From the NCBI GenBank assembly GCA_050693875.1, contig JBOGWP010000159.1, positions 6,003-70,002 of the forward strand: a DNA stretch of 64,000 nt, given 5' to 3'. Both the position numbers and the translations under genes were made by a program. Under the pieces are notes generated by a model, which searched no databases, was not told where the DNA came from, and saw nothing but the letters and a program-made list of their open reading frames with translations. Of the stretch, positions 1 through 64,000 are shown piece after piece; the stretch's first letter is position 1; each line of letters begins with the position of its first letter. This stretch comes from Actinomycetota bacterium (GTDB taxonomy: Bacteria; Actinomycetota; CADDZG01; JAHWKV01; JBOGWP01).

Positions 1-1548
1 GCGGGCCTGGTCGGGCTTGGGATCGGCAAGGGCGACGCCGTCGGCGTCTACCTGCCGATGACGCTCGAGGCGGTGGTGGCGATGCTCGCGCTCGCCAAGA
101 TCGGCGCCATCTACCTCCCGATCTTCTCCGGATTCGCGGCGGCGGCGGTGGCGGCGCGCCTGGGCGATCCCCGCGCGAAGGTCCTGATCACCGCCGACGG
201 GTTTCGGCGCAGGGGCCGGGAGGTGCGCATGAAGGACGCTGCGGACGAAGCCGCAACCGCCGCCGGCGTCGAGCACACCGTGGTCCTGCGCCACATCGGT
301 GGCGACGTCGTGTGGCACCCGGCTCGGGACGTCTGGTGGCACGACCTCATCGCATCGCAACCGCTGCTCACCACCGAGCCCACCGAGGCCGAGGACGTCT
401 GGATGATCGCCTACACATCGGGCACGACCGGACGTCCGAAGGGGGCGGTCCACGTTCACGGCGGCTTTCTGGTGAAGATCGCCTCGGAGGTCGCCTACCA
501 GACCGATCTGCAGGACGACGACGTCCTCTACTGGGTGACCGACATGGGGTGGATCATGGGGCAATGGGAGACGGTCGGAGGCCTCGCCCTCGGCGGGACG
601 GTGCTCCTGTACGAGGGAGCGCCCGACCATCCCGATCCCGGCCGCATCTGGGCGCTCTGCGAGCGGCACGGCGTCTCGATTCTCGGAGTCTCCCCGACGC
701 TGGTGCGAGCGCTGATCCCCCACGGAGTCGAGACGGTTCGCCGCCACGACCTTTCGCGCCTGCGCATACTGGCATCCACCGGCGAGCCCTGGAATCCCGA
801 GCCGTACCGCTGGCTCTTCGAGAATGCCGGCGGGAGCCGTTGCCCCGTCATCAACCTGTCCGGCGGGACCGAGGTTGGAGCCTGCTTTCTCTCGCCCTAC
901 CCGATCTGCGACCTGAAGGTCGGGACGCTGTGCGGCCCCTCCCTCGGCATGGACGTCGACGTGGTGGACGCTGACGGGAACCCGGTCCGCGGGGGCGTCG
1001 GCGAGCTGGTCTGCCGGAAGCCGTGGCCGGCGATGACCCGGGGGATCTGGGGCGACCCGGACCGGTATCTCGCGAGCTACTGGTCGCGCTTTCCCGGGAT
1101 GTGGTGCCACGGCGACTGGGCATCGATCGATGAGGACGGGTTCTGGTTCCTCCACGGCCGCAGCGACGACACTTTGAACGTCGCCGGCAAGCGGATCGGG
1201 CCGGCCGAGATCGAGTCGGTGCTGGTCTCGCATCCCTCGGTGGTCGAGGCCGCTGCGGTCGGGATCCCGCACGAGGTGAAGGGCGAGGTGGTGTGGTGCT
1301 TCTGCGTCCCCGCTCCGAGCGCCCCCACCGGCGAGTTGGAGGACGAGCTCAAGGCCCTCGTCGACCTCGAGATCGGCAGGGCCTTCCGTCCCCAGCGGGT
1401 GGTCTTCGTCGCCCAGCTTCCCCGCACGCGCTCGGCCAAGATCCTGCGGCGGGCGATCCGGGCGAGGGTGGTGGGCGCGGATCCCGGCGACCTCTCCTCG
1501 CTTGAGAACCCCGAGGCGCTCGACGCCATCGCGAACGCACTGGTGTGA
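1..1548 (+). CDS. AMP-forming acyl-CoA/acetyl-CoA synthetase, 5'-partial (continues upstream of the window)
   Basis: The reading frame is open from nt 1. It has the AMP-binding signature YTSGTTGRPKG and the conserved C-terminal lysine block (RTRSAKILRR) of adenylate-forming enzymes. Confidence 0.8.
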   Translation, partial: AGLVGLGIGKGDAVGVYLPMTLEAVVAMLALAKIGAIYLPIFSGFAAAAVAARLGDPRAKVLITADGFRRRGREVRMKDAADEAATAAGVEHTVVLRHIGGDVVWHPARDVWWHDLIASQPLLTTEPTEAEDVWMIAYTSGTTGRPKGAVHVHGGFLVKIASEVAYQTDLQDDDVLYWVTDMGWIMGQWETVGGLALGGTVLLYEGAPDHPDPGRIWALCERHGVSILGVSPTLVRALIPHGVETVRRHDLSRLRILASTGEPWNPEPYRWLFENAGGSRCPVINLSGGTEVGACFLSPYPICDLKVGTLCGPSLGMDVDVVDADGNPVRGGVGELVCRKPWPAMTRGIWGDPDRYLASYWSRFPGMWCHGDWASIDEDGFWFLHGRSDDTLNVAGKRIGPAEIESVLVSHPSVVEAAAVGIPHEVKGEVVWCFCVPAPSAPTGELEDELKALVDLEIGRAFRPQRVVFVAQLPRTRSAKILRRAIRARVVGADPGDLSSLENPEALDAIANALV

Positions 1549-2000
1549 CCCGGAGGTTCTTCGATCAGGTCGACGACGAGCTGCGTGGGCTGCTCGGGCC
1601 GGAACTTCGAGGGTACTCGTCCCACCGCGACGGCCGGCTGATCAAGCTGTGGTACGCGGAGCCGGCCGTCCACTTCGAGGCCCAAAGGATCGGAGCGCGC
1701 TGGGTGCCGGGAGCCGGGCCGGTCATCGAGGTGGGGCTGCACCTCGAGGGACCGTCGACCGAGGCCAACGACGAGGTCCTTGCCGTCCTCCGGCGTGCCC
1801 GCGGCTGGAGGTCCCGCCTCCGGCACGCCCAGGTCGGGCCTGCATTCGGCCCCCAGTCGTCGCGCTGGCGCCGAGTCTCGGAGGTGCTCGATCTCCCCGA
1901 CGCGGATGACGCCGACCTGGCAAGCGAGGTGGCCGCGCGGCTCGCGGTGTACGTGCGGACTCTCAAGCCGCTGCTGGAGGCCGGAGCTACGAAACCGTGA
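1545..2000 (+). CDS. hypothetical protein (151 aa)
   Basis: ATG overlaps the stop of the upstream synthetase (ATGA-type coupling). No recognisable motif. Confidence 0.4.
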   Translation: MTRRFFDQVDDELRGLLGPELRGYSSHRDGRLIKLWYAEPAVHFEAQRIGARWVPGAGPVIEVGLHLEGPSTEANDEVLAVLRRARGWRSRLRHAQVGPAFGPQSSRWRRVSEVLDLPDADDADLASEVAARLAVYVRTLKPLLEAGATKP

Positions 2001-2751
2001 AGGTGACTCGGTCGGCGACCGCAGGGTCGAACGGCGTGTGGTCGGCGTATCCCAGCACCACCCACACAGTGTGCGATCCGGGGGACAGCTTCGGGAGGAG
2101 GACGTGTTCGTCGGCGGTGTGAACGACATCGGGGTCGCCGGATGGGATCGGCTGCCCGGCCGCCGGAGGTTCTCGGTCTACCAGGACGTGGAGGTGCCCG
2201 TGGGTCCCGGCCTTGAACGAGTGGTCGCTCGCCGCGGGCGCGAGCGTGACCCCCTCGACGGCAACGTCAAGCGCCGCAGCCGCACTGCCCGCGACCGTGC
2301 CTCTGACCGAGGGGCCTTCGACGTTCACGCCCACCTCGGCCGGGGTGGTCGGGAGGCGATAGTGCTGGCCGTCGCCCAGGACCGCCACGAGGCGGTGCTC
2401 GCCCCGTGCGAGCCCGTAGACCGATACCGACGACTCGGCGGAGTGGATGATTCCCGGCCCGGTCTCGATCTTGGATCCCACCGGAGGTGGGTCCGCGTCG
2501 ACGAAGACGTGGAAGTGGCCGGTCCGGCTCGAGCGCTGTCCCTGCGCGGGGAGGATCAAGATCCCCGACGCCCCGAGCTCGAGCCGCACGACGTTTCCCT
2601 TGATCGACGCGCCCTGCGCCGGTGACGTGATCGCCACCGACTGCTGGGGTGCCCGCCTGCTCGGCTCCTCGCCGCCCGCGCACGCCATGGCGGTTACGAG
2701 GATCGCCGCGGTGAGAAGCGCTCGGGTGAGGGCTCGCATCGGCACGGGCAC
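1987..2751 (-). CDS. secreted or lipoprotein-like protein with two repeated ~110-aa domains, each carrying a GHxHVxVD motif
   Basis: N-terminal signal peptide with a Cys (LVTAMACAGG). Internal duplication GHFHVFVDADPPP / GHLHVLVDREPP. His-rich motifs suggest metal binding. Confidence 0.5.
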   Translation of the reverse strand: MPVPMRALTRALLTAAILVTAMACAGGEEPSRRAPQQSVAITSPAQGASIKGNVVRLELGASGILILPAQGQRSSRTGHFHVFVDADPPPVGSKIETGPGIIHSAESSVSVYGLARGEHRLVAVLGDGQHYRLPTTPAEVGVNVEGPSVRGTVAGSAAAALDVAVEGVTLAPAASDHSFKAGTHGHLHVLVDREPPAAGQPIPSGDPDVVHTADEHVLLPKLSPGSHTVWVVLGYADHTPFDPAVADRVTFTVS

Positions 2752-2817
2752 CGCGGGAGTCTATCCGTATCGCCAACGCGTGCGGCAAGCATCGCCGCTC
2801 GTCCGGCGAGACCGCGG

Positions 2818-3609
2818 TCAGGAGTATGAGTGGGTTTCGTCCGGGAAGGTCCCCGCTTCCACCTCGGTTCGAAACTGCGTGGCGGCCCGGGCGATGGCAT
2901 CACCAAGGTTGGCGTAGGTCTTGACGAACTTGGGATAGGGCCCGGTTCCGAGGCCGAGCAGATCGTTGACGACCAGCACCTGGGCGTCGCAGTGGGGCCC
3001 CGCCCCGATGCCGATGGTGGGAATCGCGACGGTCCGGGTGACGGTGGCGGCGACGGCCGCAGGGATGCCCTCGAGCACGAGAGAGCAGGCGCCCGCTTTC
3101 TGCAACTCGAGCGAATCGGCAAGCAGCCGCGCTGCGGCCTCCTCGCTCCGGGCCTGGACCCGGTAGCCGCCCATGGCGTGCACCGACTGCGGGGTGAGGC
3201 CGAGGTGGCCCATCACCGGGACGCCGACCTCGGTGAGCGCGGCGGAGAGGTCGTGGCGAGGGCCCTCGATCTTCACCACGTGCGCACCCCCCTCCTTGAG
3301 GAACCGCACCGCATTCCGGACTCCCTCGCCGACGGACTCCTGATAGCTGCCGAACGGCATGTCGCCGATGATCAGGGCGTTGTGCGCGCCGCGGGCAACC
3401 GCGCGGGTGTGGTGCAGCATCTCGTCCATCGTCACCGGGATGGTCGTGTCGTAGCCGAGCACGACCTGTCCCAGGGAGTCCCCGACGAGGAGGACGGGGA
3501 TGCCGGCCTCGTCGAGGATGCGGGCGGTCGGGAAGTCGTAGGCGGTGAGGACGGCGAAGCGTCGTCCTTCGGCCTTGCATCGGGCGAGATCGCGGACGGA
3601 GAACGGCAT
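2818..3609 (-). CDS. panB: 3-methyl-2-oxobutanoate hydroxymethyltransferase (ketopantoate hydroxymethyltransferase)
   Basis: Full-length match to the PanB family (LTAYDFPTARILDEAGIPVLLVGDSLG, GHLGLTPQSVHAMGGYRVQ). Confidence 0.9.
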   Translation of the reverse strand: MPFSVRDLARCKAEGRRFAVLTAYDFPTARILDEAGIPVLLVGDSLGQVVLGYDTTIPVTMDEMLHHTRAVARGAHNALIIGDMPFGSYQESVGEGVRNAVRFLKEGGAHVVKIEGPRHDLSAALTEVGVPVMGHLGLTPQSVHAMGGYRVQARSEEAAARLLADSLELQKAGACSLVLEGIPAAVAATVTRTVAIPTIGIGAGPHCDAQVLVVNDLLGLGTGPYPKFVKTYANLGDAIARAATQFRTEVEAGTFPDETHSYS

Positions 3610-3708
3610 GATCGGCTCCTTTCGGTCCCGGGGCTCCGCCTCCAGGCCTGAAGCTCCTCCAAGTGTAGAAGGTCTGCGGCGCTTGTCGGGGGTAGGAGGC
3701 GCGGCCGA

Positions 3709-4518
3709 TCAGGGAGTGTGCGAGGCCAGGAAGTCGAGCAGGAGGCGGTTGAATGCGTCTGCGTTGCGGGCATGAGCATCGTGGCCCGCATCACGGATGA
3801 AGACGTGGTGGCCGTGGCGCAGGACGGCGGCGAGCGTCTCGCCCACCACCTGCATTGGGGGTTCGCTCTGGTCCCCGTTCAGCACGAGCGCGGGGATGTC
3901 GAGCGACTGCAGCCCTTCCTCGTCGGGGACGTACTCCCAGGAGCGCTGCTCCCGCTCGGCCACCGGCGCCTGCCGGCGGATGAGCTCCCAGGAAGGGGAG
4001 GAGGGATTCATCTCTTCCGCCATCCGTCCGTCGATGAACCGCATGAAGTCGGGAAGCCATTCCTCGAGCGGCTCTCCTTCGACCCCACGCCGCATGGCGG
4101 CGCGCATCCGCTCCCACCATTCCCGGTACTGCGGATCTCGTGCCAGCCAGGCGAAGAGCGGAGGCTCGAGCAACGCCAACGACAGCACCCGGCCCGGATC
4201 GACCAGCGCCACCTCAAGACAGACCAGGCATCCGTAGGAGACGGCGACGAGATGGGCCTCGTCCACCCCCCGAAGGTCGAGCGTTCGCAGCACGTCGGTC
4301 GCCTGAAGCCGCACCGGCACGTGGGCGGCATCTCCCGCCGGCGACCGACCGTGCCCGCGGCGGTCGACGGCCAGCGTCCGGTATCCGGCGACCGCGAGCG
4401 GGTTGATCACGCGGCCCCAGGCGGGGCCGGAGTGGAAGATGCCGCCGTGGACCAGCACGACGGGCGTTCCGGCCCCGCGTTCGATCGCAGCAAGCTCGAC
4501 CGGCTCGTTCTCGTTCAC
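3709..4518 (-). CDS. alpha/beta-fold hydrolase
   Basis: Has VVLVHGG, a GxSxG-like nucleophile elbow (VAVSYGC) and a C-terminal His (DAGHDAH) typical of the fold. GTG start. Confidence 0.7.
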   Translation of the reverse strand: MNENEPVELAAIERGAGTPVVLVHGGIFHSGPAWGRVINPLAVAGYRTLAVDRRGHGRSPAGDAAHVPVRLQATDVLRTLDLRGVDEAHLVAVSYGCLVCLEVALVDPGRVLSLALLEPPLFAWLARDPQYREWWERMRAAMRRGVEGEPLEEWLPDFMRFIDGRMAEEMNPSSPSWELIRRQAPVAEREQRSWEYVPDEEGLQSLDIPALVLNGDQSEPPMQVVGETLAAVLRHGHHVFIRDAGHDAHARNADAFNRLLLDFLASHTP

Positions 4519-4625
4519 GGGCTCCTCGAAACCTCCCGAGTAGGCGGGATTATCATCATCCTGCAGGAATCGTGTGCGTCGCCGCCGACGGGGTGCACCG
4601 CGCCTCCCCAGGGCAGGAGGTTGGG

Positions 4626-5000
4626 ATGGGGGTCAGGAAGCTTGGGATGTCGATGATCCTCGCGAGGGACTTCGACAAGCTGCTCGACTGGTACACGAAC
4701 GTCCTCGGGCTGCAGTCTTCGCGGGTGGACCAGGAGGGGCAGTGGGCGAGCCTTCGCTTTCCCGAGGGCGACGCCACGATCGCCCTTCACGGCGGGCTCG
4801 CAGCGGGGGCCGATCAGGCGGGGCTCCGGACGATCGTTCCGTTGATCGAGGTGAGCGACATCCAGGCGACGGTCGAGGAGTTGAAGGGGCAGGGACTGGA
4901 GTTCACGCGCGAGGTGCACGAAGGCGCGGGTGTGTGGCTGGCGAGCTTCGACGACCCGGAGGGCAACTCGCTGCAGCTGTACGAGATGCGGGGCCGCTGA
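4626..5000 (+). CDS. VOC/glyoxalase-family protein
   Basis: Glyoxalase/bleomycin-resistance-like beta-alpha-beta-beta-beta modules (IALHGG, GVWLASFDDPEGNSLQLYE). An internal ATG with an upstream G-rich RBS was chosen over the longer ORF. Confidence 0.6.
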   Translation: MGVRKLGMSMILARDFDKLLDWYTNVLGLQSSRVDQEGQWASLRFPEGDATIALHGGLAAGADQAGLRTIVPLIEVSDIQATVEELKGQGLEFTREVHEGAGVWLASFDDPEGNSLQLYEMRGR

Positions 5001-5031
5001 GCGGCGCTCCGAGGACCGAGGGGGAGGGGGG

Positions 5032-5385
5032 ATGACGACCAGGGTGGTGGTGCTGTGCTGGGAGGAGTGCCGGCCGTGGGTGAGCCAGCTCCGCCAGAAC
5101 GGCTACAGCGTTCCGTGGGTTGAGGAGCCGAAGGGAGAGGTCCACAAGCAGATCCCGGACCTGCATCCGGACGCGGTTCTGATCGACCTCACCCGTCAGC
5201 CCGAGCAGGGACGCGAGATGGTGATCGACCTGGCCTCGAACGAGCACCTGCGCGAGACCCCACTCATCGTGGTGAGCGAGAAGGGAAGCGCAGCGCGGGG
5301 GCTCAAGAGCAAGGTGCGGAACCTGATCGTGGCGTCGCCGAGCTCGATCGTGCTCGCGCTCGAGAAGGCGCTCGGCCCGAAGTAG
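5032..5385 (+). CDS. hypothetical protein, possibly with a receiver (CheY-like) fold
   Basis: Alternating beta/alpha pattern (VVVLCWEE, DAVLIDLT, PLIVVSEKG). The start is taken at the internal MTTRVVV; the Arg-rich N-terminal ORF extension looks non-coding. Confidence 0.35.
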   Translation: MTTRVVVLCWEECRPWVSQLRQNGYSVPWVEEPKGEVHKQIPDLHPDAVLIDLTRQPEQGREMVIDLASNEHLRETPLIVVSEKGSAARGLKSKVRNLIVASPSSIVLALEKALGPK

Positions 5386-5392
5386 GGCCGGG

Positions 5393-5853
5393 CTAGTCGA
5401 GGTCCCCGGCTTCGATCCGCATGATGCGGCGGGCGCGGACGAGCTCTCCCTGACTCAGCAGCTCCATACGTTCGGGTTCGTCGAGTGCTTGTGCGAACAC
5501 GCCGATCAGGTCGCGCTGCGAGATCATCCCAACCACCCGCTCGCCGTCGAGGACGGGCAGGTGGCGAATCCAGTTGTCGGCCATGATCCGGGCGCACGCG
5601 CGGAGGCGCGTGTCGGGCGTGACCGTGACGAGCTCGGTCCGCATGACGTCCTTGAGCTGTACGAGCTTCGGGTCCCCGCCGCGGGCCACCACCTTCATGA
5701 GATCGCGTTCGGTGAAGATCCCGACCAGGCGGTCCCCGTCGACGACGAGCAGCGATCCTGTTTGCTGTTGAAACATCTTAGCCGAGGCCTCCGCAACGGT
5801 GTCTTCCGCGGTATCGGCGACGACGGCCTCGGTCATCACACTGGCAACTGTCA
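5393..5853 (-). CDS. CBS-pair domain protein
   Basis: Two CBS motifs (VVDGDRLVGIFTERDLM and VLDGERVVGMISQRDLI). The start is placed at the internal Met MTVASVMTEAVV; the upstream 85 aa of the ORF are Arg/Pro-rich shadow. Confidence 0.75.
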
Positions 5854-5996
5854 TAGCAAGTAAGTTTAGCCCTCCATCTGGTTTCCGCTCTGTTACATCA
5901 CAGGGAGGGCTTGACCTTCCCAGCAGGTCAAGCCGAGCCGTGCGCACCCGTCGGGCTCGAGGCACTAGGATCGCGGCCGATGAGGGCCCACCGACG

Positions 5997-7061
5997 TTGA
6001 ACGACCGCCGCATCCTGGTAACCGGAGGAGCCGGTTTTCTCGGAAGCCACTTCGTCCGCCACGCGCTCCGATCGGGGGCCGCGTTCGTTGCGAACCTCGA
6101 CCTGCTCACCTACGCCGGGGACCTCCGCCGGCTCGACGACATCGCCGGCGACCTGCGGTACGTGTTCGTGCGCGGCGACGTCGCGGAGGGGCGGGCGATA
6201 CGCGAGGTGTTCGCGGCGTACCGGCCCGACGTCGTGGTCCATTACGCCGCCGAGTCTCATGTGACGCGCAGCGAGCTTGCCTCGGACGCGTTCTTCCGGA
6301 CCAACGTCGAGGGCACCCGGGTGGTCCTCGAGTCGGCGCTGGAGGCCGGTGTCGAGCGAGTCGTGCACGTGTCGACCGATGAGGTCTACGGGCCGATCCT
6401 GTCGGGGGCGTTTGGTGAGGACGACAAGCTGCCCGGCGAGGGCGCGGCGACGAGCGCCTACGCCCGGTCCAAGGCCCTCGCCGACGATCTCGCCCGCTCC
6501 CTCGCGGCGGGGAGCACGCGCAGCGCGGTCATCGTCGCCCGGCCCACGAATGCATTCGGCCCGCACCAGTTCCCCGAGAAGGCCTTCCCGAGGTGGGCGA
6601 CCCGTGCCCTGCGAGGTGAGCCGCTGCTGGTTTGGGGAGACGGCCTCTACGTTCGCCAGTGGCTCTACGCCGAGGATTTCGCGCGGGCGATCGCGCTGCT
6701 CGTGGAGCGCGGCGATCCCGGCGGCGTCTACAACGTCGGTCCGCGCCATGATCCTGAGATCACCAACCTCGCCCTGGCGCAGTGGCTGAGGGATCGCCTC
6801 GAACTGACGCAGGAACGGCTGCAGATGACCGCCTACGACCGGCCCGATCACGATCGCCGGTACGCGGTGGATCCGTCGCGCATCGAAGCGCTCGGGTGGG
6901 CGCCGGGGGAGGTCTGGGAACAGTTCGGCCGGACGCTGGACTGGTACCGGGATCATGCCGCGTGGTGGGAGCCCCACATCGCCGAGGCGGAGTCGATCTA
7001 TGCCGACGCCGTCGAGGCGGGACGGGGTGCCCCGGCGGCGGCTCGCGGAGCCCGCCCGTGA
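5997..7061 (+). CDS. rmlB: dTDP-glucose 4,6-dehydratase
   Basis: Rossmann motif VTGGAGFLGSH and an extended-SDR YxxxK (YARSK). TTG start just before NDRRILVTGG; the long N-terminal ORF extension is rejected. Confidence 0.85.
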   Translation: MNDRRILVTGGAGFLGSHFVRHALRSGAAFVANLDLLTYAGDLRRLDDIAGDLRYVFVRGDVAEGRAIREVFAAYRPDVVVHYAAESHVTRSELASDAFFRTNVEGTRVVLESALEAGVERVVHVSTDEVYGPILSGAFGEDDKLPGEGAATSAYARSKALADDLARSLAAGSTRSAVIVARPTNAFGPHQFPEKAFPRWATRALRGEPLLVWGDGLYVRQWLYAEDFARAIALLVERGDPGGVYNVGPRHDPEITNLALAQWLRDRLELTQERLQMTAYDRPDHDRRYAVDPSRIEALGWAPGEVWEQFGRTLDWYRDHAAWWEPHIAEAESIYADAVEAGRGAPAAARGARP

Positions 7062-7579
7062 AGCTCCAGGAGCATCCCGACATTCCCGGGGTGGTGGTGG
7101 GCATGCCCACCGTCCACGAGGATATTCGGGGGTCGTTCCTCGAGATCTTCCGCGAGGACCTGCTGGGCGCCCCGTTCGTCCAGGCAAACCACTCGCATTC
7201 ACGGGCCGGTGTGCTCCGGGGGCTCCACTACCACCGCAAGCAGGCCGATGCCTGGTACGTCATCGGCGGCGAAGCCCAGGCGATGCTGGCGGACCTTCGG
7301 TCGCGAACCGAGCGACCCGCGGTGGCTTCAGTCGGTCTGGTGGCCGCCGAACCGAAGGTCCTCTACATTCCGCCCGGAGTGGCGCATGGATTTCTCGCTG
7401 TGACGGACGTCGATCTCATCTACTGGGTCACCCACTACTACGACGCCTCCGACGAGTTCGGCGTCGTCTGGAACGACCCCACCCTCGGGGCGCCCTGGCG
7501 GACCTCGGATCCCATCCTCTCGGCGCGGGATCTGGCCAACGCCCGGCTGGATTGGGACACGATCTCGGTTTCCTCGTAA
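7058..7579 (+). CDS. rmlC: dTDP-4-dehydrorhamnose 3,5-epimerase
   Basis: GTG start overlaps the rmlB stop (GTGA). KLQEHPDIPGVVVGMPTVHEDIRGSFLEIF aligns with the RmlC N-terminus, and the cupin core GLHYH is present. Confidence 0.85.
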   Translation: MKLQEHPDIPGVVVGMPTVHEDIRGSFLEIFREDLLGAPFVQANHSHSRAGVLRGLHYHRKQADAWYVIGGEAQAMLADLRSRTERPAVASVGLVAAEPKVLYIPPGVAHGFLAVTDVDLIYWVTHYYDASDEFGVVWNDPTLGAPWRTSDPILSARDLANARLDWDTISVSS

Positions 7580-7597
7580 CCGGCGCCGACGGCAAGA

Positions 7598-7710
7598 GGC
7601 GCGGCTTCCGTTGGTGATGCGCCGGGTGGCGACGACGTCGGGGTGAGTGAGAGGGCCTCGAATCCGGCGTCTTGGCGCGGCTTCCGTTGGTGATGCGCCG
7701 GGTGGCGACG
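7598..7710. repeat. two perfect 37-bp direct repeats (7598-7634 and 7674-7710) in the rmlC-rmlA intergenic region
   Basis: GGCGCGGCTTCCGTTGGTGATGCGCCGGGTGGCGACG occurs twice with 76-bp spacing. Read directly from the sequence. Confidence 0.85.
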
Positions 7711-7853
7711 GCCGAGTACTATGCTGGCCGGTCGCAGGGCATCGCTGGGCCCCCCCGAGATGAGCGTGCTCGACTGCTCGAAGGCTGGGGCCGCACGGCG
7801 TGGAGTTGCGGCCCCGGCGCGCTGCGGGTGGCCGAGTACGTGAGGGAGGTGGC

Positions 7854-8588
7854 GTGAAGGGAGTCGTGCTCGCCGGCGGGCTCGGAACCCGCTTCCACCC
7901 CGTCACCAAGGTCGTCAACAAGCACCTGCTCGACGTCTTCGACGAGCCGATGGTGTTCTATCCGATCCGGTCGCTGGCGGCTGCCGGCGTCACCGAGGTG
8001 ACCGTCGTCACCGGCGAGGAGATCTCGCAGTTCAAGCGCCTGCTGGGCGATGGGTCGACCCTCGGGGTGCACCTGTCGTACGCCTTTCAGGAGGGAGAGA
8101 GCGGGATTGCCGACGCGCTCAGCCGTGCCGAGGCCCTCGTCCAGGGCGAGCCGATCGTCGTCGTCCTGGGCGACAACATCTTTCAGGAGGACCTGTCGAG
8201 GTACCTCCGGGCGTTCTCGGAGCAGGGGAAGGGAGCCAAGATCCTTCTGAAGCAGGTGGGCCCCGAGGACACCCGGCGCTTCGGTGTGGCGGAGGTAGAC
8301 GACGGAAAGATCCTCGGGATCGAGGAGAAGCCCGACATCCCGAAATCGGACCTGGTGGTGACGGGGTGCTACATGTACGACGAGCGCGCGTTCGACTTCA
8401 TCCGCACGCTGCGCCCCTCCGGCCGGGGCGAGCTGGAGGTCACCGACCTCAACAACATCTACATCCAGGAGCGCACGATGACCTACGACGTGCTCCGCGG
8501 CTGGTGGACCGACGCCGGGACTCCGGCGAGCAAGCTCAAAGCCTCGATCCTGGTGGCGCTCGAAAAGGGGGTCACCTTCCACCGGTAA
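7854..8588 (+). CDS. rmlA: sugar-1-phosphate nucleotidyltransferase (glucose-1-phosphate thymidylyltransferase-like, short form)
   Basis: GTG start preceded by GGGAGG. Has the nucleotidyltransferase motif VLAGGLGTRF(HP) and VVLGDNIF. Confidence 0.75.
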   Translation: MKGVVLAGGLGTRFHPVTKVVNKHLLDVFDEPMVFYPIRSLAAAGVTEVTVVTGEEISQFKRLLGDGSTLGVHLSYAFQEGESGIADALSRAEALVQGEPIVVVLGDNIFQEDLSRYLRAFSEQGKGAKILLKQVGPEDTRRFGVAEVDDGKILGIEEKPDIPKSDLVVTGCYMYDERAFDFIRTLRPSGRGELEVTDLNNIYIQERTMTYDVLRGWWTDAGTPASKLKASILVALEKGVTFHR

Positions 8589-8633
8589 GGCACCGGCACC
8601 CAGGCTCCCGACCGATCGTCTCGCCGAACCTCG

Positions 8634-9782
8634 TCAGGGTCCCCGGGCCGGCAGGATGTCACCACGAGGCCGCCTCGGCACCGCCCCTCCTGCTGGAGAC
8701 GGTGCTTCCGCCGGGTCGGCCGCGGCCCTGCGAGCCGAGGCTCGACTGGCCGCCGCAGCCCGCTCACTGGTTTGTTCGCCCCGTTTCGGACTCCCGGGCT
8801 TGCGGGTCTCGGCCCGTCGGGCGCGGCGGCTCGCCTCCGCGGCCTGCGCCTTCCGAGCCTTGACGGCCGCCGGACGCGGCGCCGAGCGAATCCCACGGGC
8901 GGCAACGACCAGCAGCAGCACGGCGTTCAGCGCCCCGATGAGCCACAGCGGGAAGATCGGCTGGAACCCTGCGGCCCTGGCGAGGGTGCCTCCCGCCCAG
9001 GAGATCGTCGCCGTGGTCCGCATGAGGCCACCCCAGCGCGGGACCTCGTTCCAGGGGATCCGCACGGTGCGACGCTCACCCGGCCCGAGCCGAACTTCCT
9101 GCTCGGCCAGCTGGAAGGAACGGCCGGTGACAGTGGCGACCCGGGCACGCAGCTTCAGGGTCACCGCGTTCCCGCCCGGGTTGTTCACGAGCGCCTCGAA
9201 GGTCGCCGTCCGCGGGATGAGCACCCATGGGACGTCCATCCCGACCCTCTCGATCGACGGCCCCGTCGGGGCGCCCGAACCGGGATTCACCAGAAGCGCG
9301 ACGCGCGTGACCAGGTCCAGCGCGCCGCCACCCGCCCGTTCGTCGAGCTGCTCGGTCACGATCGCACCCAGGCCTCCCCTCCGCTCGTCGGAGATGTCGA
9401 CGGAGAAGTCGACGACACGTTCCGACTTCGGCCCGAGGGTCAGGTCGGTGACCGCCACACGGATCGCCGCCCCCAGACCCTCGGCTCGCGCCCCGAACGG
9501 CGCCACCGAGAGCGAGCCATCCTCCGAGCGGGCGGCGTCGGCGCCGTAGATGCGCAGGCGGATCTTCTCGGTGCTCTTGTTGTAGACGCGGATTGCATCT
9601 CGGACGGTGCCGCCGCCCGCGTCGGGCAGGAGGAACGACGTGCGGCGCTCCCCTTCGATCGCCCTGGGGTACGGTGCCACGCCGAACGTCTCGGTCTCAC
9701 CGGCTGCGGCCAGGCCGGGCAGAAGGGCCGCGCCCGCGACCCACGCCAACAGCCCCGCGAGCCTGTTCGCCCCCATCCCCAT
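8634..9782 (-). CDS. DUF916-like (CscA-like) cell-surface protein with a C-terminal membrane anchor
   Basis: Signal peptide, an Ig-like beta-rich region, and a single C-terminal TM helix (PLWLIGALNAVLLLVVAA) followed by a Lys/Arg-rich tail. Confidence 0.5.
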   Translation of the reverse strand: MGMGANRLAGLLAWVAGAALLPGLAAAGETETFGVAPYPRAIEGERRTSFLLPDAGGGTVRDAIRVYNKSTEKIRLRIYGADAARSEDGSLSVAPFGARAEGLGAAIRVAVTDLTLGPKSERVVDFSVDISDERRGGLGAIVTEQLDERAGGGALDLVTRVALLVNPGSGAPTGPSIERVGMDVPWVLIPRTATFEALVNNPGGNAVTLKLRARVATVTGRSFQLAEQEVRLGPGERRTVRIPWNEVPRWGGLMRTTATISWAGGTLARAAGFQPIFPLWLIGALNAVLLLVVAARGIRSAPRPAAVKARKAQAAEASRRARRAETRKPGSPKRGEQTSERAAAASRASARRAAADPAEAPSPAGGAVPRRPRGDILPARGP

Positions 9783-9784
9783 CG

Positions 9785-10807
9785 CTACTCCTCGATGAGC
9801 GTCACGGTCATCGTGCCGCGGTAGAGACCGGTGGGAACCCCGCTCAGGTCGCCCACGAGCAGGTTGGGGAGGCTCGTATAGCTCCCGGTCTGCTTCAGGA
9901 TCGAGCTCACGCTCGGAACGCCTGTGGCGGTGAGCAGTCCCTCGACCTGCGAGAGCAGCGCGTTGGTGATGAGGAGCGGGTTCACGTTGAGCGGCGCGGA
10001 GGTGAGCGCGGTGCGAACCGCGTCGTCGAGGCTGCTCTGGGTGATCATGCCCGCCGTCACTGCCTCGGCGCCGGTCAGGATCCCGTCGCCCCCGGCAGCC
10101 GTCGAGAAGATGCTGTTCTCGACCGTCTGCACCCAGGAGAGCAGATCCTGCTGGCTGCTGACGTTGCCCGCCTGCACCTGCACCGAGGTGGCGCCGGTTG
10201 CCGACGCGTCACAGGCGGCGTGGGGCGCCCGGTTGGCGAACGTCCCACCCGACCCGGTGGTCACCTTGATGGGGAGGGCGTCCTCGATGCCCGTGAAGAT
10301 GTTGCTGTTGGTGAAGTCCTGGAGCTGCTGGGTGACCGGCGACGTGACCGTCGATCCGCTGCTCAGCCCGAGCGCGGTGGCCAGGAGTCCGGTGATGCTG
10401 CCGGTGAGGTCGAGCACGGGCTGGGCCGAGGCCAGGACGTCGCGCACGCTGGTCGGGTTCGGCAGGAAGCCGATCGACATCTTGTTCGACGCTACCTGAC
10501 CTGCGCAGTCGTACGTGCCCGCCACCGCGTCGAACTTGTAGAGGTTGCTCATCATCCCGGTCACCTGGTAGTTCCTCCGGTCGTAGGCGAGGTCGGAGAC
10601 GTTCACCACGAAACCGGCGCTGCGGGCCGATCCGAGTGCGAGGGCGCTCAGGTCGGTGCCCGACAGCGACTTCACCGTCATCAGCCTCGACCCGCTGACG
10701 GTCGTTAGGGTGACCGTCGTCTGAACCGCCGCCTCGGCGGCGATGGCGATCGTCATGGCTGCAGCTGCGACGAGGAGCAGCAGCTTCTTTCTGCGCACCT
10801 TCATCAT
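9785..10807 (-). CDS. WxL-like Ser/Thr/Gly-rich secreted surface protein (CscB/C-like)
   Basis: Start at MMKVRRKK with a signal peptide, overlapping the upstream stop (ATGATGA). Low-complexity T/S/G-rich beta-rich sequence. Sits between two DUF916-like genes. Confidence 0.45.
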   Translation of the reverse strand: MMKVRRKKLLLLVAAAAMTIAIAAEAAVQTTVTLTTVSGSRLMTVKSLSGTDLSALALGSARSAGFVVNVSDLAYDRRNYQVTGMMSNLYKFDAVAGTYDCAGQVASNKMSIGFLPNPTSVRDVLASAQPVLDLTGSITGLLATALGLSSGSTVTSPVTQQLQDFTNSNIFTGIEDALPIKVTTGSGGTFANRAPHAACDASATGATSVQVQAGNVSSQQDLLSWVQTVENSIFSTAAGGDGILTGAEAVTAGMITQSSLDDAVRTALTSAPLNVNPLLITNALLSQVEGLLTATGVPSVSSILKQTGSYTSLPNLLVGDLSGVPTGLYRGTMTVTLIEE

Positions 10808-11112
10808 CCGTTCCTTTCGTTCGTCGGCGCGATCCGCTGTGTGCTGCGTACCTTCAGGAGCAGGAGGCCGGCTGCCAGCAGGGCGAGCGCGGCGGTGAGG
10901 GTTGCCGCGATGTCCGCTCCCGTCATCGGGACGTGCACGGGCGAGGAGGGGGGCTGCGGGGCCGGGGGGGCTTGCACGGCCGGGGTGGCCGGGCCCGCCG
11001 GGTCGACGATGACGGTGACGTCGACGTCCGCCATCGCCATCCGAGGCAAGGCGAAGACGACGCCGAGCAGGGCGGCAACGACGACGGCGCGGGTGAGACG
11101 GCGAAGGGGCAT
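10804..11112 (-). CDS. small surface protein with an LPXTG-like C-terminal sorting signal (CscD-like)
   Basis: Signal peptide, a Pro-rich linker, then VPMTG + hydrophobic segment + KVRSTQR basic tail. This resembles a sortase sorting signal. Confidence 0.4.
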   Translation of the reverse strand: MPLRRLTRAVVVAALLGVVFALPRMAMADVDVTVIVDPAGPATPAVQAPPAPQPPSSPVHVPMTGADIAATLTAALALLAAGLLLLKVRSTQRIAPTNERNG

Positions 11113-11123
11113 TGGCCGGGGTC

Positions 11124-12203
11124 CTAGTTCGGGTAGTAGACGACGCGGCGACGAGATCGAAGGCGGGTGGCGGCCTGCCGCCTTCGCCGCTCACGGCGCC
11201 GACGCACGATGAGAAGAAGGAAGAACAGGGCGAGCCCGAGCGTGCCGGCTGCGCCGGCAGCGATCGCCCAGGGAGGAAGGTCCAACTCGAGACTCCGCGC
11301 GTCGTTGCCGACGGGCCGAGCCGCGACGGGAGCCGCGGCGTTCCCGACCGCGGAAGGAAAGGTGAGCGTGGCTTGCGCGGCGCGCTCCAGCGAGCCGGAA
11401 CGGAGCACGATCCTCGCGTGCCACGGTCCGGCCGGCAGGTCCTTGTCGAGCGGAACGGCCAGGGTCGCTAGCCCCCCGATTGCGAGGGTCGTCCCCGGGG
11501 CCTGGAAGGGTCCCGCCGAGAGCTTCCCGGGGCCATCGGAGAGGGTGAGCTCGCCGTTCAGGTCGAGCGCGCGGCCCCCGATGTTGCGGACGCCGACGTC
11601 CACGACCGGAAGGCCATCGGACCCTCGGGCGGCGGCGAGGGACTCGACGGCGAAGTCGGAGGCGGGCTCTCCGCCCGGACCGACCGAAAGGTAGATGCGA
11701 ACCCCCACGCGGTTCACCACCGAGAGACCGCCGTCGGGAGCCTTCGTCGGAGGAAGCTCGGCCCAGACCACGGCGTAGCGCTCGCCCTCGGACGCCGAGC
11801 CAGGCACGCCGATCGTCACGGTGGCTTCCGCCACTGCCCCGGACGCGAGCTCGACCTCCTGGGGAGTTACATGGGTCCAGCTCGAGAGCTCATTCCGGGT
11901 GGTGCCCTCGAGAAACCGGAAGGTCTGACCCTCCACCGCCGCGCCGGCGGCATACAGCTTGACCTTGGTCGCCAAGGCCGTGCCGTTGGAGATCTCGACC
12001 CGGCGGGTGATGGTCGCGCCGGGGCTCAGGTGGTCGACGACATAGGCCTGGGCCCGAGGGTCGTTCGCCCGTGCTACGGGCGCGTCGAGGAGCCGGATGC
12101 CGACCCCGTCGGGCAGAGCGGCGGCATGCGCGGCGCGCGCCGGCGACAGGGTTGCTGCCGCCAGCGCTGCCGCGATGCCGAGGCGATGAAGTCGGTTAGG
12201 CAA
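11124..12203 (-). CDS. DUF916-like (CscA-like) cell-surface protein with a C-terminal membrane anchor
   Basis: TTG start gives a clean signal peptide (MPNRLHRLGIAAALAAATLSPARAAHA). C-terminal TM helix plus an RRRRERRRR tail. Paralogue of the 8634-9782 gene. Confidence 0.5.
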   Translation of the reverse strand: MPNRLHRLGIAAALAAATLSPARAAHAAALPDGVGIRLLDAPVARANDPRAQAYVVDHLSPGATITRRVEISNGTALATKVKLYAAGAAVEGQTFRFLEGTTRNELSSWTHVTPQEVELASGAVAEATVTIGVPGSASEGERYAVVWAELPPTKAPDGGLSVVNRVGVRIYLSVGPGGEPASDFAVESLAAARGSDGLPVVDVGVRNIGGRALDLNGELTLSDGPGKLSAGPFQAPGTTLAIGGLATLAVPLDKDLPAGPWHARIVLRSGSLERAAQATLTFPSAVGNAAAPVAARPVGNDARSLELDLPPWAIAAGAAGTLGLALFFLLLIVRRRRERRRRQAATRLRSRRRVVYYPN

Positions 12204-12729
12204 CGGAGTGGGTGATGGTGCCGGTATAGGTCCCGGCCACAGCCGCGGCCGGAATGTTGACGGTGACGGTGGGGTTCCATGTGGCCGAGTTGTTTCCGAC
12301 GATGACGGCGGCAGAGTACGCAGTTCGGGAGGTGCTGAGGTCCTCGGCCACGAGCTGGCCGGGGGTGAACGTCGCGACACCCGATGTCGTCGCGGTGCCC
12401 GAGAGGTAGGTGGCGTTGGACTTGTTGATGGTCTCGTTCGCGGTGGCCGACCCGGTCGTGAAGTTGGTCGACGACACCGAGGCCGTCCACGACCCGCCGA
12501 GGAGTCCTCGGGCGTCGGTCACGGTGACGTTGCCCAACGTCGTTGAGATCGAGGCCGAGCCGGTCGCCGCGGAACCCAGGTTCTTCGTGGCAGGCGCGCT
12601 CACGGTGAGCGAGCCCCCGGTCAGCGAGAACGTGGTGATGGTGTCCGCCGCCCAGGCCGGCAGGATGAGGGCCAACAATCCGACGGCGCTCAGCGCTGCG
12701 AGCACCGACACAACCAATCGCGTCTTCAT
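12196..12729 (-). CDS. WxL-domain-like secreted protein
   Basis: Signal peptide (MKTRLVVSVLAAL...AWA). Thr/Ser-rich with LGNVTVTDARG and GSWTASVSSTNFTTG motifs typical of WxL surface proteins. Confidence 0.5.
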   Translation of the reverse strand: MKTRLVVSVLAALSAVGLLALILPAWAADTITTFSLTGGSLTVSAPATKNLGSAATGSASISTTLGNVTVTDARGLLGGSWTASVSSTNFTTGSATANETINKSNATYLSGTATTSGVATFTPGQLVAEDLSTSRTAYSAAVIVGNNSATWNPTVTVNIPAAAVAGTYTGTITHSVA

Positions 12730-12894
12730 CGATCGCTCCTTTGCTGGTCGACGCATGTGCATCTGCACCAACAATCGGAGCGGCGCGGCCGCCGCCGCAT
12801 AGCCCTTCGGGGCCATTTCCGCTGGTCAGAGCGGTCTGGGAATCAGACGAAACCGACTCGGCCGGGGGCGCGGAACGGATTCGGGGCCCGGGGT

Positions 12895-13185
12895 CAGGGG
12901 GCCGCGATCGCTTTGATCGGGGAGTTGCGCGTGAGCCCGCCGGAGGATCCGAAGAAGGGAGCGTCCTCGAACGGGAACATCCCTCCGTCCCCCGCGGACA
13001 GCCAGCATCTCTCAGTCGGGGGGACACCCCCGACTCCCCCCCGAACCCCCCGGCTGAGGGGACGGGAGCGATCGCGATGATCGGGGAGTTGAGCTTGATC
13101 CCGCCGGTCGAGCCGAAGAAGCCGGCATCACGAAGGGCGAAGAGCCCGCGGTCAGTGCCCTCGAGCCAGTAGCCCGTGCACGTCG
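12895..13185 (-). pseudogene. remnant of two degenerate ~38-aa GYW/DGGVF repeat units, with no start or intact ORF
   Basis: Minus-strand translation gives ...WLSAGDGGMFPFEDAPFFGSSGGLTRNSPIKAIAA and ...[38 protein letters not shown]. Both are clearly related to the repeats at 19-42 kb. Confidence 0.45.
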
Positions 13186-13646
13186 TTGAGTAGGCCCGTG
13201 ATCAACTGCGACGGCCTGGACAGATTCCCCCGCGGGTCGAGCGCGCGGGCGGTCAAGGGACGAGTGCGGGAGTCACGGCGAACGCCGACGCCGGCAGGAG
13301 CGTTGCCACTGCGAGGGCTGCCACTGCGAGGAGCTGGATCAGCCTTGGCCATCTTCGACGCCCCCCCGGAGTGATCCATCGGTCGGGGCGCCGAATCACC
13401 GGTCCGTCCGCCGTGCCTCCCGTTGTCGCACGAACTTCCTCTGCTCGAATCGAGAAGTCGGTGTCGTGATCACGGCCCTTTGCCGCGTAGGGGTCCCTTC
13501 GACTCGCGTCAGCCACGTCAGCTCCTTCACGTCGACTGGTTGCCAGCGGTGTGCCACGAGGGTAGACGATAGAGATAAAACGGTCAACCAAAACCAATTA
13601 GTCAACGCAGGGCATCGCATGTGGGGACCTCCGCAGGGTGAGGGAT

Positions 13647-14124
13647 CTACCGCCGGTCGAGGGCGGTGCGGATCCAGCCTCTCGCGGCGTCGTGGAGCGG
13701 TTCGTACGCCTCCCAGATCGCGCGAGCCCACCGCTCCACCGCATCGGGGTAGTGCTCGGGGGGCACCCCAAGGACCTCCGCGATCGTCCTCGCGCCACGA
13801 AACGAGGGAAGTGACGGCTTCTGGACGCGGCGCGGTCCGTCGAGCCAGCGAAGCAGTGCCCGTCCCACCGCCGGATGGGCGCGATGCTCGAACGCCCAGC
13901 ACAGGCCGCCGAGGTGCGCCGCCAGCGACTTTCCCGAGGCGCAGTAGCGGTCGGGATGCTGCAGGCAGTGGGCGTCAACCGCCATCCGGTGGGCGCGCCA
14001 CGTTGGTGTTGGCCCGGCCGGACAGCTCCTCGAACAGGCCCTGGCAGCCGGCCGTCGCGCCCGGGAGCGACAGCCCGCACCCCGAGCAGGCGGCGGCGGC
14101 GTCATCGAAGGAGATCGCGTCCAT
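13647..14124 (-). pseudogene. Cys-rich (zinc-ribbon-like) protein split by a frameshift near 13985
   Basis: Frame 1 reads MDAISFDDAAAACSGCGLSLPGATAGCQGLFEEL...PPDGG-stop. Shifted by 1 nt it continues as MAVDAHCLQHPDRYCASGKS..., and the Cys pairs span the shift point. Confidence 0.35.
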
Positions 14125-14128
14125 GGGG

Positions 14129-15286
14129 TCAGGCGTGCTCCGAGGGAAGGGCTTCGATGGCGGTGTGGCAGGGGCTCGTCACGCCCAGCCATGAGCAGGC
14201 CTGGTCGACGGTTGCCTCCGCCATCCGCCGGAAGGTCGTGAACTTTCCTCCGGTGATCGTGAGCAATCCGCCCACGCCGTCACGCTCGGCATGGTCGAGG
14301 AGTGCCCAGGAGCGCGTGAGGCCCCGGTGGTCCCCGCTCCCCTCACGGCACTCCTCGAACAGCGGGCGGACTGCCGCCCAGGCCCGGGTGATCCCAGCTC
14401 CTCGGAGCTGAGGAACGAGCTGCTCCCCCTCCTCGAGCATCCGGTCGACCTCACCCTCGGGGACCTCGAGATCGCCGGGGCCCGCGGCGGGCCTGTCGCT
14501 CGTCCCCATCACCGACTCCCCTCCCATCGGAACGAGGATGTCGCCGTCGGAGGGCGCCCGGCAGCGGTTGAGGACCATCCGCGCCACGCGCGTCGTTGCG
14601 ACCATCACGCCCCGGCTCGTCACCACCTTCACCCGGCAGTGCGCGAGCGCGGCGACCTCATCCGCCCAGGCGCCGGCTGCGTTGATCACCGCCGCGGCGC
14701 GGATCTCCTGCTCCTCGCCGGCCGCTGCCGCCCGCCGCACCACCGCCCCGGCGACGGCGTCGCGTTCCACCAGAAGTCGCACGACTCGGTGGTTGGTGAG
14801 GACCCGGGCGCGCCGCCGGCGTGCCGCACGCGCGCACGCGCGGACGACGCCCGCCGCGTCGACGGCCGCGTCCCGTACGCGGAAGACCCGGACCACCCGC
14901 GGGTTCAACCCGGGTTCCTCCCGGCGCGCCTGCTCGGCGCCGATCTCGACCGCGGGGATCCTCAGGGCCGCGCACGCCTCCGCCCATCGCTGGGCATACG
15001 TGTGGTCGTCGCCCGCGGCGACGACGAAGAGACCTCCGGTGTCCTCGATCCACGGGGCGGCGACTCTTCGCAGGATCGCGTTCTCCTCCCTGCACTCGGT
15101 GGCCGCCCCGGGATCGGCAACCGCGTAGCGCGCCCCGGAGTGGAGGAGCCCGTGGAATCGCCCGGTCGTCCCCGATGCGAGCTCCCCGGCCTCGACGAGG
15201 ACGACCCCCAGGCCGCGCAGCGCGGCGTCCCACGCGACGCCCGCGCCGGTCGAGCCGCCGCCGACGACGAGCAGGTCGGTCTCCAT
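14129..15286 (-). CDS. FAD-dependent oxidoreductase, glycerol-3-phosphate dehydrogenase (GlpA/GlpD)-like
   Basis: Has the FAD-binding motif LLVVGGGSTGAGVAWDAALRG. Starts at the internal METDLLVV just downstream of glpK; the 950-aa ORF in the track is an in-frame fusion shadow. Confidence 0.6.
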   Translation of the reverse strand: METDLLVVGGGSTGAGVAWDAALRGLGVVLVEAGELASGTTGRFHGLLHSGARYAVADPGAATECREENAILRRVAAPWIEDTGGLFVVAAGDDHTYAQRWAEACAALRIPAVEIGAEQARREEPGLNPRVVRVFRVRDAAVDAAGVVRACARAARRRRARVLTNHRVVRLLVERDAVAGAVVRRAAAAGEEQEIRAAAVINAAGAWADEVAALAHCRVKVVTSRGVMVATTRVARMVLNRCRAPSDGDILVPMGGESVMGTSDRPAAGPGDLEVPEGEVDRMLEEGEQLVPQLRGAGITRAWAAVRPLFEECREGSGDHRGLTRSWALLDHAERDGVGGLLTITGGKFTTFRRMAEATVDQACSWLGVTSPCHTAIEALPSEHA

Positions 15287-15288
15287 CC

Positions 15289-16797
15289 TCACTCCTGCCC
15301 GGCCCAATCGAGCGTCCGGGCAACCGCCTTCTGCCAGAAGCGGTACCGGCCCGCGCGCTCGCGCTCGTCCATCTCCGGGGTCCACGTCCGATCCGCGGTC
15401 CACCGGCTGCGCAGCTCGTCGAGCCCCGACCACACGCCGGTTCCAAGCCCCGCGGCATAGGCTGCGCCGAGCGCGGTGGTCTCGGAAAGGGCCGGGCGCA
15501 CCACCGGCACGCCCAGTACGTCGGCCTGGAACTGCATGAGGATCTCGTTGGCAACCATCCCGCCGTCGACCTTGAGCGACGACAGGCGCAGCCCGGAGTC
15601 GGCCACCATGGCGTCGGCGACCTCCCGGGTCTGCCAGGCGGTGGCCTCGAGCGCGGCTCGGGCCAGATGCCCGGCGGTGGCGTAGCGCGTCAGGCCGGCG
15701 ATGACCCCGCGCGCGTCGCTCCGCCAGTGTGGCGCGAAGAGGCCGGAGAAGGCGGGGACGAAGTACACGCCGCCGTTGTCCTCGACCGAGCGGGCCAGGT
15801 CCTCCACCTGGGCGGAGTGCTCGATCACCCCGAGGTTGTCCCGCAGCCACTGCACCGCCGCCCCCGCGATCGCGACGGACCCCTCCAGGCAGTAGACGGG
15901 CGGTTCGGCGCCGATCCGGTAGCCGACGGTGGTGACGAGCCCGCTCTTCGACGGCACCGGTCGGAGGCCCGTGTTCAGGAGGAGGAAGCAGCCGGTTCCG
16001 TAGGTGTTCTTCGCATCGCCAACCTCGAAGCATGCCTGGCCGAAGAGCGCGGCCTGCTGGTCGCCCAGGAGCCCCGCAATCGGGACCCCCGGTGCCGCGG
16101 TGGCCGCCTCCCCGTGGACGCCGACCGATGAGCGGATCTCGGGGAGGATCGCCGCAGGGATGCCGAGCTCGGCCAGGATCCCCGGGTCCCACGCCAGGCG
16201 CTCGAGGTCCATCAGCATCGTCCGGCTGGCGTTCGTCACGTCCGTGACGTGCACGCCCCCGATGGGCCCACCGGTCAGGTTCCAGAGCAGCCAGGAGTCG
16301 ACCGTTCCGAAGGCAAGCTCCCCTGCCTCCGCTCGCTCTCGGACACCTGGGACGTGCTCGAGGAGCCAGGCGAGCTTCGGGCCGGAGAAGTAGGTGGCGA
16401 TCGGCAGGCCGGTGAGCGCGCGGAAGCGGTCGATCCCGCCGTCCGCGGAGAGCTCGCGGCAGATCGCGTTCGTGCGCATGTCCTGCCACACAATGGCGTT
16501 GGCGAGCGGCCGTCCCGTCGCCCGTTCCCACATCACTGTCGTCTCGCGCTGGTTGGCTATGCCCAGAGCGGCGAGGTCGGTGGAGGAGAGGCCGGCGGCG
16601 TCGAGGGCGTCGTGCAGCACCTCCCGGCTTCCCTCCCAGATCTCGACGGGGTCGTGCTCGACCCACCCCGCCCGTGGATAGATCTGCCGGTGCTCCTTCT
16701 GGGCTGCCGCGACCGGGCTTCCGCCCGCGTCGAAGATCAGGAAGCGGGTGCTGGTGGTTCCCTGGTCGAGCGCGCCGACGTAGCGGGGGCCGGTCAC
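15289..16797 (-). CDS. glpK: glycerol kinase
   Basis: Full-length FGGY kinase with the GlpK N-terminus ([18 protein letters not shown]) and conserved blocks throughout. Confidence 0.9.
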
Positions 16798-18083
16798 AGC
16801 CGCACGATCGGCCCGTCGCGCCCGGCGAGGGCGTTGCGGGTGTCGAAGATCCGCCGGGCCGTCGAGGCGATGTACCCCCAGTCGTAGCTCGAGTGGTCGG
16901 TGACGACGAGCACCAGGTCGGCCCCTGCGAGTGCCTCCGCGTCCAGCCGGGAGCGCGCCATCCTGCCCCCCGGCAGGTCAAGGGCCTCGACGTAGGGGTC
17001 GTGGAAACCGACCTCGGCTCCCGCCTTGCCGAGCCGGGTCAGGATCTCCAGCGCCGGGGACTGGCGCACGTCGCCGACGTCCCGCTTGTAGCTGACCCCG
17101 AGCAGCAGGACGCGTGCCCCCTTCAGGCTCCTGCCGTCCTCGTTGAGGACCTCGGCGACGCGCTGGACGACGTAGCCCGGCATGCGAGCATTGAGCTCGC
17201 GGGCAAGCTCGACGAACCGGGCCGTCTCGCCCATCCTGCGAACCCGCCAGGACAGATAGGCGGGATCCACAGGGACACAGTGCCCGCCCCAGCCCGGCCC
17301 GGGATAGAAGGGATGAAAGCCGAACGGCTTCGTCGCCGCGGCGTCGATCACCTCCCAGACGTCGATGCCGAGGTCGCGGCAGAGGATGGCCATCTCGTTG
17401 GCCAGGGCGATGTTGACGTGGCGGTAGGTGTTCTCGAGGAGCTTCGCCATCTCGGCGACCCGTGGGGAGGAAACCGAGACGACCCGCTCGACGAAGCATT
17501 CGTAGAACGCCCGCATCAGCGCGGTGCTGCGCGCGTCGATCCCCCCGACGATCTTCGGGACGTTGCCGAGTCCGAACCTGGCGTTGCCCGGGTCGATGCG
17601 TTCAGGAGAGAAGCCGAGAGCGAAGTCCGGCCCCGCCCGCAGTCCCGACGTCTCGAGCACCTCCCGGAGCAGCTCCTCGGTGGTGCCGGGGTAGGTCGTG
17701 CTCTCGAGCACCACCAGGACGCCCGGGCGAAGGTTGCGGGCGACGTCCTTGGCGGCGGCCTCGAGGCAGGAGAGGTCGGGCAGGTCGTCGCGCAGCGGCG
17801 TCGGGACGCAGATGGCCACCACCTCCGCGTCGCGAAGGGCTTCGGACTCCGACGTCGGCGTGAACCGTCCCGACCCGAGGGCCCCGGCGACATCGTCGGA
17901 GGACACGTCGAGGATGGGCGACGCTCCGCTCCGCAGGGCACCGATCCGCTCCTCGTCGACGTCGATGCCCCGCACGGAGAACCCGGCGGCGACGGCACGC
18001 AGCGAGAGGGGGATCCCGACGTACCCGAGGCCGAGTACGGCGACGCGGGCGGAGCGGTCGCGGATCCGGTCGAGGAGGGCCAC
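16794..18083 (-). CDS. nucleotide-sugar dehydrogenase (UDP-glucose/GDP-mannose dehydrogenase family)
   Basis: N-terminal NAD fold [14 protein letters not shown]. The central GHCVPVDP has the catalytic Cys, and a C-terminal UDP-binding domain is present. Confidence 0.8.
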
Positions 18084-18167
18084 GCTGCGTCGAGTCTAGG
18101 GCGGGGCCCGCCGGGCTGCCTTCCGAGGCGGCAGGGGGGACGATCGGCCGGGGTGACGAGCGCGGAC

Positions 18168-19283
18168 TCATCGCTCCGTCACCATCCGGTAACCCTCGAG
18201 GGTCCGCCGGGCGCACTCCTCCCAGCTGTAGCGGGCTGCTTGCTGCTGCCCGGCGCCGATCGCCGCAGCCCGAGCCTCGTCGTCGCCGACCGCGTCCGAG
18301 ACCGCCGCGGCGATCGAATCGATCGAGAGCGGATCGCACCAGAACGGGGCGTCGCCAAGAACCTCGGGGAGCGCGCCGGCCCTCCCCGCCACCACGGGCA
18401 CTCCGGCGGCCATCGCTTCGAGTGCCGGAAGGCCGAATCCCTCGTAGATCGACGGAAACGCAAAGGCCCGCGCGCCGGCCATCAGCGAGGCCAGCTCCGC
18501 GTCTGGGAGGTACCCGGAAAAGACCACCCGCCGGTCGAGTCCGAGGTGGTGGCTGAACGCCGGGAGGTCCAGGCTGCCCCAGCCCGGCGGCCCGGCGATC
18601 ACCAGCGACACGTCCTCGGGGACGCGTGCGAACGCCTGGATCAACCGGTCGAGGTTCTTCCGCGGCTCCTGGGTTCCGGCGAACAGCACGTATTCCCCGG
18701 CGACCCCCAGCCGCCGGGCGATCGACGGATCTGCCGCCGCGGCCGGGAACGACCTCCGGACGCCCTCCCGCGTGACGACGATGCGGTCGGGAGGAAAGCC
18801 GAACTCCGCCGCCACCTGGATGCGGACGGTCTGGGAGGGAGTGAAGACGATGCTGCAGCGCTTCAGAACCCTCGGCACGATCCAGCGGTACCGCTGCACC
18901 TGCGCGGTGCACAGCTCGGGATAGATCCAGAACGTGAGGTCGTGGATCGTGACCGCGCCGTTGCCGCGGCGGATCGGCGGGATCCAGAAGTTCGTTCCGT
19001 GGACCACGTCGGCCCTGCCCACGAGCAACTCGCCCGAAGGCCTCCCGGTCCGCTCCCACGAGGCCACGGCCAGGCGGGCGGGGATGCGGACGTGGCGAAA
19101 GGAGACGCGCGGGCTCGAGGGAACGTCCGGCCGGTTGGGACTCCTCGTCAGGGCGAAGAGCTCGAACCTGATCTGCGGGTCAGCCGCGAGCAGCCCGTCG
19201 AGCAGCGCCGCGGCGTAGTGGCCGATCCCGGTCCGCGTAGTGAGGAGCGGGGCAGCGTCGTACGCCACCGTGAGGCCCGCCAT
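18168..19283 (-). CDS. glycosyltransferase family 4 (GT-B)
   Basis: Carries the C-terminal GT4 EX7E-type region (AFAFPSIYEGFGLPALEAMAAGVPVV). Confidence 0.8.
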   Translation of the reverse strand: MAGLTVAYDAAPLLTTRTGIGHYAAALLDGLLAADPQIRFELFALTRSPNRPDVPSSPRVSFRHVRIPARLAVASWERTGRPSGELLVGRADVVHGTNFWIPPIRRGNGAVTIHDLTFWIYPELCTAQVQRYRWIVPRVLKRCSIVFTPSQTVRIQVAAEFGFPPDRIVVTREGVRRSFPAAAADPSIARRLGVAGEYVLFAGTQEPRKNLDRLIQAFARVPEDVSLVIAGPPGWGSLDLPAFSHHLGLDRRVVFSGYLPDAELASLMAGARAFAFPSIYEGFGLPALEAMAAGVPVVAGRAGALPEVLGDAPFWCDPLSIDSIAAAVSDAVGDDEARAAAIGAGQQQAARYSWEECARRTLEGYRMVTER

Positions 19284-19306
19284 CGCCCGACCCTCGCCCG
19301 CCCGAG

Positions 19307-20578
19307 CTAGCTGCTCCGCCCCTCCAAGGCCACGATTGGCGAGTTGAGCGCCTGTCCGCCGGCGCTCCCCCTGAACGGCGCCCCGCCGAACGAGAACACC
19401 CCCCCGTCGGCAGCTCCCATCCAGTAGCCCTTGCCCAGCGGTTCGGTCGCCATCGACACGATCGGCGAGACCAGACGCAGGCTCCCGGTGGATCCGAGGA
19501 AGGGAGCGTCACCGAACGCGAAGACCCCGCCGTCGGACGCGACCAGCCAGTAGCCCTCACCTGAGGGGGTCACGTCGGCCGCGACGATCGGCCGGTTGAG
19601 CACCCTACCGCCGGTGGAGCCGAGGAAGGGGGCCTTGCTTCCGAACGCGAACACGCCGCCGTCGGCGGCGAACAGCCAGTAGCCGTCAGGCGGGGGGACA
19701 CCCCCCGCCTCCCCCCCCAGTCCTCCGCCCGAGGGCACCGCGGCGATCGCGACGATGGGTGAGTTGAGGCGGATGCCGCCGGTGGATCCGAGAAAGACTG
19801 CGTCTCCGAAGGCGAAGACGCCCCCGTCGGCCGCCACGAGCCAGTAGCCCGCACCGCTCGGGGTCGATGCCATCCCGACGATCGGAGAGTTGAGGCGGAT
19901 GCCGCCGGTGGAACCGTGGAAGCCCGATCGGCCGAAGGCGAAGATGCCGCCGTCCGAGGCGACCAGCCAGTACCCGAGGCCGGTAGGGTGCGACTTCATC
20001 GCCACGATCGGCCGGTTGAGCTTGGTCCCGCCGACTCCGCCGAGGAACGGAGCGTCGCCGAACGCAAACACTCCACCGTCGGCGCCCACCATCCAGTACC
20101 CCTGCCCCTCGCCGTTCTGGCCGACCCAGGTGGCGAAGACCGGCTCGCGGGGCCGGTCCTCCTCCTCCGGTGGGGGAGTGCCGTCGAGGGGTTCGTTGTC
20201 GGCATAGACGCGCAGGCGGAAGGTGCCCGGGGTTGCGGAGGTGAAGCTGAAGAAGGCCCGCCCGTCGGCGCTCGTGCCGCCCGTCTGGGGATCGATCTCC
20301 GGGCCGAAGTCGCTGCAGTCGGCGTTCAGGCACTGGAGCTTTACAGCCACCAGCTCCTGATCGGGGTTCGGGGTCCCGTCGGCCCGCCTTGCGACGACGG
20401 CGATCTCGTGGATCTCCCCAACCGGAAGGACCCCTGCCGCGGGCCCGATGGTGAGCGTCGCAGTTGCAGCGGCCGGAACCGCACCGGCTGGGGCCCACGC
20501 CGTCGCGAGGACCGCGGCGATCGCGAAAGACAGCGTCGCGATGCTCCGCCGGTGGGGACTGCCGAATGAGGTCTTCAT
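19307..20578 (-). CDS. secreted protein: N-terminal Ig-like domain plus six C-terminal ~38-aa GYW/DGGVF repeats
   Basis: Signal peptide after MKTSFGS. Repeats are of the form [36 protein letters not shown]. Confidence 0.7.
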   Translation of the reverse strand: MKTSFGSPHRRSIATLSFAIAAVLATAWAPAGAVPAAATATLTIGPAAGVLPVGEIHEIAVVARRADGTPNPDQELVAVKLQCLNADCSDFGPEIDPQTGGTSADGRAFFSFTSATPGTFRLRVYADNEPLDGTPPPEEEDRPREPVFATWVGQNGEGQGYWMVGADGGVFAFGDAPFLGGVGGTKLNRPIVAMKSHPTGLGYWLVASDGGIFAFGRSGFHGSTGGIRLNSPIVGMASTPSGAGYWLVAADGGVFAFGDAVFLGSTGGIRLNSPIVAIAAVPSGGGLGGEAGGVPPPDGYWLFAADGGVFAFGSKAPFLGSTGGRVLNRPIVAADVTPSGEGYWLVASDGGVFAFGDAPFLGSTGSLRLVSPIVSMATEPLGKGYWMGAADGGVFSFGGAPFRGSAGGQALNSPIVALEGRSS

Positions 20579-21021
20579 GCTCCCTCCTGTCCGCCCCCCA
20601 GTGCCGGGGCCAAGTAAACCATTGAACGCGGTGAGTGGGTTGAGGTCGGCGCCTGTGGCGATCGCCGAACGCACCCGGGGCTAGGCGAACAATCCGGAGG
20701 TTTTGCTCGTCTCTTCGCGGTAGGAAAATTCATCGGCCTTTTCCGTAGTTTGCAGGTATCCCCCGGGCCCCGCACACCGAATAATTCGACCTTTGGAAGG
20801 CCGAGCCTGGGTCTCGGCCGGGGAGCAGCCAGGGGGTCGGGGGCGACCGCTCTCTTGCCTGCACCATCCGCGGTTTCACGGCGCGCGAGGAGGACCTGAT
20901 GGATCGAGGTAAGGCACGACGGAGCCTGGGGGCAGCGGGAGACATCCTCGCCGGAGGGAAAGGGCCGCACTCGCGGCGGCAGTCGCCGGGCAAACGAAGC
21001 CGGCTGCGCGCGTGGTCGCCG

Positions 21022-22872
21022 ATGATCGTTGGGTTCCTCCTCCTGCTGATGGGGGCGACCGCGGCGTTCGCACCCCCCGCACCTTCTGTCAGCCTCGACT
21101 TCGAGGCCGCCAATCCGACCACCTACGACCACTCCGACGGCGAGGGGGGAGGGACGCACGCGACCTCGGTCGAGTCACTGGAGGGCAAGGACTTCGCCTG
21201 CGGCGACCACGTGATCTACCTGGCCTACCTCACCGCCGAGGCCAACGTCCTGGCGAACTCGACGGTGGAGATCGACCTCGCCCTCGACAACGAGACCACC
21301 TCGAACAGCGAGGCCGGGTTCCTCCAGTTGCTCGAGGCCGAGATCAACACCGACCCCGCCAACGTGCTGAGCGGCAACGAGGCGGTCACGATCTCCTCTA
21401 CCGAGACGGCGACGGCACCCGGTGACCTTGCCGACGGAACCGTCGACTCCACCATCACCATCACGGGCGTCGACGCGAACGAGGCGATCGTGGTCCGGCT
21501 CGAGGGGCTGCTCGGCTGCGGCAGCGGCAAGATCACCGGCAACATCCACGCCCGGGCTGAGGCAATGCGCCTCAACGACGAAAACCAGTCGCTCGGGGCG
21601 CAGGACGTCCCCCTGATCGGCGCGGGGGAGATCGCCCGCGGCTCGCTGACGATCGTGAAGATCAGCGTCGGCGGGGTGGGGACCTTCACGTTCGATGTGA
21701 ACTGCACGCCCGACACGCCGACGTCCTTCGACCAGACCGACATCCCGATCACGACCACGACCCCTGGCGATCCCGTCTCGCACAACATTCCGGACATCCC
21801 GGTCGGCACGGTCTGCACCGTCACCGAGGACACACCACCCAGTGATTTCACGCTCACGAATACGGATCCCGCGACCGGCACGGTGACCATTGACGCCGAC
21901 GGGGAGACCGTGACCTTTACCAACACCCGCAAGACCGGAAGCCTCGTGATCGACAAGACCGTCGTCGGAGGCACCGGGTCGGAGAGCTTCTCGGTCGACG
22001 TCGATTGCAACGACGGGACGGCTCACGACAAGAGCAACGAGCCGATCACCGACACCACCGACATCACCATCACCGGCATCCCCACCGGGACGGTCTGCAC
22101 TGTCACCGAGGACGCCGATCCGCTCTTCACCACCACCATCGTCGACAGTGACGCCACCGACGACGGGGTGGTGACGATCGATGAGAACGGCGAGACGGTC
22201 AGCATCACCAACACCCGCAAGACCGGCGACCTGATCGTCGACAAGAACACCGAGTTCGGAGCGCACCAGGACCATGTGTTCACATTCCACGTCGACTGCG
22301 ACGGGACGGCCTTCGACTCGACGTTCACCCTCACGCCCGGCGACCCGCCCCATGAGATCACCGGCATCCCCACCGGCACGGTCTGCACCGTCACCGAGGA
22401 TTCGGACCCGGACTTCGAGCTCGTCTCCGTCACGCCCCCGGGCGGCACCGTGACGATCGTGGTCGGCGACACCACGGTCACATTCGTCAACAGCTTTCGC
22501 CACAACAACCAGGGATGCACGCCCGGCTACTGGAAGAACCATCTGGACGCGTGGCCGCCCACCGGCTACAGCCCGAACCAGACCCTGGAGAGCGTCTTCA
22601 ACGTTCCGAACGAGTTCGGTCTGGACAGCAAGACGCTGCTCCAGGCACTCTCGTTCCAGGGCGGGTCGACCAGGAAGGCCGCGGCCAGGATTCTCCTCCG
22701 CGCGGGGGTGGCGGCCCTGCTGAACTCGGCGCACCCCGACGTCGACTACCCGCTGACGACCGCCGAGGTCATCAGCAAGGTGAACACCGCCCTCACCAAG
22801 AGCCGGAGCGCCATGCTCACCCTTGCCAAGCAGCTGGACCAGAAGAACAACCTGGGCTGCCCGCTGTCGTAG
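21022..22872 (+). CDS. secreted protein with three tandem ~90-aa Cys-pair repeats and a C-terminal Cys-containing domain
   Basis: Signal peptide MIVGFLLLLMGATAAFA. Three repeats of the pattern FxVxCxxxx...ITGIPTGTVCTVTED...TVT(F/I)xNT. Resembles actinobacterial surface Ig-like (DUF5979-type) domains. Confidence 0.6.
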   Translation: MIVGFLLLLMGATAAFAPPAPSVSLDFEAANPTTYDHSDGEGGGTHATSVESLEGKDFACGDHVIYLAYLTAEANVLANSTVEIDLALDNETTSNSEAGFLQLLEAEINTDPANVLSGNEAVTISSTETATAPGDLADGTVDSTITITGVDANEAIVVRLEGLLGCGSGKITGNIHARAEAMRLNDENQSLGAQDVPLIGAGEIARGSLTIVKISVGGVGTFTFDVNCTPDTPTSFDQTDIPITTTTPGDPVSHNIPDIPVGTVCTVTEDTPPSDFTLTNTDPATGTVTIDADGETVTFTNTRKTGSLVIDKTVVGGTGSESFSVDVDCNDGTAHDKSNEPITDTTDITITGIPTGTVCTVTEDADPLFTTTIVDSDATDDGVVTIDENGETVSITNTRKTGDLIVDKNTEFGAHQDHVFTFHVDCDGTAFDSTFTLTPGDPPHEITGIPTGTVCTVTEDSDPDFELVSVTPPGGTVTIVVGDTTVTFVNSFRHNNQGCTPGYWKNHLDAWPPTGYSPNQTLESVFNVPNEFGLDSKTLLQALSFQGGSTRKAAARILLRAGVAALLNSAHPDVDYPLTTAEVISKVNTALTKSRSAMLTLAKQLDQKNNLGCPLS

Positions 22873-22896
22873 GGGCCCGATCGAACGGACGCAGGG

Positions 22897-23604
22897 TCAG
22901 GGCCGGCGTGCCAGGCAGACCCAGGAAAGCCCGCGGACGAAGGCGGGCCAGCGGTCGAAGAGGAGGCGCTCCGACCCGAAGATTGCCGTGAGAATCCGGT
23001 TGCCGAGCGGGCCGGGGGTCGAGTCGCCTACCTTGTCGAGGCGCCGGAGCACCGCGGCGACGGGATACATCCATACGTTCATCGGGCAGAGCAGCGTGAT
23101 CTTCAGCCCGGCCGCCACCACGAGCTTCTCGAGGGCCGCCCGCGTGTAGCGCCGCTGGTGATCGACCGCCTCATCGTGGCGGGACCACAGGTGGGGGTGC
23201 GCCGGGACCGAGATCAGAACGAAGCCACCAGGAGCCACGATGCGGGCGAGCTCGGCGGCCGAGGCCGCGTCGTCCGGGATGTGCTCGAGCACGTCCAGGC
23301 AGCACACTAGCTGGAGGCTTCGGTCGGGGAAGGGAAGCGGCCCGGGGAGCGTTGCGTCGTGGACCAGCTCCGGGTCCACGCCGGCGGAGGCGATCGCCGC
23401 TCGAAGCGAAGGGTCCGCCTCCACGAGGCGCACCGGACGAAAACGGCGGGCGAGTCGCGTGCCCCAGATCCCGGTCCCGGCGCCGACGTCGAGCGCCCAC
23501 CCGCCGGGCGGCACGCGACGGGCGACGATCTCGTCCAGCACGCGAAGACGGCCCTGGACCCACCAGTGGGTGTCGGAGAGGACTCCGTAGGCGAGGTCGG
23601 CCAT
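22897..23604 (-). CDS. class I SAM-dependent methyltransferase
   Basis: Motif I LDVGAGTGIWG and post-I CLDVLEHIPDD. Confidence 0.75.
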   Translation of the reverse strand: MADLAYGVLSDTHWWVQGRLRVLDEIVARRVPPGGWALDVGAGTGIWGTRLARRFRPVRLVEADPSLRAAIASAGVDPELVHDATLPGPLPFPDRSLQLVCCLDVLEHIPDDAASAAELARIVAPGGFVLISVPAHPHLWSRHDEAVDHQRRYTRAALEKLVVAAGLKITLLCPMNVWMYPVAAVLRRLDKVGDSTPGPLGNRILTAIFGSERLLFDRWPAFVRGLSWVCLARRP

Positions 23605-23608
23605 CAGG

Positions 23609-24270
23609 TCAGCGCCGGTGCCCGACGACGAGGTGGTGGGGGTGAAGATAGCCGCGGTGGATGGCGGACTCGGCCACGTCGAGCCCCGCTGCTCCCATCC
23701 ATCCCGCCAGCATTGCGGGCGGCACGAACGAGATTCCCGCCCCCTCGGTGATCCGTGCCAGCCGGACCGAGACGATCTCCTGTACCACCGCGAGGCCGTA
23801 CTTCCACCGCGGCTGCATCGCCACCTCCTTCACGACGAGCGCCCCTCCGTCTCCGAGTGCCGCGGCGCAGTGCTCGACGAAGGGCCGCTGGGCGGCGCGA
23901 TCGAGCAGGTAGAGCACGTCGATCACCACGACCGCGTCCCACGGACCGCGCGGAAGCGCGCCGAGGGACGTCTGCCGGAACTCCACGCTCGCCCCGAGAC
24001 GCCGAGCCCGCGCCGCGGCGGCCTGTGCGGCCGCGATCTTGTCGCCGTCGGTGTCGATCCCGACCACGCTTCGTCGGGGCGATTCGAGCGCCAGCCACAA
24101 CGATGCGAGCCCGTGTCCGCACCCGACCTCGAGCACCCGCCCCTCGCGGGGCACGGCGCCACCGATCCGCGGGAAGGGGCACGTCCACCACCGGAGGCGG
24201 AGGTGCGCTCGCACGGAGGGAGGGGCCTGCCCGAAGAGGTCGAGCGGGTGCGCCTTCGGGCGTGTGGTGG
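23609..24270 (-). CDS. class I SAM-dependent methyltransferase
   Basis: Motif I VLEVGCGHGLASLWLA and an acidic loop VVVIDVLYLLD. The start is uncertain; a GTG just after the upstream stop was chosen, and the longer ORFs in the track are Arg-rich shadows. Confidence 0.55.
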
Positions 24271-25125
24271 TCACCACGGCCGGCGAGAGACCGGGGCCAG
24301 GGAGGCCGGCGTCCCCAGGTGGAAGCCTCCACGTGCCACCGCCTGCGCCGCGCGGGCGCTGCAGAGCGCTTCGAGCTCCTCCGCCCAGCGGTAGCCCCAC
24401 CGGTACCGTTCGCGTTCGGGATCGTGGGGGCTCCCGGGATGACAGCAGAGCTCGGCCGAGGACGCGCCCTCTGCGGCGAGGCGTCCGACCATCTGCTCGA
24501 GCATGGACGTCGAGATCCGGCCGGACTCGTCGAGTCCGGCGAAGGACGCGGGGAAGCGGAGCCCGGCGGCGGAGGCGCGTTGGGCCAGCCGGCGGGCGAG
24601 CCGGTTGACCGCCCGCCCCACCGCACGTCCGGCCCGCGAACGGGGGACACGAAGGGCTGGGATCGCGCGCCGCTGGGCGATGCCGATGACCACGTCGCCG
24701 ACCGGGGGCCACAGGTGCAGGTGCTGATGGGCGTCCACGTGGGTGAGGGGCACCCCGAGGCCTGCGACTCGCTCGGCCTGGGCGTCGAACTCACGTCGCA
24801 GGTCGTCGGCGTCGATCCGCCCCGCCGCGGCCCGGCGTACGAACGATCGCCAGGAAGGTGCCAGCCGGCCTCGCCGGTCGACCAGCGTCGGGATCTCGCG
24901 CGCCGAGAGCAGGGGTGGATCCTCGCCAACCGCGGCGAGGTGCGCCCCCACGCCGAGCTCCCCAGAATCCGCGAGCAGCGACGCGGTACGGTCGAGCGCG
25001 GGCCCGAGGGCCAGCACCGACGTCGAGGTCACGATGCCCCGGTGGTGCGCCTCGAGGATGCCCAGGGAGACTCCCTCGGTGAGGCCGTAGTCATCCGCGG
25101 TGACGATCAGGAGGTCCGGGGTCAA
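24271..25125 (-). CDS. ChbG/YdjC-family carbohydrate deacetylase
   Basis: N-terminal LIVTADDYGLTEGVSLGILEAHHRGIVTSTSV and HVDAHQHLH match the YdjC family. TTG start. Confidence 0.75.
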   Translation of the reverse strand: MTPDLLIVTADDYGLTEGVSLGILEAHHRGIVTSTSVLALGPALDRTASLLADSGELGVGAHLAAVGEDPPLLSAREIPTLVDRRGRLAPSWRSFVRRAAAGRIDADDLRREFDAQAERVAGLGVPLTHVDAHQHLHLWPPVGDVVIGIAQRRAIPALRVPRSRAGRAVGRAVNRLARRLAQRASAAGLRFPASFAGLDESGRISTSMLEQMVGRLAAEGASSAELCCHPGSPHDPERERYRWGYRWAEELEALCSARAAQAVARGGFHLGTPASLAPVSRRPW

Positions 25126-25985
25126 TCGTCCCTCGTCGCGTCCACCGCTTGAGCGACGGGCCGCTCGGGACGGCGCGGGTCGAGTCGGTCGGGTCCGCGG
25201 CCTCGTCGCCGGTTCCTGTAGCCGAGTGGCCGCAGCCGAAGCGTCTGCGGCGGGAGCCGGCGGACGCCGCTGAGCTCGCTGCGCAGCGCCGACATCTCGC
25301 GAAGCACCTGCAGGATCACCGACCCGGACGACAGCGTCGAGGGCCCGCGCGTCCGGGCGAAGTAGTCCACGCCGAACTGGATGACGCCGTAACCCAGGCG
25401 ATGGGCCCGCACCAGCAGCTCGGCGTCGATGAAAGATCCCTCGCTTTTCAGCGAGAGGTGGTCGAAGATCCGCCGGCGGCAGAGCTTGAAGGAGAAGTTA
25501 ACGTCCCGGATGCGGAAATGGAAGAGGGCACGAACGAGCAGGTTGTAGCCCCAAGAGTAAAGAGCGCGGCGGGGCCCCTCGCTGGTTCGGTCGTGCCGGT
25601 AGGCGCTGACGACGTCGGCGCCGTAGATGCGCATCAGCCGGCAGGCCTTGCGCAGCTCTCCGAAGTCGAAGGGAAGGTCGGCGTCGGCGTAGCAGACCAG
25701 CTCTCCACGGGCCTCGGAGAACCCCGTCTTCAGCGAGCCGCCAAGCTTGCGATTGACCGGGTGGTGCACAACGCGAACATGGCGATCGTCGGCGGCCAGC
25801 TCCTCGCCGATCTTGCCGGTGGCGTCGGTGGATGCGTCGTCGACGACGAGAATCTCGTAGTCGGCGATCTCTCCCTCCGCGACGAGCTCCCTGCAGGTCT
25901 CGAGGGCTGCCGCGACCGCGGGCCGGATGTACGCCTCCTCGTTGTGCATCGGAAAGAAGACGGTGAGCGAGGAGAAGTTGGGCAT
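25122..25985 (-). CDS. GT2 polyprenol-phosphate glycosyltransferase (Ppm1/DPM1-like)
   Basis: Has the GT-A DxD region (EILVVDDASTDATG, YADADL) and the DPM1-like length and layout. Start at MPNFSSLTVFFP; the 711-aa ORF in the track is an upstream shadow. Confidence 0.8.
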   Translation of the reverse strand: MPNFSSLTVFFPMHNEEAYIRPAVAAALETCRELVAEGEIADYEILVVDDASTDATGKIGEELAADDRHVRVVHHPVNRKLGGSLKTGFSEARGELVCYADADLPFDFGELRKACRLMRIYGADVVSAYRHDRTSEGPRRALYSWGYNLLVRALFHFRIRDVNFSFKLCRRRIFDHLSLKSEGSFIDAELLVRAHRLGYGVIQFGVDYFARTRGPSTLSSGSVILQVLREMSALRSELSGVRRLPPQTLRLRPLGYRNRRRGRGPDRLDPRRPERPVAQAVDATRDD

Positions 25986-25987
25986 GG

Positions 25988-27223
25988 CTACGAGAGGTAC
26001 CAGCCCTGCGCGAAGAGCGCCGTGAAGGTGACCAGGAGCATTGTCGAGAGCCCCAGCAGGGCCATCGCGAGCCGCGGCCGCCCTTCGAGCAGGTCGGGGA
26101 GCACCGCGAAGCAGGGGAAGGCTGCGAGGATGTATCGCCCCATACCGGTGAAGTCCTTGCTCGCGATCGCCGGGAGGGCCAGCACGGCCAGAGCATATCC
26201 CCCGTAGCCCCACCCGAGGCGCCGGAACACCCGCGGGACGAGCACCAGCGCGCCCACCGCGAGGACGGCGTGGATGACGATCCGTGCCTGGCCAGGGTGC
26301 ACCGGGGGGATCGCGGCGAGCGCCTTGAAGAAGCTCAGCTTGAACCAGGTCGCAGGCCCAGCCCCTTGATCCCACCCGGGAGCCGATTGGGTTGCGGCGA
26401 AGGCGAGTGGGTCGCCGAATCGCTCCCACAGGTAGGCGAGATAGGCGACGAAGCCGAGGGGGGCGAGCAGCAATCCGGCGTCCCCCGGGCGGAGCGCTCG
26501 GAGGTTGAGCGAGTTGCCACGGCCTTCCGTCGCCGCCCCTCGGACCACACCTCGGCGTTCGAGCTGGCGAAGGAACAGCCCGGCGACGATCGCAGGGCCG
26601 ACCGGGCGCGTTGCCCCGGCGAGCAGCGCGAGCAGGCCGGCCGCCCAGGGCCGGTCGTGCTCGAGGAGGACGAATGCCCCGAGCGTGAGCGCGAGGAACA
26701 GCCCGTCGGCGTAGACCGCCCCGACGAGGAAGAACGAGAAGGGGTAGAAGGCGAGCGCGATCGAGGCGATGTCGGCCCGGTCCGCCCCGATCCGCCCTGC
26801 GCACCAGCGGTGGAAGAGCGACACCGAGGCGGCGCCGGCGACGAAGGTGAGCGCGATGCCGGCGTAGAAGGGGTTCGCACCAAGGTTCCTGGCGAGTCGA
26901 AGCGCCAGAGGATACAGGGGGAAGAAGGCGACGCCGGACGGGCGTCCCGGCTCGTAGGAGTAGCCGTGCTCGGCGATCCCCACGTACCAACCGGCATCCC
27001 AGCGCGCCCAAGAATCCAGCCATGGGCTCGCGGGGAGGTAGACGGGGTGTTCGGGGTTGTGCCCGGCGGTCGCGGCCACTCCGGCGGACACGATCACGAC
27101 GGCTGCAGCGACGACAAAGACGAGCAACGCCACGGCCCGGCGGCGGCGAGCGGGGGGCCGGGTGCGGACCTCGTCGGGAGTGTGAAGATCCTTCTCGGTG
27201 CTGCTCTGCACAGGAGCGCCCAT
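25988..27223 (-). CDS. PIG-V-like (Mannosyl_trans2, GT-C) integral-membrane mannosyltransferase, paralogue 1
   Basis: Multi-TM protein with the family signature near the N-terminus (WARWDAGWYVGIAEHGY ... AFFPLYP). Confidence 0.6.
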   Translation of the reverse strand: MGAPVQSSTEKDLHTPDEVRTRPPARRRRAVALLVFVVAAAVVIVSAGVAATAGHNPEHPVYLPASPWLDSWARWDAGWYVGIAEHGYSYEPGRPSGVAFFPLYPLALRLARNLGANPFYAGIALTFVAGAASVSLFHRWCAGRIGADRADIASIALAFYPFSFFLVGAVYADGLFLALTLGAFVLLEHDRPWAAGLLALLAGATRPVGPAIVAGLFLRQLERRGVVRGAATEGRGNSLNLRALRPGDAGLLLAPLGFVAYLAYLWERFGDPLAFAATQSAPGWDQGAGPATWFKLSFFKALAAIPPVHPGQARIVIHAVLAVGALVLVPRVFRRLGWGYGGYALAVLALPAIASKDFTGMGRYILAAFPCFAVLPDLLEGRPRLAMALLGLSTMLLVTFTALFAQGWYLS

Positions 27224-27348
27224 TATCCTCCGTCGTTCTCTCGGCCAAACTTCTCAAAATGCCTCATCCGTCCACTCTTGACATCAGTACCCCCCGCCCA
27301 TAGCGTGTCCCCGGCGGGGGGTCGGTACCAAACGAGAAGGAGGCCACA

Positions 27349-29193
27349 TTGCGACGTCGCACGCTCCTTGCCCACTCCGCCTTCCTGCTGGCCACCCTCG
27401 GCGTGTTCCCCGCATCGGGGGCCGAACAGACCATCGGCGCCGGGGCGACACTGAAGGATGCCGGCGGCGCCGATATTGGGTTCGTCTTCTTCGAGCAGGT
27501 CGGCGATGAGGTCGGGGTGGTCGTCGAGGTCCACGGGGGCATCGACCCCGGCTTCCACGGGTTCCACATTCACGACGTGGGCGACTGCACCGGCCCGACC
27601 TTCGTCTCGGCCGGTCTGCATTTCAAGCCAGGCAGCACCGATCACGCCGCCCATGCCGGCGACCTGCCGGCGCTCCTCGTGAACCAGGGCAACGCCGCGG
27701 TGGCCACCTTCATGACCGACCGCTTCGAGGTCTCCGACCTCTTTGGGGGAGACGGCACCTCGATCGTGATCCACGCCGACCCCGACAACTACGCCAACAT
27801 CCCCGACCGCTACTCCTCGAACGAGGGGGGTGCGCCGCCGACGGGGCCGGATACCACGACGCTGACTGCTGGCGACTCCGGCGACCGCGTGGCCTGCGGC
27901 GTGATCGAGGGCGCCGACGAGATGGCCTCGGACTTGAAGGCGGCAGAGGCTGCGTTCACCTCACCCGGCTATTGGATGGTGGCCTCAGACGGCGGCGTGT
28001 TCGCCTTCGACGCACCGTTCAAGGGCTCCACCGGCGGGATCGCCCTGAACCAGCCCATCGTCGCGATGGACGGAACCCCGTCAGGGGAGGGCTATTGGAT
28101 GGTGGCCTCAGACGGCGGTGTGTTCGCCTTTGCCGACGCCGGGTTCAAAGGGTCGACCGGCGGAACGAAGCTCAACAAGCCGATCGTCTCGATGGCGGCG
28201 ACCGAGACCGGAAACGGCTATTGGATGGCTGCGAGCGACGGCGGCGTCTTCGCCTTCGGCGACGCCGGCTTCCTCGGCTCCACGGGAGGGATCACCCTGA
28301 ACTCGCCGATCGTCGGCATGGCCGGCCGGCACCCGGGTGCTCAGGCCGACATCAAGAACACCGCCGGCCAGGTCGTCGGCCGCGCACGCTTCGAGGAGGC
28401 GGACGGTGCGCTGTTCGTCACGGCGGAGCTCAGCGGGCTGACGCCCGGCTTTCACGGGTTCCACATCCACACGACGGGAGAGTGCACGGGGAGCTTCACC
28501 TCCGCCGGTGGACATATCAACCCGGCGCCGGCCCAGCCCCACGGTGACCACATCGGCGACCTCCCCGTGCTGCTGGTCGAGGCCGACGGGACCGTCACGG
28601 GGGCCACATACGCGACCGACCGCTTCACGCTCGCCGACCTCTTCGACGCCGACGGGAGCGCGCTCGTCGTGCACTCCGCTCCAGACAACTTCGCCAACAT
28701 CCCAGACCGCTACTCCTCGAGCGAGCCCGGCGCGCCGGCGACGGGGGCGGACGCCACGACGCTCGCCGCGGGGGACTCGGGCTCGAGAGTGGCCTGCGGG
28801 GTCGTCGAGGGTTCGGACAAGCCCGGCTACTGGATGGCGGCTGCCGACGGCGGCGTGTTCGCCTTCGGCGGAGCGGCCTTCCACGGCTCTACCGGGTCGA
28901 TCAAGCTCAACAAGCAGATCGTGGGCATGGCGGCAACCCCAAGTGGCCAGGGCTACTGGCTGGTCGCCTCGGATGGCGGGGTCTTCGCCTTCGGAGATGC
29001 CAAATTCCACGGCTCCACCGGTTCGATCAAGCTCAACTCGCCGATCGTCGGGATCGCATCCACACGAACCGGTGAGGGCTACTGGCTGGTTGCCGCAGAC
29101 GGCGGTGTGTTCGCCTTCGGTGACGCCGAGTTCAAGGGGTCGACCGGCAGTCTCAAGCTCAACAAACCGATCGTGGCGGTGGCCGCCGCCTAG
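27349..29193 (+). CDS. secreted tandem Cu/Zn superoxide dismutase (SodC) domains, each followed by three GYW/DGGVF repeats
   Basis: TTG start with a GAAGGAGG RBS, then a signal peptide. Both SodC domains have the full ligand set (HGFHIHD; H..H..H..D; IVIHADPDN; GDSGDRVACGVIEG). Confidence 0.8.
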   Translation: MRRRTLLAHSAFLLATLGVFPASGAEQTIGAGATLKDAGGADIGFVFFEQVGDEVGVVVEVHGGIDPGFHGFHIHDVGDCTGPTFVSAGLHFKPGSTDHAAHAGDLPALLVNQGNAAVATFMTDRFEVSDLFGGDGTSIVIHADPDNYANIPDRYSSNEGGAPPTGPDTTTLTAGDSGDRVACGVIEGADEMASDLKAAEAAFTSPGYWMVASDGGVFAFDAPFKGSTGGIALNQPIVAMDGTPSGEGYWMVASDGGVFAFADAGFKGSTGGTKLNKPIVSMAATETGNGYWMAASDGGVFAFGDAGFLGSTGGITLNSPIVGMAGRHPGAQADIKNTAGQVVGRARFEEADGALFVTAELSGLTPGFHGFHIHTTGECTGSFTSAGGHINPAPAQPHGDHIGDLPVLLVEADGTVTGATYATDRFTLADLFDADGSALVVHSAPDNFANIPDRYSSSEPGAPATGADATTLAAGDSGSRVACGVVEGSDKPGYWMAAADGGVFAFGGAAFHGSTGSIKLNKQIVGMAATPSGQGYWLVASDGGVFAFGDAKFHGSTGSIKLNSPIVGIASTRTGEGYWLVAADGGVFAFGDAEFKGSTGSLKLNKPIVAVAAA

Positions 29194-29291
29194 CCGCGCA
29201 ATCGAGGGCGCCCGCGCCGTTCGCGGCGCGGGCACTGCGGGCTGGGCTGCGTGCGGCCCGCGCGAAGCCACCAGCCGACGTCCGCAGCCGG

Positions 29292-31439
29292 TCAGGGAGC
29301 GAGCGCCAGATCGAGCGCGGTGATGCGCAGCCCGCCCGCCCACGGGCTGCCGTAGTACGGTGCGTCCCCGTAGGCGTTGAGAGAGCCGCCGCTTCCCAGC
29401 ACGTAGTACCCCCTTCCGGTGGCCGTCGAGGCGACGCGCACCGCGGACATACCCGTGCCGGCGGCGGATCCAAGGAAGGACGCGTCCCCGAACGCGAAGA
29501 CCCCGCCGTCCTCACCGACGAGCCAGTACCCCTGCCCGGAGGGAGTCGGCGCCATCCCGGCGATGGGGCGGTTGAGCCGGATCCCGCCGGTCGAGCCGTG
29601 AAAGGCCGCGTCTCCGAAGGCGAACACCCCGCCATCCGAGGCAACCAGCCAGTACCCCGCCCCGGTCGGCGTGGGGGCCATGCCCACGATGGGCCTGTTC
29701 AGAGGGAGTCCCCCGGTGGAGCCGTGGAAGGCCGCGTCTCCGAACGCGAACAGGCCGCCGTCCGACGCCACCATCCAGTACCCCTCGCCTCCCGTGGAAG
29801 TGCCCATGTCGACGATTGGCTCGTTCAGCCGGGTGCCGCCCATCGATCCGGAGAAGCCGGCACTCCCGAACGCGAACACGCCTCCGTCGGCCGCCACCAT
29901 CCAGTAGCCGTCAGGCCCGGGGACACCCCCCGGCTCCCCTCCGACACCCCTGGGCGTGGACACGTCCATGGCCACGGCCGGGGAGTTGAGCCGCATACCG
30001 CCGGTCGATCCTAGAAAGGGCGCGGACCCGTAGCTGAAGATCCCCCCATCCGAGCCCATCACCCAGTATCCCGAGGGAACCTCGCCCTCGGTGACGACGT
30101 AGCGCCCGCTCACCGGGGCGGTGGGTGACGCCCTGCCCGGCGCGTCGAAGGCGGTGGCGCGAACCGAGTAGGTGTCCAGGGCCAGGGGGAGTCCGCCGTA
30201 GTCGGCATCGGTGACTGCGAAGGATCCTGCCGATGCCGGAACCGATACCGTCCGGACAGGCCCACCGCCCACGGGCGTGAACGTCGTCTCCACCCGGGTG
30301 GTCGCCCGGCTCACCGCACCCGAGAGTCCCGGCGTCACGTCCTTCGTCACCCCCGCGGGGAGGAGCTGCGTGCCCGTCGGCATCGAGGGCGAGCTCAGGG
30401 CGGAGAGGGCGTTGATGCGCGAGTCCACCGCCTGACGGACCGAGGGCAGCTGGCCGTAGAGGAGGTCGCCGGGACATTCGGTGTCGCCGGCGTCCTTGTG
30501 ACCGGCAATGTTGGGGATCGAGTCCGCCGACCCGAGGGGGTCGATTCCGTGGCGGTCGGCCTTCCAGGACAGAAGTGCGACGAGCGACTCCAGGGCGGCC
30601 GGGCGTGGCATCACGGACCGGAAGTCGCCGAGCACCGCCACGCCGGCGCTGCCCGTGTTCCATCCCGAGACGTGCGCCCCGACCACGCCGAGCCCGTTTG
30701 CGTTCTCGCCGCTCGGCTCGCCATCGGGCCGGGCGTAGCGGCCCTCGTAGACGCGACCGTTCGAGTCGACGAGGAAGTTGTAGCCGATGTCGTCCCAGCC
30801 GCGAGACTGGGTGTGGTAGCTGTAGATTGCTCGGATCGTTCCTTCCGGATCCGCGTCGTCGTTCACAGTCACGGTGTGGTGGACAAACAATCGCCGCACC
30901 CTGGCGAAGCTGGGGGAAGCCTTCCGGAGCGACTCGTCGGCGCCCCACTCGGCCCGCGAGATCACCGGGGGCCCCGGCGTTGCCCCCGAGGCGGCACGGT
31001 CGACCAGAATGGAGCGGCGGGGACCGTCGCGGGTGTTGATCGCACTGACGTAAAGCCGGGCGTCCCCGCCGCGCACCTGGACCCATTCGGCTCGGTCGAC
31101 GGAGATCAGCGTGCCGAAGAACAGGCCGGCGTCGTGATCGCTCAAATCCTCCGACACCTCGACCAGCCGCCAGGCAGACCACGAGATGCCGTCGGGGCTC
31201 GTCCGAACCTCGGGCGGGTCGTCCCCGATCCACGACAGACCCAGGTGGGTGGCCGCGAAGGGGAGCGCCTGAGGTGCCCGGGGAGTGCCCGGGCTGACGT
31301 CCGGGGCGCCCATCCGGACGTAGAGCGTCCTCGGGACGTCGAAGGCGAACGAGGCGGAGACCACGACCGGGAGCAGCCCCGCGACGAGCCCGAGCACGAC
31401 CAGGAGTCGGATGGGGGCCCGCAAAGCGCTGGTACGCAT
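29292..31439 (-). CDS. secreted peptidoglycan amidase (Amidase_2/PGRP domain) with six C-terminal GYW/DGGVF repeats
   Basis: Signal peptide. Amidase_2 core (LFVHHTVT...HTQSRGWDDIGYNFLVDSNGRVYEGR...AGHKDAGDTECPG). C-terminal repeats. Confidence 0.8.
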   Translation of the reverse strand: MRTSALRAPIRLLVVLGLVAGLLPVVVSASFAFDVPRTLYVRMGAPDVSPGTPRAPQALPFAATHLGLSWIGDDPPEVRTSPDGISWSAWRLVEVSEDLSDHDAGLFFGTLISVDRAEWVQVRGGDARLYVSAINTRDGPRRSILVDRAASGATPGPPVISRAEWGADESLRKASPSFARVRRLFVHHTVTVNDDADPEGTIRAIYSYHTQSRGWDDIGYNFLVDSNGRVYEGRYARPDGEPSGENANGLGVVGAHVSGWNTGSAGVAVLGDFRSVMPRPAALESLVALLSWKADRHGIDPLGSADSIPNIAGHKDAGDTECPGDLLYGQLPSVRQAVDSRINALSALSSPSMPTGTQLLPAGVTKDVTPGLSGAVSRATTRVETTFTPVGGGPVRTVSVPASAGSFAVTDADYGGLPLALDTYSVRATAFDAPGRASPTAPVSGRYVVTEGEVPSGYWVMGSDGGIFSYGSAPFLGSTGGMRLNSPAVAMDVSTPRGVGGEPGGVPGPDGYWMVAADGGVFAFGSAGFSGSMGGTRLNEPIVDMGTSTGGEGYWMVASDGGLFAFGDAAFHGSTGGLPLNRPIVGMAPTPTGAGYWLVASDGGVFAFGDAAFHGSTGGIRLNRPIAGMAPTPSGQGYWLVGEDGGVFAFGDASFLGSAAGTGMSAVRVASTATGRGYYVLGSGGSLNAYGDAPYYGSPWAGGLRITALDLALAP

Positions 31440-31506
31440 TCATCCTTTTTCGACTCACAGCCGGGTGGCCTTGACCGGTCCGGGGGGTCTGGGGGCCTGA
31501 TCCGGG

Positions 31507-32667
31507 TCAGGGGGTGAAGATGATGGTCGTCCCCGCGACGAGGAGCAGCGCCGGCATCAGGGCGGCCGAGAGCCCCAGGATGGCCAGAAAGGGCGCCCCG
31601 CGGACCTCGCGGGCCCCCGCCAGCAGCAGCGGGAACGCCATCAAGATCGACCGGGGCGTGAAGTAGTACGCGGGGGACAGGACGAAGGGCAGCACCATGC
31701 CCGCGGCGTAGATCACCAGGATGAACGGTGGCCGCCACCGCCAGAGCGCCACCCCGAGCGGGACGAGGGCGACCAGGGAGAGGGTCGACACGAGGAGGTT
31801 GAAGTCGCCGAGCGGGTCCAGCAGCACCTCCCGGGCGTTGCGGAGCGCGCTGAGACCGAAGTCGATTCCCTGCCCCCACCCCCGCTGCTGTGCGAGCGGC
31901 CAGGCGAGCGGGTTCCCGGTATGGCGCCAGAGGTAGGTGAAGAACGCCAGCGCGCCCAGCGGTGCGATAAGCGGTGCGGCGAGGGCCTTCCAGGCTCGTT
32001 CCTCCTTGATCGCAACGCCGGCGGCCCAGAGGCAGCACGCTGCCAGGAAGATGCCGTTCGGCCGCACCGCCGAGGCGGCCGCCGCGGCGAGCCCGGCGAG
32101 GAGCCACCGGCGGTGGAGGAGCGCGAGCAGGCACGCCGCCGCAGCAAGGACGAAGACCCCCTCGGCATAGACCATCGAGAGCACGAAGGATCCGGGAAAG
32201 AACGACCACAGGGCGACCGCACGCAGGGCGGCGTCCTCGTCGAGGAGCTGGCGGGCGAGCAGCCAGATCACGACCGCCGCCAGCGACCCGGCGGCGATCG
32301 AGATGAGCACCCCGCTCGAGGGGGGCCCCAGCCCGGTCACCTCCGATACGAAGCGGATCAGCACCGGGTAGCCGGGGAAAAAGGCAAGTGTGGTCTGGGC
32401 CGCAGGTCCCCGTCCGGTGGGGAGCGAGTTGGGGTACCCGGCGATCGCGGCCCCCAGGTACCAGTCGCCATCCCACTTCGCCAGGACCTCGACGACGCTC
32501 GCCTTGCCCGCGACGAGCTTCCCGGCGTAGGCGGCGACGAGCGTGACGACCCGTGAGGCGAGGAAGATGGCAAGCGGGGCCAGCGCCCGGCGGGCCAGGG
32601 ATCGCGGGAGCAGTTCCGGGACGTCCCGACTCTGCGGGTGGCTGGGGCTGGTCGCGGTCGTTGTCAC
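31507..32667 (-). CDS. PIG-V-like GT-C mannosyltransferase, paralogue 2
   Basis: LAKWDGDWYLGAAIAGYP ... AFFPGYPVL. Multi-TM. Confidence 0.6.
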   Translation of the reverse strand: MTTTATSPSHPQSRDVPELLPRSLARRALAPLAIFLASRVVTLVAAYAGKLVAGKASVVEVLAKWDGDWYLGAAIAGYPNSLPTGRGPAAQTTLAFFPGYPVLIRFVSEVTGLGPPSSGVLISIAAGSLAAVVIWLLARQLLDEDAALRAVALWSFFPGSFVLSMVYAEGVFVLAAAACLLALLHRRWLLAGLAAAAASAVRPNGIFLAACCLWAAGVAIKEERAWKALAAPLIAPLGALAFFTYLWRHTGNPLAWPLAQQRGWGQGIDFGLSALRNAREVLLDPLGDFNLLVSTLSLVALVPLGVALWRWRPPFILVIYAAGMVLPFVLSPAYYFTPRSILMAFPLLLAGAREVRGAPFLAILGLSAALMPALLLVAGTTIIFTP

Positions 32668-32770
32668 CGGGAAGGGACACTACCAACCGGGAAAGCGGCG
32701 ATAGCGAACACGGGCCGGCTCCTCCACTATTCTCGCGACCGAATTCGGTCGGCACATACGGGAGGATTCG

Positions 32771-33864
32771 TGACAGGCGGGCTGCGACTCCTCGTCTTCC
32801 TGGCCGGGGCCGTGGTCGTCGCGGCAACCTTCGGGTCGTCGCTTCGGACCGTGATGCTGCCACGCGGTATTCCTTCGCGGCTCACGCGCTCCGTCTTCAT
32901 CACGGTCCGCCAGCTGTTCCGGCTGCGTGCGGGACCCGGGGCGACGTTCGAGAAGCGCGACCGGGTGATGGCGGTATATGCACCGTTCAGCCTGCTCGTG
33001 CTGCTCTCGGTCTGGCTCGCCCTGGTGCTGGCGGGATACACGGCAATGTTCCTCGGGGCGGCCCCGCGTAGTCTCCGTGAGGCCTTCCTGCTGTCGGGCT
33101 CGTCGCTGCTGACCCTCGGCTTCACCCGGCCGGCCGACCTCCCGTCGTCCCTGCTCGCCTTCTCCGAGGCGGGCCTTGGGCTCGCGCTCTTCGCGCTCCT
33201 GATCACGTTCCTGCCCACCATCTATGCCGCCTTCTCCCGGCGGGAGGCCGCGGTGAATGCGCTCGAGGTCCGGGCCGGCTCGCCGCCGTCGGGGGTCGAG
33301 ATGATTCTTCGCTTCTCCCGTCTCGGCCGGGTCCAGCTGCTCACCGAGGAGGTATGGGTGCGGTGGGAAGACTGGTTCGGCGACGTCGAGGAGTCGCACA
33401 CCTCGTTCCCGGCCCTCGTCTTCTTCCGGTCGCCCCAACCCGACCACTCCTGGATCACGGCTGCCGGGGCGGTGCTCGACGCCGCCTCGCTGATGGCGTC
33501 GGTCGTCGCGACCGAGCGCGACGTGCAGGCCGAGCTCACCGTGCGAGCCGGCTACATCGCCCTGCGCCGGATCTGCGACGTGTTTCGCATCCCCTACGAC
33601 CCGGAGCCGCGCAGCGGCGACCCGATCGGCCTGGACCGCAGCGAGTTCGACGAGGCATGCGCTCGCCTGGCTGCCGGCGGAGTGCCGCTTCGGCCCGATC
33701 TCGACCGGGCGTGGAGGGACTTCCGGGGATGGAGGGTCAACTACGACCAGGTCTTGATCGCGCTCGCCGGGCTGACCATGGCGCCCTACGCGCCGTGGTC
33801 CTCCGACCGGTCGTTGCGCCGGTACAAGTCGCTCCTGACCGGTTCACAGCGAGGAGGAGCGTAG
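32771..33864 (+). CDS. hypothetical membrane protein
   Basis: GTG start with a GGGAGG RBS. About four N-terminal TM helices followed by a soluble domain with no recognisable motif. Confidence 0.45.
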
Positions 33865-33868
33865 CCGC

Positions 33869-34981
33869 TCACGGTGTGAAGGAGACCGTGGCACCGGCGA
33901 GAAGGGCGAGGACGGCCATCAGCGAGGCACTGGCCGCCAGCAGTCCGGCGAAGGCCGAGCCGCGGACCGCCCGGGCGGTGGCGATGAGCAGGGGGAAGGC
34001 GATCACGAAGGTCCGCGGGGTGAGGTGGTGGCCCCGAGAGATGATCACGGGGATGGCGATCGCAAGGGTGTAGATCACCAGCACGACCGGCGGCCGCCAG
34101 CGGGTCAGCAGCACCATCGCCGCGATCAGGGCCACGAAGGTGAGGCCGGAGGCGAGGAGGTTGAAGTCGTCGAGGGGCCCTCGGGCGACGTGGACGACGT
34201 TGGTGACCGCCGACCAGCCGAAGTCGACCCCCTGCGCCCACCCGCGCGCCTGGGCATGCGGCCATGCCAGGGGATCACCGGTCCGTTCGAACAGGTAGGT
34301 GAAGAACGCGAGCGCACCGAGGGGTGCGAGCAGTGGCGCCGTCAAGGCACGAAGCCCTCGCCCTGCGCGCAGCGCCACGACGGCGGCCCAGAGGCAGCAG
34401 GCCACCAGGAACATCCCGTTCGGGCGCACCGCGCCGGCCAGGGCGGCGGTCACGCCGGCGACCACCCACCGCTCCCGCAGCAGGGCGTGCAGGCAGAGGA
34501 TGGCAAGCAGGAGGAACAGCCCGTCGGCGTAGACCATCGACAGCGCCTGGGCGCCCGGGAAGAACGACCACAGGGCGACGGAACGGGTGGCGAGGGACCG
34601 GTCGCTCAGACGCTGCACGAGGAACCATAGGGCTACGGCGGCGACCGTCGATGCGATGGTCGAGACGACGACGCCCGCGGTGATGGAGTAGACGCCCCGA
34701 TCCATGAGGCCGCGGACGAGCAGCGGATACCCCGGGAGGAACGCAAGGGTGCTCTGCGCGGGGTTTCCCACGCCCACCGGGACCGCGTGGGGATAGCCGC
34801 GCTCGGCGAGCCGCAGGTACCAGGCGCCGTCCCACCGGCCGAGCACGTCGATCAGGCTGTCCTCGGGCCCCACGAGGACAGCCGCGTAGGCGGCGGCGAG
34901 CACGGCGAGGCGCGAGGCGAGGAAGATCCCCAGCGGGATCGCGGCGCGCGTCGCAATGTCCTGCAGGCGGGACCGCCACAT
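33869..34981 (-). CDS. PIG-V-like GT-C mannosyltransferase, paralogue 3
   Basis: LGRWDGAWYLRLAERGYP ... AFLPGYPLL. Start at the internal Met MWRSRLQDIA; the first 129 aa of the ORF in the track are an out-of-frame shadow of the neighbouring repeat region. Confidence 0.6.
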   Translation of the reverse strand: MWRSRLQDIATRAAIPLGIFLASRLAVLAAAYAAVLVGPEDSLIDVLGRWDGAWYLRLAERGYPHAVPVGVGNPAQSTLAFLPGYPLLVRGLMDRGVYSITAGVVVSTIASTVAAVALWFLVQRLSDRSLATRSVALWSFFPGAQALSMVYADGLFLLLAILCLHALLRERWVVAGVTAALAGAVRPNGMFLVACCLWAAVVALRAGRGLRALTAPLLAPLGALAFFTYLFERTGDPLAWPHAQARGWAQGVDFGWSAVTNVVHVARGPLDDFNLLASGLTFVALIAAMVLLTRWRPPVVLVIYTLAIAIPVIISRGHHLTPRTFVIAFPLLIATARAVRGSAFAGLLAASASLMAVLALLAGATVSFTP

Positions 34982-35057
34982 GGCGGCACGATTATCGAGC
35001 GTGGTCGGCGCGGGCGGCGGCAGGATGCCGGAGGCCGGGGCGGTGGGGCGGTGCCGG

Positions 35058-36791
35058 CTACCGGGCGATGCCGACGATCGGCTTGTTGAGCCGGATGCCC
35101 CCCGTCGAGCCGAAGAATCCGGCATCTCCGAAGGAGAAGACGCCGCCGTCCGAGGCGACGAGCCAGTAGCCCGACCCGGTCGAGGTCCCGGCCATTCCGA
35201 CAATCGGCTGGTTGAGCTTGATGCCGCCGGTGGATCCGTGGAACGCGGCATCGCCGAAAGCGAAGATCCCCCCGTCGGAGGCGACGAGCCAGTAGCCCCT
35301 GCCGGTCGGCGTCGCGGCCATCCCCACGATCGGCTGGTTGAGGCGCATCCCGCCCGTCGAGCCGGCAAAGCCCGCGTCGCCGAAGGCGAAGATCCCGCCG
35401 TCGGATGCCACCATCCAGTAACCGCGGCCCGATGGGGTCGTCTCGATGCCCACGATGGGACGGTTCAGCCGAAGGCCCCCGGTGGAACCGAAGAACCCGG
35501 CGTTGCCGAACGAGAACACGCCGCCGTCCGAGGCGACCATCAGGTAGCCGTCGGGGGCAAAGACCTGGAACCAGTCCGACCGCAGCCCCAGCTTCGACCG
35601 GACGTCGCTGCCCGTCACGACCACGCTTCCCGCCGTACCGACCAGCCGCATTCGGGTGACGCGCCCCCCGAGGTCACCGAGCCCATTGCGCTCGAGCACC
35701 TCGAGCCCGATGAGATGACCAATCTCCGGCCACGCCGCATCGACGGCGGGGACCGCAACCGACGTCCGCCACTGGTGGTTCGGGTTCTGGGAAACGTCGT
35801 CGCCGTCGTCGGGGACCGCCGGAAAGACCCCGCCGGCAGTCCAGCCCCCCGTCGACGAGGAGTACTCGGCCCGGGCCACACCCCCGTTGCGGAACCGCAC
35901 CTGGCCGGCAGTCTCGGAAACCGCGGAGTCGGTGGACGGCTGCTCGACGTCGCGGTAACCGCCCGGACCCTGCTCGGCGCGGCCCAGGTACACCTGGCAG
36001 GCGGTGGAGTCGCACGTCCGGCCGAACGATTGCACCTGGGACATCGCGTAGGAGCGTGCCGCCACGGCCTGCGCGCGGAGCGCATGCATGCCCATCCCGC
36101 CGCCGAGGCCTCCCCACGACGACGGTGACTCCGCGGGTACAACGCCGCGCAGATACGCCTCGAGCGGCAGCTCGTTGACGGTGCGTTGGAGGGCGTCCTC
36201 CTCGAAGCTGCGCAGGCTTCCTCGCAGCCAGCGAGTCGTTCCACCCGGCTCACACACCTGGAGCATCTCCTCACGTTCGCCCGTCGGATTCGTGGGCTCG
36301 ACCACGACCGGGCCGATCGCGCCGCCGTTGATGAGCGTCCACGGACCCCCGCACCCGCCGCCCGAGAACACCTGGAACAGGTTTGGCCCGATCCGGTGCA
36401 CCAGCAGGCCGGAGTGCTGTCCGGGGCCGCTCGGGGTCTGCATGTGGCCGCGCTCCTGCGCGACGACGAGGTCGGCGTTCTCGAATCGTGTGAGACGGAC
36501 GGCGATGACGCCGTCACCGACCGCGCCCGGCGATGTTCCCCCGTAAAAGTGCCCAAGGATGCTCCCGTAGTCCCAGCGCTCGTCGACGGCGTAGCCGAGC
36601 GCGCCGTACTGGCCCATGCCACGGCCGTGACCCCAGCCGTGCCCCTCGAGCTCGACGGTGGGGGCGGGGTAGGCGAGGACGGGCGCCCCCGGCAACGCGG
36701 TGACGCCCAACGCAATCAGCGCTGCGGCGACGAGCGTGACGAAACGGAAGCCCCTGGGACGAGACGCGCCGAGGCGAGGGTTCGAGGTCAT
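35058..36791 (-). CDS. secreted SpoIID/LytB-domain protein with four C-terminal GYW/DGGVF repeats
   Basis: Start MTSNPRLG with a signal peptide. SpoIID/LytB signatures ([26 protein letters not shown]) and four repeats. Confidence 0.8.
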
Positions 36792-36874
36792 GACGTGAAA
36801 GGAAACCACGCGGCGGCGGGTCGCCGCAGGTTTTCCGGCGGATCTGCACGGCCCGTCTGCTAGCGTTTCCCGCC

Positions 36875-37840
36875 GTGGGGGTCGAGCAGCAGGACCGGCG
36901 GGCCAGAACCGTGCGCAAGGCACGTCAGCTCCTCGCGCGCGGGATCCGCCGCTCCCCGCGACTGCGCTTGATGGCGGAGCGGGCGGTTTCGGAGCTGGAG
37001 CGGGCCCTCGTCGCCGAGGATCTCTACAGCTCCCGGTACTTCGGCACCGGAGTTCACCCCACCGACCGCGGAAAGAGTGTCTCCGGCTACGCCGAGTACC
37101 GGCGCGAGACGTCGAACCTGAACGTGGCGGCCTACATCGTCTACAAGCATCTGCGCCCCGCCCGCGTCGTCGATATCGGGGCGGCGCGGGGGTATCTGCT
37201 CGAGGCGCTCTCGGAGGTCGGCGTCGAGGGTCATGGGGTCGACCTCAGCCATGACGCGATCGCGTCCGCCTCCGACGAGGTCCGGGGCCGGATGACCGTC
37301 GCCTCGGCGGTGCGCCTGCCGGTCGTAACTGGGGCCGCCCCCGTTGTCACGGCGTTCGAGACGCTCGAGCACCTGCCGCCGCACGACGTGTCCCGGGCAC
37401 TGGCCGAGCTGGCCCGGGCCACGAGTGCGTTCGTCGTGGCGACCATCCCCTCATTCGGTCGGAACGACTACGGGCCGAACGGATGGTACGGGGGCAAGGT
37501 CCTCTGGGAGGTCCTACATGCGTACGAGGCCCTCGGCCCAGACTACGAGGGGCCGATCCCCTATCACGACCTGATGCGCGACGGGGAGAACAACCCGATC
37601 GAGGGACATTTGACCATCGCATCCTTCTCGTGGTGGACCAAGCGCTTCGCCGAAGCCGGCCTGGTGCGGTTCGGCAAGCTCGAGGAGGCGATGAACGCCG
37701 ACCTCGGCCGGTTCGGGCTCCTCGGGCAGCAGATCTGGCACCTTTACGTGGCGGGCAAGCCCGAGGCGGAGATCCCGCAGGGGGCGTCCTACGAGGAGGC
37801 CCTGCGGGCTGAGGAAGTCCTCGACCTCGGCCGGGGGTGA
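36875..37840 (+). CDS. class I SAM-dependent methyltransferase
   Basis: Motif [16 protein letters not shown] and [15 protein letters not shown] start. Confidence 0.65.
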
Positions 37841-37844
37841 CGGG

Positions 37845-38798
37845 TCAGACCCGCTCGCGCCAGTAGTCGAGGGTGTCGGCAAGCATCGTCTCGACCGGGA
37901 TATCGGGGGTCCACCCGGTAGCCTCGCGGAACTTCGTCGAGTCGGAGATCAGGATCTCGACGTCAGACGGACGCATCCGGTCGAGTGACTGCTCCACCTC
38001 GATGGCCGCCTCCGACAACGAGAGCAGATGGTCGAGCATCTGGCGGATGGTGAGGGCCACGCCGCTGCCGATGTTGTAGACCTCGCCCGGCGCTCCCTTC
38101 TCGAGCGCCAGCCAGTAGGCGACGACGATATCGCGGACATCGGTGAAGTCCCGAACGGCGTCGAGGTTCCCCACCCTCACGACCGGCTCCCGTGCCCCCT
38201 TCTCGATCTCGGCGATCTGGCGAGCGAAGGCCGAGGGCAGCAGCACCTCCCCGCGCCGCGGCCCCCCGTGGTTGAACGCCCGGGTCCGCACCGCGTGAAA
38301 CCCATAGGAGCGGTGGTATTGGTAGCCGAGGAAGTCCTGTCCAACCTTGCTGACCGCATACGGTGAGAGGGGGCGCAGCGGGTTGGTCTCCTTGATGGGC
38401 GTCTCGCTCGGCAGAACCAGCCCGTACTCCTCGCTCGAACCGCAGACGAGGAATCGGGTGTCGAGCAGGTCGAGGGCCCGCATCGCCTCGAAGAGGTTGA
38501 GCTGGCTCATGATGTTCATCTGGAGCGTCTGTCCCGGTGCGTTCCAGGAGGTCGGAACGAAGGACTGCGCCGCGAGGTGGAAGATCCAGTCCGGCCGGAT
38601 CGACTCGAGCGCCCGATGGACCGAAGCGGGGTCGAGCAGGTCGACCTCGACGAGGTGCAGGTCCTTGATGTGCTCGATGTTCTCCCGCCGGCTCCTCCAC
38701 CGGTAGGTGCCGACGACCTCGAGGTTGCCGCGCGCCAGGCAGTACTCCGCCAGGTGGCTGCCGACGAATCCGGTGGTCCCGGTGATCAATACCTTCAC
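37845..38798 (-). CDS. gmd: GDP-mannose 4,6-dehydratase
   Basis: GTG start with a GGAGGAG RBS. VLITGTTGFVGSHL, YAVSKV..., and RAFNHGGPRRGE matches the Gmd-specific block (NHESPRRGETF). Confidence 0.75.
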   Translation of the reverse strand: MKVLITGTTGFVGSHLAEYCLARGNLEVVGTYRWRSRRENIEHIKDLHLVEVDLLDPASVHRALESIRPDWIFHLAAQSFVPTSWNAPGQTLQMNIMSQLNLFEAMRALDLLDTRFLVCGSSEEYGLVLPSETPIKETNPLRPLSPYAVSKVGQDFLGYQYHRSYGFHAVRTRAFNHGGPRRGEVLLPSAFARQIAEIEKGAREPVVRVGNLDAVRDFTDVRDIVVAYWLALEKGAPGEVYNIGSGVALTIRQMLDHLLSLSEAAIEVEQSLDRMRPSDVEILISDSTKFREATGWTPDIPVETMLADTLDYWRERV

Positions 38799-38868
38799 GA
38801 AGACTCCTCCGACCTCGGTGCGGCGAAAGGATAGCGGGCGAACGGCGGCGGGTGAAACCGTGTTCCGC

Positions 38869-39795
38869 TCAGGGTCGTGATTCGTACCAGGCGAGGGTGT
38901 CGGCAAGGGAGATCTCGATCGGGATCTCCGGGCGCCAGCCCACGGCCTCGCGGATCTTCGAGCTGTCGCCGACCAGGATCTGGGGATCCCCCGCCCGCGG
39001 GGGCGCCTCCTCCACGACCTCGACCCGACCAGAGAGCCCGGCGACGTCGAGGAGGATCTTGAGGAGGTCTCCGATCAGCACTGCTTCGCCCGATGCGACG
39101 TTGTAGACCTCGCCGCCGTCCCCCCCTTCGATGAGGAGCCGGTAGGCGGCGACGACGTCACGGACGTCGAGGAAGTCGCGCCGGGAGTCGAGCCGGCCGA
39201 CCCGCATGAGCGGGTTGCGCCCACGGGATATGTCCGTTATCTGCGCGCAGAAATGCCCGACCGCGTACCCCTCGCCCTGGCCAGGGCCGGTGTGGTTGAA
39301 GGGCCTCGCGGCGAGGACGGACACCCCCAGCTCGCGGTGGTAGAGCATCCCGATCAGTTCCCCGGCGGCCTTGCTCACCGCGTACGGGGACGGCGGATGC
39401 AGGGGGTCGGACTCGGTGAGCGGGCGATTGGAGCCGGCGGACCCGTAGACCTGGGCGGAGCCGACCAGCAGCACCCTCGTCTCCGGGCGGTTCCGGACGC
39501 CCTCGAGCAGGTTGCTGGTTCCGACGACGTTGATCTCGTAGGTCTCGGCCGGCGCCTCCCAGGAGCGGGGGACCGAGGCCTGTGCCGCCAGGTGGATCAC
39601 CGCGTCCGGCTCGTGGCGGCCGATGACTGCGCCCGTCGCCTCGGCATCGCGAAGGTCGAACGCCTCGATCGCCGACGCGGCCTCAGCCTCGAACGCATGC
39701 AACGAGCACGCGACCACCTCGTGGCCGGCGTGCCCGAGATCGGCGATCAGGTGGTGGCCGACGAAGCCGCCGGCTCCGGTGACGAGGACGCGCAT
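38869..39795 (-). CDS. rmd: GDP-4-dehydro-6-deoxy-D-mannose reductase-like NAD-dependent epimerase/dehydratase
   Basis: VLVTGAGGFVGHHL, YAVSKAAGE, and the FNHTGPGQ block characteristic of Rmd-type reductases. Adjacent to gmd. Confidence 0.65.
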   Translation of the reverse strand: MRVLVTGAGGFVGHHLIADLGHAGHEVVACSLHAFEAEAASAIEAFDLRDAEATGAVIGRHEPDAVIHLAAQASVPRSWEAPAETYEINVVGTSNLLEGVRNRPETRVLLVGSAQVYGSAGSNRPLTESDPLHPPSPYAVSKAAGELIGMLYHRELGVSVLAARPFNHTGPGQGEGYAVGHFCAQITDISRGRNPLMRVGRLDSRRDFLDVRDVVAAYRLLIEGGDGGEVYNVASGEAVLIGDLLKILLDVAGLSGRVEVVEEAPPRAGDPQILVGDSSKIREAVGWRPEIPIEISLADTLAWYESRP

Positions 39796-39867
39796 TTGGC
39801 GAGCCTAACCCCCGGGGGCTGTGCACCCACACTGCCGGCACCGGTAGGCCGCGCGGGTGGCCAGGGC

Positions 39868-42078
39868 TCACGTTCCTGCGGCGGTCATCGTCACGATGGG
39901 CTGGTTGAGCTTGATCCCACCGGTCGATCCAAGGAAGGGGGCGTTGAAGGCGAAGATCCCGCCGTCCGAGGCCACCAGCCAGTATCCATCAGTCGAGGGG
40001 ACACCCAGCTCCGCACCGACACCCCGGCCCGACGGGACGGCGGCCATGTCCACGATCGGACGGTTGAGCTTGATCCCACCGGTCGACCCGTGGAATTCGG
40101 CATCTCCGAAGGCGAAGATCCCGCCGTCCGAGGCGCACAGCAGGTACCCGTTGCCGCTTCGGGACCGTGCCATTCCCACGATGGACTGGTTGAGCCTCAT
40201 CCCACCGGTCGAGCCGTGGAAGGCGGCGTCTCCGAACGCGAACATCCCGCCGTCCGCCGCGGCGAGCCAGTAGCCGTCACCCGAGGGCGTGGATGCCATC
40301 GCCACGATGGGCTGGTTGAGCTTCATCCCACCGGTCGAGCCATGGAAGGCGGCGTCTCCGAACGCGAACATCCCGCCGTCGGCCGCGGCGAGCCAGTAGC
40401 CGTTGCCAGAGGGAGTCCGCGCCATTCCCACGATGGGCTGGTTGAGATGGATCCCGCCGGTGGAGCCGTGGAAGCCGGCATCCCCGAACGCGAACATCCC
40501 GCCGTCGGCCGCGGCGAGCCAATACCCCCTTCCGGAGCGTGTGGCCGCCATGGCCACGATCGGCTGGTTGAGCCGGATCCCGCCGGTGGAACCCTGGAAG
40601 GCCACGTCGCAGAAGGCGAAGATGCCTCCGTCCGAGGCGGCCAGCCAATACCCACCCTGCCCGTGCACGGGACAGGGGTCGGAGGTGAGCGACGACTCGG
40701 TCCACGAGCCGGTACGGCGGGCGTCGCGGCGGAACATCGGCCAGCCGAGGTTGCCCAGATTCCCGCCGTCGAGCTCGAAGCGGTAGGCGACGCCTTTGCC
40801 GCCCTTCGTGCCGGCGAGCAGCACGTCGAGCCTCCCGTCGCCGTCGACGTCGGTCACGAGTGGCGAGTTCTGGAAGCCGACCTGGCCCTCGAGGAGCGCG
40901 AACATCTGGGCTCCCGTGTCTCCGTCGAACGCCCAGACCCCCGCTCCGCTCGGCACGAGCAGATCCTGGCCCCCGTCGCCGTCGATGTCGGCAGTGGTGA
41001 TCGAGCCGAGCACCACACCACCTCCGGAGCTGTGGTGCCACAGCTCGCGTCCGTCGCCCTTCCACACCCAGACCTGCCCGGGGTTGGCTCCCGACCAGGT
41101 GCCCTCGATGACCTCGAGCCGGCTGTCGCCGTCGACGTCGGCCAGGGTCGGAGATGCCTTCGTGTAGGCCCCGGTCTCCCGCGACCACTTCAGCTGCCCG
41201 GAGCTGCTGAGGACGAAGAGCCTCGTCGAGTCGGAGCGCTTGTAGAAGTCACCCGTTCCGAAGACGACCTCCGGACTGCCGTCCCCATCGATGTCGCCGA
41301 CCGCGGGTGAGCCCTGCACGATCTCGTTCGTCCGGAACTCCCACAGCACCTGACCGCCGCCCGTCATCGCTCGGACGAACCCGCCCGACCAGTCCACCGG
41401 CGGGCCGGACATGGAATCGGCCCCGATGATGAAGTCGGTGCGCCCGTCGCCGTTGACGTCGGTGAGGGCGGCGGAGGAGAAGACCGTGTCGTCGGAGTAG
41501 AAGGGGAACCCGGCGTTGGTCACCCCACTTTGCGAGATCGACCAGATGCTCTGCAGCCCCAGAGAGCCAAAGGTCGCGTCGGCCTGCCCGTCGCCGTTCA
41601 CGTCGCCGAGCGCAGGCGTCGAGTAGATGGAGGGATTGGCGAAGTCGTTGTCGCGGGCGACGAACCGGAACCGCTGCCCCCCGTCGTGGTCGAACGAGTA
41701 GAGGGCACCGCCCGTCGTCTCCGCCGTCCCGCTGCCGATGAAGATTTCCGGCCGGCCGTCACCGTCGGTGTCGGCGGTGGAGGGTGAGGAGGAGATCCCG
41801 TTGGAGGTTCCGCGGGGCCAGCCTCCGACATCGGATCCATCGCCGGCGTGCAGGGCCCAAACCTGGCCGTCTCGGGCCCCGAACACCACGTCCGGGCCGC
41901 CTCCGTCGAGGTCGGCAATCACGGGCGACGACTCCTGAACCGGCCCCCCCAGGGTGCGCTCCCAGACGAGGCGGGGCGCGGCCTCCGCTGGGCCCGCGAG
42001 CGGAACGACGGCGGCGGAGACGAGCAGGGCGACCGACAGCACGCGCCCGAGTCGGCGCGCCGCAGGCGTCGAATTCAT
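39868..42078 (-). CDS. secreted FG-GAP/integrin-alpha-like beta-propeller protein with six C-terminal GYW/DGGVF repeats
   Basis: Signal peptide. Seven DxDGDGxxD FG-GAP calcium-binding blades (for example DLDGGGPDVVFG, TDGDGRPEIFIG, VNGDGRTDFIIG), then the repeat module. Confidence 0.8.
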   Translation of the reverse strand: MNSTPAARRLGRVLSVALLVSAAVVPLAGPAEAAPRLVWERTLGGPVQESSPVIADLDGGGPDVVFGARDGQVWALHAGDGSDVGGWPRGTSNGISSSPSTADTDGDGRPEIFIGSGTAETTGGALYSFDHDGGQRFRFVARDNDFANPSIYSTPALGDVNGDGQADATFGSLGLQSIWSISQSGVTNAGFPFYSDDTVFSSAALTDVNGDGRTDFIIGADSMSGPPVDWSGGFVRAMTGGGQVLWEFRTNEIVQGSPAVGDIDGDGSPEVVFGTGDFYKRSDSTRLFVLSSSGQLKWSRETGAYTKASPTLADVDGDSRLEVIEGTWSGANPGQVWVWKGDGRELWHHSSGGGVVLGSITTADIDGDGGQDLLVPSGAGVWAFDGDTGAQMFALLEGQVGFQNSPLVTDVDGDGRLDVLLAGTKGGKGVAYRFELDGGNLGNLGWPMFRRDARRTGSWTESSLTSDPCPVHGQGGYWLAASDGGIFAFCDVAFQGSTGGIRLNQPIVAMAATRSGRGYWLAAADGGMFAFGDAGFHGSTGGIHLNQPIVGMARTPSGNGYWLAAADGGMFAFGDAAFHGSTGGMKLNQPIVAMASTPSGDGYWLAAADGGMFAFGDAAFHGSTGGMRLNQSIVGMARSRSGNGYLLCASDGGIFAFGDAEFHGSTGGIKLNRPIVDMAAVPSGRGVGAELGVPSTDGYWLVASDGGIFAFNAPFLGSTGGIKLNQPIVTMTAAGT

Positions 42079-42288
42079 CAGGATCCTTTCGGCGAGGGCT
42101 TACCAGGGGAGAATCGGATGGCGGACAGGGTACTTTAGCGGGCCGGTTTGAGTCATTAGTCAGGAAAGCGTACCCAAGGTCCTCGTCTGGGATAACATCC
42201 CCGCACCGCACTTGAAGGCTCAGGTGCCGTTCCTCATCGCTCGCCAGGGGCCGGAGCGTGCGCCGAGCCGGGGCAGGGCGCAGGGAGG

Positions 42289-43215
42289 TTGGGGACGACG
42301 GGGGACGAGACCGGGCGGCTGCAGGCCGGGCCGAGGAGGCGGCTCCTCGAGCGGCCTCCGTTCAGCCTCCTCCGCGACCTCTCTCTCCGCGGCTACATCA
42401 TCGGCGCCTATCGCAATCTCCTCTTGCGGGATCCGGATCCTGCGGGGCTGGACCACTACCGCCGGCTGCTGACCTCGGGTGAGCTGACCCGGGAGGCCTT
42501 CCTCGAGACCATTCGGGGCTCGGAGGAGTTCCGCTTCCGCGTCCGGTTCACGGACCTCCTCAACTCCCTGCATCTGAGCCGGTGCGATTTCGTCCGCGGC
42601 CTTCCCCGGGCGCGTCAGATCCTCGACATCGGGGGGACCCACCAGTCCAACGTCGAGGGGGCCTTTGTCGGGCTGGGCTACCCCTACCCCTTCGAGCGCC
42701 TCGTCATCGTCGACCTGCCGCTCGAGGCCCGCCACGAGCTCTACGCCGGAAGCCGGGCGGTCGATCGGGTGGACACTCCACTCGGGCCGGTCTGGTACCG
42801 CTATCACTCCATGACCGACCTCTCTGCATTCGAGGATGGCGATTTCGACCTCGTGTATTGCGGCCAGACCATCGAGCACGTGGCCGAGGAGGACGCCGAC
42901 CTCACGCTCAAGGAGGTGTTCCGGGTGCTGCGGCCCGGCGGATGGCTGGGCCTCGACACCCCGAACGGCCGAGTCTGCCGGATGCAGCAGGACGAGCTCA
43001 TCAACCCGGACCACCGGGTGGAGTACACCCATCCACAGGTTGTCGCAAAGCTCGAGCGGGCCGGCTTTGAGATCCTCGAAGCGAAGGGGTTGAACTACGC
43101 CGGGGCAGCGGCGCACGGGGGGCCGTTCTCGACGAAGGAGGTCGCCGCCAACCAGGGGGTCTACTGGGAGATCGAGGATTGCTACCTGCTTGCCTACGTC
43201 TGCCGCAGGCCATGA
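42289..43215 (+). CDS. DUF4214 domain + class I SAM-dependent methyltransferase
   Basis: N-terminal DUF4214-type motif (IIGAYRNLLLRDPDPAGLDHYRRLLTSGELTREAFLETIRGSEEF). Methyltransferase motif I ILDIGG and LVYCGQTIEHV. Confidence 0.7.
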   Translation: MGTTGDETGRLQAGPRRRLLERPPFSLLRDLSLRGYIIGAYRNLLLRDPDPAGLDHYRRLLTSGELTREAFLETIRGSEEFRFRVRFTDLLNSLHLSRCDFVRGLPRARQILDIGGTHQSNVEGAFVGLGYPYPFERLVIVDLPLEARHELYAGSRAVDRVDTPLGPVWYRYHSMTDLSAFEDGDFDLVYCGQTIEHVAEEDADLTLKEVFRVLRPGGWLGLDTPNGRVCRMQQDELINPDHRVEYTHPQVVAKLERAGFEILEAKGLNYAGAAAHGGPFSTKEVAANQGVYWEIEDCYLLAYVCRRP

Positions 43216-43282
43216 GGCGGCCCCCGGCATACGGGGGCCGTGGCTGCGCAGGGGGCGGCGGTCGAGCGCCGTATGAGGCGCG

Positions 43283-44111
43283 TCACTCGTGCTTCATCAC
43301 GAGCAGGAATTCGAGCTCGCCGTGGTCCTCGGTCGTCACCGGGCCGAAGCTGGGGTTGGGGATGTTCCAGCCCACCCAGGCAATCGGGATCGAGCCAGTT
43401 AACTGAATCGTCGAGCCGTCGCGGCGTCCGGTGAGTTTGACCGTCACGCTCTTCGCAACGCCGTGCAGCGTCAGGCTGTCCCTGGCCTTCACGGTCCCTT
43501 CGACCCCGTCCTGGGGGACCGCGTCAACCAGGATCGGCTCGGTCAACCTGAAGGTGGCAGTGGGATAGGTGGCCGTGTTCATGATGCGGCCGTGGAACTG
43601 CCGATCCCGGCGCTCCTGGTCGCTCGAGACCGAGGTGAGGTCGGCGGTGAGCTCCCCTCCTCGATGGTCGTCCCGGTCACCTTGATCGTTCCGGTTACCT
43701 CACCGGTCCGGCCCACCGCCTCGTTGTCCTGCCCGAACAACACCTCCTTCACCCGGTAGCCGACCCGTCGACGACGCTCCAGATGAGGTCGGTCGCGGTG
43801 CTCGAGCCGGATGTCGAGTCGCTCGCGGTTGCGGCCGTGGAGTCCGCATCCGGGATCGTGAGGCGCTCCTCCGGAGGTCCTTCGATGAGGTGGACGTAGA
43901 CGTAGGACCCACCGACCGCCACGACGACCGCGGCGAGGACGATTGTTGAGCCGATCAAACAACTTCGTTCGCACCAGCCGCCTCCCTCGTTCGATTTGGT
44001 TCCATGGTCGGGCTCGCACCTGGGAGGCCCCCTGTGAGAAGGCCGAAGCCTTCCTGGGCGTATGCGAACGTTCCCGAGAGGCGGCGGCTCGGACCTGGAG
44101 TGCGATGGCAA
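43283..44111 (-). pseudogene. YceI-like protein gene interrupted by two 1-nt frameshifts
   Basis: Three consecutive frames carry YceI-like segments (TM + TATDLIWSVVDGSATG; YRVKEVLFGQDNEAVGRTGEVTGTIKVTGTTIEEG; GELTADLTSVSSDQERRDRQFHGRIMNTATYPTATF...). The second shift maps to a G4 run. Confidence 0.5.
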
Positions 44112-44129
44112 ACGTCGCCGAGTAGCGGG

Positions 44130-44690
44130 CGCCCTCCTTCGCGGCGTCGAGGGTGAGCTTGTCGCCGCCGTTGCGAAAGATTCCGTCGCCGTTGTTGCGG
44201 AGTGTCCGCGGGCCCTTCGCCGCGTAGGGCGCCCCAGCGTGGACCAGGTCGGTCAAGGCGTCGTCGAAGTAGAGCTGGGAGGTGACGTCGAACGTGCGCC
44301 CCGAGTCGGTCAGACGGATCTTGAAATGGATGTGCAGTGCCCGGCCCTGGTACCAGCCCGGGCAGACGGTGGTGAACCAGGTCGCCCCACCTGCATGGTG
44401 GTCTGGTAGCCCCGCAGGAATTTCTTGCCGGTCGTGACGAAGCCGGGATCGCGAGCGTCCGAGTACACCCCGGCGGCGTCGCAATGCCACACGTCGACCG
44501 TGGCGCCGGCCAGTGGACCGCACAACGCAGGCGGGGGTCCGCCTGCGGCCGTCCCCGTCGGCTCGGCGGAGGGGCAGCCGGTGACCGGTGACGAACCGGT
44601 TGTGGGCTCGCCGGGGAGAACCGGTCTGCGGGGACGAAGCCGGGGTGAGGACGGAGCGCCGCGGGGCCCCCTTGCCGCGTCGTGCACCCG
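44130..44690 (-). pseudogene. intradiol-dioxygenase-like gene with at least one frameshift
   Basis: ATVDVWHCDAAGVYSD...FLRGYQTT in one frame and GGATWFTTVCPGWYQGRALHIHFKI (the HIHF motif) in another. The junction is near 44345. Confidence 0.4.
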
Positions 44691-44816
44691 GCCGAGACGG
44701 CTGCCTCGAGCAGCGACAGGACCTCGCGACGATCGAGGATGCGGCCGACCTGCTCGTCGTTGCCGCTGATGCTCCCCCCTGACGCGTCGTCGACGGCGGG
44801 AGGATCCCCATCCTGC

Positions 44817-45209
44817 CTAGTCGAGGCCGGGTGGTGCGGTGCGGCTGATCACCACGACGCCGAGCACGATCACCGCCACGCCGAGCCAGCGAAGGCTGGT
44901 CACGTGCTCGTGGAGGACCAACTGGGCGAAGCCCGTCGTCACCACATAGGTGATGCCGGCGAAGGGGTAGGCGAAGCTGATCGGCGCGCGCGACAGCACC
45001 ACCAGCCAGAGCGCCGCCGAGATCACGAAGATGGCAAGTCCAGCGAGGATCTGGGGCGTCGTCGCGATGTTCAGGGCCAGGCGGACGGGCTTCTTGAGCT
45101 GCGGGCCACCGATGTACCCGACCTGCTCCATGCCGGCCCGGAGCAGGATCTGGCCGGCGGTGGAGAGGATGACGGCGAAGACGGCAAGCGCGGACGTCTT
45201 GAGCAGCAT
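44817..45209 (-). CDS. small 4-TM DMT/SMR-family membrane protein (ArnE/ArnF/GtrA-like undecaprenyl-phosphate-sugar flippase candidate)
   Basis: About 130 aa from MLLKTSALAVF with four predicted TM helices, EamA-like. Confidence 0.55.
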   Translation of the reverse strand: MLLKTSALAVFAVILSTAGQILLRAGMEQVGYIGGPQLKKPVRLALNIATTPQILAGLAIFVISAALWLVVLSRAPISFAYPFAGITYVVTTGFAQLVLHEHVTSLRWLGVAVIVLGVVVISRTAPPGLD

Positions 45210-45295
45210 CCTCGTACCTCCAGCGGTCGATCCCCGCTCGCGGGGAAGAGTCGGGGGAACGATACACGACCCGCCGGAGCGCAAGGCAGCGCTTC

Positions 45296-45893
45296 TCAGC
45301 GTCGGGACGAAGCGAGGTGGGGGAGCGAATCACTCCCGCGCCCGGTGAAGATGTGGTCGACAATCCGGTAGGCCCGGGCCTCCTCCGCCGACAGGATGAA
45401 GTCACGCTCGGTATCGCGGCTGATCCGCTCCACGGGCTGTCCGGTGTGGCGGGCGAAGATCGCGTCGATCAGCGCTCGCTGCCGAAGGATCTCGCGGGCG
45501 TGAATCTCGATGTCGATGTCCCGCCCGCCGACCTCGCCCTTCGGCTGGTGGAGGAGCACCGTCGAATGCGGCAGCGCGTGCCGCTTTCCGGCGGCGCCGG
45601 CTGCCAAGATTACTGCGGCGGCCGAGGCAGCCCGTCCGAGGCAGTAGGTGGCGACGTCGGGGCGGATGCACCGCATCGCGTCGTAGACGGCGAGGAGGGC
45701 AGGGGCGGAGCCTCCGGGGGAGTTCACGTAGAGGTGGAGGTCCAGGTCGGGTCCCTCCGACTCGAGGAAGAGGAGCTGGGCGACGACGAGCCCGGCCACG
45801 GCATCGTCTGCCGAGCCGAGGAAGACGATGCGCTCCCCCAGCAGGCGGGAGTAGATTTCGAGACCGCTCGTCGTTGCCGATCTCCTCGGCCAC
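45296..45893 (-). CDS. clpP: ATP-dependent Clp protease proteolytic subunit
   Basis: [14 protein letters not shown]...[12 protein letters not shown]...YVNSPGGS and the catalytic region are present. The true start is unclear: there is no ATG/GTG/TTG in frame before IYSRLL, and a GTG (MAEEIGNDE) lies in the +1 frame, so an indel is likely. Confidence 0.75.
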
Positions 45894-46062
45894 GATCGGG
45901 AGGACCGGGGGCGGAGGAGGCTGGACCGGTGGCCGCGGGGGCTCCGGAGCGGGCGGCTCGGCGCCCGCCGGTGCGGGGGGCGGCTCCGCCTCCCGCCGGC
46001 CTTCAGGTCCTCGTGCATTCCGTCGTCCTATCTGCCCACCTGTCGCCGGCCGCTGCGCTATA

Positions 46063-46127
46063 GTGCAACCGAGCGGTTGCGCAAGTCTCGCGCAGGCGAG
46101 AGCGACTGTGCAACTGTAGGGTTGCGG
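46063..46127. promoter_or_regulatory. paired inverted-repeat operator candidates upstream of the SRPBCC-arsR operon
   Basis: GTGCAACCGAGCGGTTGCGC (46063-46082) and GTGCAACTGTAGGGTTGCGG (46108-46127) share TGCAAC-N6-GTTGCG dyad symmetry. TATAGT immediately precedes the first copy. Confidence 0.45.
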
Positions 46128-46138
46128 GAGGAGAGAGC

Positions 46139-46567
46139 GTGAACCGGGTCGAGCGGGTCGAAGTGCTGCCGGCGCCGCCGGAGACGGTATGGCCGACGAT
46201 CACCGAGCCGGCCGAGCTGTCGCAGTGGTTCGAGGCAGAGGTGCTCGAGCTCGGGCTCCGGCCTGGGGGCCGGATCGTGATGCGCGAGTCGGGAGCGATT
46301 CGGCGCGCCCGCGTCCTCGAGATCGAGCGGCCGGTGCGGCTGCTGTTCCGCTGGCTGCTCTTTCAGGTCGCCGAGGAGGGTGACGTGGAGCCGGTGCCGG
46401 GAACGACCGTCGAGGTCGTGCTCGAAGAGGTTCCGGAGGGGACGCGCATCCAGGTGAGCGAATGGGGGCCGACGGCCGAGGCACCCGCCGGGGCCGGCCC
46501 CATCTTCACGCTCGAGGCCCCACCCGAACCCCGTGGGGCGCCTCCGCGGATCATGCTCTGGCGATGA
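46139..46567 (+). CDS. SRPBCC-superfamily (AHSA1/polyketide-cyclase-like) protein
   Basis: Conserved N-terminal pattern VERVEVLPAPPETVWPTITEPAELSQWF. GTG start. Translationally coupled to arsR (ATGA). Confidence 0.65.
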   Translation: MNRVERVEVLPAPPETVWPTITEPAELSQWFEAEVLELGLRPGGRIVMRESGAIRRARVLEIERPVRLLFRWLLFQVAEEGDVEPVPGTTVEVVLEEVPEGTRIQVSEWGPTAEAPAGAGPIFTLEAPPEPRGAPPRIMLWR

Positions 46568-46890
46568 CCGGGCGCGACCGGACCGCGGCAGTCTTCTCCG
46601 CCCTCGCAGACCCCACCCGGCGCGAGGTGGTGCTGCTCCTCTCCAAGCACGGTTCGATGACCGCGACCGAGCTGTCCGGCCGCCTGCCGGTGACCCGTCA
46701 GGCGGTGGCCAAGCACCTCAACGCGCTCGAGACCGCCGGGCTGGTGCGCGGAGAGCGTGTCGGGCGGGAGAACCGCTACCGGTTGACGCCGGGTCCCATG
46801 AACCAGGCGGCCGGCTGGATGGGCTCCGTGGTCGCGCAATGGGACCGGCGCCTCGGCCGTCTCCGCCGAAAGCTGGAGCATCAAGGGTAG
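46564..46890 (+). CDS. ArsR/SmtB-family transcriptional regulator
   Basis: ALADPTRREVVLLLSKHGSMTATELSGRLPVTRQAVAKHLNALETAGLV forms a winged HTH. Confidence 0.8.
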   Translation: MTGRDRTAAVFSALADPTRREVVLLLSKHGSMTATELSGRLPVTRQAVAKHLNALETAGLVRGERVGRENRYRLTPGPMNQAAGWMGSVVAQWDRRLGRLRRKLEHQG

Positions 46891-46970
46891 GGTGAGCAGC
46901 CGGTGGGGCGGATCGTCACCATCGGGCGCGGCGCGCTGGCCTTCGTCCCTCGTGCCGTTAGCATGCTGGC

Positions 46971-48449
46971 GTGATGGGCTTCGGGAACGCCGAGGGAACC
47001 GGCTGCCGGATCGGGGTCTGGGGGACCTTCGATCTGGAGGATCACTCGGACGCGGTGCTACCCAGAATCGTGCGCAACGAGCTGGGACGGCGCCTTCCCA
47101 ACGCTCGCATTCGCACCTTCGCCCCGTTCGGGGAGCTGCATCCGAGCACCTTCGACGCGGGGGTCCCGCCCGAGCCCCTCGGCCGCTGGGAGCCCGAGCG
47201 GCTCGCCCAGCTGGCCACGGAGCTCGACCTCGTGATCGTCGGGGCGGGCTGCACCCTCCCTCTCCACGACGAGCGGCTGGCCGCGCCCTACCGGGAGGAG
47301 CCGGGACGCATCGCCGCGTGGTCGCCGGCGAGGTTCCTCGTCGACGGGCTCGGTGCCGACCTCGAGCGTGAGACGGCGGTCATCTGGAGCGCGGCAGGCT
47401 TCGACGACGCCGAGGCCGGCGACGCCGAGCGGCTGCGAGCCGCGGTGGCCGGCCGCGCGGCCGTCAGCGTGCGAGGCGAGGCGGCACGCCGTGTTCTCGA
47501 AGAGGCGGGCGTCATCCGAGAGATCGAGGTGGTTCCCTGGCCGGGGCTGCTCGCCTCGCGGCTCATCCCTCCAGACACCATGAAGATGCGGCTCGAGTAC
47601 CTACGGTACATGGACTGGTTCCCGCCGGAGGGGCCCGTCCTGGTCGTCCAGGCGGACCGGACGGCGGATGCGGATCCAGCGGACCTCGCCGCGGCCGTCG
47701 AGCAGGTGCTCGAGGGGCATCCCGGACTCCGACCGGTCCTCGTGCGCTCGGGGCGCTGCTACGGCGACGACGACGTTGCCCGCGCGATCGCCGCCGCGCT
47801 GCCCGCGACCACTCATCACCTGCCCGAGGCCGCGGACGCGGGCGATGTGATCGCCGCCGTCGCGGCGGCGGAGGCCGTCGTGGCTTCGTCGCCATTCGTC
47901 GCCGGCGCCGCGCTCGCTTACGACCGTCCGGTCGTGGGCCTTGCCTCCAAGACCCGCAGCGACCTCGCCGACCTGGCCTCGGTCGCCGGTTCGAGGCTTC
48001 AGGTTGTACGCGACCCGGCGGGCTTCGCCGCAGCACTCCGTGCCGCCCGCGCCGCTCCGTCTGCCCGCCGTGACCTCCTCGCCCGGCTCGACGCGCACTT
48101 CGATGCGCTTGCAGAGGCCGGCGAAAAGGCGGCCGCGTCGGCGGGTAGGGCCGGGGCGGCCCGGCCCACCGTCGGGATCGAGGACGTGGAATGGAGACTC
48201 GAGCGGCTGAGCCGTGCCTACGAGGTGCTCGCCGGGCGGGTCGGCCGCGACCGCCTCGCCTTCGCCGAGCGCCTCCATCCCCTCCAGGCGGAGCTGAACC
48301 ATCTCCGTCGCGAAGTGCGGTGGATGCGGAAGGCGCTCGACGAGGCCGCGCAGGCGCATGAAGAGCTGCACGCGCTGCGCAGCACCAAGACGTTTCGGTA
48401 CACCGCGATGCTTCGTGACCTCTACTCGTGGCTGAGAAGGCGCCGGTAG
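46971..48449 (+). CDS. polysaccharide pyruvyl-transferase-like protein with a C-terminal coiled coil
   Basis: N-terminal IGVWGTFDLEDHSDAVLPRIVRNEL and DLVIVGAGCTL resemble the PS_pyruv_trans N-terminus. The Ala/Arg/Glu-rich C-terminus is predicted helical. Confidence 0.45.
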   Translation: MMGFGNAEGTGCRIGVWGTFDLEDHSDAVLPRIVRNELGRRLPNARIRTFAPFGELHPSTFDAGVPPEPLGRWEPERLAQLATELDLVIVGAGCTLPLHDERLAAPYREEPGRIAAWSPARFLVDGLGADLERETAVIWSAAGFDDAEAGDAERLRAAVAGRAAVSVRGEAARRVLEEAGVIREIEVVPWPGLLASRLIPPDTMKMRLEYLRYMDWFPPEGPVLVVQADRTADADPADLAAAVEQVLEGHPGLRPVLVRSGRCYGDDDVARAIAAALPATTHHLPEAADAGDVIAAVAAAEAVVASSPFVAGAALAYDRPVVGLASKTRSDLADLASVAGSRLQVVRDPAGFAAALRAARAAPSARRDLLARLDAHFDALAEAGEKAAASAGRAGAARPTVGIEDVEWRLERLSRAYEVLAGRVGRDRLAFAERLHPLQAELNHLRREVRWMRKALDEAAQAHEELHALRSTKTFRYTAMLRDLYSWLRRRR

Positions 48450-50350
48450 CGGAGGCCGGGCCCGCGGCACGGCCGGTCGAGATCCCGAGGATCGACCGGC
48501 CGGACCTGTCGATCCTCATGCTGACGTTCGGCGGATGGGAGTGGGCGCGGCGCAGCCTCGAGGCGGTCGCCGAGCACACGCCGGCTCGCTACGAGGTGGT
48601 GATCGTCGACAATGCGTCGCCCCCCGACACCGTGGCGGCGCTGCGGCGCGATTTGGTCGGTGCGCGCATCGTCTTCAACGATCGCAACGTCGGCTTCGGG
48701 CCGGGGATGAATCTCGCCGCCAGGAACGCCACCGGCCGCACGCTGTGCCTGCTGAACAGCGACTGCCTGGTGGAGCCGGGCTGGCTCGACCCGCTGCTCG
48801 AGGTGCTGGACGCCGATCCACTGGCCGGCGCCGCAGTTCCCCGGCTGCTGAACCTGGACGGTTCGCTACAGGAGGCGGGAGCTGCCGTCTCCTCGGACGG
48901 CTCGACGGTGGCGATTGGGGATGGAGACGATCCCGACGACGATGCCTACGCCTTCCGCCGGTACGTCGAGTACGGCTCAGCCGCATGCCTCGTGATCCGG
49001 CGAGAGCTGTTCCTCGAACTGGGCGGGTTCGACCCCGCCTTCGGGCTCGGCTACTGCGAGGACGTGGACCTCTGCCTTCGCCTCCGCCAACGCGGGCTGC
49101 GGGTGGTCTACGAGCCGGGGTCGCGGGTGGTCCATGCCCGGTGGGGCTCCGCGCCGCGGGAGGAGGCGATCCGGCGGGTCCGCAGGAACACCGAGATCCT
49201 TCGCAGTCGCTGGCGCTCCTCACTGCGGGAGCGGCCCTCGCTCGACGATCCGCTCCGCCGGCCTCCGCGCCTGATGGCTGCCCGTGACGCCGGAACCGTG
49301 CAGCGGATCCTCGTCGCGCATCCCCGACTTCCGCTGGATCGCTGGGGTTCGGCGGATCGGGATCTCGCGGAGGCCCTCCCTGAGATCGCGCGGCTGTGGC
49401 CGGAGAACCGGCTGACCGTGACACTCGACAAGACCGCCCCCGCGATCGCGGAGGAGGAGTCGTGGAGGGCGCTCGGCGTCGAGGTGGCCCGGCCCCGCGA
49501 CTTCGAGGAGGACTGGCTCGCCCTGCGCCTCGGGCACTACGCCGCCTGCATCGTCGCCGATGTGCGGGTGCTCGACGAGCGGCGACGCCTGCTCGCCGAG
49601 ACGCATCCGGGGGCGGCCCGGGTCTGGTGGGCAGGGCGGCCGCAATCGGGCGCGGAAGAGCACACCGATGGGGAGCGCCGCGCGGCGGGCTGGGCCGAGC
49701 TGGTGGTCTGCGCGTCGGATGAGGAACGGGACCGGTGGCGGGCGGTGGCACCCGGGCTTCGGGTCGTGGTCGTCCCGCGAGGGCTGGTGGTGGCCGATCC
49801 GGCCCCCGGATTCGGCGACCGCATCGGCGTGTGCCTCCTGCTTCCCGACGAGCCGCTCTGCACCGACGGGCTGTACGAGGGAGTCGTCAGTGTTCTCGCC
49901 CAGATGCCGGACCTGCCGGTGCAAGCGATAGCACCGGGTTCTGTGGCGCAGGCACGGGTTCCCGTGCCCGTGGTCGCCAACGTCGCCAACCCCCGGCCGT
50001 TCCTGCTGCGCGCGCGGGTCGGCGTGGCGTTTGCTCCCACCCTCGAGACCATCCTGGAGGTCGTCGGGGCGGGGACCCCCTTTCTCGTCGATCACGCCCC
50101 GACTGAGAACGAGTCCGGGCCGGCGGGTGGCGAGCGGGACAACGAGGCGGTGGCGGAGTACGCGCGGGTGCTGCACGCGGATCCTGGGACGTGGGACGTC
50201 CTCCGGGCGGCCCAGCGGGACGCCTGGCAGGAGGTGGCGCCCCAGGACGCCCGGCGGGAGGGCCTGGTCGAGGTGATGGCCGAGCTGGGGGTGCCTCCCC
50301 CCGATCGGCGGAGCCTCCGCGACCCCGCGGGGGCCAAGCTCTCCCGATGA
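48428..50350 (+). CDS. glycosyltransferase family 2 (rhamnosyltransferase-like) with an extra C-terminal domain
   Basis: SILMLTFGGWEW...VVIVDNAS...GFGPGMN...EDVDLCLRLRQRG are GT-A motifs. Confidence 0.7.
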   Translation: MAEKAPVAEAGPAARPVEIPRIDRPDLSILMLTFGGWEWARRSLEAVAEHTPARYEVVIVDNASPPDTVAALRRDLVGARIVFNDRNVGFGPGMNLAARNATGRTLCLLNSDCLVEPGWLDPLLEVLDADPLAGAAVPRLLNLDGSLQEAGAAVSSDGSTVAIGDGDDPDDDAYAFRRYVEYGSAACLVIRRELFLELGGFDPAFGLGYCEDVDLCLRLRQRGLRVVYEPGSRVVHARWGSAPREEAIRRVRRNTEILRSRWRSSLRERPSLDDPLRRPPRLMAARDAGTVQRILVAHPRLPLDRWGSADRDLAEALPEIARLWPENRLTVTLDKTAPAIAEEESWRALGVEVARPRDFEEDWLALRLGHYAACIVADVRVLDERRRLLAETHPGAARVWWAGRPQSGAEEHTDGERRAAGWAELVVCASDEERDRWRAVAPGLRVVVVPRGLVVADPAPGFGDRIGVCLLLPDEPLCTDGLYEGVVSVLAQMPDLPVQAIAPGSVAQARVPVPVVANVANPRPFLLRARVGVAFAPTLETILEVVGAGTPFLVDHAPTENESGPAGGERDNEAVAEYARVLHADPGTWDVLRAAQRDAWQEVAPQDARREGLVEVMAELGVPPPDRRSLRDPAGAKLSR

Positions 50351-50565
50351 TCCTGTGATCCCTTCGCGGCGGACAGCAGCAAGGGAGGACCGCCCGTCCG
50401 CGACAGCCCCGGCCACCGCCGGAGGTGGGCCGGGCATCCCACCACCTCGCCGAAGCGCTCGGCGGTGCTCGGGTTCTTGACGCAAGCGGGCTGAGGGTAT
50501 AAGCAGGGGCGTCCCCGGGGCGGCTCGACGAGGAGCCGTCATGTCTTGAGCGAGGTCGATGCTAC

Positions 50566-51165
50566 GTGCGCGCGGCGGTGTTCCTGGATCGCGACGGGGT
50601 CCTGAACGCGGTGCGCATCGAGGGCGGGATCGCGGGGCCGCCCCGAGACCTAGACGAGCTCCAGATTCCTGAAGACGCTCATGCCTGCCTGGAGCGATTG
50701 AAGAAGGCCGGATACGTGCTCCTGGTCGTGAGCAATCAGCCCGACGTGGCGCGCGGAGACGTCGATCCCGCCGCGGTGTCGCGCATCAACGCCCGGCTGC
50801 GGGAGCGGCTCCCCATCGACGCCGTCTATGTCTGCGTCCATGACAACGCCGACGGGTGCGCGTGCAGGAAGCCCCGACCCGGGATGATTCACTCCGCCGC
50901 CCGCGACTGGCAGGTCGACCTCGGACGCAGCTGGCTCATTGGCGATCGCTGGACCGACATCGCCGCCGCGGATGCGGCCGGCGTCGACGGGATCCTCATC
51001 GAGTCCGCCCACAGCTGGCGGCCGACGAGCATTGGGGGGCCGCCCCCGGGACTTCGGCCGCGCTTCACCGGATCGTCTCTGCGCGACTGCATCGACTTCA
51101 TCTTCGAGGCGCCCGACTGCGGCTCGCCTCGGGCGCCGGCCCTCGGCGGTTCGCCGCGTCCATGA
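50566..51165 (+). CDS. gmhB: D-glycero-D-manno-heptose 1,7-bisphosphate phosphatase (HAD-IIIA)
   Basis: VFLDRDGVLN (the DxDGT/V motif), VVSNQP, and a Cys cluster CVHDNADGCACRKP typical of GmhB. GTG start. Confidence 0.7.
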   Translation: MRAAVFLDRDGVLNAVRIEGGIAGPPRDLDELQIPEDAHACLERLKKAGYVLLVVSNQPDVARGDVDPAAVSRINARLRERLPIDAVYVCVHDNADGCACRKPRPGMIHSAARDWQVDLGRSWLIGDRWTDIAAADAAGVDGILIESAHSWRPTSIGGPPPGLRPRFTGSSLRDCIDFIFEAPDCGSPRAPALGGSPRP

Positions 51166-51253
51166 CAAGGCTCGCCAAAGGCGGCAACGTTTTCTCCGTC
51201 GTCTCGCGTCCGATAGGCTCTCGCCGGGGGTTGCTTGGTGAGGAGGAATTGGG

Positions 51254-51925
51254 ATGAAGATCTTCGTCGACAGTGCCAACCTTGCCGATATCGAGTCGGC
51301 ACTCGAGCGCGGCTTTCCCTCCGGCATCACCACCAATCCCTCCATCCTGGCGAAGGAGGAGCGCCGCGACTATCGGGAGCACATTCGCGACATCATCCGC
51401 CTCGTCCAGAAGTTCGGCCGGGCCCTTCCCCTCTCGGTGGAGGTGTTCACCACCGACCCCTCCGAGATGATCCGCCAGGCGGACGAGTTCGTTGCCGAGT
51501 TCGGGGATTATCCCGAGCTGACGGTCAAGGTGCCGATCGGATGGGAGGAGCTGCGCGTGATCAGCGCCCTGACCGACCGGGGCGTCGCCGTGAACGCAAC
51601 CTGCGGGATGTCGTTCAACCAGGCTGTCATGGCGCTCAACGCCGGCGCGCGCTACATGAGCCTTTTCTGGGGGCGCATCCGCGACACCGGGTACGACGCC
51701 GGCTCGGTCGTGTCGCAGGTCCGGCGTGCGATGGAGCGGAGCGGGTCGTCGGCGGAGATCATCGTGGGATCGATTCGCCACATCATGGACGTCAACGAGG
51801 CGATCGAAGCGGGCGCGCACATCGTGACGGTGCCACCGATCTTCTTCGAGAGGATGTGCAGCCATCCCAAGACCGACGAGGTGGTGCACCAGTTCGTGAC
51901 CGAGTTCGCGGCTTGGATGTCCTGA
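51254..51925 (+). CDS. transaldolase/fructose-6-phosphate aldolase family (TalC/Fsa type)
   Basis: MKIFVDSANLADIE...GITTNPS...TVKVP (Schiff-base Lys context). Confidence 0.8.
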   Translation: MKIFVDSANLADIESALERGFPSGITTNPSILAKEERRDYREHIRDIIRLVQKFGRALPLSVEVFTTDPSEMIRQADEFVAEFGDYPELTVKVPIGWEELRVISALTDRGVAVNATCGMSFNQAVMALNAGARYMSLFWGRIRDTGYDAGSVVSQVRRAMERSGSSAEIIVGSIRHIMDVNEAIEAGAHIVTVPPIFFERMCSHPKTDEVVHQFVTEFAAWMS

Positions 51926-51990
51926 AGGGGACGGCCGCAGTTCCTGAACCAGGAGCGAGCGGGGCGGGCCTCGGGAGAGGTGAGCCCGCG

Positions 51991-53274
51991 AGACGCGTCG
52001 CGGTTTGGGGAGCATGGCACCTCGGGGCGGTTGTCGGTGCGGGGCTGGCGAGCCTGGGCCACCAGGTGACGCTCACCGACCTGGATGACGAGGTCGTGAC
52101 GAAGCTTCGATCCGGAAGGCCGGCCGTGCACGAGCCGGGCCTCGAGGATCTCCTGCGAGAGCAGCGATCCGCCGGGCGACTGGAGGTGGCGGGCTTCGCC
52201 GACCCGTCGCTCGGTGGCGCCGAGTACACCGTGATCGCGCTGGACGTGGCCATCGACGATGAGGACCGAGCGGTGCTCGACGGGGTACACGATCTCGCCG
52301 ACGCGATCACCCATGTGGTCACCGGAGAGACCTTGCTCGTCGTCATGAGCCAGGTTCCGGTTGGGACGAGCGATTGGCTCGCCGAGCGGGTGGCCGCCGG
52401 CAGCGGGGCGAGCGTCTTCGTTGCCCATGTCCCCGAGAACCTGCGGCTGGGAAGCGCGCTCGCCACGTTCTTCCGCCCAGACCGCATCGTCGTCGGAGCC
52501 GACGACGACCGGACCCTGCGACGCGTCTCGGAGCTGTTCGCCGGGCTGCACTGCCCAGTGGTGAGCATGAGCGTGCGCAGCGCAGAGATGGCGAAGCACG
52601 CCCTCAATGCTTACCTTGCGACCTGTATCAGCTTCATCGGCGAGGTGTCGGAGCTCTGTGAACAGGTGGGGGCAGATGCGATCGATGTGGCGGCAGCGAT
52701 GCGCCTCGACCGACGCGTCAGCCCACATGCTCCGCTTGCCCCCGGCCTGGGATACGCCGGAGGGACGCTCGGGCGCGACGTCCAGTCGCTGCGCCGCCTG
52801 GGGAGTGACAACGGGGTTGCGACGGAGCTCATGGACGCGGTCATGTCGGTGAACCGTCGCAGGATCGTCACGCTGGCCGAGAAGGTGGCGAGCGCCGCCG
52901 CCGATGGGAGCAAAGCTGTGGCCCTCCTGGGCCTGACCTACAAGCCGGGAACCGATACCCTTCGAAGGAGCCAGAGCCTCGAGCTCGCCCGCCTGCTCGT
53001 CGACAACGGCATGTCCGTGCGTGGCCACGATCCGATGATCGGCTCCCAACCGTCGTCGAAGCTCGGCTTTCCCGTCTTTGGCGAACCCTATGAGGCTGCA
53101 GCAGGGGCGGAGGTCGCGGTATTGATGACCGAGTGGCCCGAGTACCGGCAGCTCGATCTCCACCGTCTTGCATCCCTGATGGCCCGACCCGTTCTCATCG
53201 ATCCGGGCGGGTTCCTCGACGAAGCGGCGGCCCGGGCCGCCGGCTTTCGTCGGCGTGTCCTGGGCAGGGCGTAA
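51991..53274 (+). CDS. UDP-glucose/GDP-mannose dehydrogenase-family protein (start unresolved)
   Basis: RVAVWGAWHLGAVVGAGLASLGHQV aligns with the N-terminus of the Ugd family, and the C-terminal domain is conserved. There is no canonical in-frame start before RRVAV, and an ATG lies in the +1 frame, so the start uses a non-canonical codon or has an indel. Confidence 0.65.
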   Translation, partial: RRVAVWGAWHLGAVVGAGLASLGHQVTLTDLDDEVVTKLRSGRPAVHEPGLEDLLREQRSAGRLEVAGFADPSLGGAEYTVIALDVAIDDEDRAVLDGVHDLADAITHVVTGETLLVVMSQVPVGTSDWLAERVAAGSGASVFVAHVPENLRLGSALATFFRPDRIVVGADDDRTLRRVSELFAGLHCPVVSMSVRSAEMAKHALNAYLATCISFIGEVSELCEQVGADAIDVAAAMRLDRRVSPHAPLAPGLGYAGGTLGRDVQSLRRLGSDNGVATELMDAVMSVNRRRIVTLAEKVASAAADGSKAVALLGLTYKPGTDTLRRSQSLELARLLVDNGMSVRGHDPMIGSQPSSKLGFPVFGEPYEAAAGAEVAVLMTEWPEYRQLDLHRLASLMARPVLIDPGGFLDEAAARAAGFRRRVLGRA

Positions 53275-53290
53275 GCCCGGCGGTGGACTG

Positions 53291-54151
53291 ATGCGGCTTC
53301 GAGGGCGCACCTGCGTGGTGACCGGGGGAGGGAGGGGCATCGGCCGGGCCATCGCGGAGGCTTTGGCGGGCGAGGGGGCCAACCTCGCCCTGTGCGCGAG
53401 ATCCGCGGATGAGTTGGAGGCGACGGAGCGCCTGCTGCGCAGCCGGCACGGCGTCGGGACCCTGAGCCGGACGGTCGACGTCTCCGATGAAGCAGCTGTT
53501 CGTCGTTTTGCGGACGAGGTCCTCGCGCAATTCTCGCGGGTCGACCTGCTCGTGAACAATGCCGGGACATACGGGCCGGTCGGCCCTCTGACCGAGGTCG
53601 ACATCGCGGGGTGGGTCGGGTCGGTATCGGTGAACCTCTTCGGTGTCGTCCATGCGATCCGGGCGTTCGCGCCGGCGATGATCCGGCGGGGGGAAGGGCG
53701 GATCATCAACGTCGCCGGTGGAGGTGTGGGGGGACCGAACCCGCCGATCAATGTGAGCAGCTACACCTCCTCGAAAGCTGCCGTGGCCTGCCTGACCGAG
53801 ACGATTTCGCGCGAGCTGGCCGCGTACGGGATCGCGGTGAACGCCCTGGCTCCCGGAGCCGTCGGCACTCGATTGATCGATTCGGTCATCGAGGCGGGCC
53901 CGGAGCTGGCCGGGACCGAGCTTTACGAGCGCACCGTCGAGCAGCGCGCCTGCGGCGAACCGATCGAGCGGGTCGGGGAGGCGGCCGTCTTGCTGGCGCT
54001 GGCCCCGACGCCGCGTCTCACCGGAAAGCTCCTCAGCGTGAAGTGGGACGATCTCGAGCGTGTCGTGCAGGAGGGCGAGAGTCTCAACCGGACCTCGATG
54101 TACGCCCTGCGACGGATCGATGGCGTCCTCTTCGCGGAACAGCCGCACTGA
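53291..54151 (+). CDS. short-chain dehydrogenase/reductase (SDR)
   Basis: TCVVTGGGRGIGRAIA, NNAG, and YTSSKAA (the YxxxK motif). Confidence 0.8.
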   Translation: MRLRGRTCVVTGGGRGIGRAIAEALAGEGANLALCARSADELEATERLLRSRHGVGTLSRTVDVSDEAAVRRFADEVLAQFSRVDLLVNNAGTYGPVGPLTEVDIAGWVGSVSVNLFGVVHAIRAFAPAMIRRGEGRIINVAGGGVGGPNPPINVSSYTSSKAAVACLTETISRELAAYGIAVNALAPGAVGTRLIDSVIEAGPELAGTELYERTVEQRACGEPIERVGEAAVLLALAPTPRLTGKLLSVKWDDLERVVQEGESLNRTSMYALRRIDGVLFAEQPH

Positions 54152-54157
54152 TCGACG

Positions 54158-55117
54158 GTGAGGATCGTCGTCACCGGTGTCGCCGGATTCATCGGCTCGA
54201 ACCTCGCCGATGCCCTCCTCGCCCGGGGAGACGAGGTGGTTGGGCTCGACAACTTCTCCACCGGAACGATGCGCTTCCTCGAGCGGGCGCGAGGATCGGC
54301 GAAGTTCGAGCTGGTCGAGGTGGACCTCTACGAACGGCCTCAGGTGCTCGCCGACGTGTGCCGCGGGTCCGACGCGGTCTTCCACCTCGCCGCCAATGCC
54401 GACGTTCGCTTTGGGTGGGAGGCCACGGACCGGGACATCAAGCAGAACGTCCTCGTCACCCGCCATGTGCTGGAGGCCACCCGTGCCTCGGGCGTCCCCA
54501 GACTGCTGTTCTCGTCAACCGGGTCCGTCTATGGAGAAGCGCCGGTGATTCCCACGCCCGAGGACTGCCCCTTCCCGGCGCAGACCTCTCTGTACGGAGC
54601 GTCGAAGCTGGCCGCGGAGGGCCTGATTTCGGCGTATGCCGAGGCCGGCGTGGTGTCCGCGACCGTGTTCCGGTTCGTGTCCATCCTGGGTCCGCGGTAC
54701 ACGCACGGCCACGTGGTCGATTTCGTGGCTCAGCTCCGACGCGATCCGACGACCCTGCGCGTCCTCGGGGACGGACGGCAGCGGAAGAGCTATCTCGACG
54801 TGACCGACTGCGTCGCCGCGATGCTCTTGCTCCTGGAGGCGGATCACCGCTACGAGGTGTACAACCTCGGCGTCGATGCGTACTGCACGGTCGACGAATC
54901 CGCAGGGTGGATCGCCGAGCGCCTGGGAGTTACCCCCGTCCTCCGGCACACGGGGGGCGACCGCGGTTGGGTGGGCGACAACCCCTTCATCTATCTCTCG
55001 ACGAATAAGATGCGCAGCGCCGGCTGGTCGCCCGCCTACACCATTCGTGACGCCGTGGAGCGGACCGTCGACTATCTCCTGCAGAACGAGTGGGTTCTCG
55101 AAAGGGCAGTGGTCTGA
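54158..55117 (+). CDS. NAD-dependent sugar epimerase/dehydratase (UDP-glucose 4-epimerase family)
   Basis: IVVTGVAGFIGSNLADAL and YGASKLAAE. GTG start. Confidence 0.8.
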   Translation: MRIVVTGVAGFIGSNLADALLARGDEVVGLDNFSTGTMRFLERARGSAKFELVEVDLYERPQVLADVCRGSDAVFHLAANADVRFGWEATDRDIKQNVLVTRHVLEATRASGVPRLLFSSTGSVYGEAPVIPTPEDCPFPAQTSLYGASKLAAEGLISAYAEAGVVSATVFRFVSILGPRYTHGHVVDFVAQLRRDPTTLRVLGDGRQRKSYLDVTDCVAAMLLLLEADHRYEVYNLGVDAYCTVDESAGWIAERLGVTPVLRHTGGDRGWVGDNPFIYLSTNKMRSAGWSPAYTIRDAVERTVDYLLQNEWVLERAVV

Positions 55118-56101
55118 GTGGCCATCGGGGTGGCGGTGATCGGGTGCGGGCTCATCGGGAACAAGCGCATTGCCGCGCTTCCGCAGGGGACGCGGCTCGT
55201 GAGCGTAACGGACCTCGACCGCTCCCGCGCCGAGAAAGCCGCCGCCCTGGTGCCCTACGAGGTGCAGGTCGCCGATTCCGCGGAAGAGGCGGTTGCGGCC
55301 GACGGCGCCGACCTCGCCGTCGTGGCGGTGGTCCACGCCGACCTCGCCGCCGCCACGCTTGTGGCGCTCGAGGCGGGGTGCCACGTGCTCGTGGAGAAGC
55401 CCGGGGGCCGTGCGCTCGAGGATCTGGAGGTCATCCAGGAAGGAGCGGCCCGCTCGCGGCGCCGGGTGCGGGTGGGCTTCAATCATCGCTTCCATCCCGG
55501 AGTGCTCAAGGCTCGGGAGCTGCTTCGTGGAGACGATGCGGGGGAGTTGATCTACGTTCGAGCGAGATACGGGCACGGCGGCAGGCCAGGCTATGAGTCG
55601 GAGTGGAGGAGCAACAGGGAGGTCTCGGGAGGAGGGGAGCTGCTCGACCAGGGAATGCACCTGATCGATCTCACCCGCTTTCTGATCGGCGACGTCGACC
55701 TGGCCTTCGTCGAGCTCCGAACCGACTTCTGGAAGACCTTGGTGGAGGACAACGCCTACCTTGCCCTCCGTCCCCGCGCCGGAGGTTTCGCCTGGCTGCA
55801 CACCTCGTGGACCGAATGGAAGAACATCTTCTCGCTCGAGATCGCTCACGCGCGGAGAAAGATCGAGATGTTCGGGCTGGGGGGGAGCTACGGGACCGAA
55901 CGCCTGACCTGCTACCAGATGCTTCCCGAGATGGGACCTCCCGCGACCACCGCCTGGGAGTGGCCGCAGCCAGACCGGTCATGGGCCCGCGAGCTGGAGG
56001 ATTTCATCTCGACGCTTCGGGACGGGACCGAGGGGATCGGGGCGGAGCCAGCGGACGCGGCCGCGGCGTTCGCCATCGTCGAGGAGGCCTACGAGACATG
56101 A
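55118..56101 (+). CDS. Gfo/Idh/MocA-family NAD(P)-dependent oxidoreductase
   Basis: VAVIGCGLIGNKR and the EKP motif (HVLVEKP). Confidence 0.8.
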   Translation: MAIGVAVIGCGLIGNKRIAALPQGTRLVSVTDLDRSRAEKAAALVPYEVQVADSAEEAVAADGADLAVVAVVHADLAAATLVALEAGCHVLVEKPGGRALEDLEVIQEGAARSRRRVRVGFNHRFHPGVLKARELLRGDDAGELIYVRARYGHGGRPGYESEWRSNREVSGGGELLDQGMHLIDLTRFLIGDVDLAFVELRTDFWKTLVEDNAYLALRPRAGGFAWLHTSWTEWKNIFSLEIAHARRKIEMFGLGGSYGTERLTCYQMLPEMGPPATTAWEWPQPDRSWARELEDFISTLRDGTEGIGAEPADAAAAFAIVEEAYET

Positions 56102-57078
56102 TCATCGCGAGGACGCCGCTCCGCATCTCGCTCGGCGGTGGGGGGACGGACCTTCCCTCCTACTACCGGTCGGCAGGTGACGGATTTCTCGTTGCCGCCG
56201 CGATCACCAAGTACATCTACATCGCGATCAACCAGAACTTCGACGACGACATCCTGCTCAAGTACTCGGCGATCGAGCGCGTGAAGGAGGTGGACGACGT
56301 CCGGCACCCGCTGTTTCGAGAGGCCCTCCGGCTGACGCGCACGCGAAACAGGGTGGAGATCTCGTCGATGGCCGACATTCCGGCAAATACCGGGTTGGGC
56401 TCGTCGGGCAGCTTCACCGTCGGCCTGCTCAAGGCTCTCCATGCCTACCAGCACTCGGTCGTCTCGAATGCGCAGCTCGCGGAGCAGGCGTGTCACATAG
56501 AGATCGACAGGCTCGGAGAGCCGGTCGGCAAGCAGGACCAGTTCATCGCGGCGATGGGAGGCGTCACCGCATTCGAGTTCCGAGAGGACGACTCGGTCGA
56601 GATCTCGCCGGTGCCGATGGCGCAGTCCACGCGGGACCGGCTCGAGGAGAACCTTCACCTCTTCTACACCGGGATGACGCGCTCGGCCGGATACATCCTC
56701 GCCGATCAGGACCAGAAGTCGAAGGCAAGCGACGCCGGAACCAAGGACAACCTCGACCAGGTGAAGCGCATCGGGCGTGAGAGCTTCGACGCGCTCCGGG
56801 ACGGCAACCTCAAGTGGTTCTCTGCCCTGATGTCCGAACAGTGGGAGCTCAAGAGGGCGCGCTCGCCGAGTGCGACCAACCGCCAGATCGACGAGTGGAT
56901 CCGAACGGGTCTGGAAGCAGGAGCCGAGGGCGGGAAGCTGGTCGGTGCAGGTGGGGGCGGATTCCTCCTCTTCTACTCGGAGCACAAGGCGGACCTTCGT
57001 GAAGCGATGTCCGCCCTCGGGCTCCCGGAGGTGCGGTTCCGCTTCGACTACGAGGGAACGAAGCTGGTGGTGAGCTGA
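56098..57078 (+). CDS. hddA: GHMP kinase, D-glycero-alpha-D-manno-heptose 7-phosphate kinase-like
   Basis: ATG overlaps the upstream stop (ATGA). MIIARTPLRISLGGGGTDLPSYY has the HddA N-terminus, and the GHMP motif PANTGLGSSGS is present. Confidence 0.7.
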   Translation: MIIARTPLRISLGGGGTDLPSYYRSAGDGFLVAAAITKYIYIAINQNFDDDILLKYSAIERVKEVDDVRHPLFREALRLTRTRNRVEISSMADIPANTGLGSSGSFTVGLLKALHAYQHSVVSNAQLAEQACHIEIDRLGEPVGKQDQFIAAMGGVTAFEFREDDSVEISPVPMAQSTRDRLEENLHLFYTGMTRSAGYILADQDQKSKASDAGTKDNLDQVKRIGRESFDALRDGNLKWFSALMSEQWELKRARSPSATNRQIDEWIRTGLEAGAEGGKLVGAGGGGFLLFYSEHKADLREAMSALGLPEVRFRFDYEGTKLVVS

Positions 57079-57080
57079 GC

Positions 57081-57785
57081 TTGTACCCCGTTGCCGTGCT
57101 CGCCGGGGGGGTGGGAAGCAGAATCGCGCCGATCAACGACAGCGACCTCCCCAAGGTGCTCCTTCCCGTTGCCGGTCGGCCCTTCATCGACTACAAGCTG
57201 ACCACCCTGGCTGCGGCGGGGGTCGACCGCGTCGTACTGCTGGTGGGCCACCGGTCGGAGCTCGTCGAGCGCCACGTCGGAACGGGAAGTCGCTACTCCC
57301 TTTCCGTGACCTACGCGTTCGACGGCCCGCAGCTTCTCGGCACGGGCGGCGCGCTGCGACGGGCCCTGACCCAGCTCGGCGAGATCTTCTGGGTGACCTA
57401 TGGAGATACCTTGCTGACGGTGCCGATGAAGGAGGTCGAGGAGAGCTACCGGGCGAGCGGATTGAGAGCGCTCATGACCGTCCTCCACAACCGCGATCGC
57501 TGGGACCGGAGCAACGTCGCCGTCGCCGACGGGATGGTCGTTGAGTACCGGAAGGGGAGCGCGCTCGGCACGTTCGAACACATCGACTACGGGATGAGCA
57601 TCTTGCCGATCGCCGCCTTCGAGGCCTTTCCGCCCGATCGGGCCTTCGATCTGGAGGAGGTCCTCTCGGGTCTCGTCGCGGCGCGAGAGCTCGCTGCATT
57701 CGAGGTCCAGGAGCGCTTCTACGAGATCGGGACGCCGGAGAGCTACGCGGAGACCGTTGCGTTCTTCTCGACCACCATGCGCTAG
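57081..57785 (+). CDS. hddC: sugar-1-phosphate nucleotidyltransferase (D-glycero-alpha-D-manno-heptose 1-phosphate guanylyltransferase-like)
   Basis: AVLAGGVGSRIAP...LLPVAGRPFIDY is the nucleotidyltransferase fold. Directly follows hddA. TTG start. Confidence 0.65.
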   Translation: MYPVAVLAGGVGSRIAPINDSDLPKVLLPVAGRPFIDYKLTTLAAAGVDRVVLLVGHRSELVERHVGTGSRYSLSVTYAFDGPQLLGTGGALRRALTQLGEIFWVTYGDTLLTVPMKEVEESYRASGLRALMTVLHNRDRWDRSNVAVADGMVVEYRKGSALGTFEHIDYGMSILPIAAFEAFPPDRAFDLEEVLSGLVAARELAAFEVQERFYEIGTPESYAETVAFFSTTMR

Positions 57786-57805
57786 TCACCGGGATTCCTA
57801 TTGAG

Positions 57806-60694
57806 GTGGTGAGAGAGGACGAGGCGTCGCCGCCGCCAATCGAAGCGCCTGGCCGGACAGCACGGCGTGCCCGAGGAGGCCGCCTCGGGCTGGTGTTGGC
57901 TCTCGCCGTGGTCACGTTGCCGTTCTTCCAAGTGGCGTTTGAGGGGAAGACCTTCAGCGCCGACGGCTTCGTCCCCGGCGTCAACGGCTTCGATCCCGTT
58001 CCCGGCACCCCCAAGGTCCCGCTGGAACAGCGCTGGATCGACCCGGGGGCATCCGCTTGGCAATTCGAGCCGTGGGCCGAAGTCGTTGGGAGGATGCTCC
58101 ACCAGGGTGATGTGCCGCTCTGGAACCCGTGGCAGGCGCTGGGGACGCCGCTCGCCGCCGCAATGCAGCCTGGGGTCTTTGACCCTCTCCTCGCACCGGT
58201 TCGGATCTGGCCTTCGCAGCTCGCTTGGGACCTCTCGCTCATCGCCAGCATCCTGCTCGGCGCAGCCGCGGCGTACGGGTACGCCCGCCTCCTCGGCCTT
58301 TCGTGGCCGGCATGTCTGACCGCGGCCGCCGGCTTCCTCCTCTCCGGCTTCTTCTTGACCTACACGAACAACCACTTCTTCCGGTCGTACCTCTATCTTC
58401 CAGTTCTGCTGTCCGCGGTCGAGCTGCTTCTTCGGTCTCGTCGTGCGATGCCCGTTGCCCTGCTCGCGCTGGCCGTCGCGGGAAACCTTGTCGTGGGGAT
58501 GCCGGAGGCATCGTTCTTCGTCCTCTCGGCGACCGGCGCCTACGCGTTGTTTCGGATTCTCGTCGGACCCCTCGAGAGCAGCCGATGGAACGTCGTTCTG
58601 CGGATCACCGGAGGGGTCATCATGGGGGTCGCCCTGGCCTCCCCGCTCCTGTTCGCCTTCCTCGAATTCGTGACCCGCTCCTTCAACATCCATGCGGCAG
58701 AGCGCCCCGGCGTCAGGATCGACTCGCCATGGACGCCCCTCGTTTGGGCTCTTCCGCACGTCCAGGATGTCGTGAGGAACTGGAACGGAGTCGCTGTCTT
58801 CGCGCTGGCAGTGGTGGCAGTCTTCTCGATCGGGCGGAACCGGCGTCGTGTCGCATGGTTCTTCCTCGCCCTCGTCGGACTACTGACGCTGAAGATCGTC
58901 GGAAGCCCACTCGTGCAGTGGATCGGCCGCCTGCCGCTCGCGGAACTCGTGATCTTCCCGGTCTTCGCCCTACCCGTCGTGTCCTTCGGGTTGGTCATGC
59001 TGGCGGCGATCGGTGTGCAGGCAGTGATCGATGGCGCGACGAACCGACGACCCTGGCTCCACGCTTCGGCAGTTGCACTGCTGCTCGCCTCCGTGCTGGC
59101 GCTCGCCGCAGTGGCCGCTCCGGCCGGCAAGCGTCGCGGTGAACCCGCGGTCCCGATCCGGGCGGCACTACCCGCTGTTGCCGGTTCTTCGCTGGTGATT
59201 GCTGGGCTGCTGGTCCGGCGGGGGCGCGCCGGGGGGCTTCTGGTCGCCTCGGGCGTGATCGTGGAGCTCCTCCTCCTGGCGCCCAGGGGAGGATACCTCG
59301 ACCGCTACGACCCCTACCATCCTCCCGCGTGGCTCGAGCGGCTTCGACAGGATGCCGCCATCCACCCCAATGGGCGGATGTATGGGTACGACGGGAAGCT
59401 GTACCCGAACACGGCCGGGGTGTTCGGCTTGTACGACATCCGTTCGCTCGACGCCCTCTACGTCGACCGCTACATGGCCTACATGCGGGCGTTCGTCGAG
59501 CCCGAGGTTCGCGACCGATTCACCGGGGTCCCCGCGGACCAATGGACGCCGCCGCATGTTCGTGACAACCCGATGTTCGACCTCCTCGGTGTCCGCTACC
59601 TCGTCACGAGCGGGACAAGGCCGTGGAGTCGTGTGATCGAGGAGATCTTCGAACGGCGCGAATCCAACCCCGCGTTCCGCCCCGCCGTCTTCGACATCCG
59701 TGGGGACCGCAGGCACGTGCTGTTCCTGCACAGCACCCAGGAGGTGGCCTATCCGGTGGAGACGATGCAGCTTGCTCGAGTCCGGTTCGGTTATGCGGTC
59801 GATCCCTCGGCGTGGAGCGACCCGACCGCGGACGGCGTCGCCCTGTCCTTGAGTGCGGTAGGCGGAGACGGAAAGAGGCGCCAGGTCTGGGAGGGTGAGT
59901 ACGTGCCGCGCAGCGACCCCGTCCTCCCGGAATGGCGAGAGGCGGAGATCGACCTCTCGAGGCTTTCCGGGCCGATCACCTCGCTCGTTTTCAGGACCGA
60001 CGCGAGAGGCAACGGCGCCCACGACTGGGCCGGCTGGGCCGAGATCCAGCTGCTCGACGCGGGGGGGAAGCCGATCTCTGATGACGGGCTGCGAGAGGTC
60101 GCGCGGTTTCACGACGCTGCCGTCTTCGGCTGGGATCGGGCCTTGCCGAGGGCGTTCCTCGTCGGGCGCGTGCAGCCTGCTCGAGACCTCGATGATGCCC
60201 TCGAGCTGTTCCGCGCCCGGGGAAGGCGCTTCCCCGACGGTTGGGTGCAGGTGACGGAGTTCGATCCCCGGCGCGAGGCGGTGGTCGAGCGTTCACGGGA
60301 GCTGCCCGCGGCGCTCGTGACTGGACAGGGCGGAGGGGATCCGCCGGGAACCGCCCGCATCCTCGCTTATTCGAGCAACCGGGTCGTGATCGAGACCGAC
60401 GCTGCCAGGCCGGGACTCTTGGTGCTCACGGACACCTACTACCCGGGCTGGGTGGCATCGGTGAAGGGCCGCGAGGCGCCGGTCGTTCCTACCAACGTGC
60501 TGTTCCGAGGCGTTCCGGTGCCCGCCGGCCGCTCGCTGGTCGTGTTGAAGTACCAGCCTGGACCCTTCCGAGTCGGGACGGTTCTGGCCACCATCTCTCT
60601 GCTGGCACTTCTCGCGTTCGTGCTCGGAGACATGGTGGTCCATCGGCGGCAGACGTCCCTGGACCGCGTGCCATACGCGGGTAGGCGCGGCTGA
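57806..60694 (+). CDS. large polytopic membrane protein, YfhO-like GT-C glycosyltransferase candidate
   Basis: About 960 aa. At least 12 TM helices in the N-terminal half, a large extracytoplasmic C-terminal domain, and a terminal TM helix (VGTVLATISLLALLAFVLG). This is the YfhO family architecture. Confidence 0.45.
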   Translation: MVREDEASPPPIEAPGRTARRARGGRLGLVLALAVVTLPFFQVAFEGKTFSADGFVPGVNGFDPVPGTPKVPLEQRWIDPGASAWQFEPWAEVVGRMLHQGDVPLWNPWQALGTPLAAAMQPGVFDPLLAPVRIWPSQLAWDLSLIASILLGAAAAYGYARLLGLSWPACLTAAAGFLLSGFFLTYTNNHFFRSYLYLPVLLSAVELLLRSRRAMPVALLALAVAGNLVVGMPEASFFVLSATGAYALFRILVGPLESSRWNVVLRITGGVIMGVALASPLLFAFLEFVTRSFNIHAAERPGVRIDSPWTPLVWALPHVQDVVRNWNGVAVFALAVVAVFSIGRNRRRVAWFFLALVGLLTLKIVGSPLVQWIGRLPLAELVIFPVFALPVVSFGLVMLAAIGVQAVIDGATNRRPWLHASAVALLLASVLALAAVAAPAGKRRGEPAVPIRAALPAVAGSSLVIAGLLVRRGRAGGLLVASGVIVELLLLAPRGGYLDRYDPYHPPAWLERLRQDAAIHPNGRMYGYDGKLYPNTAGVFGLYDIRSLDALYVDRYMAYMRAFVEPEVRDRFTGVPADQWTPPHVRDNPMFDLLGVRYLVTSGTRPWSRVIEEIFERRESNPAFRPAVFDIRGDRRHVLFLHSTQEVAYPVETMQLARVRFGYAVDPSAWSDPTADGVALSLSAVGGDGKRRQVWEGEYVPRSDPVLPEWREAEIDLSRLSGPITSLVFRTDARGNGAHDWAGWAEIQLLDAGGKPISDDGLREVARFHDAAVFGWDRALPRAFLVGRVQPARDLDDALELFRARGRRFPDGWVQVTEFDPRREAVVERSRELPAALVTGQGGGDPPGTARILAYSSNRVVIETDAARPGLLVLTDTYYPGWVASVKGREAPVVPTNVLFRGVPVPAGRSLVVLKYQPGPFRVGTVLATISLLALLAFVLGDMVVHRRQTSLDRVPYAGRRG

Positions 60695-60764
60695 CATACG
60701 TTGATGGGGCCCAGTGACGAAGAGGTTCGGGGTGCCGAGGCTATTCGTGAGTCGCGCCGCCAGC

Positions 60765-61601
60765 TCAGCGTGCTGATCGCTTGCGTTCGACCCCGCTGGT
60801 CGCTCGCTCTCGAGGTCGGCGCGGCCGGCGCAAAGGCTGATCCGGAGGCCGCAGGGGGCTGACCCGAAAGCGAACCAGGGCGACGACCCAGGTGAGCGGA
60901 TCCCGAACGAACCGCACCTTCTTCCCCCGGTCGTATCCGCGGGAGACGTATGTGATCGGGACCTCAATGGGCTGAAAGCCGAGGCGGACGAGCTTCCCTA
61001 CGAGCTCCCAGTCGAAGTCGAATCGATCGGCGACAAACTCGACGTCGGCGATGCACTTCGTCCGAAACACCTTGTACATGGTGAAGGGGTCGCGGAGGCG
61101 AGTTCCGTAGACCACGTTGAACAGCCAGGTGAAGACCCAGTGCGCCGCGTTCATGACGCGGCTCACCAGCCTCACGTCCCCGAACTCCCGCATGGCCTTG
61201 CCCGGCGCGTGGCGGCAGCCGAGCACGAAATCCCCCTGACCGGAGAGGATCGGCTCGAGCACGACCGGATAATCTTCGATGCGGTACTCGAGGTCTGCGT
61301 CCTGGATCAGCACGATGTCGCCCGAGGCGTGCTGGAGACCCTCACGGACGGCGTTTCCCTTCCCCCGAGGCCGATCCTGCTCGATGAGCTTCACCCGGCC
61401 ATCTGAGGCGTAACGCCTGCAGATTTCTCGCGTGCCGTCGGCCGATCCGCTCTCGACGACGATCAGCTCGATGTCGACGCCGGTGATCGACTGGGCCAGG
61501 ACCTGCTCGATCACGGTCCCGACGGTTGCTGCCTCGTTATAGGCGGCCATGACCACCGACAGGGTCGTGCGGCCCGGGCCTCCCCCCAGATCGGCGCTCA
61601 C
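60765..61601 (-). CDS. glycosyltransferase family 2 (DPM1/polyprenol-phosphate glycosyltransferase-like)
   Basis: LSVVMAAYNEAATV...ELIVVESGSADGT...IQDADLEY. GTG start overlaps the gmhA stop (GTGA). The 550-aa ORF in the track is an N-terminal shadow across gmhA. Confidence 0.75.
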   Translation of the reverse strand: MSADLGGGPGRTTLSVVMAAYNEAATVGTVIEQVLAQSITGVDIELIVVESGSADGTREICRRYASDGRVKLIEQDRPRGKGNAVREGLQHASGDIVLIQDADLEYRIEDYPVVLEPILSGQGDFVLGCRHAPGKAMREFGDVRLVSRVMNAAHWVFTWLFNVVYGTRLRDPFTMYKVFRTKCIADVEFVADRFDFDWELVGKLVRLGFQPIEVPITYVSRGYDRGKKVRFVRDPLTWVVALVRFRVSPLRPPDQPLRRPRRPRERATSGVERKRSAR

Positions 61602-62233
61602 CGGGTAGGGGCCTGGGCGACTCTGGCTGCGTCCAGCGACTCCCACCGCGGCGCCGACCGAAGGAGGTCGGGATGAGTCACCAGTAGGTGCCAGAAGACC
61701 GCCTGCATCCCCTCGGTGTGGGCGGTGACGTTCGCAGGGTTTACCGTCGGGACGAGGATGCAGGCATCGGCGGCGGCGCGAAGGTATCCTCCATCCCTCC
61801 CGACGATCCCGGTGACCGAGGCGCCTGCCTCCTTCGCGGTCCGGATTGCTTTGACGAGGTTCATGCTCACCCCGCGCTCCGCGTCGCCACCGCCGACCGA
61901 GAACACGAAGAGACAGTCGCCGGACCGGATGCGGGACCCGATGAGCCAATTCGAGTAGGCGACCTCCCATCCCTCGTCGTTCACCCGGGCGGTGAGCTCG
62001 GCGACATTGTCGTTCGGGCAGTACGCCTCGAAGCCGGCCAGCTTCCGGAAGTCGCAGGTCGCGTGGGAGGCGTGCGCCGCTCCTCCGCCCGACCCACAGA
62101 GAAAGAGCCGCCCGCCGCGATCGCGTGTGCTCCGCAGGACGCGCACGACCTCCTCCACGTCGGACGGCGGAGCAATGCCGAGTATTGAGGCGGACTCGGC
62201 CAGGAATGCCTCGGTGAAAGAGGGCCGCTGCAC
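61598..62233 (-). CDS. gmhA: D-sedoheptulose 7-phosphate isomerase (SIS domain)
   Basis: SIS fold with RLFLCGSGGGAAHASHATCD and CLFVFSVGGGDAERGVSMNLVKA. Confidence 0.75.
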   Translation of the reverse strand: MQRPSFTEAFLAESASILGIAPPSDVEEVVRVLRSTRDRGGRLFLCGSGGGAAHASHATCDFRKLAGFEAYCPNDNVAELTARVNDEGWEVAYSNWLIGSRIRSGDCLFVFSVGGGDAERGVSMNLVKAIRTAKEAGASVTGIVGRDGGYLRAAADACILVPTVNPANVTAHTEGMQAVFWHLLVTHPDLLRSAPRWESLDAARVAQAPTR

Positions 62234-62447
62234 GCGTTGGCATTCTATGTGACGAAGCGGCCGCCGGTCGGGACCCCTCTCTCGTTCCCATCATGCCGGC
62301 CGGGGGCGTCCCTGATCCGGATATGCTATGCAGCCATCCTGAGCAGCCTCCGAGAGGTGCCGAGGAGATCCCCACTCGTGGATCCACATCAGCTGCCCCA
62401 GCACGACTCACTGCCATCGGAGAGCCAACTCCCTCACGATGGGGAGC

Positions 62448-64000
62448 GAATGGTCCCCGACCTCGACCGGGAGGGCCTGATCTACGTCGAGCACGTCGTC
62501 CGGTACCGTTTCGCCGCCCAGCTCGTCGAGGGCAAACGCGTTCTCGACGTGGCGTGCGGCGCGGGGTATGGGTGCGCCACGCTTTCGAACGCGGGTGCCG
62601 CGGAGGTCGTCGGTGTCGACCGTGCGGCGGCTGCGGTGGAATACGCGCACCGCCGCTACGGGGGGATGGGGCGTCGCTTCCTTGCTTGCAACGCCACCCA
62701 GATGCCGTTCGCAGCGGGCTCGTTCGACGTCGTGATCTCGTTCGAGACCCTGGAGCACCTGGGCGAGCAGGCGCGCTTCGTGGACGAGGTGCGACGGGTT
62801 CTGGGAGACGACGGCCTCTTCGTGTTGTCGACTCCGAACCGGCTCCGGTATCCGAAGGGCAACCCGTTTCATGTCCACGAGCTGGACGACGTCGAGTTCG
62901 AGGCCTTTCTGCGGGGACGGTTTCGGCACGTCGAGCTCCTGGCCCAGGACAATTGGACCGCGGGGGCGATCCTCCGCCCCTCGACCAAGGTGGACGATGG
63001 CGACGGCCCCAGGCCGCGGGTCACGGTCGACGGGGGGGTCAGCGAGGAGCCCCTGGGCCCCCTCTACCTGCTCGCGATTTGCTCGGACGGGCCTCTTCCC
63101 GAGCCCCTCGAGCGCGTGATGCTCGCGCGGATCCCGCCCCAAGAGCTGTTGATGTACCTCGCTCGAGACGACGAGCTACGCGCGGTCCGGAGCCAGCGCG
63201 ACGAGTGGGAGTCTCAGGCGCGCGCCCTGGAGCGCGACCGTGACCGATGGGCGACGGAAGCCGCAGCTCTCGGGGAGGACCGGGACGGGTGGGCCGCTGA
63301 GGCGGCCGCCGTCCGGGAGAACCGGGACGGGCTGGCGGGAGACGTGGCCTGGCTCAAGGCAGAGCTTCTGGGCGCGAACATCCGGTTGGAATCCGCCGAG
63401 CGGCTCGCCCAGCGCCGGCAGGTTGCACTCGCCGCGCTGGAGTCCGAAGCCGTCGGCCTGCACGGCGACATCAGGCTTCTCGGGGAGGAGCTTGCAGCGC
63501 TGCGAGGGGCGCGTACGTTCGCGCTGGCCGCGCGCATCGGACGCGCGGCGGGCAGCCTGCTCCCCCCCGGGTCTTCCCAGCGCCGCATGTTGGCGGCCGC
63601 CCGGGCAACGGTGCGCGAACTGGCCGAGACGGGCCGACGCCTCCGCAACGGGTGGCGGACGCCATCCGAGCAGGCGCCGCCCCCCATCGATCAGCAGCGA
63701 GGGTACTCGGAGTGGCGCCAGCTGTACGATGCCACTCCCGACGAGCTGCGGGCTCAACGGGAGACGGCGCTTCGCGCTTCGAATGTCGTCGCCTTCATCT
63801 GCCTCATCGGCGGCGCAGAGGCCACGCCCGAAGGCCAGGCCACCCTGGCGAGCCTTCGTGCGCAGACCTGGCCTTTCTGGTCGTTCGTGTTCGCCTGGGA
63901 GTTCCCGGGTGGACCCGGCGCGGTCGACCCTGAGAAGGTCCGCCAATCGGTCGAGGATTCGGGGCAGGACTTTGTCCTCTTCCTTCGCGCCGGCGACCGG
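62448..64000 (+). CDS. class I SAM-dependent methyltransferase + long coiled-coil protein, 3'-partial
   Basis: Found by direct translation; it is missing from the ORF track because no stop occurs before the window end. Motif I VLDVACGAGYGCATL and VVISFETLEHL, then about 200 aa of heptad-like Arg/Glu/Ala-rich sequence (ERDRDRWATEAAALGEDRDGWAAEAAAVRENRDGLAGDVAWLKAELLGANIRLESAERLAQ). Confidence 0.65.

Follow-up and report, generated by a model that had tools for sequence, protein, structure and literature searches.

Which sugar is made by the biosynthetic cassette of an uncultured actinobacterium, and where is that sugar placed? The window, i.e. the whole stretch of DNA analysed (64,000 nucleotides; assembly GCA_050693875.1, contig JBOGWP010000159.1, positions 6,003 to 70,002 of the forward strand), belongs to a metagenome-assembled genome of an uncultured member of Actinomycetota, and the original prediction read a GDP-D-glycero-alpha-D-manno-heptose pathway in it. 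The four genes named there as gmhB (50566-51165, + strand), hddA (56098-57078, +), hddC (57081-57785, +) and gmhA (61598-62233, -) are all present, and Pfam identifies HAD-IIIA, GHMP-kinase, NTP_transferase and SIS_2 domains, respectively, in their products. The accompanying genes are likewise found by Pfam, viz., those of a short transaldolase of 223 residues (51254-51925; TAL_FSA, 140 bits), a dehydrogenase of the UDPG_MGDP_dh family (51913-53274), a classical, FabG-like SDR oxidoreductase (53255-54151; adh_short, 170 bits), an extended-SDR NDP-sugar epimerase (54158-55117; Epimerase, 172 bits) and a Gfo/Idh/MocA oxidoreductase (55118-56101), which together form a single tightly packed operon on the + strand. 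The TTG codon at 51913 is the sole listed start codon of the dehydrogenase upstream of its Rossmann motif. Two GT2 glycosyltransferase genes and one for a YfhO-like membrane protein are also confirmed in the locus, and the general picture of a surface-glycan locus, in which a sugar-nucleotide pathway (isomerase, anomeric kinase, phosphatase and nucleotidyltransferase) is combined with further tailoring of the sugar, holds up.

The identity of the sugar as a heptose does not follow from these assignments. The superfamilies and the four-step logic are indeed those of the GDP-heptose pathways of the Aneurinibacillus S-layer glycan, the Campylobacter capsules and the Burkholderia capsule (WcbL), and the heptose models of NCBIfam are the best or nearly the best match of all four proteins, but the scores lie far under the curated equivalog cut-offs (HddA, 136 bits against 600; HddC, 75 against 300; GmhA, 56 against 320; GmhB, 113 against 178).

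Correspondence with the lincosamide octose pathway

Three lincosamide clusters (L127, L128 and L129) were recovered for comparison with the octose pathway of lincomycin and celesticetin; L127 agrees with 38 of the 39 bases of an lmbN/lmbM primer arm published for S. lincolnensis. In this pathway, LmbR is the transaldolase, LmbN the C8 isomerase, LmbP the kinase, LmbK the phosphatase, LmbO the guanylyltransferase, LmbL a dehydrogenase, LmbM an epimerase and LmbZ an oxidoreductase (PMC4351081). LmbR couples a C3 unit from fructose-6-phosphate or sedoheptulose-7-phosphate to ribose-5-phosphate (PMC5854111; PMC7014725), and GDP-octose is converted to GDP-lincosamide by LmbM, LmbL, LmbZ and LmbS (PMC12945683).

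All eight enzyme families occur in the window at similar protein sizes, and the eight window proteins align with LmbK, LmbR, LmbL, LmbM, LmbZ, LmbP, LmbO and LmbN over nearly their full lengths (32-45% identity) as one-to-one bidirectional best matches. Since the identities are just of this order, a change of substrate after the divergence from the Lmb enzymes is possible. In tblastn searches of the window with each Lmb protein, the cassette gene is the best match, above the rml genes and a second dehydrogenase. Lmb queries also score higher against window-type proteins than against canonical ones, as seen for LmbP (108-120 versus 71-83 bits), LmbK (105-131 versus 58-75 bits) and LmbL (162-202 versus 116-159 bits). 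The genes of the MocA oxidoreductase, kinase and nucleotidyltransferase are adjacent in both systems, and derived motifs are shared by the isomerase, the dehydrogenase and the transaldolase.

The two systems differ, however, in gene order and in content. The isomerase and the MocA protein of the window are devoid of the fused carrier-protein domain, and the classical SDR, which has no counterpart in the lmb and ccb clusters, a polyprenyl-phosphate-type GT2 and a YfhO-type GT-C protein are additional to the window. There is no AMP-binding gene near the cassette, the sole AMP-binding enzyme of the window being encoded at 1-1548, about 45 kb away. Searches of the window with the proteins of the lmb sugar region (tblastn) revealed neither an LmbS aminotransferase nor an LmbQ homologue, and Pfam searches of the window ORFs gave no match to the PIG-L amidase, gamma-glutamyl transpeptidase and rRNA methyltransferase types that L127-L129 encode.

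Isomerase, phosphatase and tailoring enzymes

Crude neighbor-joining trees with few canonical references (200 bootstrap replicates) put the SIS isomerase, the dehydrogenase and the HAD phosphatase firmly on the side of the Lmb proteins; support for such a placement is fair for the nucleotidyltransferase and weak for the transaldolase. The isomerase matches LmbN with 84 bits (BLAST) and its best GmhA in the PDB with 44 bits (phmmer), and a profile of its family scores 112-128 bits against LmbN/CcbN but 60 bits against GmhA. It shares with LmbN/CcbN the replacements E65D and Q172E at zinc-ligand positions of GmhA, of which E65D is kept in 137 of 150 representatives of the family. Both also share a 3-residue insertion and an insertion of six residues in the loop that matches the STSGxS motif (phosphate loop) of GmhA, a loop that is short in GmhA and DiaA. 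The family groups with LmbN in all 200 replicates, with canonical GmhA outside. The HAD phosphatase is matched best by TIGR01656 (124 bits), is 42-45% identical to LmbK and 30% to E. coli GmhB, scores 125 bits with LmbK (BLAST) as against 78 bits with the best GmhB in the PDB (phmmer), and groups with LmbK/CcbK rather than GmhB in 197 of 200 replicates.

The dehydrogenase had been termed ugd-like, and the family is right: it has the three-domain fold of UDP-glucose 6-dehydrogenase (UGDH; Ugd/TuaD) and matches a solved UGDH with 222 bits (phmmer). However, the UGDH motifs GYVG, KSTVP, PEFLREG and GGSCFPKD are replaced by WHLG, MSQVP, PENLRLG and GGTLGRD, as in LmbL/CcbL, with a Thr in place of the catalytic Cys; the second dehydrogenase of the window retains GGHC. 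Because the Cys is lost and the motifs are altered, the known UGDH mechanism makes a uronic acid an unlikely product of this enzyme. Its grouping with LmbL, with UGDH outside, is found in 200 of 200 replicates. The epimerase belongs to the LmbM subfamily, is 37-39% identical to LmbM/CcbM and is the best match of LmbM in the window, though an archaeal GalE-1 structure (PDB identifier 3ehe; 269 bits) resembles it more than LmbM does. The MocA oxidoreductase aligns with LmbZ over its full length (36% identity, 156 bits), whereas the best solved structure matches its N-terminal half only (71 bits).

Kinase, nucleotidyltransferase and transaldolase: heptose or octose

The original prediction was to be refuted if the kinase and the nucleotidyltransferase belonged to other sugar-1-phosphate families, and the two give different answers. 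In 160 of 200 replicates, LmbO and not HddC is the partner of the nucleotidyltransferase. For the kinase, the family profile scores LmbP and HddA almost equally (174 and 172 bits) and neighbor-joining favours neither, so that these two enzymes make the case against a heptose in part. With 32-33% identity to LmbP and 27-31% to the HddA group (WcbL, a Bacteroides kinase and C. jejuni HddA), the kinase, like the transaldolase, is not clearly nearer to the Lmb enzymes than to the canonical ones.

We regard a divergent GDP-D-glycero-alpha-D-manno-heptose pathway as a possible but distinctly less probable alternative. The transaldolase would then boost the supply of sedoheptulose-7-phosphate, the oxidoreductases would give a deoxy or epimerised heptose, and the lincosamide octose pathway would have arisen later from a heptose cassette via an altered acceptor of the transaldolase. 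The heptose-pathway models are the best NCBIfam matches of three of the four genes, and the best solved relatives of the kinase are heptose-7-phosphate kinases, with WcbL (134 bits) as near as LmbP. The transaldolase keeps all the catalytic residues of classical transaldolases (Asp, Glu, Lys and Phe at the aligned positions), of which the Glu and Phe are Gln and Leu in LmbR, and over its whole length it scores somewhat higher with housekeeping short transaldolases (166-173 bits) than with LmbR (146-158 bits). Biosynthetic clusters also often carry duplicated enzymes of primary metabolism for precursor supply. Against this stand the low equivalog scores of all four proteins, the altered zinc-ligand positions and phosphate loop of the isomerase, which depart from GmhA as those of LmbN do, the grouping of the phosphatase and nucleotidyltransferase with LmbK and LmbO, and the presence of an LmbL/LmbM/LmbZ-type trio alongside.

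The transaldolase itself also argues against a heptose. Although less clearly than the isomerase or dehydrogenase, it appears to share derived active-site changes with LmbR: SL(F/L)WGRIxD, GS(I/V)R and VTVPP are common to both, whereas three canonical transaldolases have SPF(L/V)GR(L/M)DD, ASIR and T(M/V)P(F/L). The LmbR-type motifs are present in most of 120 homologues, and the family forms a clade with LmbR in 126 of 200 replicates (63%). The gene is kept in all six related loci examined and in one relative lies in a run of overlapping isomerase, phosphatase and transaldolase genes, which tells against the predicted role in sedoheptulose-7-phosphate supply; because it is present in all six, we take the transaldolase to be a pathway enzyme in the LmbR role, i.e. 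one that makes the ketose phosphate. We know of no characterised GDP-heptose locus with a dedicated transaldolase.

Another higher-carbon or unusual sugar nucleotide, formed with a different aldose-phosphate acceptor or by oxidoreductases that leave the lincosamine route, seems improbable. The cassette has diverged deeply from both reference pathways (27-45% identity), the tailoring genes differ among loci, and MurU and GDP-mannose pyrophosphorylase are no more remote from the nucleotidyltransferase than LmbO is (NCBIfam, MurU 92 bits with a cut-off of 250, ahead of HddC; PDB, MurU 80 and HddC 57 bits; LmbO, 81-94 bits). Yet, given the full one-to-one match to eight Lmb enzymes and the shared changes in the isomerase active site, it is simplest to assume that the core chemistry is that of the Lmb pathway.

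Related loci

Six independent loci carry this gene set (the window, L001/L002, one further contig, L131, L132 and L133), and the arrangement is thus not due to chance. One minimal relative retains transaldolase, isomerase, phosphatase, kinase and nucleotidyltransferase only, and in some relatives the isomerase is fused to the phosphatase, the nucleotidyltransferase or the kinase. The classical SDR and YfhO genes are also found in L001, L131, L132 and L133; a GT2 gene adjoins the isomerase gene in L001 and L133, which also carry GT2 genes of the size of the large GT2 of the window. The tailoring genes vary: the dehydrogenase is absent from L132 and L133, so LmbL/LmbZ-type dehydration is not universal in the family, genes without assigned function are added in L001, and extra methyltransferases border the cassette in L001, L131 and L132. 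In the window, a class I SAM methyltransferase gene (62189-64000, +; Pfam Methyltransf_11, 77 bits), which runs off the window edge, is divergent from the isomerase gene and is a possible sugar O-methyltransferase candidate. Relatives of the cassette number in the hundreds in metagenomes of environmental Actinomycetota, where the copies are mostly annotated as heptose genes.

Glycosyltransferases and genomic surroundings

The small GT2 (278 residues; 60765-61601, -), the start of which overlaps the isomerase stop codon (GTGA), has polyprenyl-phosphate sugar transferases as its best matches; in NCBIfam these are AglJ, dolichyl-phosphate hexose transferase, ArnC and PpgS, each below cut-off. The YfhO-like GT-C protein (962 residues; 57806-60694, +) matches Pfam YfhO in its C-terminal part only (31.6 bits, cut-off 28.5), and a hydropathy scan indicates about 13 N-terminal transmembrane segments, a hydrophilic domain of about 430 residues and one C-terminal segment. 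Pairs of a polyprenyl-phosphate GT2 and a GT-C enzyme carry out lipid-carrier glycosylation, as do CsbB/GtrB and YfhO in teichoic-acid glycosylation of Bacillus and Listeria, ArnC/ArnT and mycobacterial PpgS/Rv3779. The window resembles them in its small GT2 and a large multi-spanning protein with an extracytoplasmic domain, and differs in that its donor is a putative C8 sugar, no flippase, GtrA-like included, was identified and no transmembrane segment is predicted by the hydropathy scan in the small GT2 or in the large one (640 residues; 48428-50350, +; Glycos_transf_2, 76 bits; best NCBIfam match MftF-like, 101 bits with a cut-off of 280).

Other sugar genes had been called in the window. 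For rmlABC, tblastn searches with RfbB, RfbC and RfbA of E. coli bear out the assignment (rmlB, 6009-6965; rmlC, 7079-7552; rmlA, 7857-8558); rmlD was not found in the window. The gmd/rmd pair consists of two extended SDRs of the Pfam GDP_Man_Dehyd family and, with a gmd equivalog score of 163 bits where the cut-off is 415, is supported at the family level only. Pyruvylation of the polymer is not substantiated, as the apparently conserved 492-residue protein at the operon head (46971-48449, +) matches PS_pyruv_trans with 24.0 bits, under the Pfam cut-off of 25.3, and has no NCBIfam match; in L001 and L133, proteins alike in size and position, with no Pfam match, adjoin the large GT2. Although the nearest characterised relatives of the cassette enzymes serve antibiotic biosynthesis, a cryptic lincosamide-like or aminoglycoside-like secondary-metabolite cluster is very improbable given that tblastn with the lmb sugar-region proteins gave no aminotransferase or LmbQ homologue in the window and Pfam none of the lincosamide-cluster enzyme types named above apart from the distant AMP-binding one, and given the GT2 and YfhO-type genes that accompany the cassette in L001, L131, L132 and L133, the hundreds of environmental relatives, and a setting among rml genes and genes for GT4 enzymes, membrane transferases (PMT-like and PIG-V-like) and cell-wall hydrolases.

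Proposed pathway

Based on these similarities, we suggest that the locus probably combines a counterpart of the lincosamide octose pathway with a system for lipid-carrier glycosylation. As in LmbR, the transaldolase would transfer a C3 unit from fructose-6-phosphate or sedoheptulose-7-phosphate to ribose-5-phosphate, giving octulose-8-phosphate, which the isomerase would convert to octose-8-phosphate (LmbN). Phosphorylation at C1 by the GHMP kinase (LmbP), removal of the 8-phosphate by the HAD phosphatase (LmbK) and nucleotidyl transfer (LmbO) would then yield an NDP-octose, with GDP as the presumed nucleotide by analogy. The epimerase, the Cys-less dehydrogenase and the MocA oxidoreductase may act as LmbM, LmbL and LmbZ, with epimerisation and 6,8-dehydration leading to a keto-8-deoxy intermediate. 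Because the LmbS aminotransferase is absent, we propose the conserved classical SDR as the candidate ketoreductase, which would give an NDP-8-deoxy-octose, the hydroxy analogue of lincosamine. The small GT2 would place the sugar on polyprenyl phosphate and, after flipping, the YfhO-type GT-C protein would pass the sugar on to a polymer or protein of the cell envelope. The product is thus likely to be an NDP-octose, possibly an 8-deoxy-octose, destined for a surface polymer, and the cassette is apparently an octose pathway that this uncultured actinobacterium uses for the decoration of its cell surface.

Gene content and fit to the GDP-heptose enzymes

Every ORF named in the original prediction is found where it was predicted to lie and carries the expected domain. 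In the window, which has a G+C content of ~70%, domain searches identify a HAD-IIIA phosphatase (50566-51165, + strand), a GHMP kinase (56098-57078, + strand), an NTP_transferase-family nucleotidyltransferase (57081-57785, + strand) and a SIS_2 isomerase (61598-62233, - strand), so that all four superfamilies of the proposed heptose route occur together. The same searches recover a short TAL_FSA transaldolase (51254-51925), a classical SDR (53255-54151), an extended-SDR epimerase (54158-55117) and a Gfo/Idh/MocA oxidoreductase (55118-56101), and the set is completed by a UDPG_MGDP_dh-family dehydrogenase, for which no start codon other than TTG at 51913 is listed before the Rossmann motif. Three further genes accompany them, viz., a 640-residue GT2 (48428-50350), a 962-residue YfhO-like membrane protein (57806-60694) and a 278-residue GT2 (60765-61601, - strand), the last lying downstream of the isomerase gene with a GTGA stop/start overlap. 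As regards the deoxyhexose and pyruvate genes thought to contribute to the same polymer, tblastn with the E. coli proteins confirmed rmlB, rmlC and rmlA and did not find rmlD in the window, and the gmd/rmd pair can be upheld at the family level but nothing closer is supported. The pyruvyl-transferase assignment is not supported, with a PF04230 score of 24.0 bits against a gathering threshold of 25.3.

The co-occurrence of the four superfamilies had been taken as a complete GDP-heptose pathway, and this is where the sequences depart from the proposal. Although the NCBI curated models that match best, or nearly so, are those of heptose families, all the scores are far under the equivalog cut-offs: the kinase scores 136 bits against 600 for HddA (the canonical kinase), the nucleotidyltransferase 75 against 300 for HddC and higher, at 92, with MurU, the isomerase 56 against 320 and 54 against 209 for the two GmhA models, and the phosphatase 113 against 178 and 61 against 250 for the beta and alpha types of GmhB, respectively. 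The isomerase, moreover, lacks active-site features of GmhA. Since the defining features were tested and are not found, the cassette lies outside the canonical GDP-heptose family. Metagenomic homologues of the kinase are labelled heptose-7-phosphate kinase by JGI and, for several of them, galactokinase by NCBI.

Correspondence with the lincosamide sugar enzymes

The sugar moieties of lincomycin and celesticetin are made by LmbR, N, P, K, O, L, M and Z and their celesticetin (Ccb) counterparts (PMC4351081). LmbR, a transaldolase, joins ribose-5-phosphate to a C3 unit from fructose-6-phosphate or sedoheptulose-7-phosphate to give octulose-8-phosphate (PMC5854111, PMC7014725), which is converted to GDP-octose through LmbN, P, K and O (PMC4351081) and then to GDP-lincosamide through LmbM, L, Z and S (PMC12945683). 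The enzyme list of the cassette comprises the same eight families as LmbR/N/P/K/O/L/M/Z.

Reference clusters for a direct comparison were found using LmbJ as bait, rebuilt from an OCR-damaged sequence in a supplementary figure. They are the lmb cluster of a Streptomyces assembly (L127), a lincosamide-type cluster of Allokutzneria (L128) and the ccb cluster of S. caelestis (L129). A primer arm of S. lincolnensis lmbN/lmbM is identical to L127 at 38 of its 39 bases. Two exact patterns from the published S. lincolnensis lmb primers retrieved no Streptomyces record in the genome-contig collection, where the second gave only four chance matches in unrelated MAGs. Pfam identifies LmbZ of L127 as Gfo/Idh/MocA, LmbL as UDPG_MGDP_dh, LmbR as a TAL_FSA protein of 220 residues and LmbN as SIS_2.

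BLASTP of the window proteins against Lmb and tblastn of Lmb against the window yield bidirectional best hits for 8/8 enzymes at identities of 32-45%. Over near full length, these are 45% for the phosphatase and LmbK, 37.5% for the dehydrogenase and LmbL, 37% for both the transaldolase and LmbR and the epimerase and LmbM, 36% for the MocA protein and LmbZ, 33% for both the nucleotidyltransferase and LmbO and the isomerase and LmbN, and 32% for the kinase and LmbP. In the 64-kb window the top tblastn match of each Lmb protein is the cassette gene and not an rml gene or the second dehydrogenase. LmbP matches window-type proteins with 108-120 bits as against 71-83 for HddA, LmbK with 105-131 as against 58-75 for GmhB, and LmbL with 162-202 as against 116-159 for UDP-glucose 6-dehydrogenase (UGDH); LmbR and LmbO show less of this preference, and LmbN scores equally with both sides. 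The MocA protein scores 156 bits with LmbZ and 71 with the best solved structure.

The aminotransferase LmbS and LmbQ have no tblastn match in the window, and no aminotransferase domain was detected in the window ORFs scanned. Lincosamine would thus not be the product, and with LmbS and the remaining lmb genes absent, the cassette is not the lincosamide pathway in the strict sense.

Phylogenetic placement

Neighbour-joining trees (Kimura distances, 200 bootstrap replicates, an outgroup in each), which are crude and include few canonical references, group the window family with Lmb/Ccb to the exclusion of the canonical enzyme in 200/200 replicates for the isomerase, 200/200 for the dehydrogenase and 197/200 for the phosphatase; the support is moderate for the nucleotidyltransferase (160/200), weak for the transaldolase (126/200) and lowest, at 59/200, for the kinase. 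Of the two enzymes on whose placement the heptose assignment had been made to depend, the nucleotidyltransferase thus falls on the LmbO side, joining the canonical set in only 9 of the 200 replicates, while the kinase is split: it groups with LmbP in 59 replicates and with HddA in 30, and LmbP and HddA group together in 111. Rooting the kinase tree with E. coli GalK gained no placement, and the family profile is likewise tied (174 for LmbP and 172 for the heptose-7-phosphate kinase WcbL). The isomerase profile favours LmbN (112-128) over GmhA (60), whereas that of the transaldolase scores canonical enzymes (166-173) above LmbR (146-158).

Motifs of the isomerase, dehydrogenase and transaldolase

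In the numbering of E. coli GmhA, the zinc ligands of this enzyme are His61, Glu65, Gln172 and His180 (PMC5387315). At these positions the window isomerase has His, Asp, Glu and His, as do LmbN and CcbN. The Asp at position 65 is present in the window protein, LmbN/CcbN and 137 of the 150 top-ranking representatives of the family, and the Glu at position 172 is seen in the window protein and LmbN/CcbN in two of three alignments, the third placing this column elsewhere. In both the window protein and LmbN/CcbN, the loop at the STSGxS site of GmhA is longer by six residues (FSV(G/H)GG....VSxNL as against ISTSGNSxN), and a common three-residue insertion precedes the C-terminal helix. Given that E. 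coli DiaA too has the short STSGxS-type loop, the six-residue insertion is a derived state. Various metagenomic proteins (P0362-P0419; P0190) fuse an LmbN-like isomerase to a HAD phosphatase in either order, to a nucleotidyltransferase or to a GHMP kinase; among ten long isomerase proteins, the fusions are to HAD or nucleotidyltransferase domains only and none is to a transaldolase.

The cassette dehydrogenase had been described as ugd-like, which holds as far as the UDPG_MGDP_dh family is concerned but not for the active site, where the catalytic Cys of UGDH is replaced by Thr (GGTLGRD for GGSCFPKD). The window protein, its counterpart in the related locus L001, LmbL and CcbL have in common the motifs WHLG, SQVP, PENLRLG and G-x-T-L-x-R-D, at whose sites UGDH has GYVG, KSTVP, PEFLREG and GGSCFPKD; with G-x-T-L-x-R-D in place of GGSCFPKD, all four dehydrogenases therefore lack the catalytic Cys. 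A second dehydrogenase of the window (16794-18095, - strand) keeps it (GGHC). This gene adjoins those of a GT4 glycosyltransferase and an FGGY sugar kinase (18168-19508 and 15289-16977, both - strand), and a separate branch of the envelope glycan, for uronic acid, may be encoded here.

The window transaldolase and LmbR have in common the motifs SL(F/L)WGRIxD, GS(I/V)R and VTVPP, the corresponding sequences of three solved short transaldolases being SPF(L/V)GR(L/M)DD, ASIR and T(M/V)P(F/L). GS(I/V)R does not vary among the 120 closest homologues, 112 of which have TVPP, and the SLxWGRI-type motif is nearly always kept, with Tyr, Ser or Phe in place of its Trp in ~18. We take the strands that bear these motifs to be those of the phosphate-binding Arg/Ser/Arg of transaldolases. 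FSA-type aldolases have Gln and Tyr where transaldolases have Glu and Phe; the window protein has the transaldolase Glu and Phe and an FSA-type aldolase is ruled out, as is a sulfofructose transaldolase, with which it scores 56 bits only.

Conservation of the cassette across loci

The cassette recurs in the related loci L001/L002, L131, L132 and L133 and, in reduced form, on one further contig. In 6/6 loci (the window and these five) the transaldolase gene lies together with those of the isomerase, kinase, phosphatase and nucleotidyltransferase. On the reduced-cassette contig the isomerase, phosphatase and transaldolase genes are adjacent with overlapping reading frames, the five-gene set is that of the LmbR/N/P/K/O core, and no dehydrogenase, epimerase or MocA gene is present in the ~20 kb listed. 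In L001 and L131-L133 the core is joined by the classical SDR, epimerase, MocA, small GT2 and YfhO genes. The LmbL-like dehydrogenase, present in the window, L001 and L131 and absent from L132 and L133, is an optional module, and the end product is probably not the same throughout the cassette family.

Several local variations were also observed. The MocA, SDR and epimerase genes persist in the loci where the dehydrogenase varies (window, L001, L131-L133). On the 705-kb contig of L131 (5750-9813), gene calling splits the dehydrogenase, SDR and MocA genes into at least two pieces each, which points to assembly frameshift errors or decay of tailoring genes. L001 has two genes without a Pfam match (262 and 251 residues; 14044-15536) between the epimerase and MocA genes that are absent from the window. 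The reduced-cassette contig encodes an LPG_synthase_TM-family membrane protein (846-1973) between the kinase and the nucleotidyltransferase, which could be the missing flippase.

The family is large, with 289 isomerase clusters at 50% identity (E<=1e-30). The best 120 relatives listed for the transaldolase and for the kinase are at least 65% and at least 61% identical, respectively, and relatives whose organism is named by the source belong to Actinomycetota, Acidimicrobiia or Acidimicrobiales.

Glycosyl transfer and the envelope setting

The best NCBIfam matches of the small GT2, all below cut-off, are AglJ (97/325), dolichyl-phosphate hexose transferase (68/375), ArnC and PpgS. The 962-residue protein has ~13 transmembrane segments followed by a large hydrophilic domain of ~430 residues, presumably extracytoplasmic, and a terminal transmembrane segment; it matches Pfam YfhO in its C-terminal region only (31.6 bits, above the threshold of 28.5), and its homologues in L131 and L132 give unflagged YfhO matches. 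The neighbourhood includes the rml genes, GT4, PMT-like and PIG-V-like membrane proteins and cell-wall hydrolases. The setting is that of an envelope glycan and not of an antibiotic cluster, and a cryptic antibiotic cluster is accordingly a very remote prospect.

Three membrane proteins (25988-27253, 31507-32679 and 33869-35464, all - strand) have weak PIG-V (Mannosyl_trans2) or PMT_2 matches, which suggests several GT-C-type lipid-linked glycosyl transfers in the neighbourhood. Two putative surface proteins (20785-22872, + strand, and 39868-42099, - strand), one with DUF5979/DUF7601/SpaA-like prealbumin-fold repeats and the other with FG-GAP repeats, could serve as glycan acceptors or be neighbours of this machinery. 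Scattered over the glycan region are four class I SAM methyltransferases (62189-64000, + strand; 42196-43215, + strand, with a DUF4214 domain as well; 36794-37840, + strand; 22897-23829, - strand), and methylated sugars are likely. A protein of 629 residues (27304-29193, + strand), unusually long for SodC, matches the Cu/Zn superoxide dismutase domain in two stretches (206 bits).

Proposed pathway and alternatives

The gene set, its conservation, its homology to the Lmb enzymes and the common motifs are direct observations, to which the following steps are added by analogy. The transaldolase would form octulose-8-phosphate, which the isomerase would convert to octose-8-phosphate, the kinase to octose-1,8-bisphosphate and the phosphatase to octose-1-phosphate, and the nucleotidyltransferase would then yield an NDP-octose, presumably with GDP as in the lincosamide route. 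The epimerase, the Cys-less dehydrogenase and the MocA protein may act like LmbM, LmbL and LmbZ in epimerisation and 6,8-dehydration; the details of the LmbL/LmbZ chemistry are reportedly those described by Wang et al. 2020. The SDR may reduce the keto intermediate, replacing the transamination by LmbS and giving an 8-deoxy-octose, the GT2 would load the sugar onto polyprenyl phosphate, and the YfhO-type GT-C protein would pass it to an extracytoplasmic acceptor.

We hypothesize, tentatively and with the odds slightly below even, that the straight-chain C8 pathway, so far described for lincosamide antibiotic clusters alone, is widespread in uncultured Actinomycetota (Acidimicrobiia and relatives) as an envelope glycosylation system, in which octose or 8-deoxy-octose is transferred via polyprenyl phosphate and a YfhO-type GT-C protein, and that it is also the kind of primary-metabolism cassette that was recruited for the amino sugar of lincomycin and celesticetin, the ketoreductase being swapped for an aminotransferase. 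A divergent GDP-heptose pathway, to which the transaldolase merely supplies a precursor, is the main alternative, and a less probable one. It draws on the kinase and transaldolase, neither of which is clearly on the Lmb side, and on the classical Glu and Phe that the window transaldolase retains and that are replaced in LmbR; the distance of all four proteins from the equivalog cut-offs and the departures from the GmhA active site speak against it. That the cassette makes a different higher-carbon sugar is improbable.

Implications

A full-text search, within the limits of the library searched, found the LmbR-type octose route in lincosamide papers only, and its occurrence as a common envelope-glycosylation cassette is, within those limits, unreported. 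The changes in the isomerase (His-Asp-Glu-His and the longer phosphate loop) and the Cys-less dehydrogenase offer simple annotation markers that would separate the octose and heptose pathways. If the octose reading is correct, many metagenomic proteins labelled 'D-glycero-alpha-D-manno-heptose-7-phosphate kinase', 'galactokinase', 'transaldolase' or 'UDP-glucose dehydrogenase' would belong to an octose pathway, and the divergent LmbR/N/P/K/O/L/M/Z homologues would be usable for the enzymatic preparation of GDP-octose analogues. The envelope glycans of a major uncultured group of Actinomycetota would then contain a C8 sugar, and the amino sugar of the lincosamides would have a concrete evolutionary source.

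Follow-up and report, generated by a model that had tools for sequence, protein, structure and literature searches.

The window, a stretch of 64,000 nucleotides from an Actinomycetota bacterium, ends inside a long plus-strand coding frame that runs off its final position, 64000. This gene, its modules within the window and its minus-strand neighbors are as follows:

60765 to 61601, minus strand: gene for a 278-aa GT2 glycosyltransferase, downstream of the SIS gene (Pfam GT2 E 4.5e-30; L003 and L007 gene tables)
61598 to 62233, minus strand: SIS-domain gene, GmhA-like sedoheptulose-7-phosphate isomerase (Pfam SIS_2 E 2e-8; L003 gene table)
62378 to 64000, plus strand: first 40% (5′ end) of the 1373-codon gene for the protein called P0012 (identity to P0012, L003 gene table, cluster members)
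62450 to 63140, plus strand: class I SAM-dependent methyltransferase, proposed chain-capping module (Pfam, family invariants, AF2, Foldseek)
63137 to 63517, plus strand: heptad-repeat helix, proposed coiled-coil spacer or ruler (register occupancy, periodicity, AF2)
63494 to 63690, plus strand: basic amphipathic post-coil segment and low-confidence linker (hydrophobic moment, charge, tails of relatives)
63695 to 64000, plus strand: first third of domain 1, a degenerate GT2 domain (GT-A) at P0012 residues ~440-692 (BLASTP/phmmer, alignment, AF2)

The frame at the window edge is a real gene, as the initial annotation of this DNA had proposed. Specifically, it has the codon-position composition expected of coding sequence at 70% GC (GC1/2/3 of 0.77/0.50/0.85) and encodes a methyltransferase domain. 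The gene was missing from the list of open reading frames because no stop codon is reached inside the window, just as had been suspected, and the listed minus-strand ORF at 62408-63142 (composition 0.85/0.45/0.76) indeed has the composition of its antisense shadow. The frame had been placed 2 nt off, however: translation from exactly 62448, said to be uninterrupted, encounters five stops. ATG 62450 is in phase with the open frame, which extends back to ~62189. Since a family-conserved ‘TGER’ motif sits upstream of this ATG, the start codon is more likely GTG 62378. ATG 62450 is the alternative, chosen in the NCBI record, whose product is 1349 aa.

The complete product is represented by P0012 (1373 aa, from an Actinomycetota MAG), whose residues 25-540 are 100% identical to residues 1-516 of the window's translation. 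At the DNA level, L003 and the window show one difference in 11,623 nt. A stop codon shortly after 64000 had been named as an observation that would refute the initial interpretation. Instead, the gene goes on for 833 codons beyond the window to a stop at window-equivalent position ~66499, and this portion encodes three glycosyltransferase-type domains and no further coiled coil.

The adjoining SIS gene is divergent from the gene for P0012, with about 145-215 nt of intergenic DNA between them in which scans for promoter and terminator consensus sequences found nothing. The same divergent pair is present in L011. The best NCBIfam names for the SIS gene are GmhA, although these fall below cut-off. 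A 550-aa ORF at 60765-62417 on the minus strand was rejected as a single gene, as it merges the GT2 and SIS genes, which are in different frames. The 278-aa GT2 protein may serve the same locus as an adaptor or side-chain transferase. More broadly, the surrounding genes mark a glycan locus: they include GmhA/HddA/GmhB/HddC-like and Gmd-like genes as well as several glycosyltransferases. All sugar-nucleotide gene assignments fall below NCBIfam equivalog cut-offs. No RmlC-type gene was present among the ORFs scanned.

P0012 begins with a class I SAM-methyltransferase, which is followed in turn by a heptad helix, a basic amphipathic linker, two GT2 domains (the first degenerate, the second intact) and a WsaF-like GT-B domain. 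The clear methyltransferase fold recognized by the initial annotation is borne out by Pfam (Methyltransf_11, E 1.5e-21), AF2 and Foldseek. This domain spans window residues ~1-230 (P0012 ~25-250), is modeled with pLDDT >90, and carries every family-invariant residue (D57, G61, G65, E123, E126, H127, S151, P153, H165 and E168). Among the Foldseek and PDB matches listed, all are SAM-methyltransferases. The Pfam architecture of P0012, with an N-terminal methyltransferase ahead of glycosyltransferase domains in one polypeptide, is that of a WsaE-like fusion.

The coil was assessed by Fourier heptad analysis against shuffles, by register occupancy and by AF2 secondary structure. A heptad region is present as had been claimed, but its length is only about 110-120 residues (window ~230-356, P0012 254-375; ~16 heptads) rather than about 200. 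Its periodicity has a z of 6.3 that is reached by 0 of 1000 shuffles, and the register is unbroken, with hydrophobic residues filling 94% of column 1 and 69% of column 5 versus 19-47% elsewhere. The first half consists of 14-residue W/L repeats, beneath which a test for tandem duplication at the DNA level found none, and here one heptad core position is occupied by Arg/Ala. In the AF2 monomer model, helices extend over 254-297 and 302-375 (pLDDT 70-89, moderate confidence) with a break at residues 298-301. We considered whether this Ala/Arg/Glu-rich stretch is mere high-GC low complexity, and rejected this explanation on the basis of the register-specific hydrophobic occupancy and the same periodicity in relatives of different composition. 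Significant periodicity occurs at the same position in 26 of 41 relatives. As judged from sequence and the monomer model, P0012 has its terminating-type enzyme attached to the front of an extended, putative coiled coil.

The heptad helix is followed by a basic/Ala-rich linker of ~65 residues, reaching window residue ~415, that leads into a GT2-like domain. Its first portion (window residues 349-372, net charge +4) has a hydrophobic moment of 0.43-0.51 and a charge of +3 to +4, and AF2 models 371-392 and 415-432 with low confidence. Relatives P0001-P0006 end in similar basic tails of the ‘S..WR...PLR’ type, and the alignment consensus at the post-coil segment is ‘SxxWRL’. The segment is a possible membrane-association site and corresponds to the basic tail with which the short methyltransferase-coil relatives end.

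The GT2-like domain that begins at window residue ~416 was not recognized initially. Domain 1 matches the GT2 domains of relatives by BLASTP/phmmer (P0104, 6e-19; P0055, 3e-15; P0021, 4e-10), and AF2 gives it a beta/alpha fold with pLDDT ~90. However, it lacks the acidic motifs of GT2 enzymes (DD after beta2, DxD and the catalytic-base region). In the alignment, PVYN is changed to LIGG, DDxS to WEFPG, DHDD to RAGD and QDYD to CLWE, while FRPDWSPELLLS is retained. Because these acidic motifs are replaced, about 28 residues are deleted relative to the GT2 domains of relatives, and Pfam reports no GT2 match to the domain from either the C-terminal 101 residues of the window alone or the full-length protein, we class domain 1 as a degenerate GT2-like domain. 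Its role is most likely non-catalytic, as a scaffold or in acceptor binding. Domain 2 (residues ~690-940), in contrast, qualifies as GT2: it matches PF00535 with 49.2 bits (cut-off 23.3), and its GT2 region at 693-814 keeps VDNGD and LNDDTE intact. The C-terminal domain matches WsaF_N and WsaF_C with 49.2 and 75.5 bits (Pfam cut-off 27), and P0012 residues 1018-1330 match residues 49-379 of the solved WsaF structure (PDB 2x0d/2x0e, E 2e-17). By sequence, this GT-B domain belongs to the WsaF family, an assignment that does not imply donor specificity. WsaF proteins are GT4-type GT-B rhamnosyltransferases (Pfam WsaF_N/WsaF_C).

How do these modules bear on function? The initial annotation likened the methyltransferase and coil to WbdD, a chain terminator that acts as a stand-alone protein whose C-terminus recruits a separate polymerase. 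In E. coli O8/O9a (K. pneumoniae O5/O3), WbdD carries a capping methyltransferase and a coiled-coil ruler, ends in an amphipathic helix that binds the membrane, and recruits the polymerase WbdA; the O9a protein also has a kinase. A methyltransferase, coil and basic amphipathic segment occur in this order in P0012 as well. In many relatives of 300-450 aa nothing follows the coil and basic tail, and short relatives such as P0001-P0005 and P0013 share the overall WbdD layout. In Cellulomonas the methyltransferase is a separate gene beside Wzt and Wzm. (An apparent full-length match in Cellulomonas locus L052 was rejected: it consists of joined pieces, and the methyltransferase is a separate 307-aa gene.) For P0012, however, the full-length sequence refutes this interpretation, which we regard as barely credible. 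Beyond the coil the same polypeptide continues for ~950 residues, which contain the GT2-like, GT2 and WsaF-like domains. Pfam finds no kinase domain in P0012, and there is no room for one between the end of the methyltransferase (~250) and the beginning of the coil (254). WbdD structures are present in the PDB, yet WbdD is absent among the PDB phmmer matches at E<=0.01, the best 60 profile matches and the best 50 Foldseek matches; any similarity would rank below these. With polymerase modules located after the coil, P0012 is therefore not a stand-alone WbdD, but a putative fused terminator, ruler and polymerase.

Better analogues than WbdD, as far as comparison of architectures can tell, are ORF6 of K. 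pneumoniae O7, WbbB of O12, and Geobacillus WsaE plus WsaF (PMC11231755, PMC2943079). ORF6 is likewise encoded in a glycan locus; its methyltransferase is N-terminal, its coiled coil lies in the middle, and glycosyltransferase modules that include GT2 make up its C-terminal part (PMC11231755). Compared by description, ORF6 is 1414 aa versus 1373 aa for P0012, and its orthologues, like the P0012 family, include both proteins fused to glycosyltransferases and proteins ending after the coil. Unlike P0012, ORF6 interposes a kinase and a CBM-like domain between methyltransferase and coil and adds a methyl-phosphate. The coil of P0012 directly follows the methyltransferase, and a plain methyl cap is therefore expected. 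Moreover, ORF6 has two GT2 modules in place of the degenerate GT2, intact GT2 and WsaF-like series, and it serves a Gram-negative O antigen whereas P0012 is from Actinomycetota. WbbB of K. pneumoniae O12/Raoultella shares the logic of an N-terminal terminator, a coiled-coil ruler and C-terminal polymerizing modules (PMC11231755), but its terminator is a beta-Kdo glycosyltransferase rather than a methyltransferase and its glycosyltransferase families differ from those of P0012.

The Geobacillus stearothermophilus system, which like P0012 comes from an organism without LPS, builds an S-layer glycan. In WsaE, an N-terminal O-methyltransferase caps the chain and two glycosyltransferase domains come after it; WsaE works together with WsaF (PMC2943079). 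Whereas the C-terminal domain of P0012 matches WsaF directly, WsaE was compared by description. P0012 differs in that the WsaF-like module, separate from WsaE in Geobacillus, is fused into the polypeptide, that one GT2 domain is degenerate, and that it has a long heptad spacer, which is not described for WsaE in the review (PMC2943079). The donor sugars probably also differ, given the GDP-heptose and GDP-6-deoxyhexose genes at the P0012 locus, and the wzm-wzt-wsaE contiguity of Geobacillus is not seen there. The strategy of fusing a coil-ruler terminator to a polymerase, previously worked out in the O antigens of Klebsiella and E. coli and the S-layer glycans of Geobacillus, would be extended here to an uncultured high-GC actinobacterium, a fairly ordinary addition that leaves current concepts unchanged.

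We judge that P0012 is probably a cytoplasmic multidomain glycan-assembly enzyme that combines repeat-glycan polymerization, methyl capping and chain measuring, its product then being exported by an ABC transporter. The termination, ruler and export roles are inferred by analogy. The idea of a coil-held methyltransferase terminating and measuring an ABC-pathway glycan survives from the initial annotation on the strength of architecture, literature precedent and the context of relatives, whereas its stand-alone form does not. In the mechanism we propose, the intact GT2 and the WsaF-like module would alternate near the membrane in extending a lipid-linked repeat-unit glycan, with sugars probably supplied by the locus's own GDP-heptose and GDP-6-deoxyhexose genes, and the polymer is possibly heptose-containing. 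The coil would hold the methyltransferase at a distance, about 18 nm if fully extended, and the methyltransferase would O-methylate the non-reducing terminal sugar once the chain is long enough to reach it. This cap would halt elongation, such that the coil sets the modal chain length, and would mark the chain for export by a Wzm/Wzt transporter encoded outside the sequence covered. The fused WsaF-like module, the degenerate GT2 and the adjoining heptose-nucleotide genes make the prediction of a methyl-capped, possibly heptose-containing polymer testable.

Alternatively, the methyltransferase might decorate internal or side-chain sugars without terminating the chain, with the helix serving only to dimerize or space the protein and with length set by other means. 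At least four further methyltransferase genes lie in the locus (among them 22897-23604, 36875-37840 and 42289-43215), no cap-reading Wzt_C is seen locally, and the Arg/Ala core position of the helix is weak, all of which fit a decorating enzyme. Against this, the heptad spacer is kept across relatives of very different composition, and the methyltransferase family is tightly linked to Wzm/Wzt. Wzm and Wzt are adjacent in 45 of 80 genome loci of relatives, usually as wzm-wzt-methyltransferase, and in three of five fused homologues (P0014, P0046 and P0050, the last two with Wzt_C). Several relatives' transporters carry this cap-binding domain; in Cellulomonas sp. Root930, for example, the methyltransferase gene adjoins Wzt with Wzt_C and Wzm. 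We consider a purely decorating role unlikely.

The nearby Wzm/Wzt pair that the initial annotation proposed to look for is not found in the 62 kb of the window upstream of the gene, and Wzm, Wzt, Walker-A and LSGGQ motifs are absent from every frame of the 64-kb window. Because the assemblies break off no more than about 90 nt beyond the stop codon (92 nt past it in L003 and 32 nt in L007, with downstream DNA absent from all three), a local transporter would be unseen. The same enzyme could instead serve a pathway without ABC export, in which the glycan is assembled on a lipid carrier, flipped by another exporter and acted on outside the cell by GT-C/YfhO-type membrane proteins. Such GT-C-like proteins are abundant here (YfhO-like at 57806-60694, PMT_2 and two PIG-V-like). 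Furthermore, ~35 of the 80 relative loci are without Wzt within their flanks, the syntenic relative P0015 has no transporter in 8 kb upstream, and P0036 has none in the sequence covered. (A convergent 254-aa gene downstream of P0015 was evaluated as Wzt and rejected; it is Methyltransf_24.) However, many of the loci that lack a transporter are short contigs, and actinobacterial relatives often carry the transporter downstream and convergent (L015, L048, L052 and L058); the downstream DNA is missing here. YfhO also accompanies Wzm/Wzt in the P0046 locus, and neither Wzx nor Wzy was detected among the locus ORFs scanned. On balance, we find a non-ABC pathway quite unlikely. More of a long shot still is that this five-module enzyme measures and caps a heptose-containing envelope glycan without a dedicated Wzm/Wzt, passing its product to, for example, a YfhO/GT-C route. 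If true, this would uncouple the coiled-coil ruler from ABC transporters, so far deemed its hallmark.

For annotation, this gene illustrates how a ‘methyltransferase’ cut off at a sequence edge can turn out to be only the front end of a 1373-aa assembly machine. The methyltransferase-coil family is very widespread, with ~44,000 cluster representatives matching at E<=0.001 in the library searched, methyltransferase-only matches included. Its members occur in both fused and split forms, and most are annotated only as ‘methyltransferase domain-containing protein’.

The gene running off the 3′ end of the window is real and, by its architecture, belongs to a class of proteins in which terminator, ruler and polymerase are fused. 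The initial annotation had described an uninterrupted plus-strand frame from 62448, and a real coding frame does reach the window end, but it lies 2 nucleotides away. Specifically, translation begun at exactly 62448 meets five stops, whereas the frame in phase with the ATG at 62450 ('MVPDLDREGL...') has no stop between one at ~62186 and the window end. Its codon-position GC content (0.77/0.50/0.85) is what coding sequence in 70% GC DNA should show. The minus-strand ORF at 62408-63142 shows the pattern of an antisense shadow (0.85/0.45/0.76), as first proposed. The target ORF is absent from the ORF lists because no stop is reached inside the window.

An exhaustive HMMER search recovered the full-length protein P0012 (1373 aa), in which residues 25-540 correspond with 100% identity to residues 1-516 of the window translation. 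Its gene lies on NCBI contig CDGWAG010000155.1 of assembly GCA_975100735.1 (locus L003), which differs from the window at one of 11,623 shared bases (window 54523), so that the two represent the same population in separate assemblies. Cluster mates of P0012 are titled 'MAG: methyltransferase domain-containing protein [Actinomycetota bacterium]'. An early stop or frameshift soon after 64000, which would have counted against the original reading, does not occur: the frame continues for 833 codons to a stop at window-equivalent ~66499. Gene callers use two starts, GTG 62378 (1373 aa) and ATG 62450 (1349 aa), and we favor the GTG because a 'TGER' motif conserved in the family sits 5′ of the ATG. 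The protein is organized as follows:

P0012 25-250: methyltransferase; all family-invariant residues kept, AF2 pLDDT >90
P0012 254-375: heptad-repeat region; helices 254-297 and 302-375, AF2 pLDDT 70-89
P0012 373-396: basic amphipathic segment, charge +4, then a low-confidence linker
P0012 440-692: domain 1, homologous to relatives' GT2 domains (best E 6e-19)
P0012 690-940: intact GT2 domain (PF00535, 49 bits); VDNGD and LNDDTE kept
P0012 1018-1330: WsaF-like GT-B domain (WsaF_N 49 bits, WsaF_C 75 bits)

The class I methyltransferase fold originally recognized in the edge ORF is confirmed by Pfam, which places a SAM-methyltransferase at window residues 32-126 (Methyltransf_11, E 1.5e-21). Heptads do follow it, but over ~110-120 residues rather than the ~200 first estimated. 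The register is unbroken for ~16 heptads, hydrophobic residues fill 94% of column 1 and 69% of column 5 (others 19-47%), and the periodicity exceeds that of all 1000 of 1000 shuffles. The first half of the helix consists of 14-residue W/L repeats (window 63200-63340, plus strand; WESQARALERDRDR / WATEAAALGEDRDG / WAAEAAAVRENRDG), with Trp and Leu alternating at one core position and Arg or Ala at a second. TRF detected no DNA tandem repeat beneath them, and thus the underlying duplication is either old or convergent.

The last ~100 residues of the window form the first third of domain 1. In this domain the acidic catalytic motifs are substituted (DDxS to WEFPG, DHDD to RAGD, QDYD to CLWE) and ~28 residues are missing in comparison with relatives' GT2 domains. 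Among the structural motifs retained is FRPDWSPELLLS, and AF2 predicts a confidently folded beta/alpha domain. Domain 1 is classed as degenerate GT2-like and is probably non-catalytic. The WsaF-like domain matches PDB WsaF (2x0d/2x0e, E 2e-17).

Known systems resemble this architecture. In Klebsiella pneumoniae O7, the large protein ORF6 begins with a methyltransferase, joined by a kinase and a CBM-like domain, continues through a central coiled coil and ends in two GT2 domains; its orthologues may or may not carry the C-terminal GT modules (JBC 2024, K. pneumoniae O4/O7; PMC11231755). The same study calls the coil an established molecular ruler in WbdD and WbbB and treats it as characteristic of this ABC-transporter-dependent strategy. 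WsaE caps a rhamnan through its N-terminal 2-O-methyltransferase, carries two rhamnosyltransferase domains and partners with WsaF; its gene cluster contains wzm, wzt and wsaE as overlapping genes (S-layer glycome review, PMC2943079). The description that suits P0012 best is a WsaE-plus-WsaF-type fusion bearing an ORF6/WbbB-type coil. Distinctive but minor features are the fused WsaF-like module, the degenerate GT2, the actinobacterial host, the neighboring heptose genes and the lack of a transporter in 62 kb. Unlike WbdD, P0012 has its own polymerase modules and no kinase, and the matches listed from the PDB sequence search, the profile search and Foldseek are generic SAM-methyltransferases that do not include WbdD. 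The WbdD-type family assignment therefore falls, and a stand-alone terminator of that type, highly improbable in our estimation, is essentially excluded by the full-length sequence. The functional idea of a terminator and length regulator was sensible; the frame, coil length and family needed correction.

The analysis establishes the order of the domains, the heptad helix and the degeneracy of domain 1, the intactness of the methyltransferase and GT2/GT-B motifs, the glycan-locus setting and family-level linkage to Wzm/Wzt. By analogy with known systems, we lean toward a model in which P0012 polymerizes, caps, measures and supports export. The GT2 and WsaF-like modules would work on a lipid carrier, polymerizing a repeat that may be a disaccharide. 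From its place at the coil's distal end, the methyltransferase would cap chains long enough to reach it, and the methyl cap would halt growth and license ABC export. Modal chain length would then be set by coil length. At ~0.15 nm per residue, the helix would span ~18 nm if fully extended. Alternatively, the methyltransferase might decorate without terminating, and the helix might serve solely to dimerize the protein. We regard this rival as unlikely.

The family comprises 1,154 library representatives at E<=1e-30 and ~44,000 at E<=0.001, the latter count taking in methyltransferase-only matches. Its layouts are either short (300-450 aa; methyltransferase, coil and a basic 'S..WR...PLR'-type tail similar to the basic segment of P0012) or fused (900-1400 aa). 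Among the fusions, P0014, P0015, P0036, P0046 and P0050 join methyltransferase, coil, GT2 and GT4, P0021 carries two GT2 domains after the coil, and P0180 combines methyltransferase, GT2 and a WsaF-like domain. Significant heptad periodicity directly follows the methyltransferase in 26 of 41 relatives.

Both Wzt-like and Wzm-like genes lie within 10 kb in 45 of 80 loci from species-representative genomes, usually ordered wzm-wzt-methyltransferase; in actinobacterial relatives the pair is often downstream and convergent. Convergent Wzt and Wzm directly follow the P0014 gene in two metagenomes, and Wzm and Wzt(+Wzt_C) immediately precede the P0046 and P0050 genes. None was seen in the limited sequence flanking P0036 and P0015. 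The window and the P0015 locus (L011) share a syntenic block (HAD, GHMP kinase, nucleotidyltransferase, GT2, SIS); the gene downstream of P0015 encodes a Methyltransf_24. In Cellulomonas sp. Root930 (L052 11354-15723), the methyltransferase is a separate protein of 307 aa, and a convergent Wzt(+Wzt_C) and Wzm come after its gene; this cultivable actinobacterium, with its split version, is a possible experimental model.

Within the window itself, ABC_tran and ABC2_membrane match none of the ORFs scanned, no Walker-A or LSGGQ motif occurs in any frame of the 64 kb, and phmmer with three seeds each finds no Wzt or Wzm. The same enzyme might serve a pathway lacking an ABC transporter, which we judge improbable. 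The window breaks off inside the target gene, and contigs end 92 nt past its stop in L003 (14123-14214) and 32 nt past it in L007, a locus from another assembly (6616-6647). Breaks within ~90 nt in two independent assemblies suggest a repeat or strain-variable region directly downstream, where a transporter might lie.

Many glycan-related genes occupy the window, including those closest to the target:

50566-51165, plus: GmhB-like HAD phosphatase
~56098-57078, plus: HddA-like GHMP kinase
57081-57785, plus: HddC/MurU-like nucleotidyltransferase
57806-60694, plus: YfhO-like membrane protein, 933-962 aa, directly upstream in the target's locus
60765-61601, minus: GT2, 278 aa
61598-62233, minus: GmhA-like SIS isomerase, 211 aa, divergent from the target

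The GmhA-, HddA-, HddC- and GmhB-like genes probably encode a GDP-glycero-manno-heptose pathway, graded no higher because these best NCBIfam names all fall below equivalog cut-offs. P0169 and P0170 fuse a GT2 region resembling that of P0012 to GT9 heptosyltransferase domains, which fits the heptose-nucleotide genes beside the target. A YfhO gene also lies near P0046 (L008), alongside Wzm/Wzt and an SLH-domain protein. The listed 550-aa ORF 60765-62417 (minus) is not one gene but a chimera of two in different frames, the 278-aa GT2 and the 211-aa SIS isomerase. The locus also holds a UDP-sugar dehydrogenase, an SDR, an epimerase/dehydratase, a GFO oxidoreductase, pyruvyltransferase-like, Gmd-like and reductase-like genes, two further GT2 genes and several GT-C-like proteins.

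Elsewhere, GT-C-like membrane glycosyltransferases (25988-27223, 31507-32667 and 33869-35368, all minus; two PIG-V/Mannosyl_trans2-like, one PMT_2-like) cluster with an amidase and a SpoIID-like protein. Sod_Cu matches two stretches (E 2e-61) of a 614-aa protein (27349-29193, plus), giving it two Cu/Zn superoxide dismutase domains and a size uncommon among bacterial SodC proteins, which are smaller. Other genes encode a surface-like protein with DUF5979, DUF7601 and SpaA-type domains (20899-22872, plus), an FG-GAP repeat protein (39868-42078, minus), a DUF4214-plus-methyltransferase protein (42289-43215, plus) and further small methyltransferases (22897-23604, minus; 36875-37840, plus).
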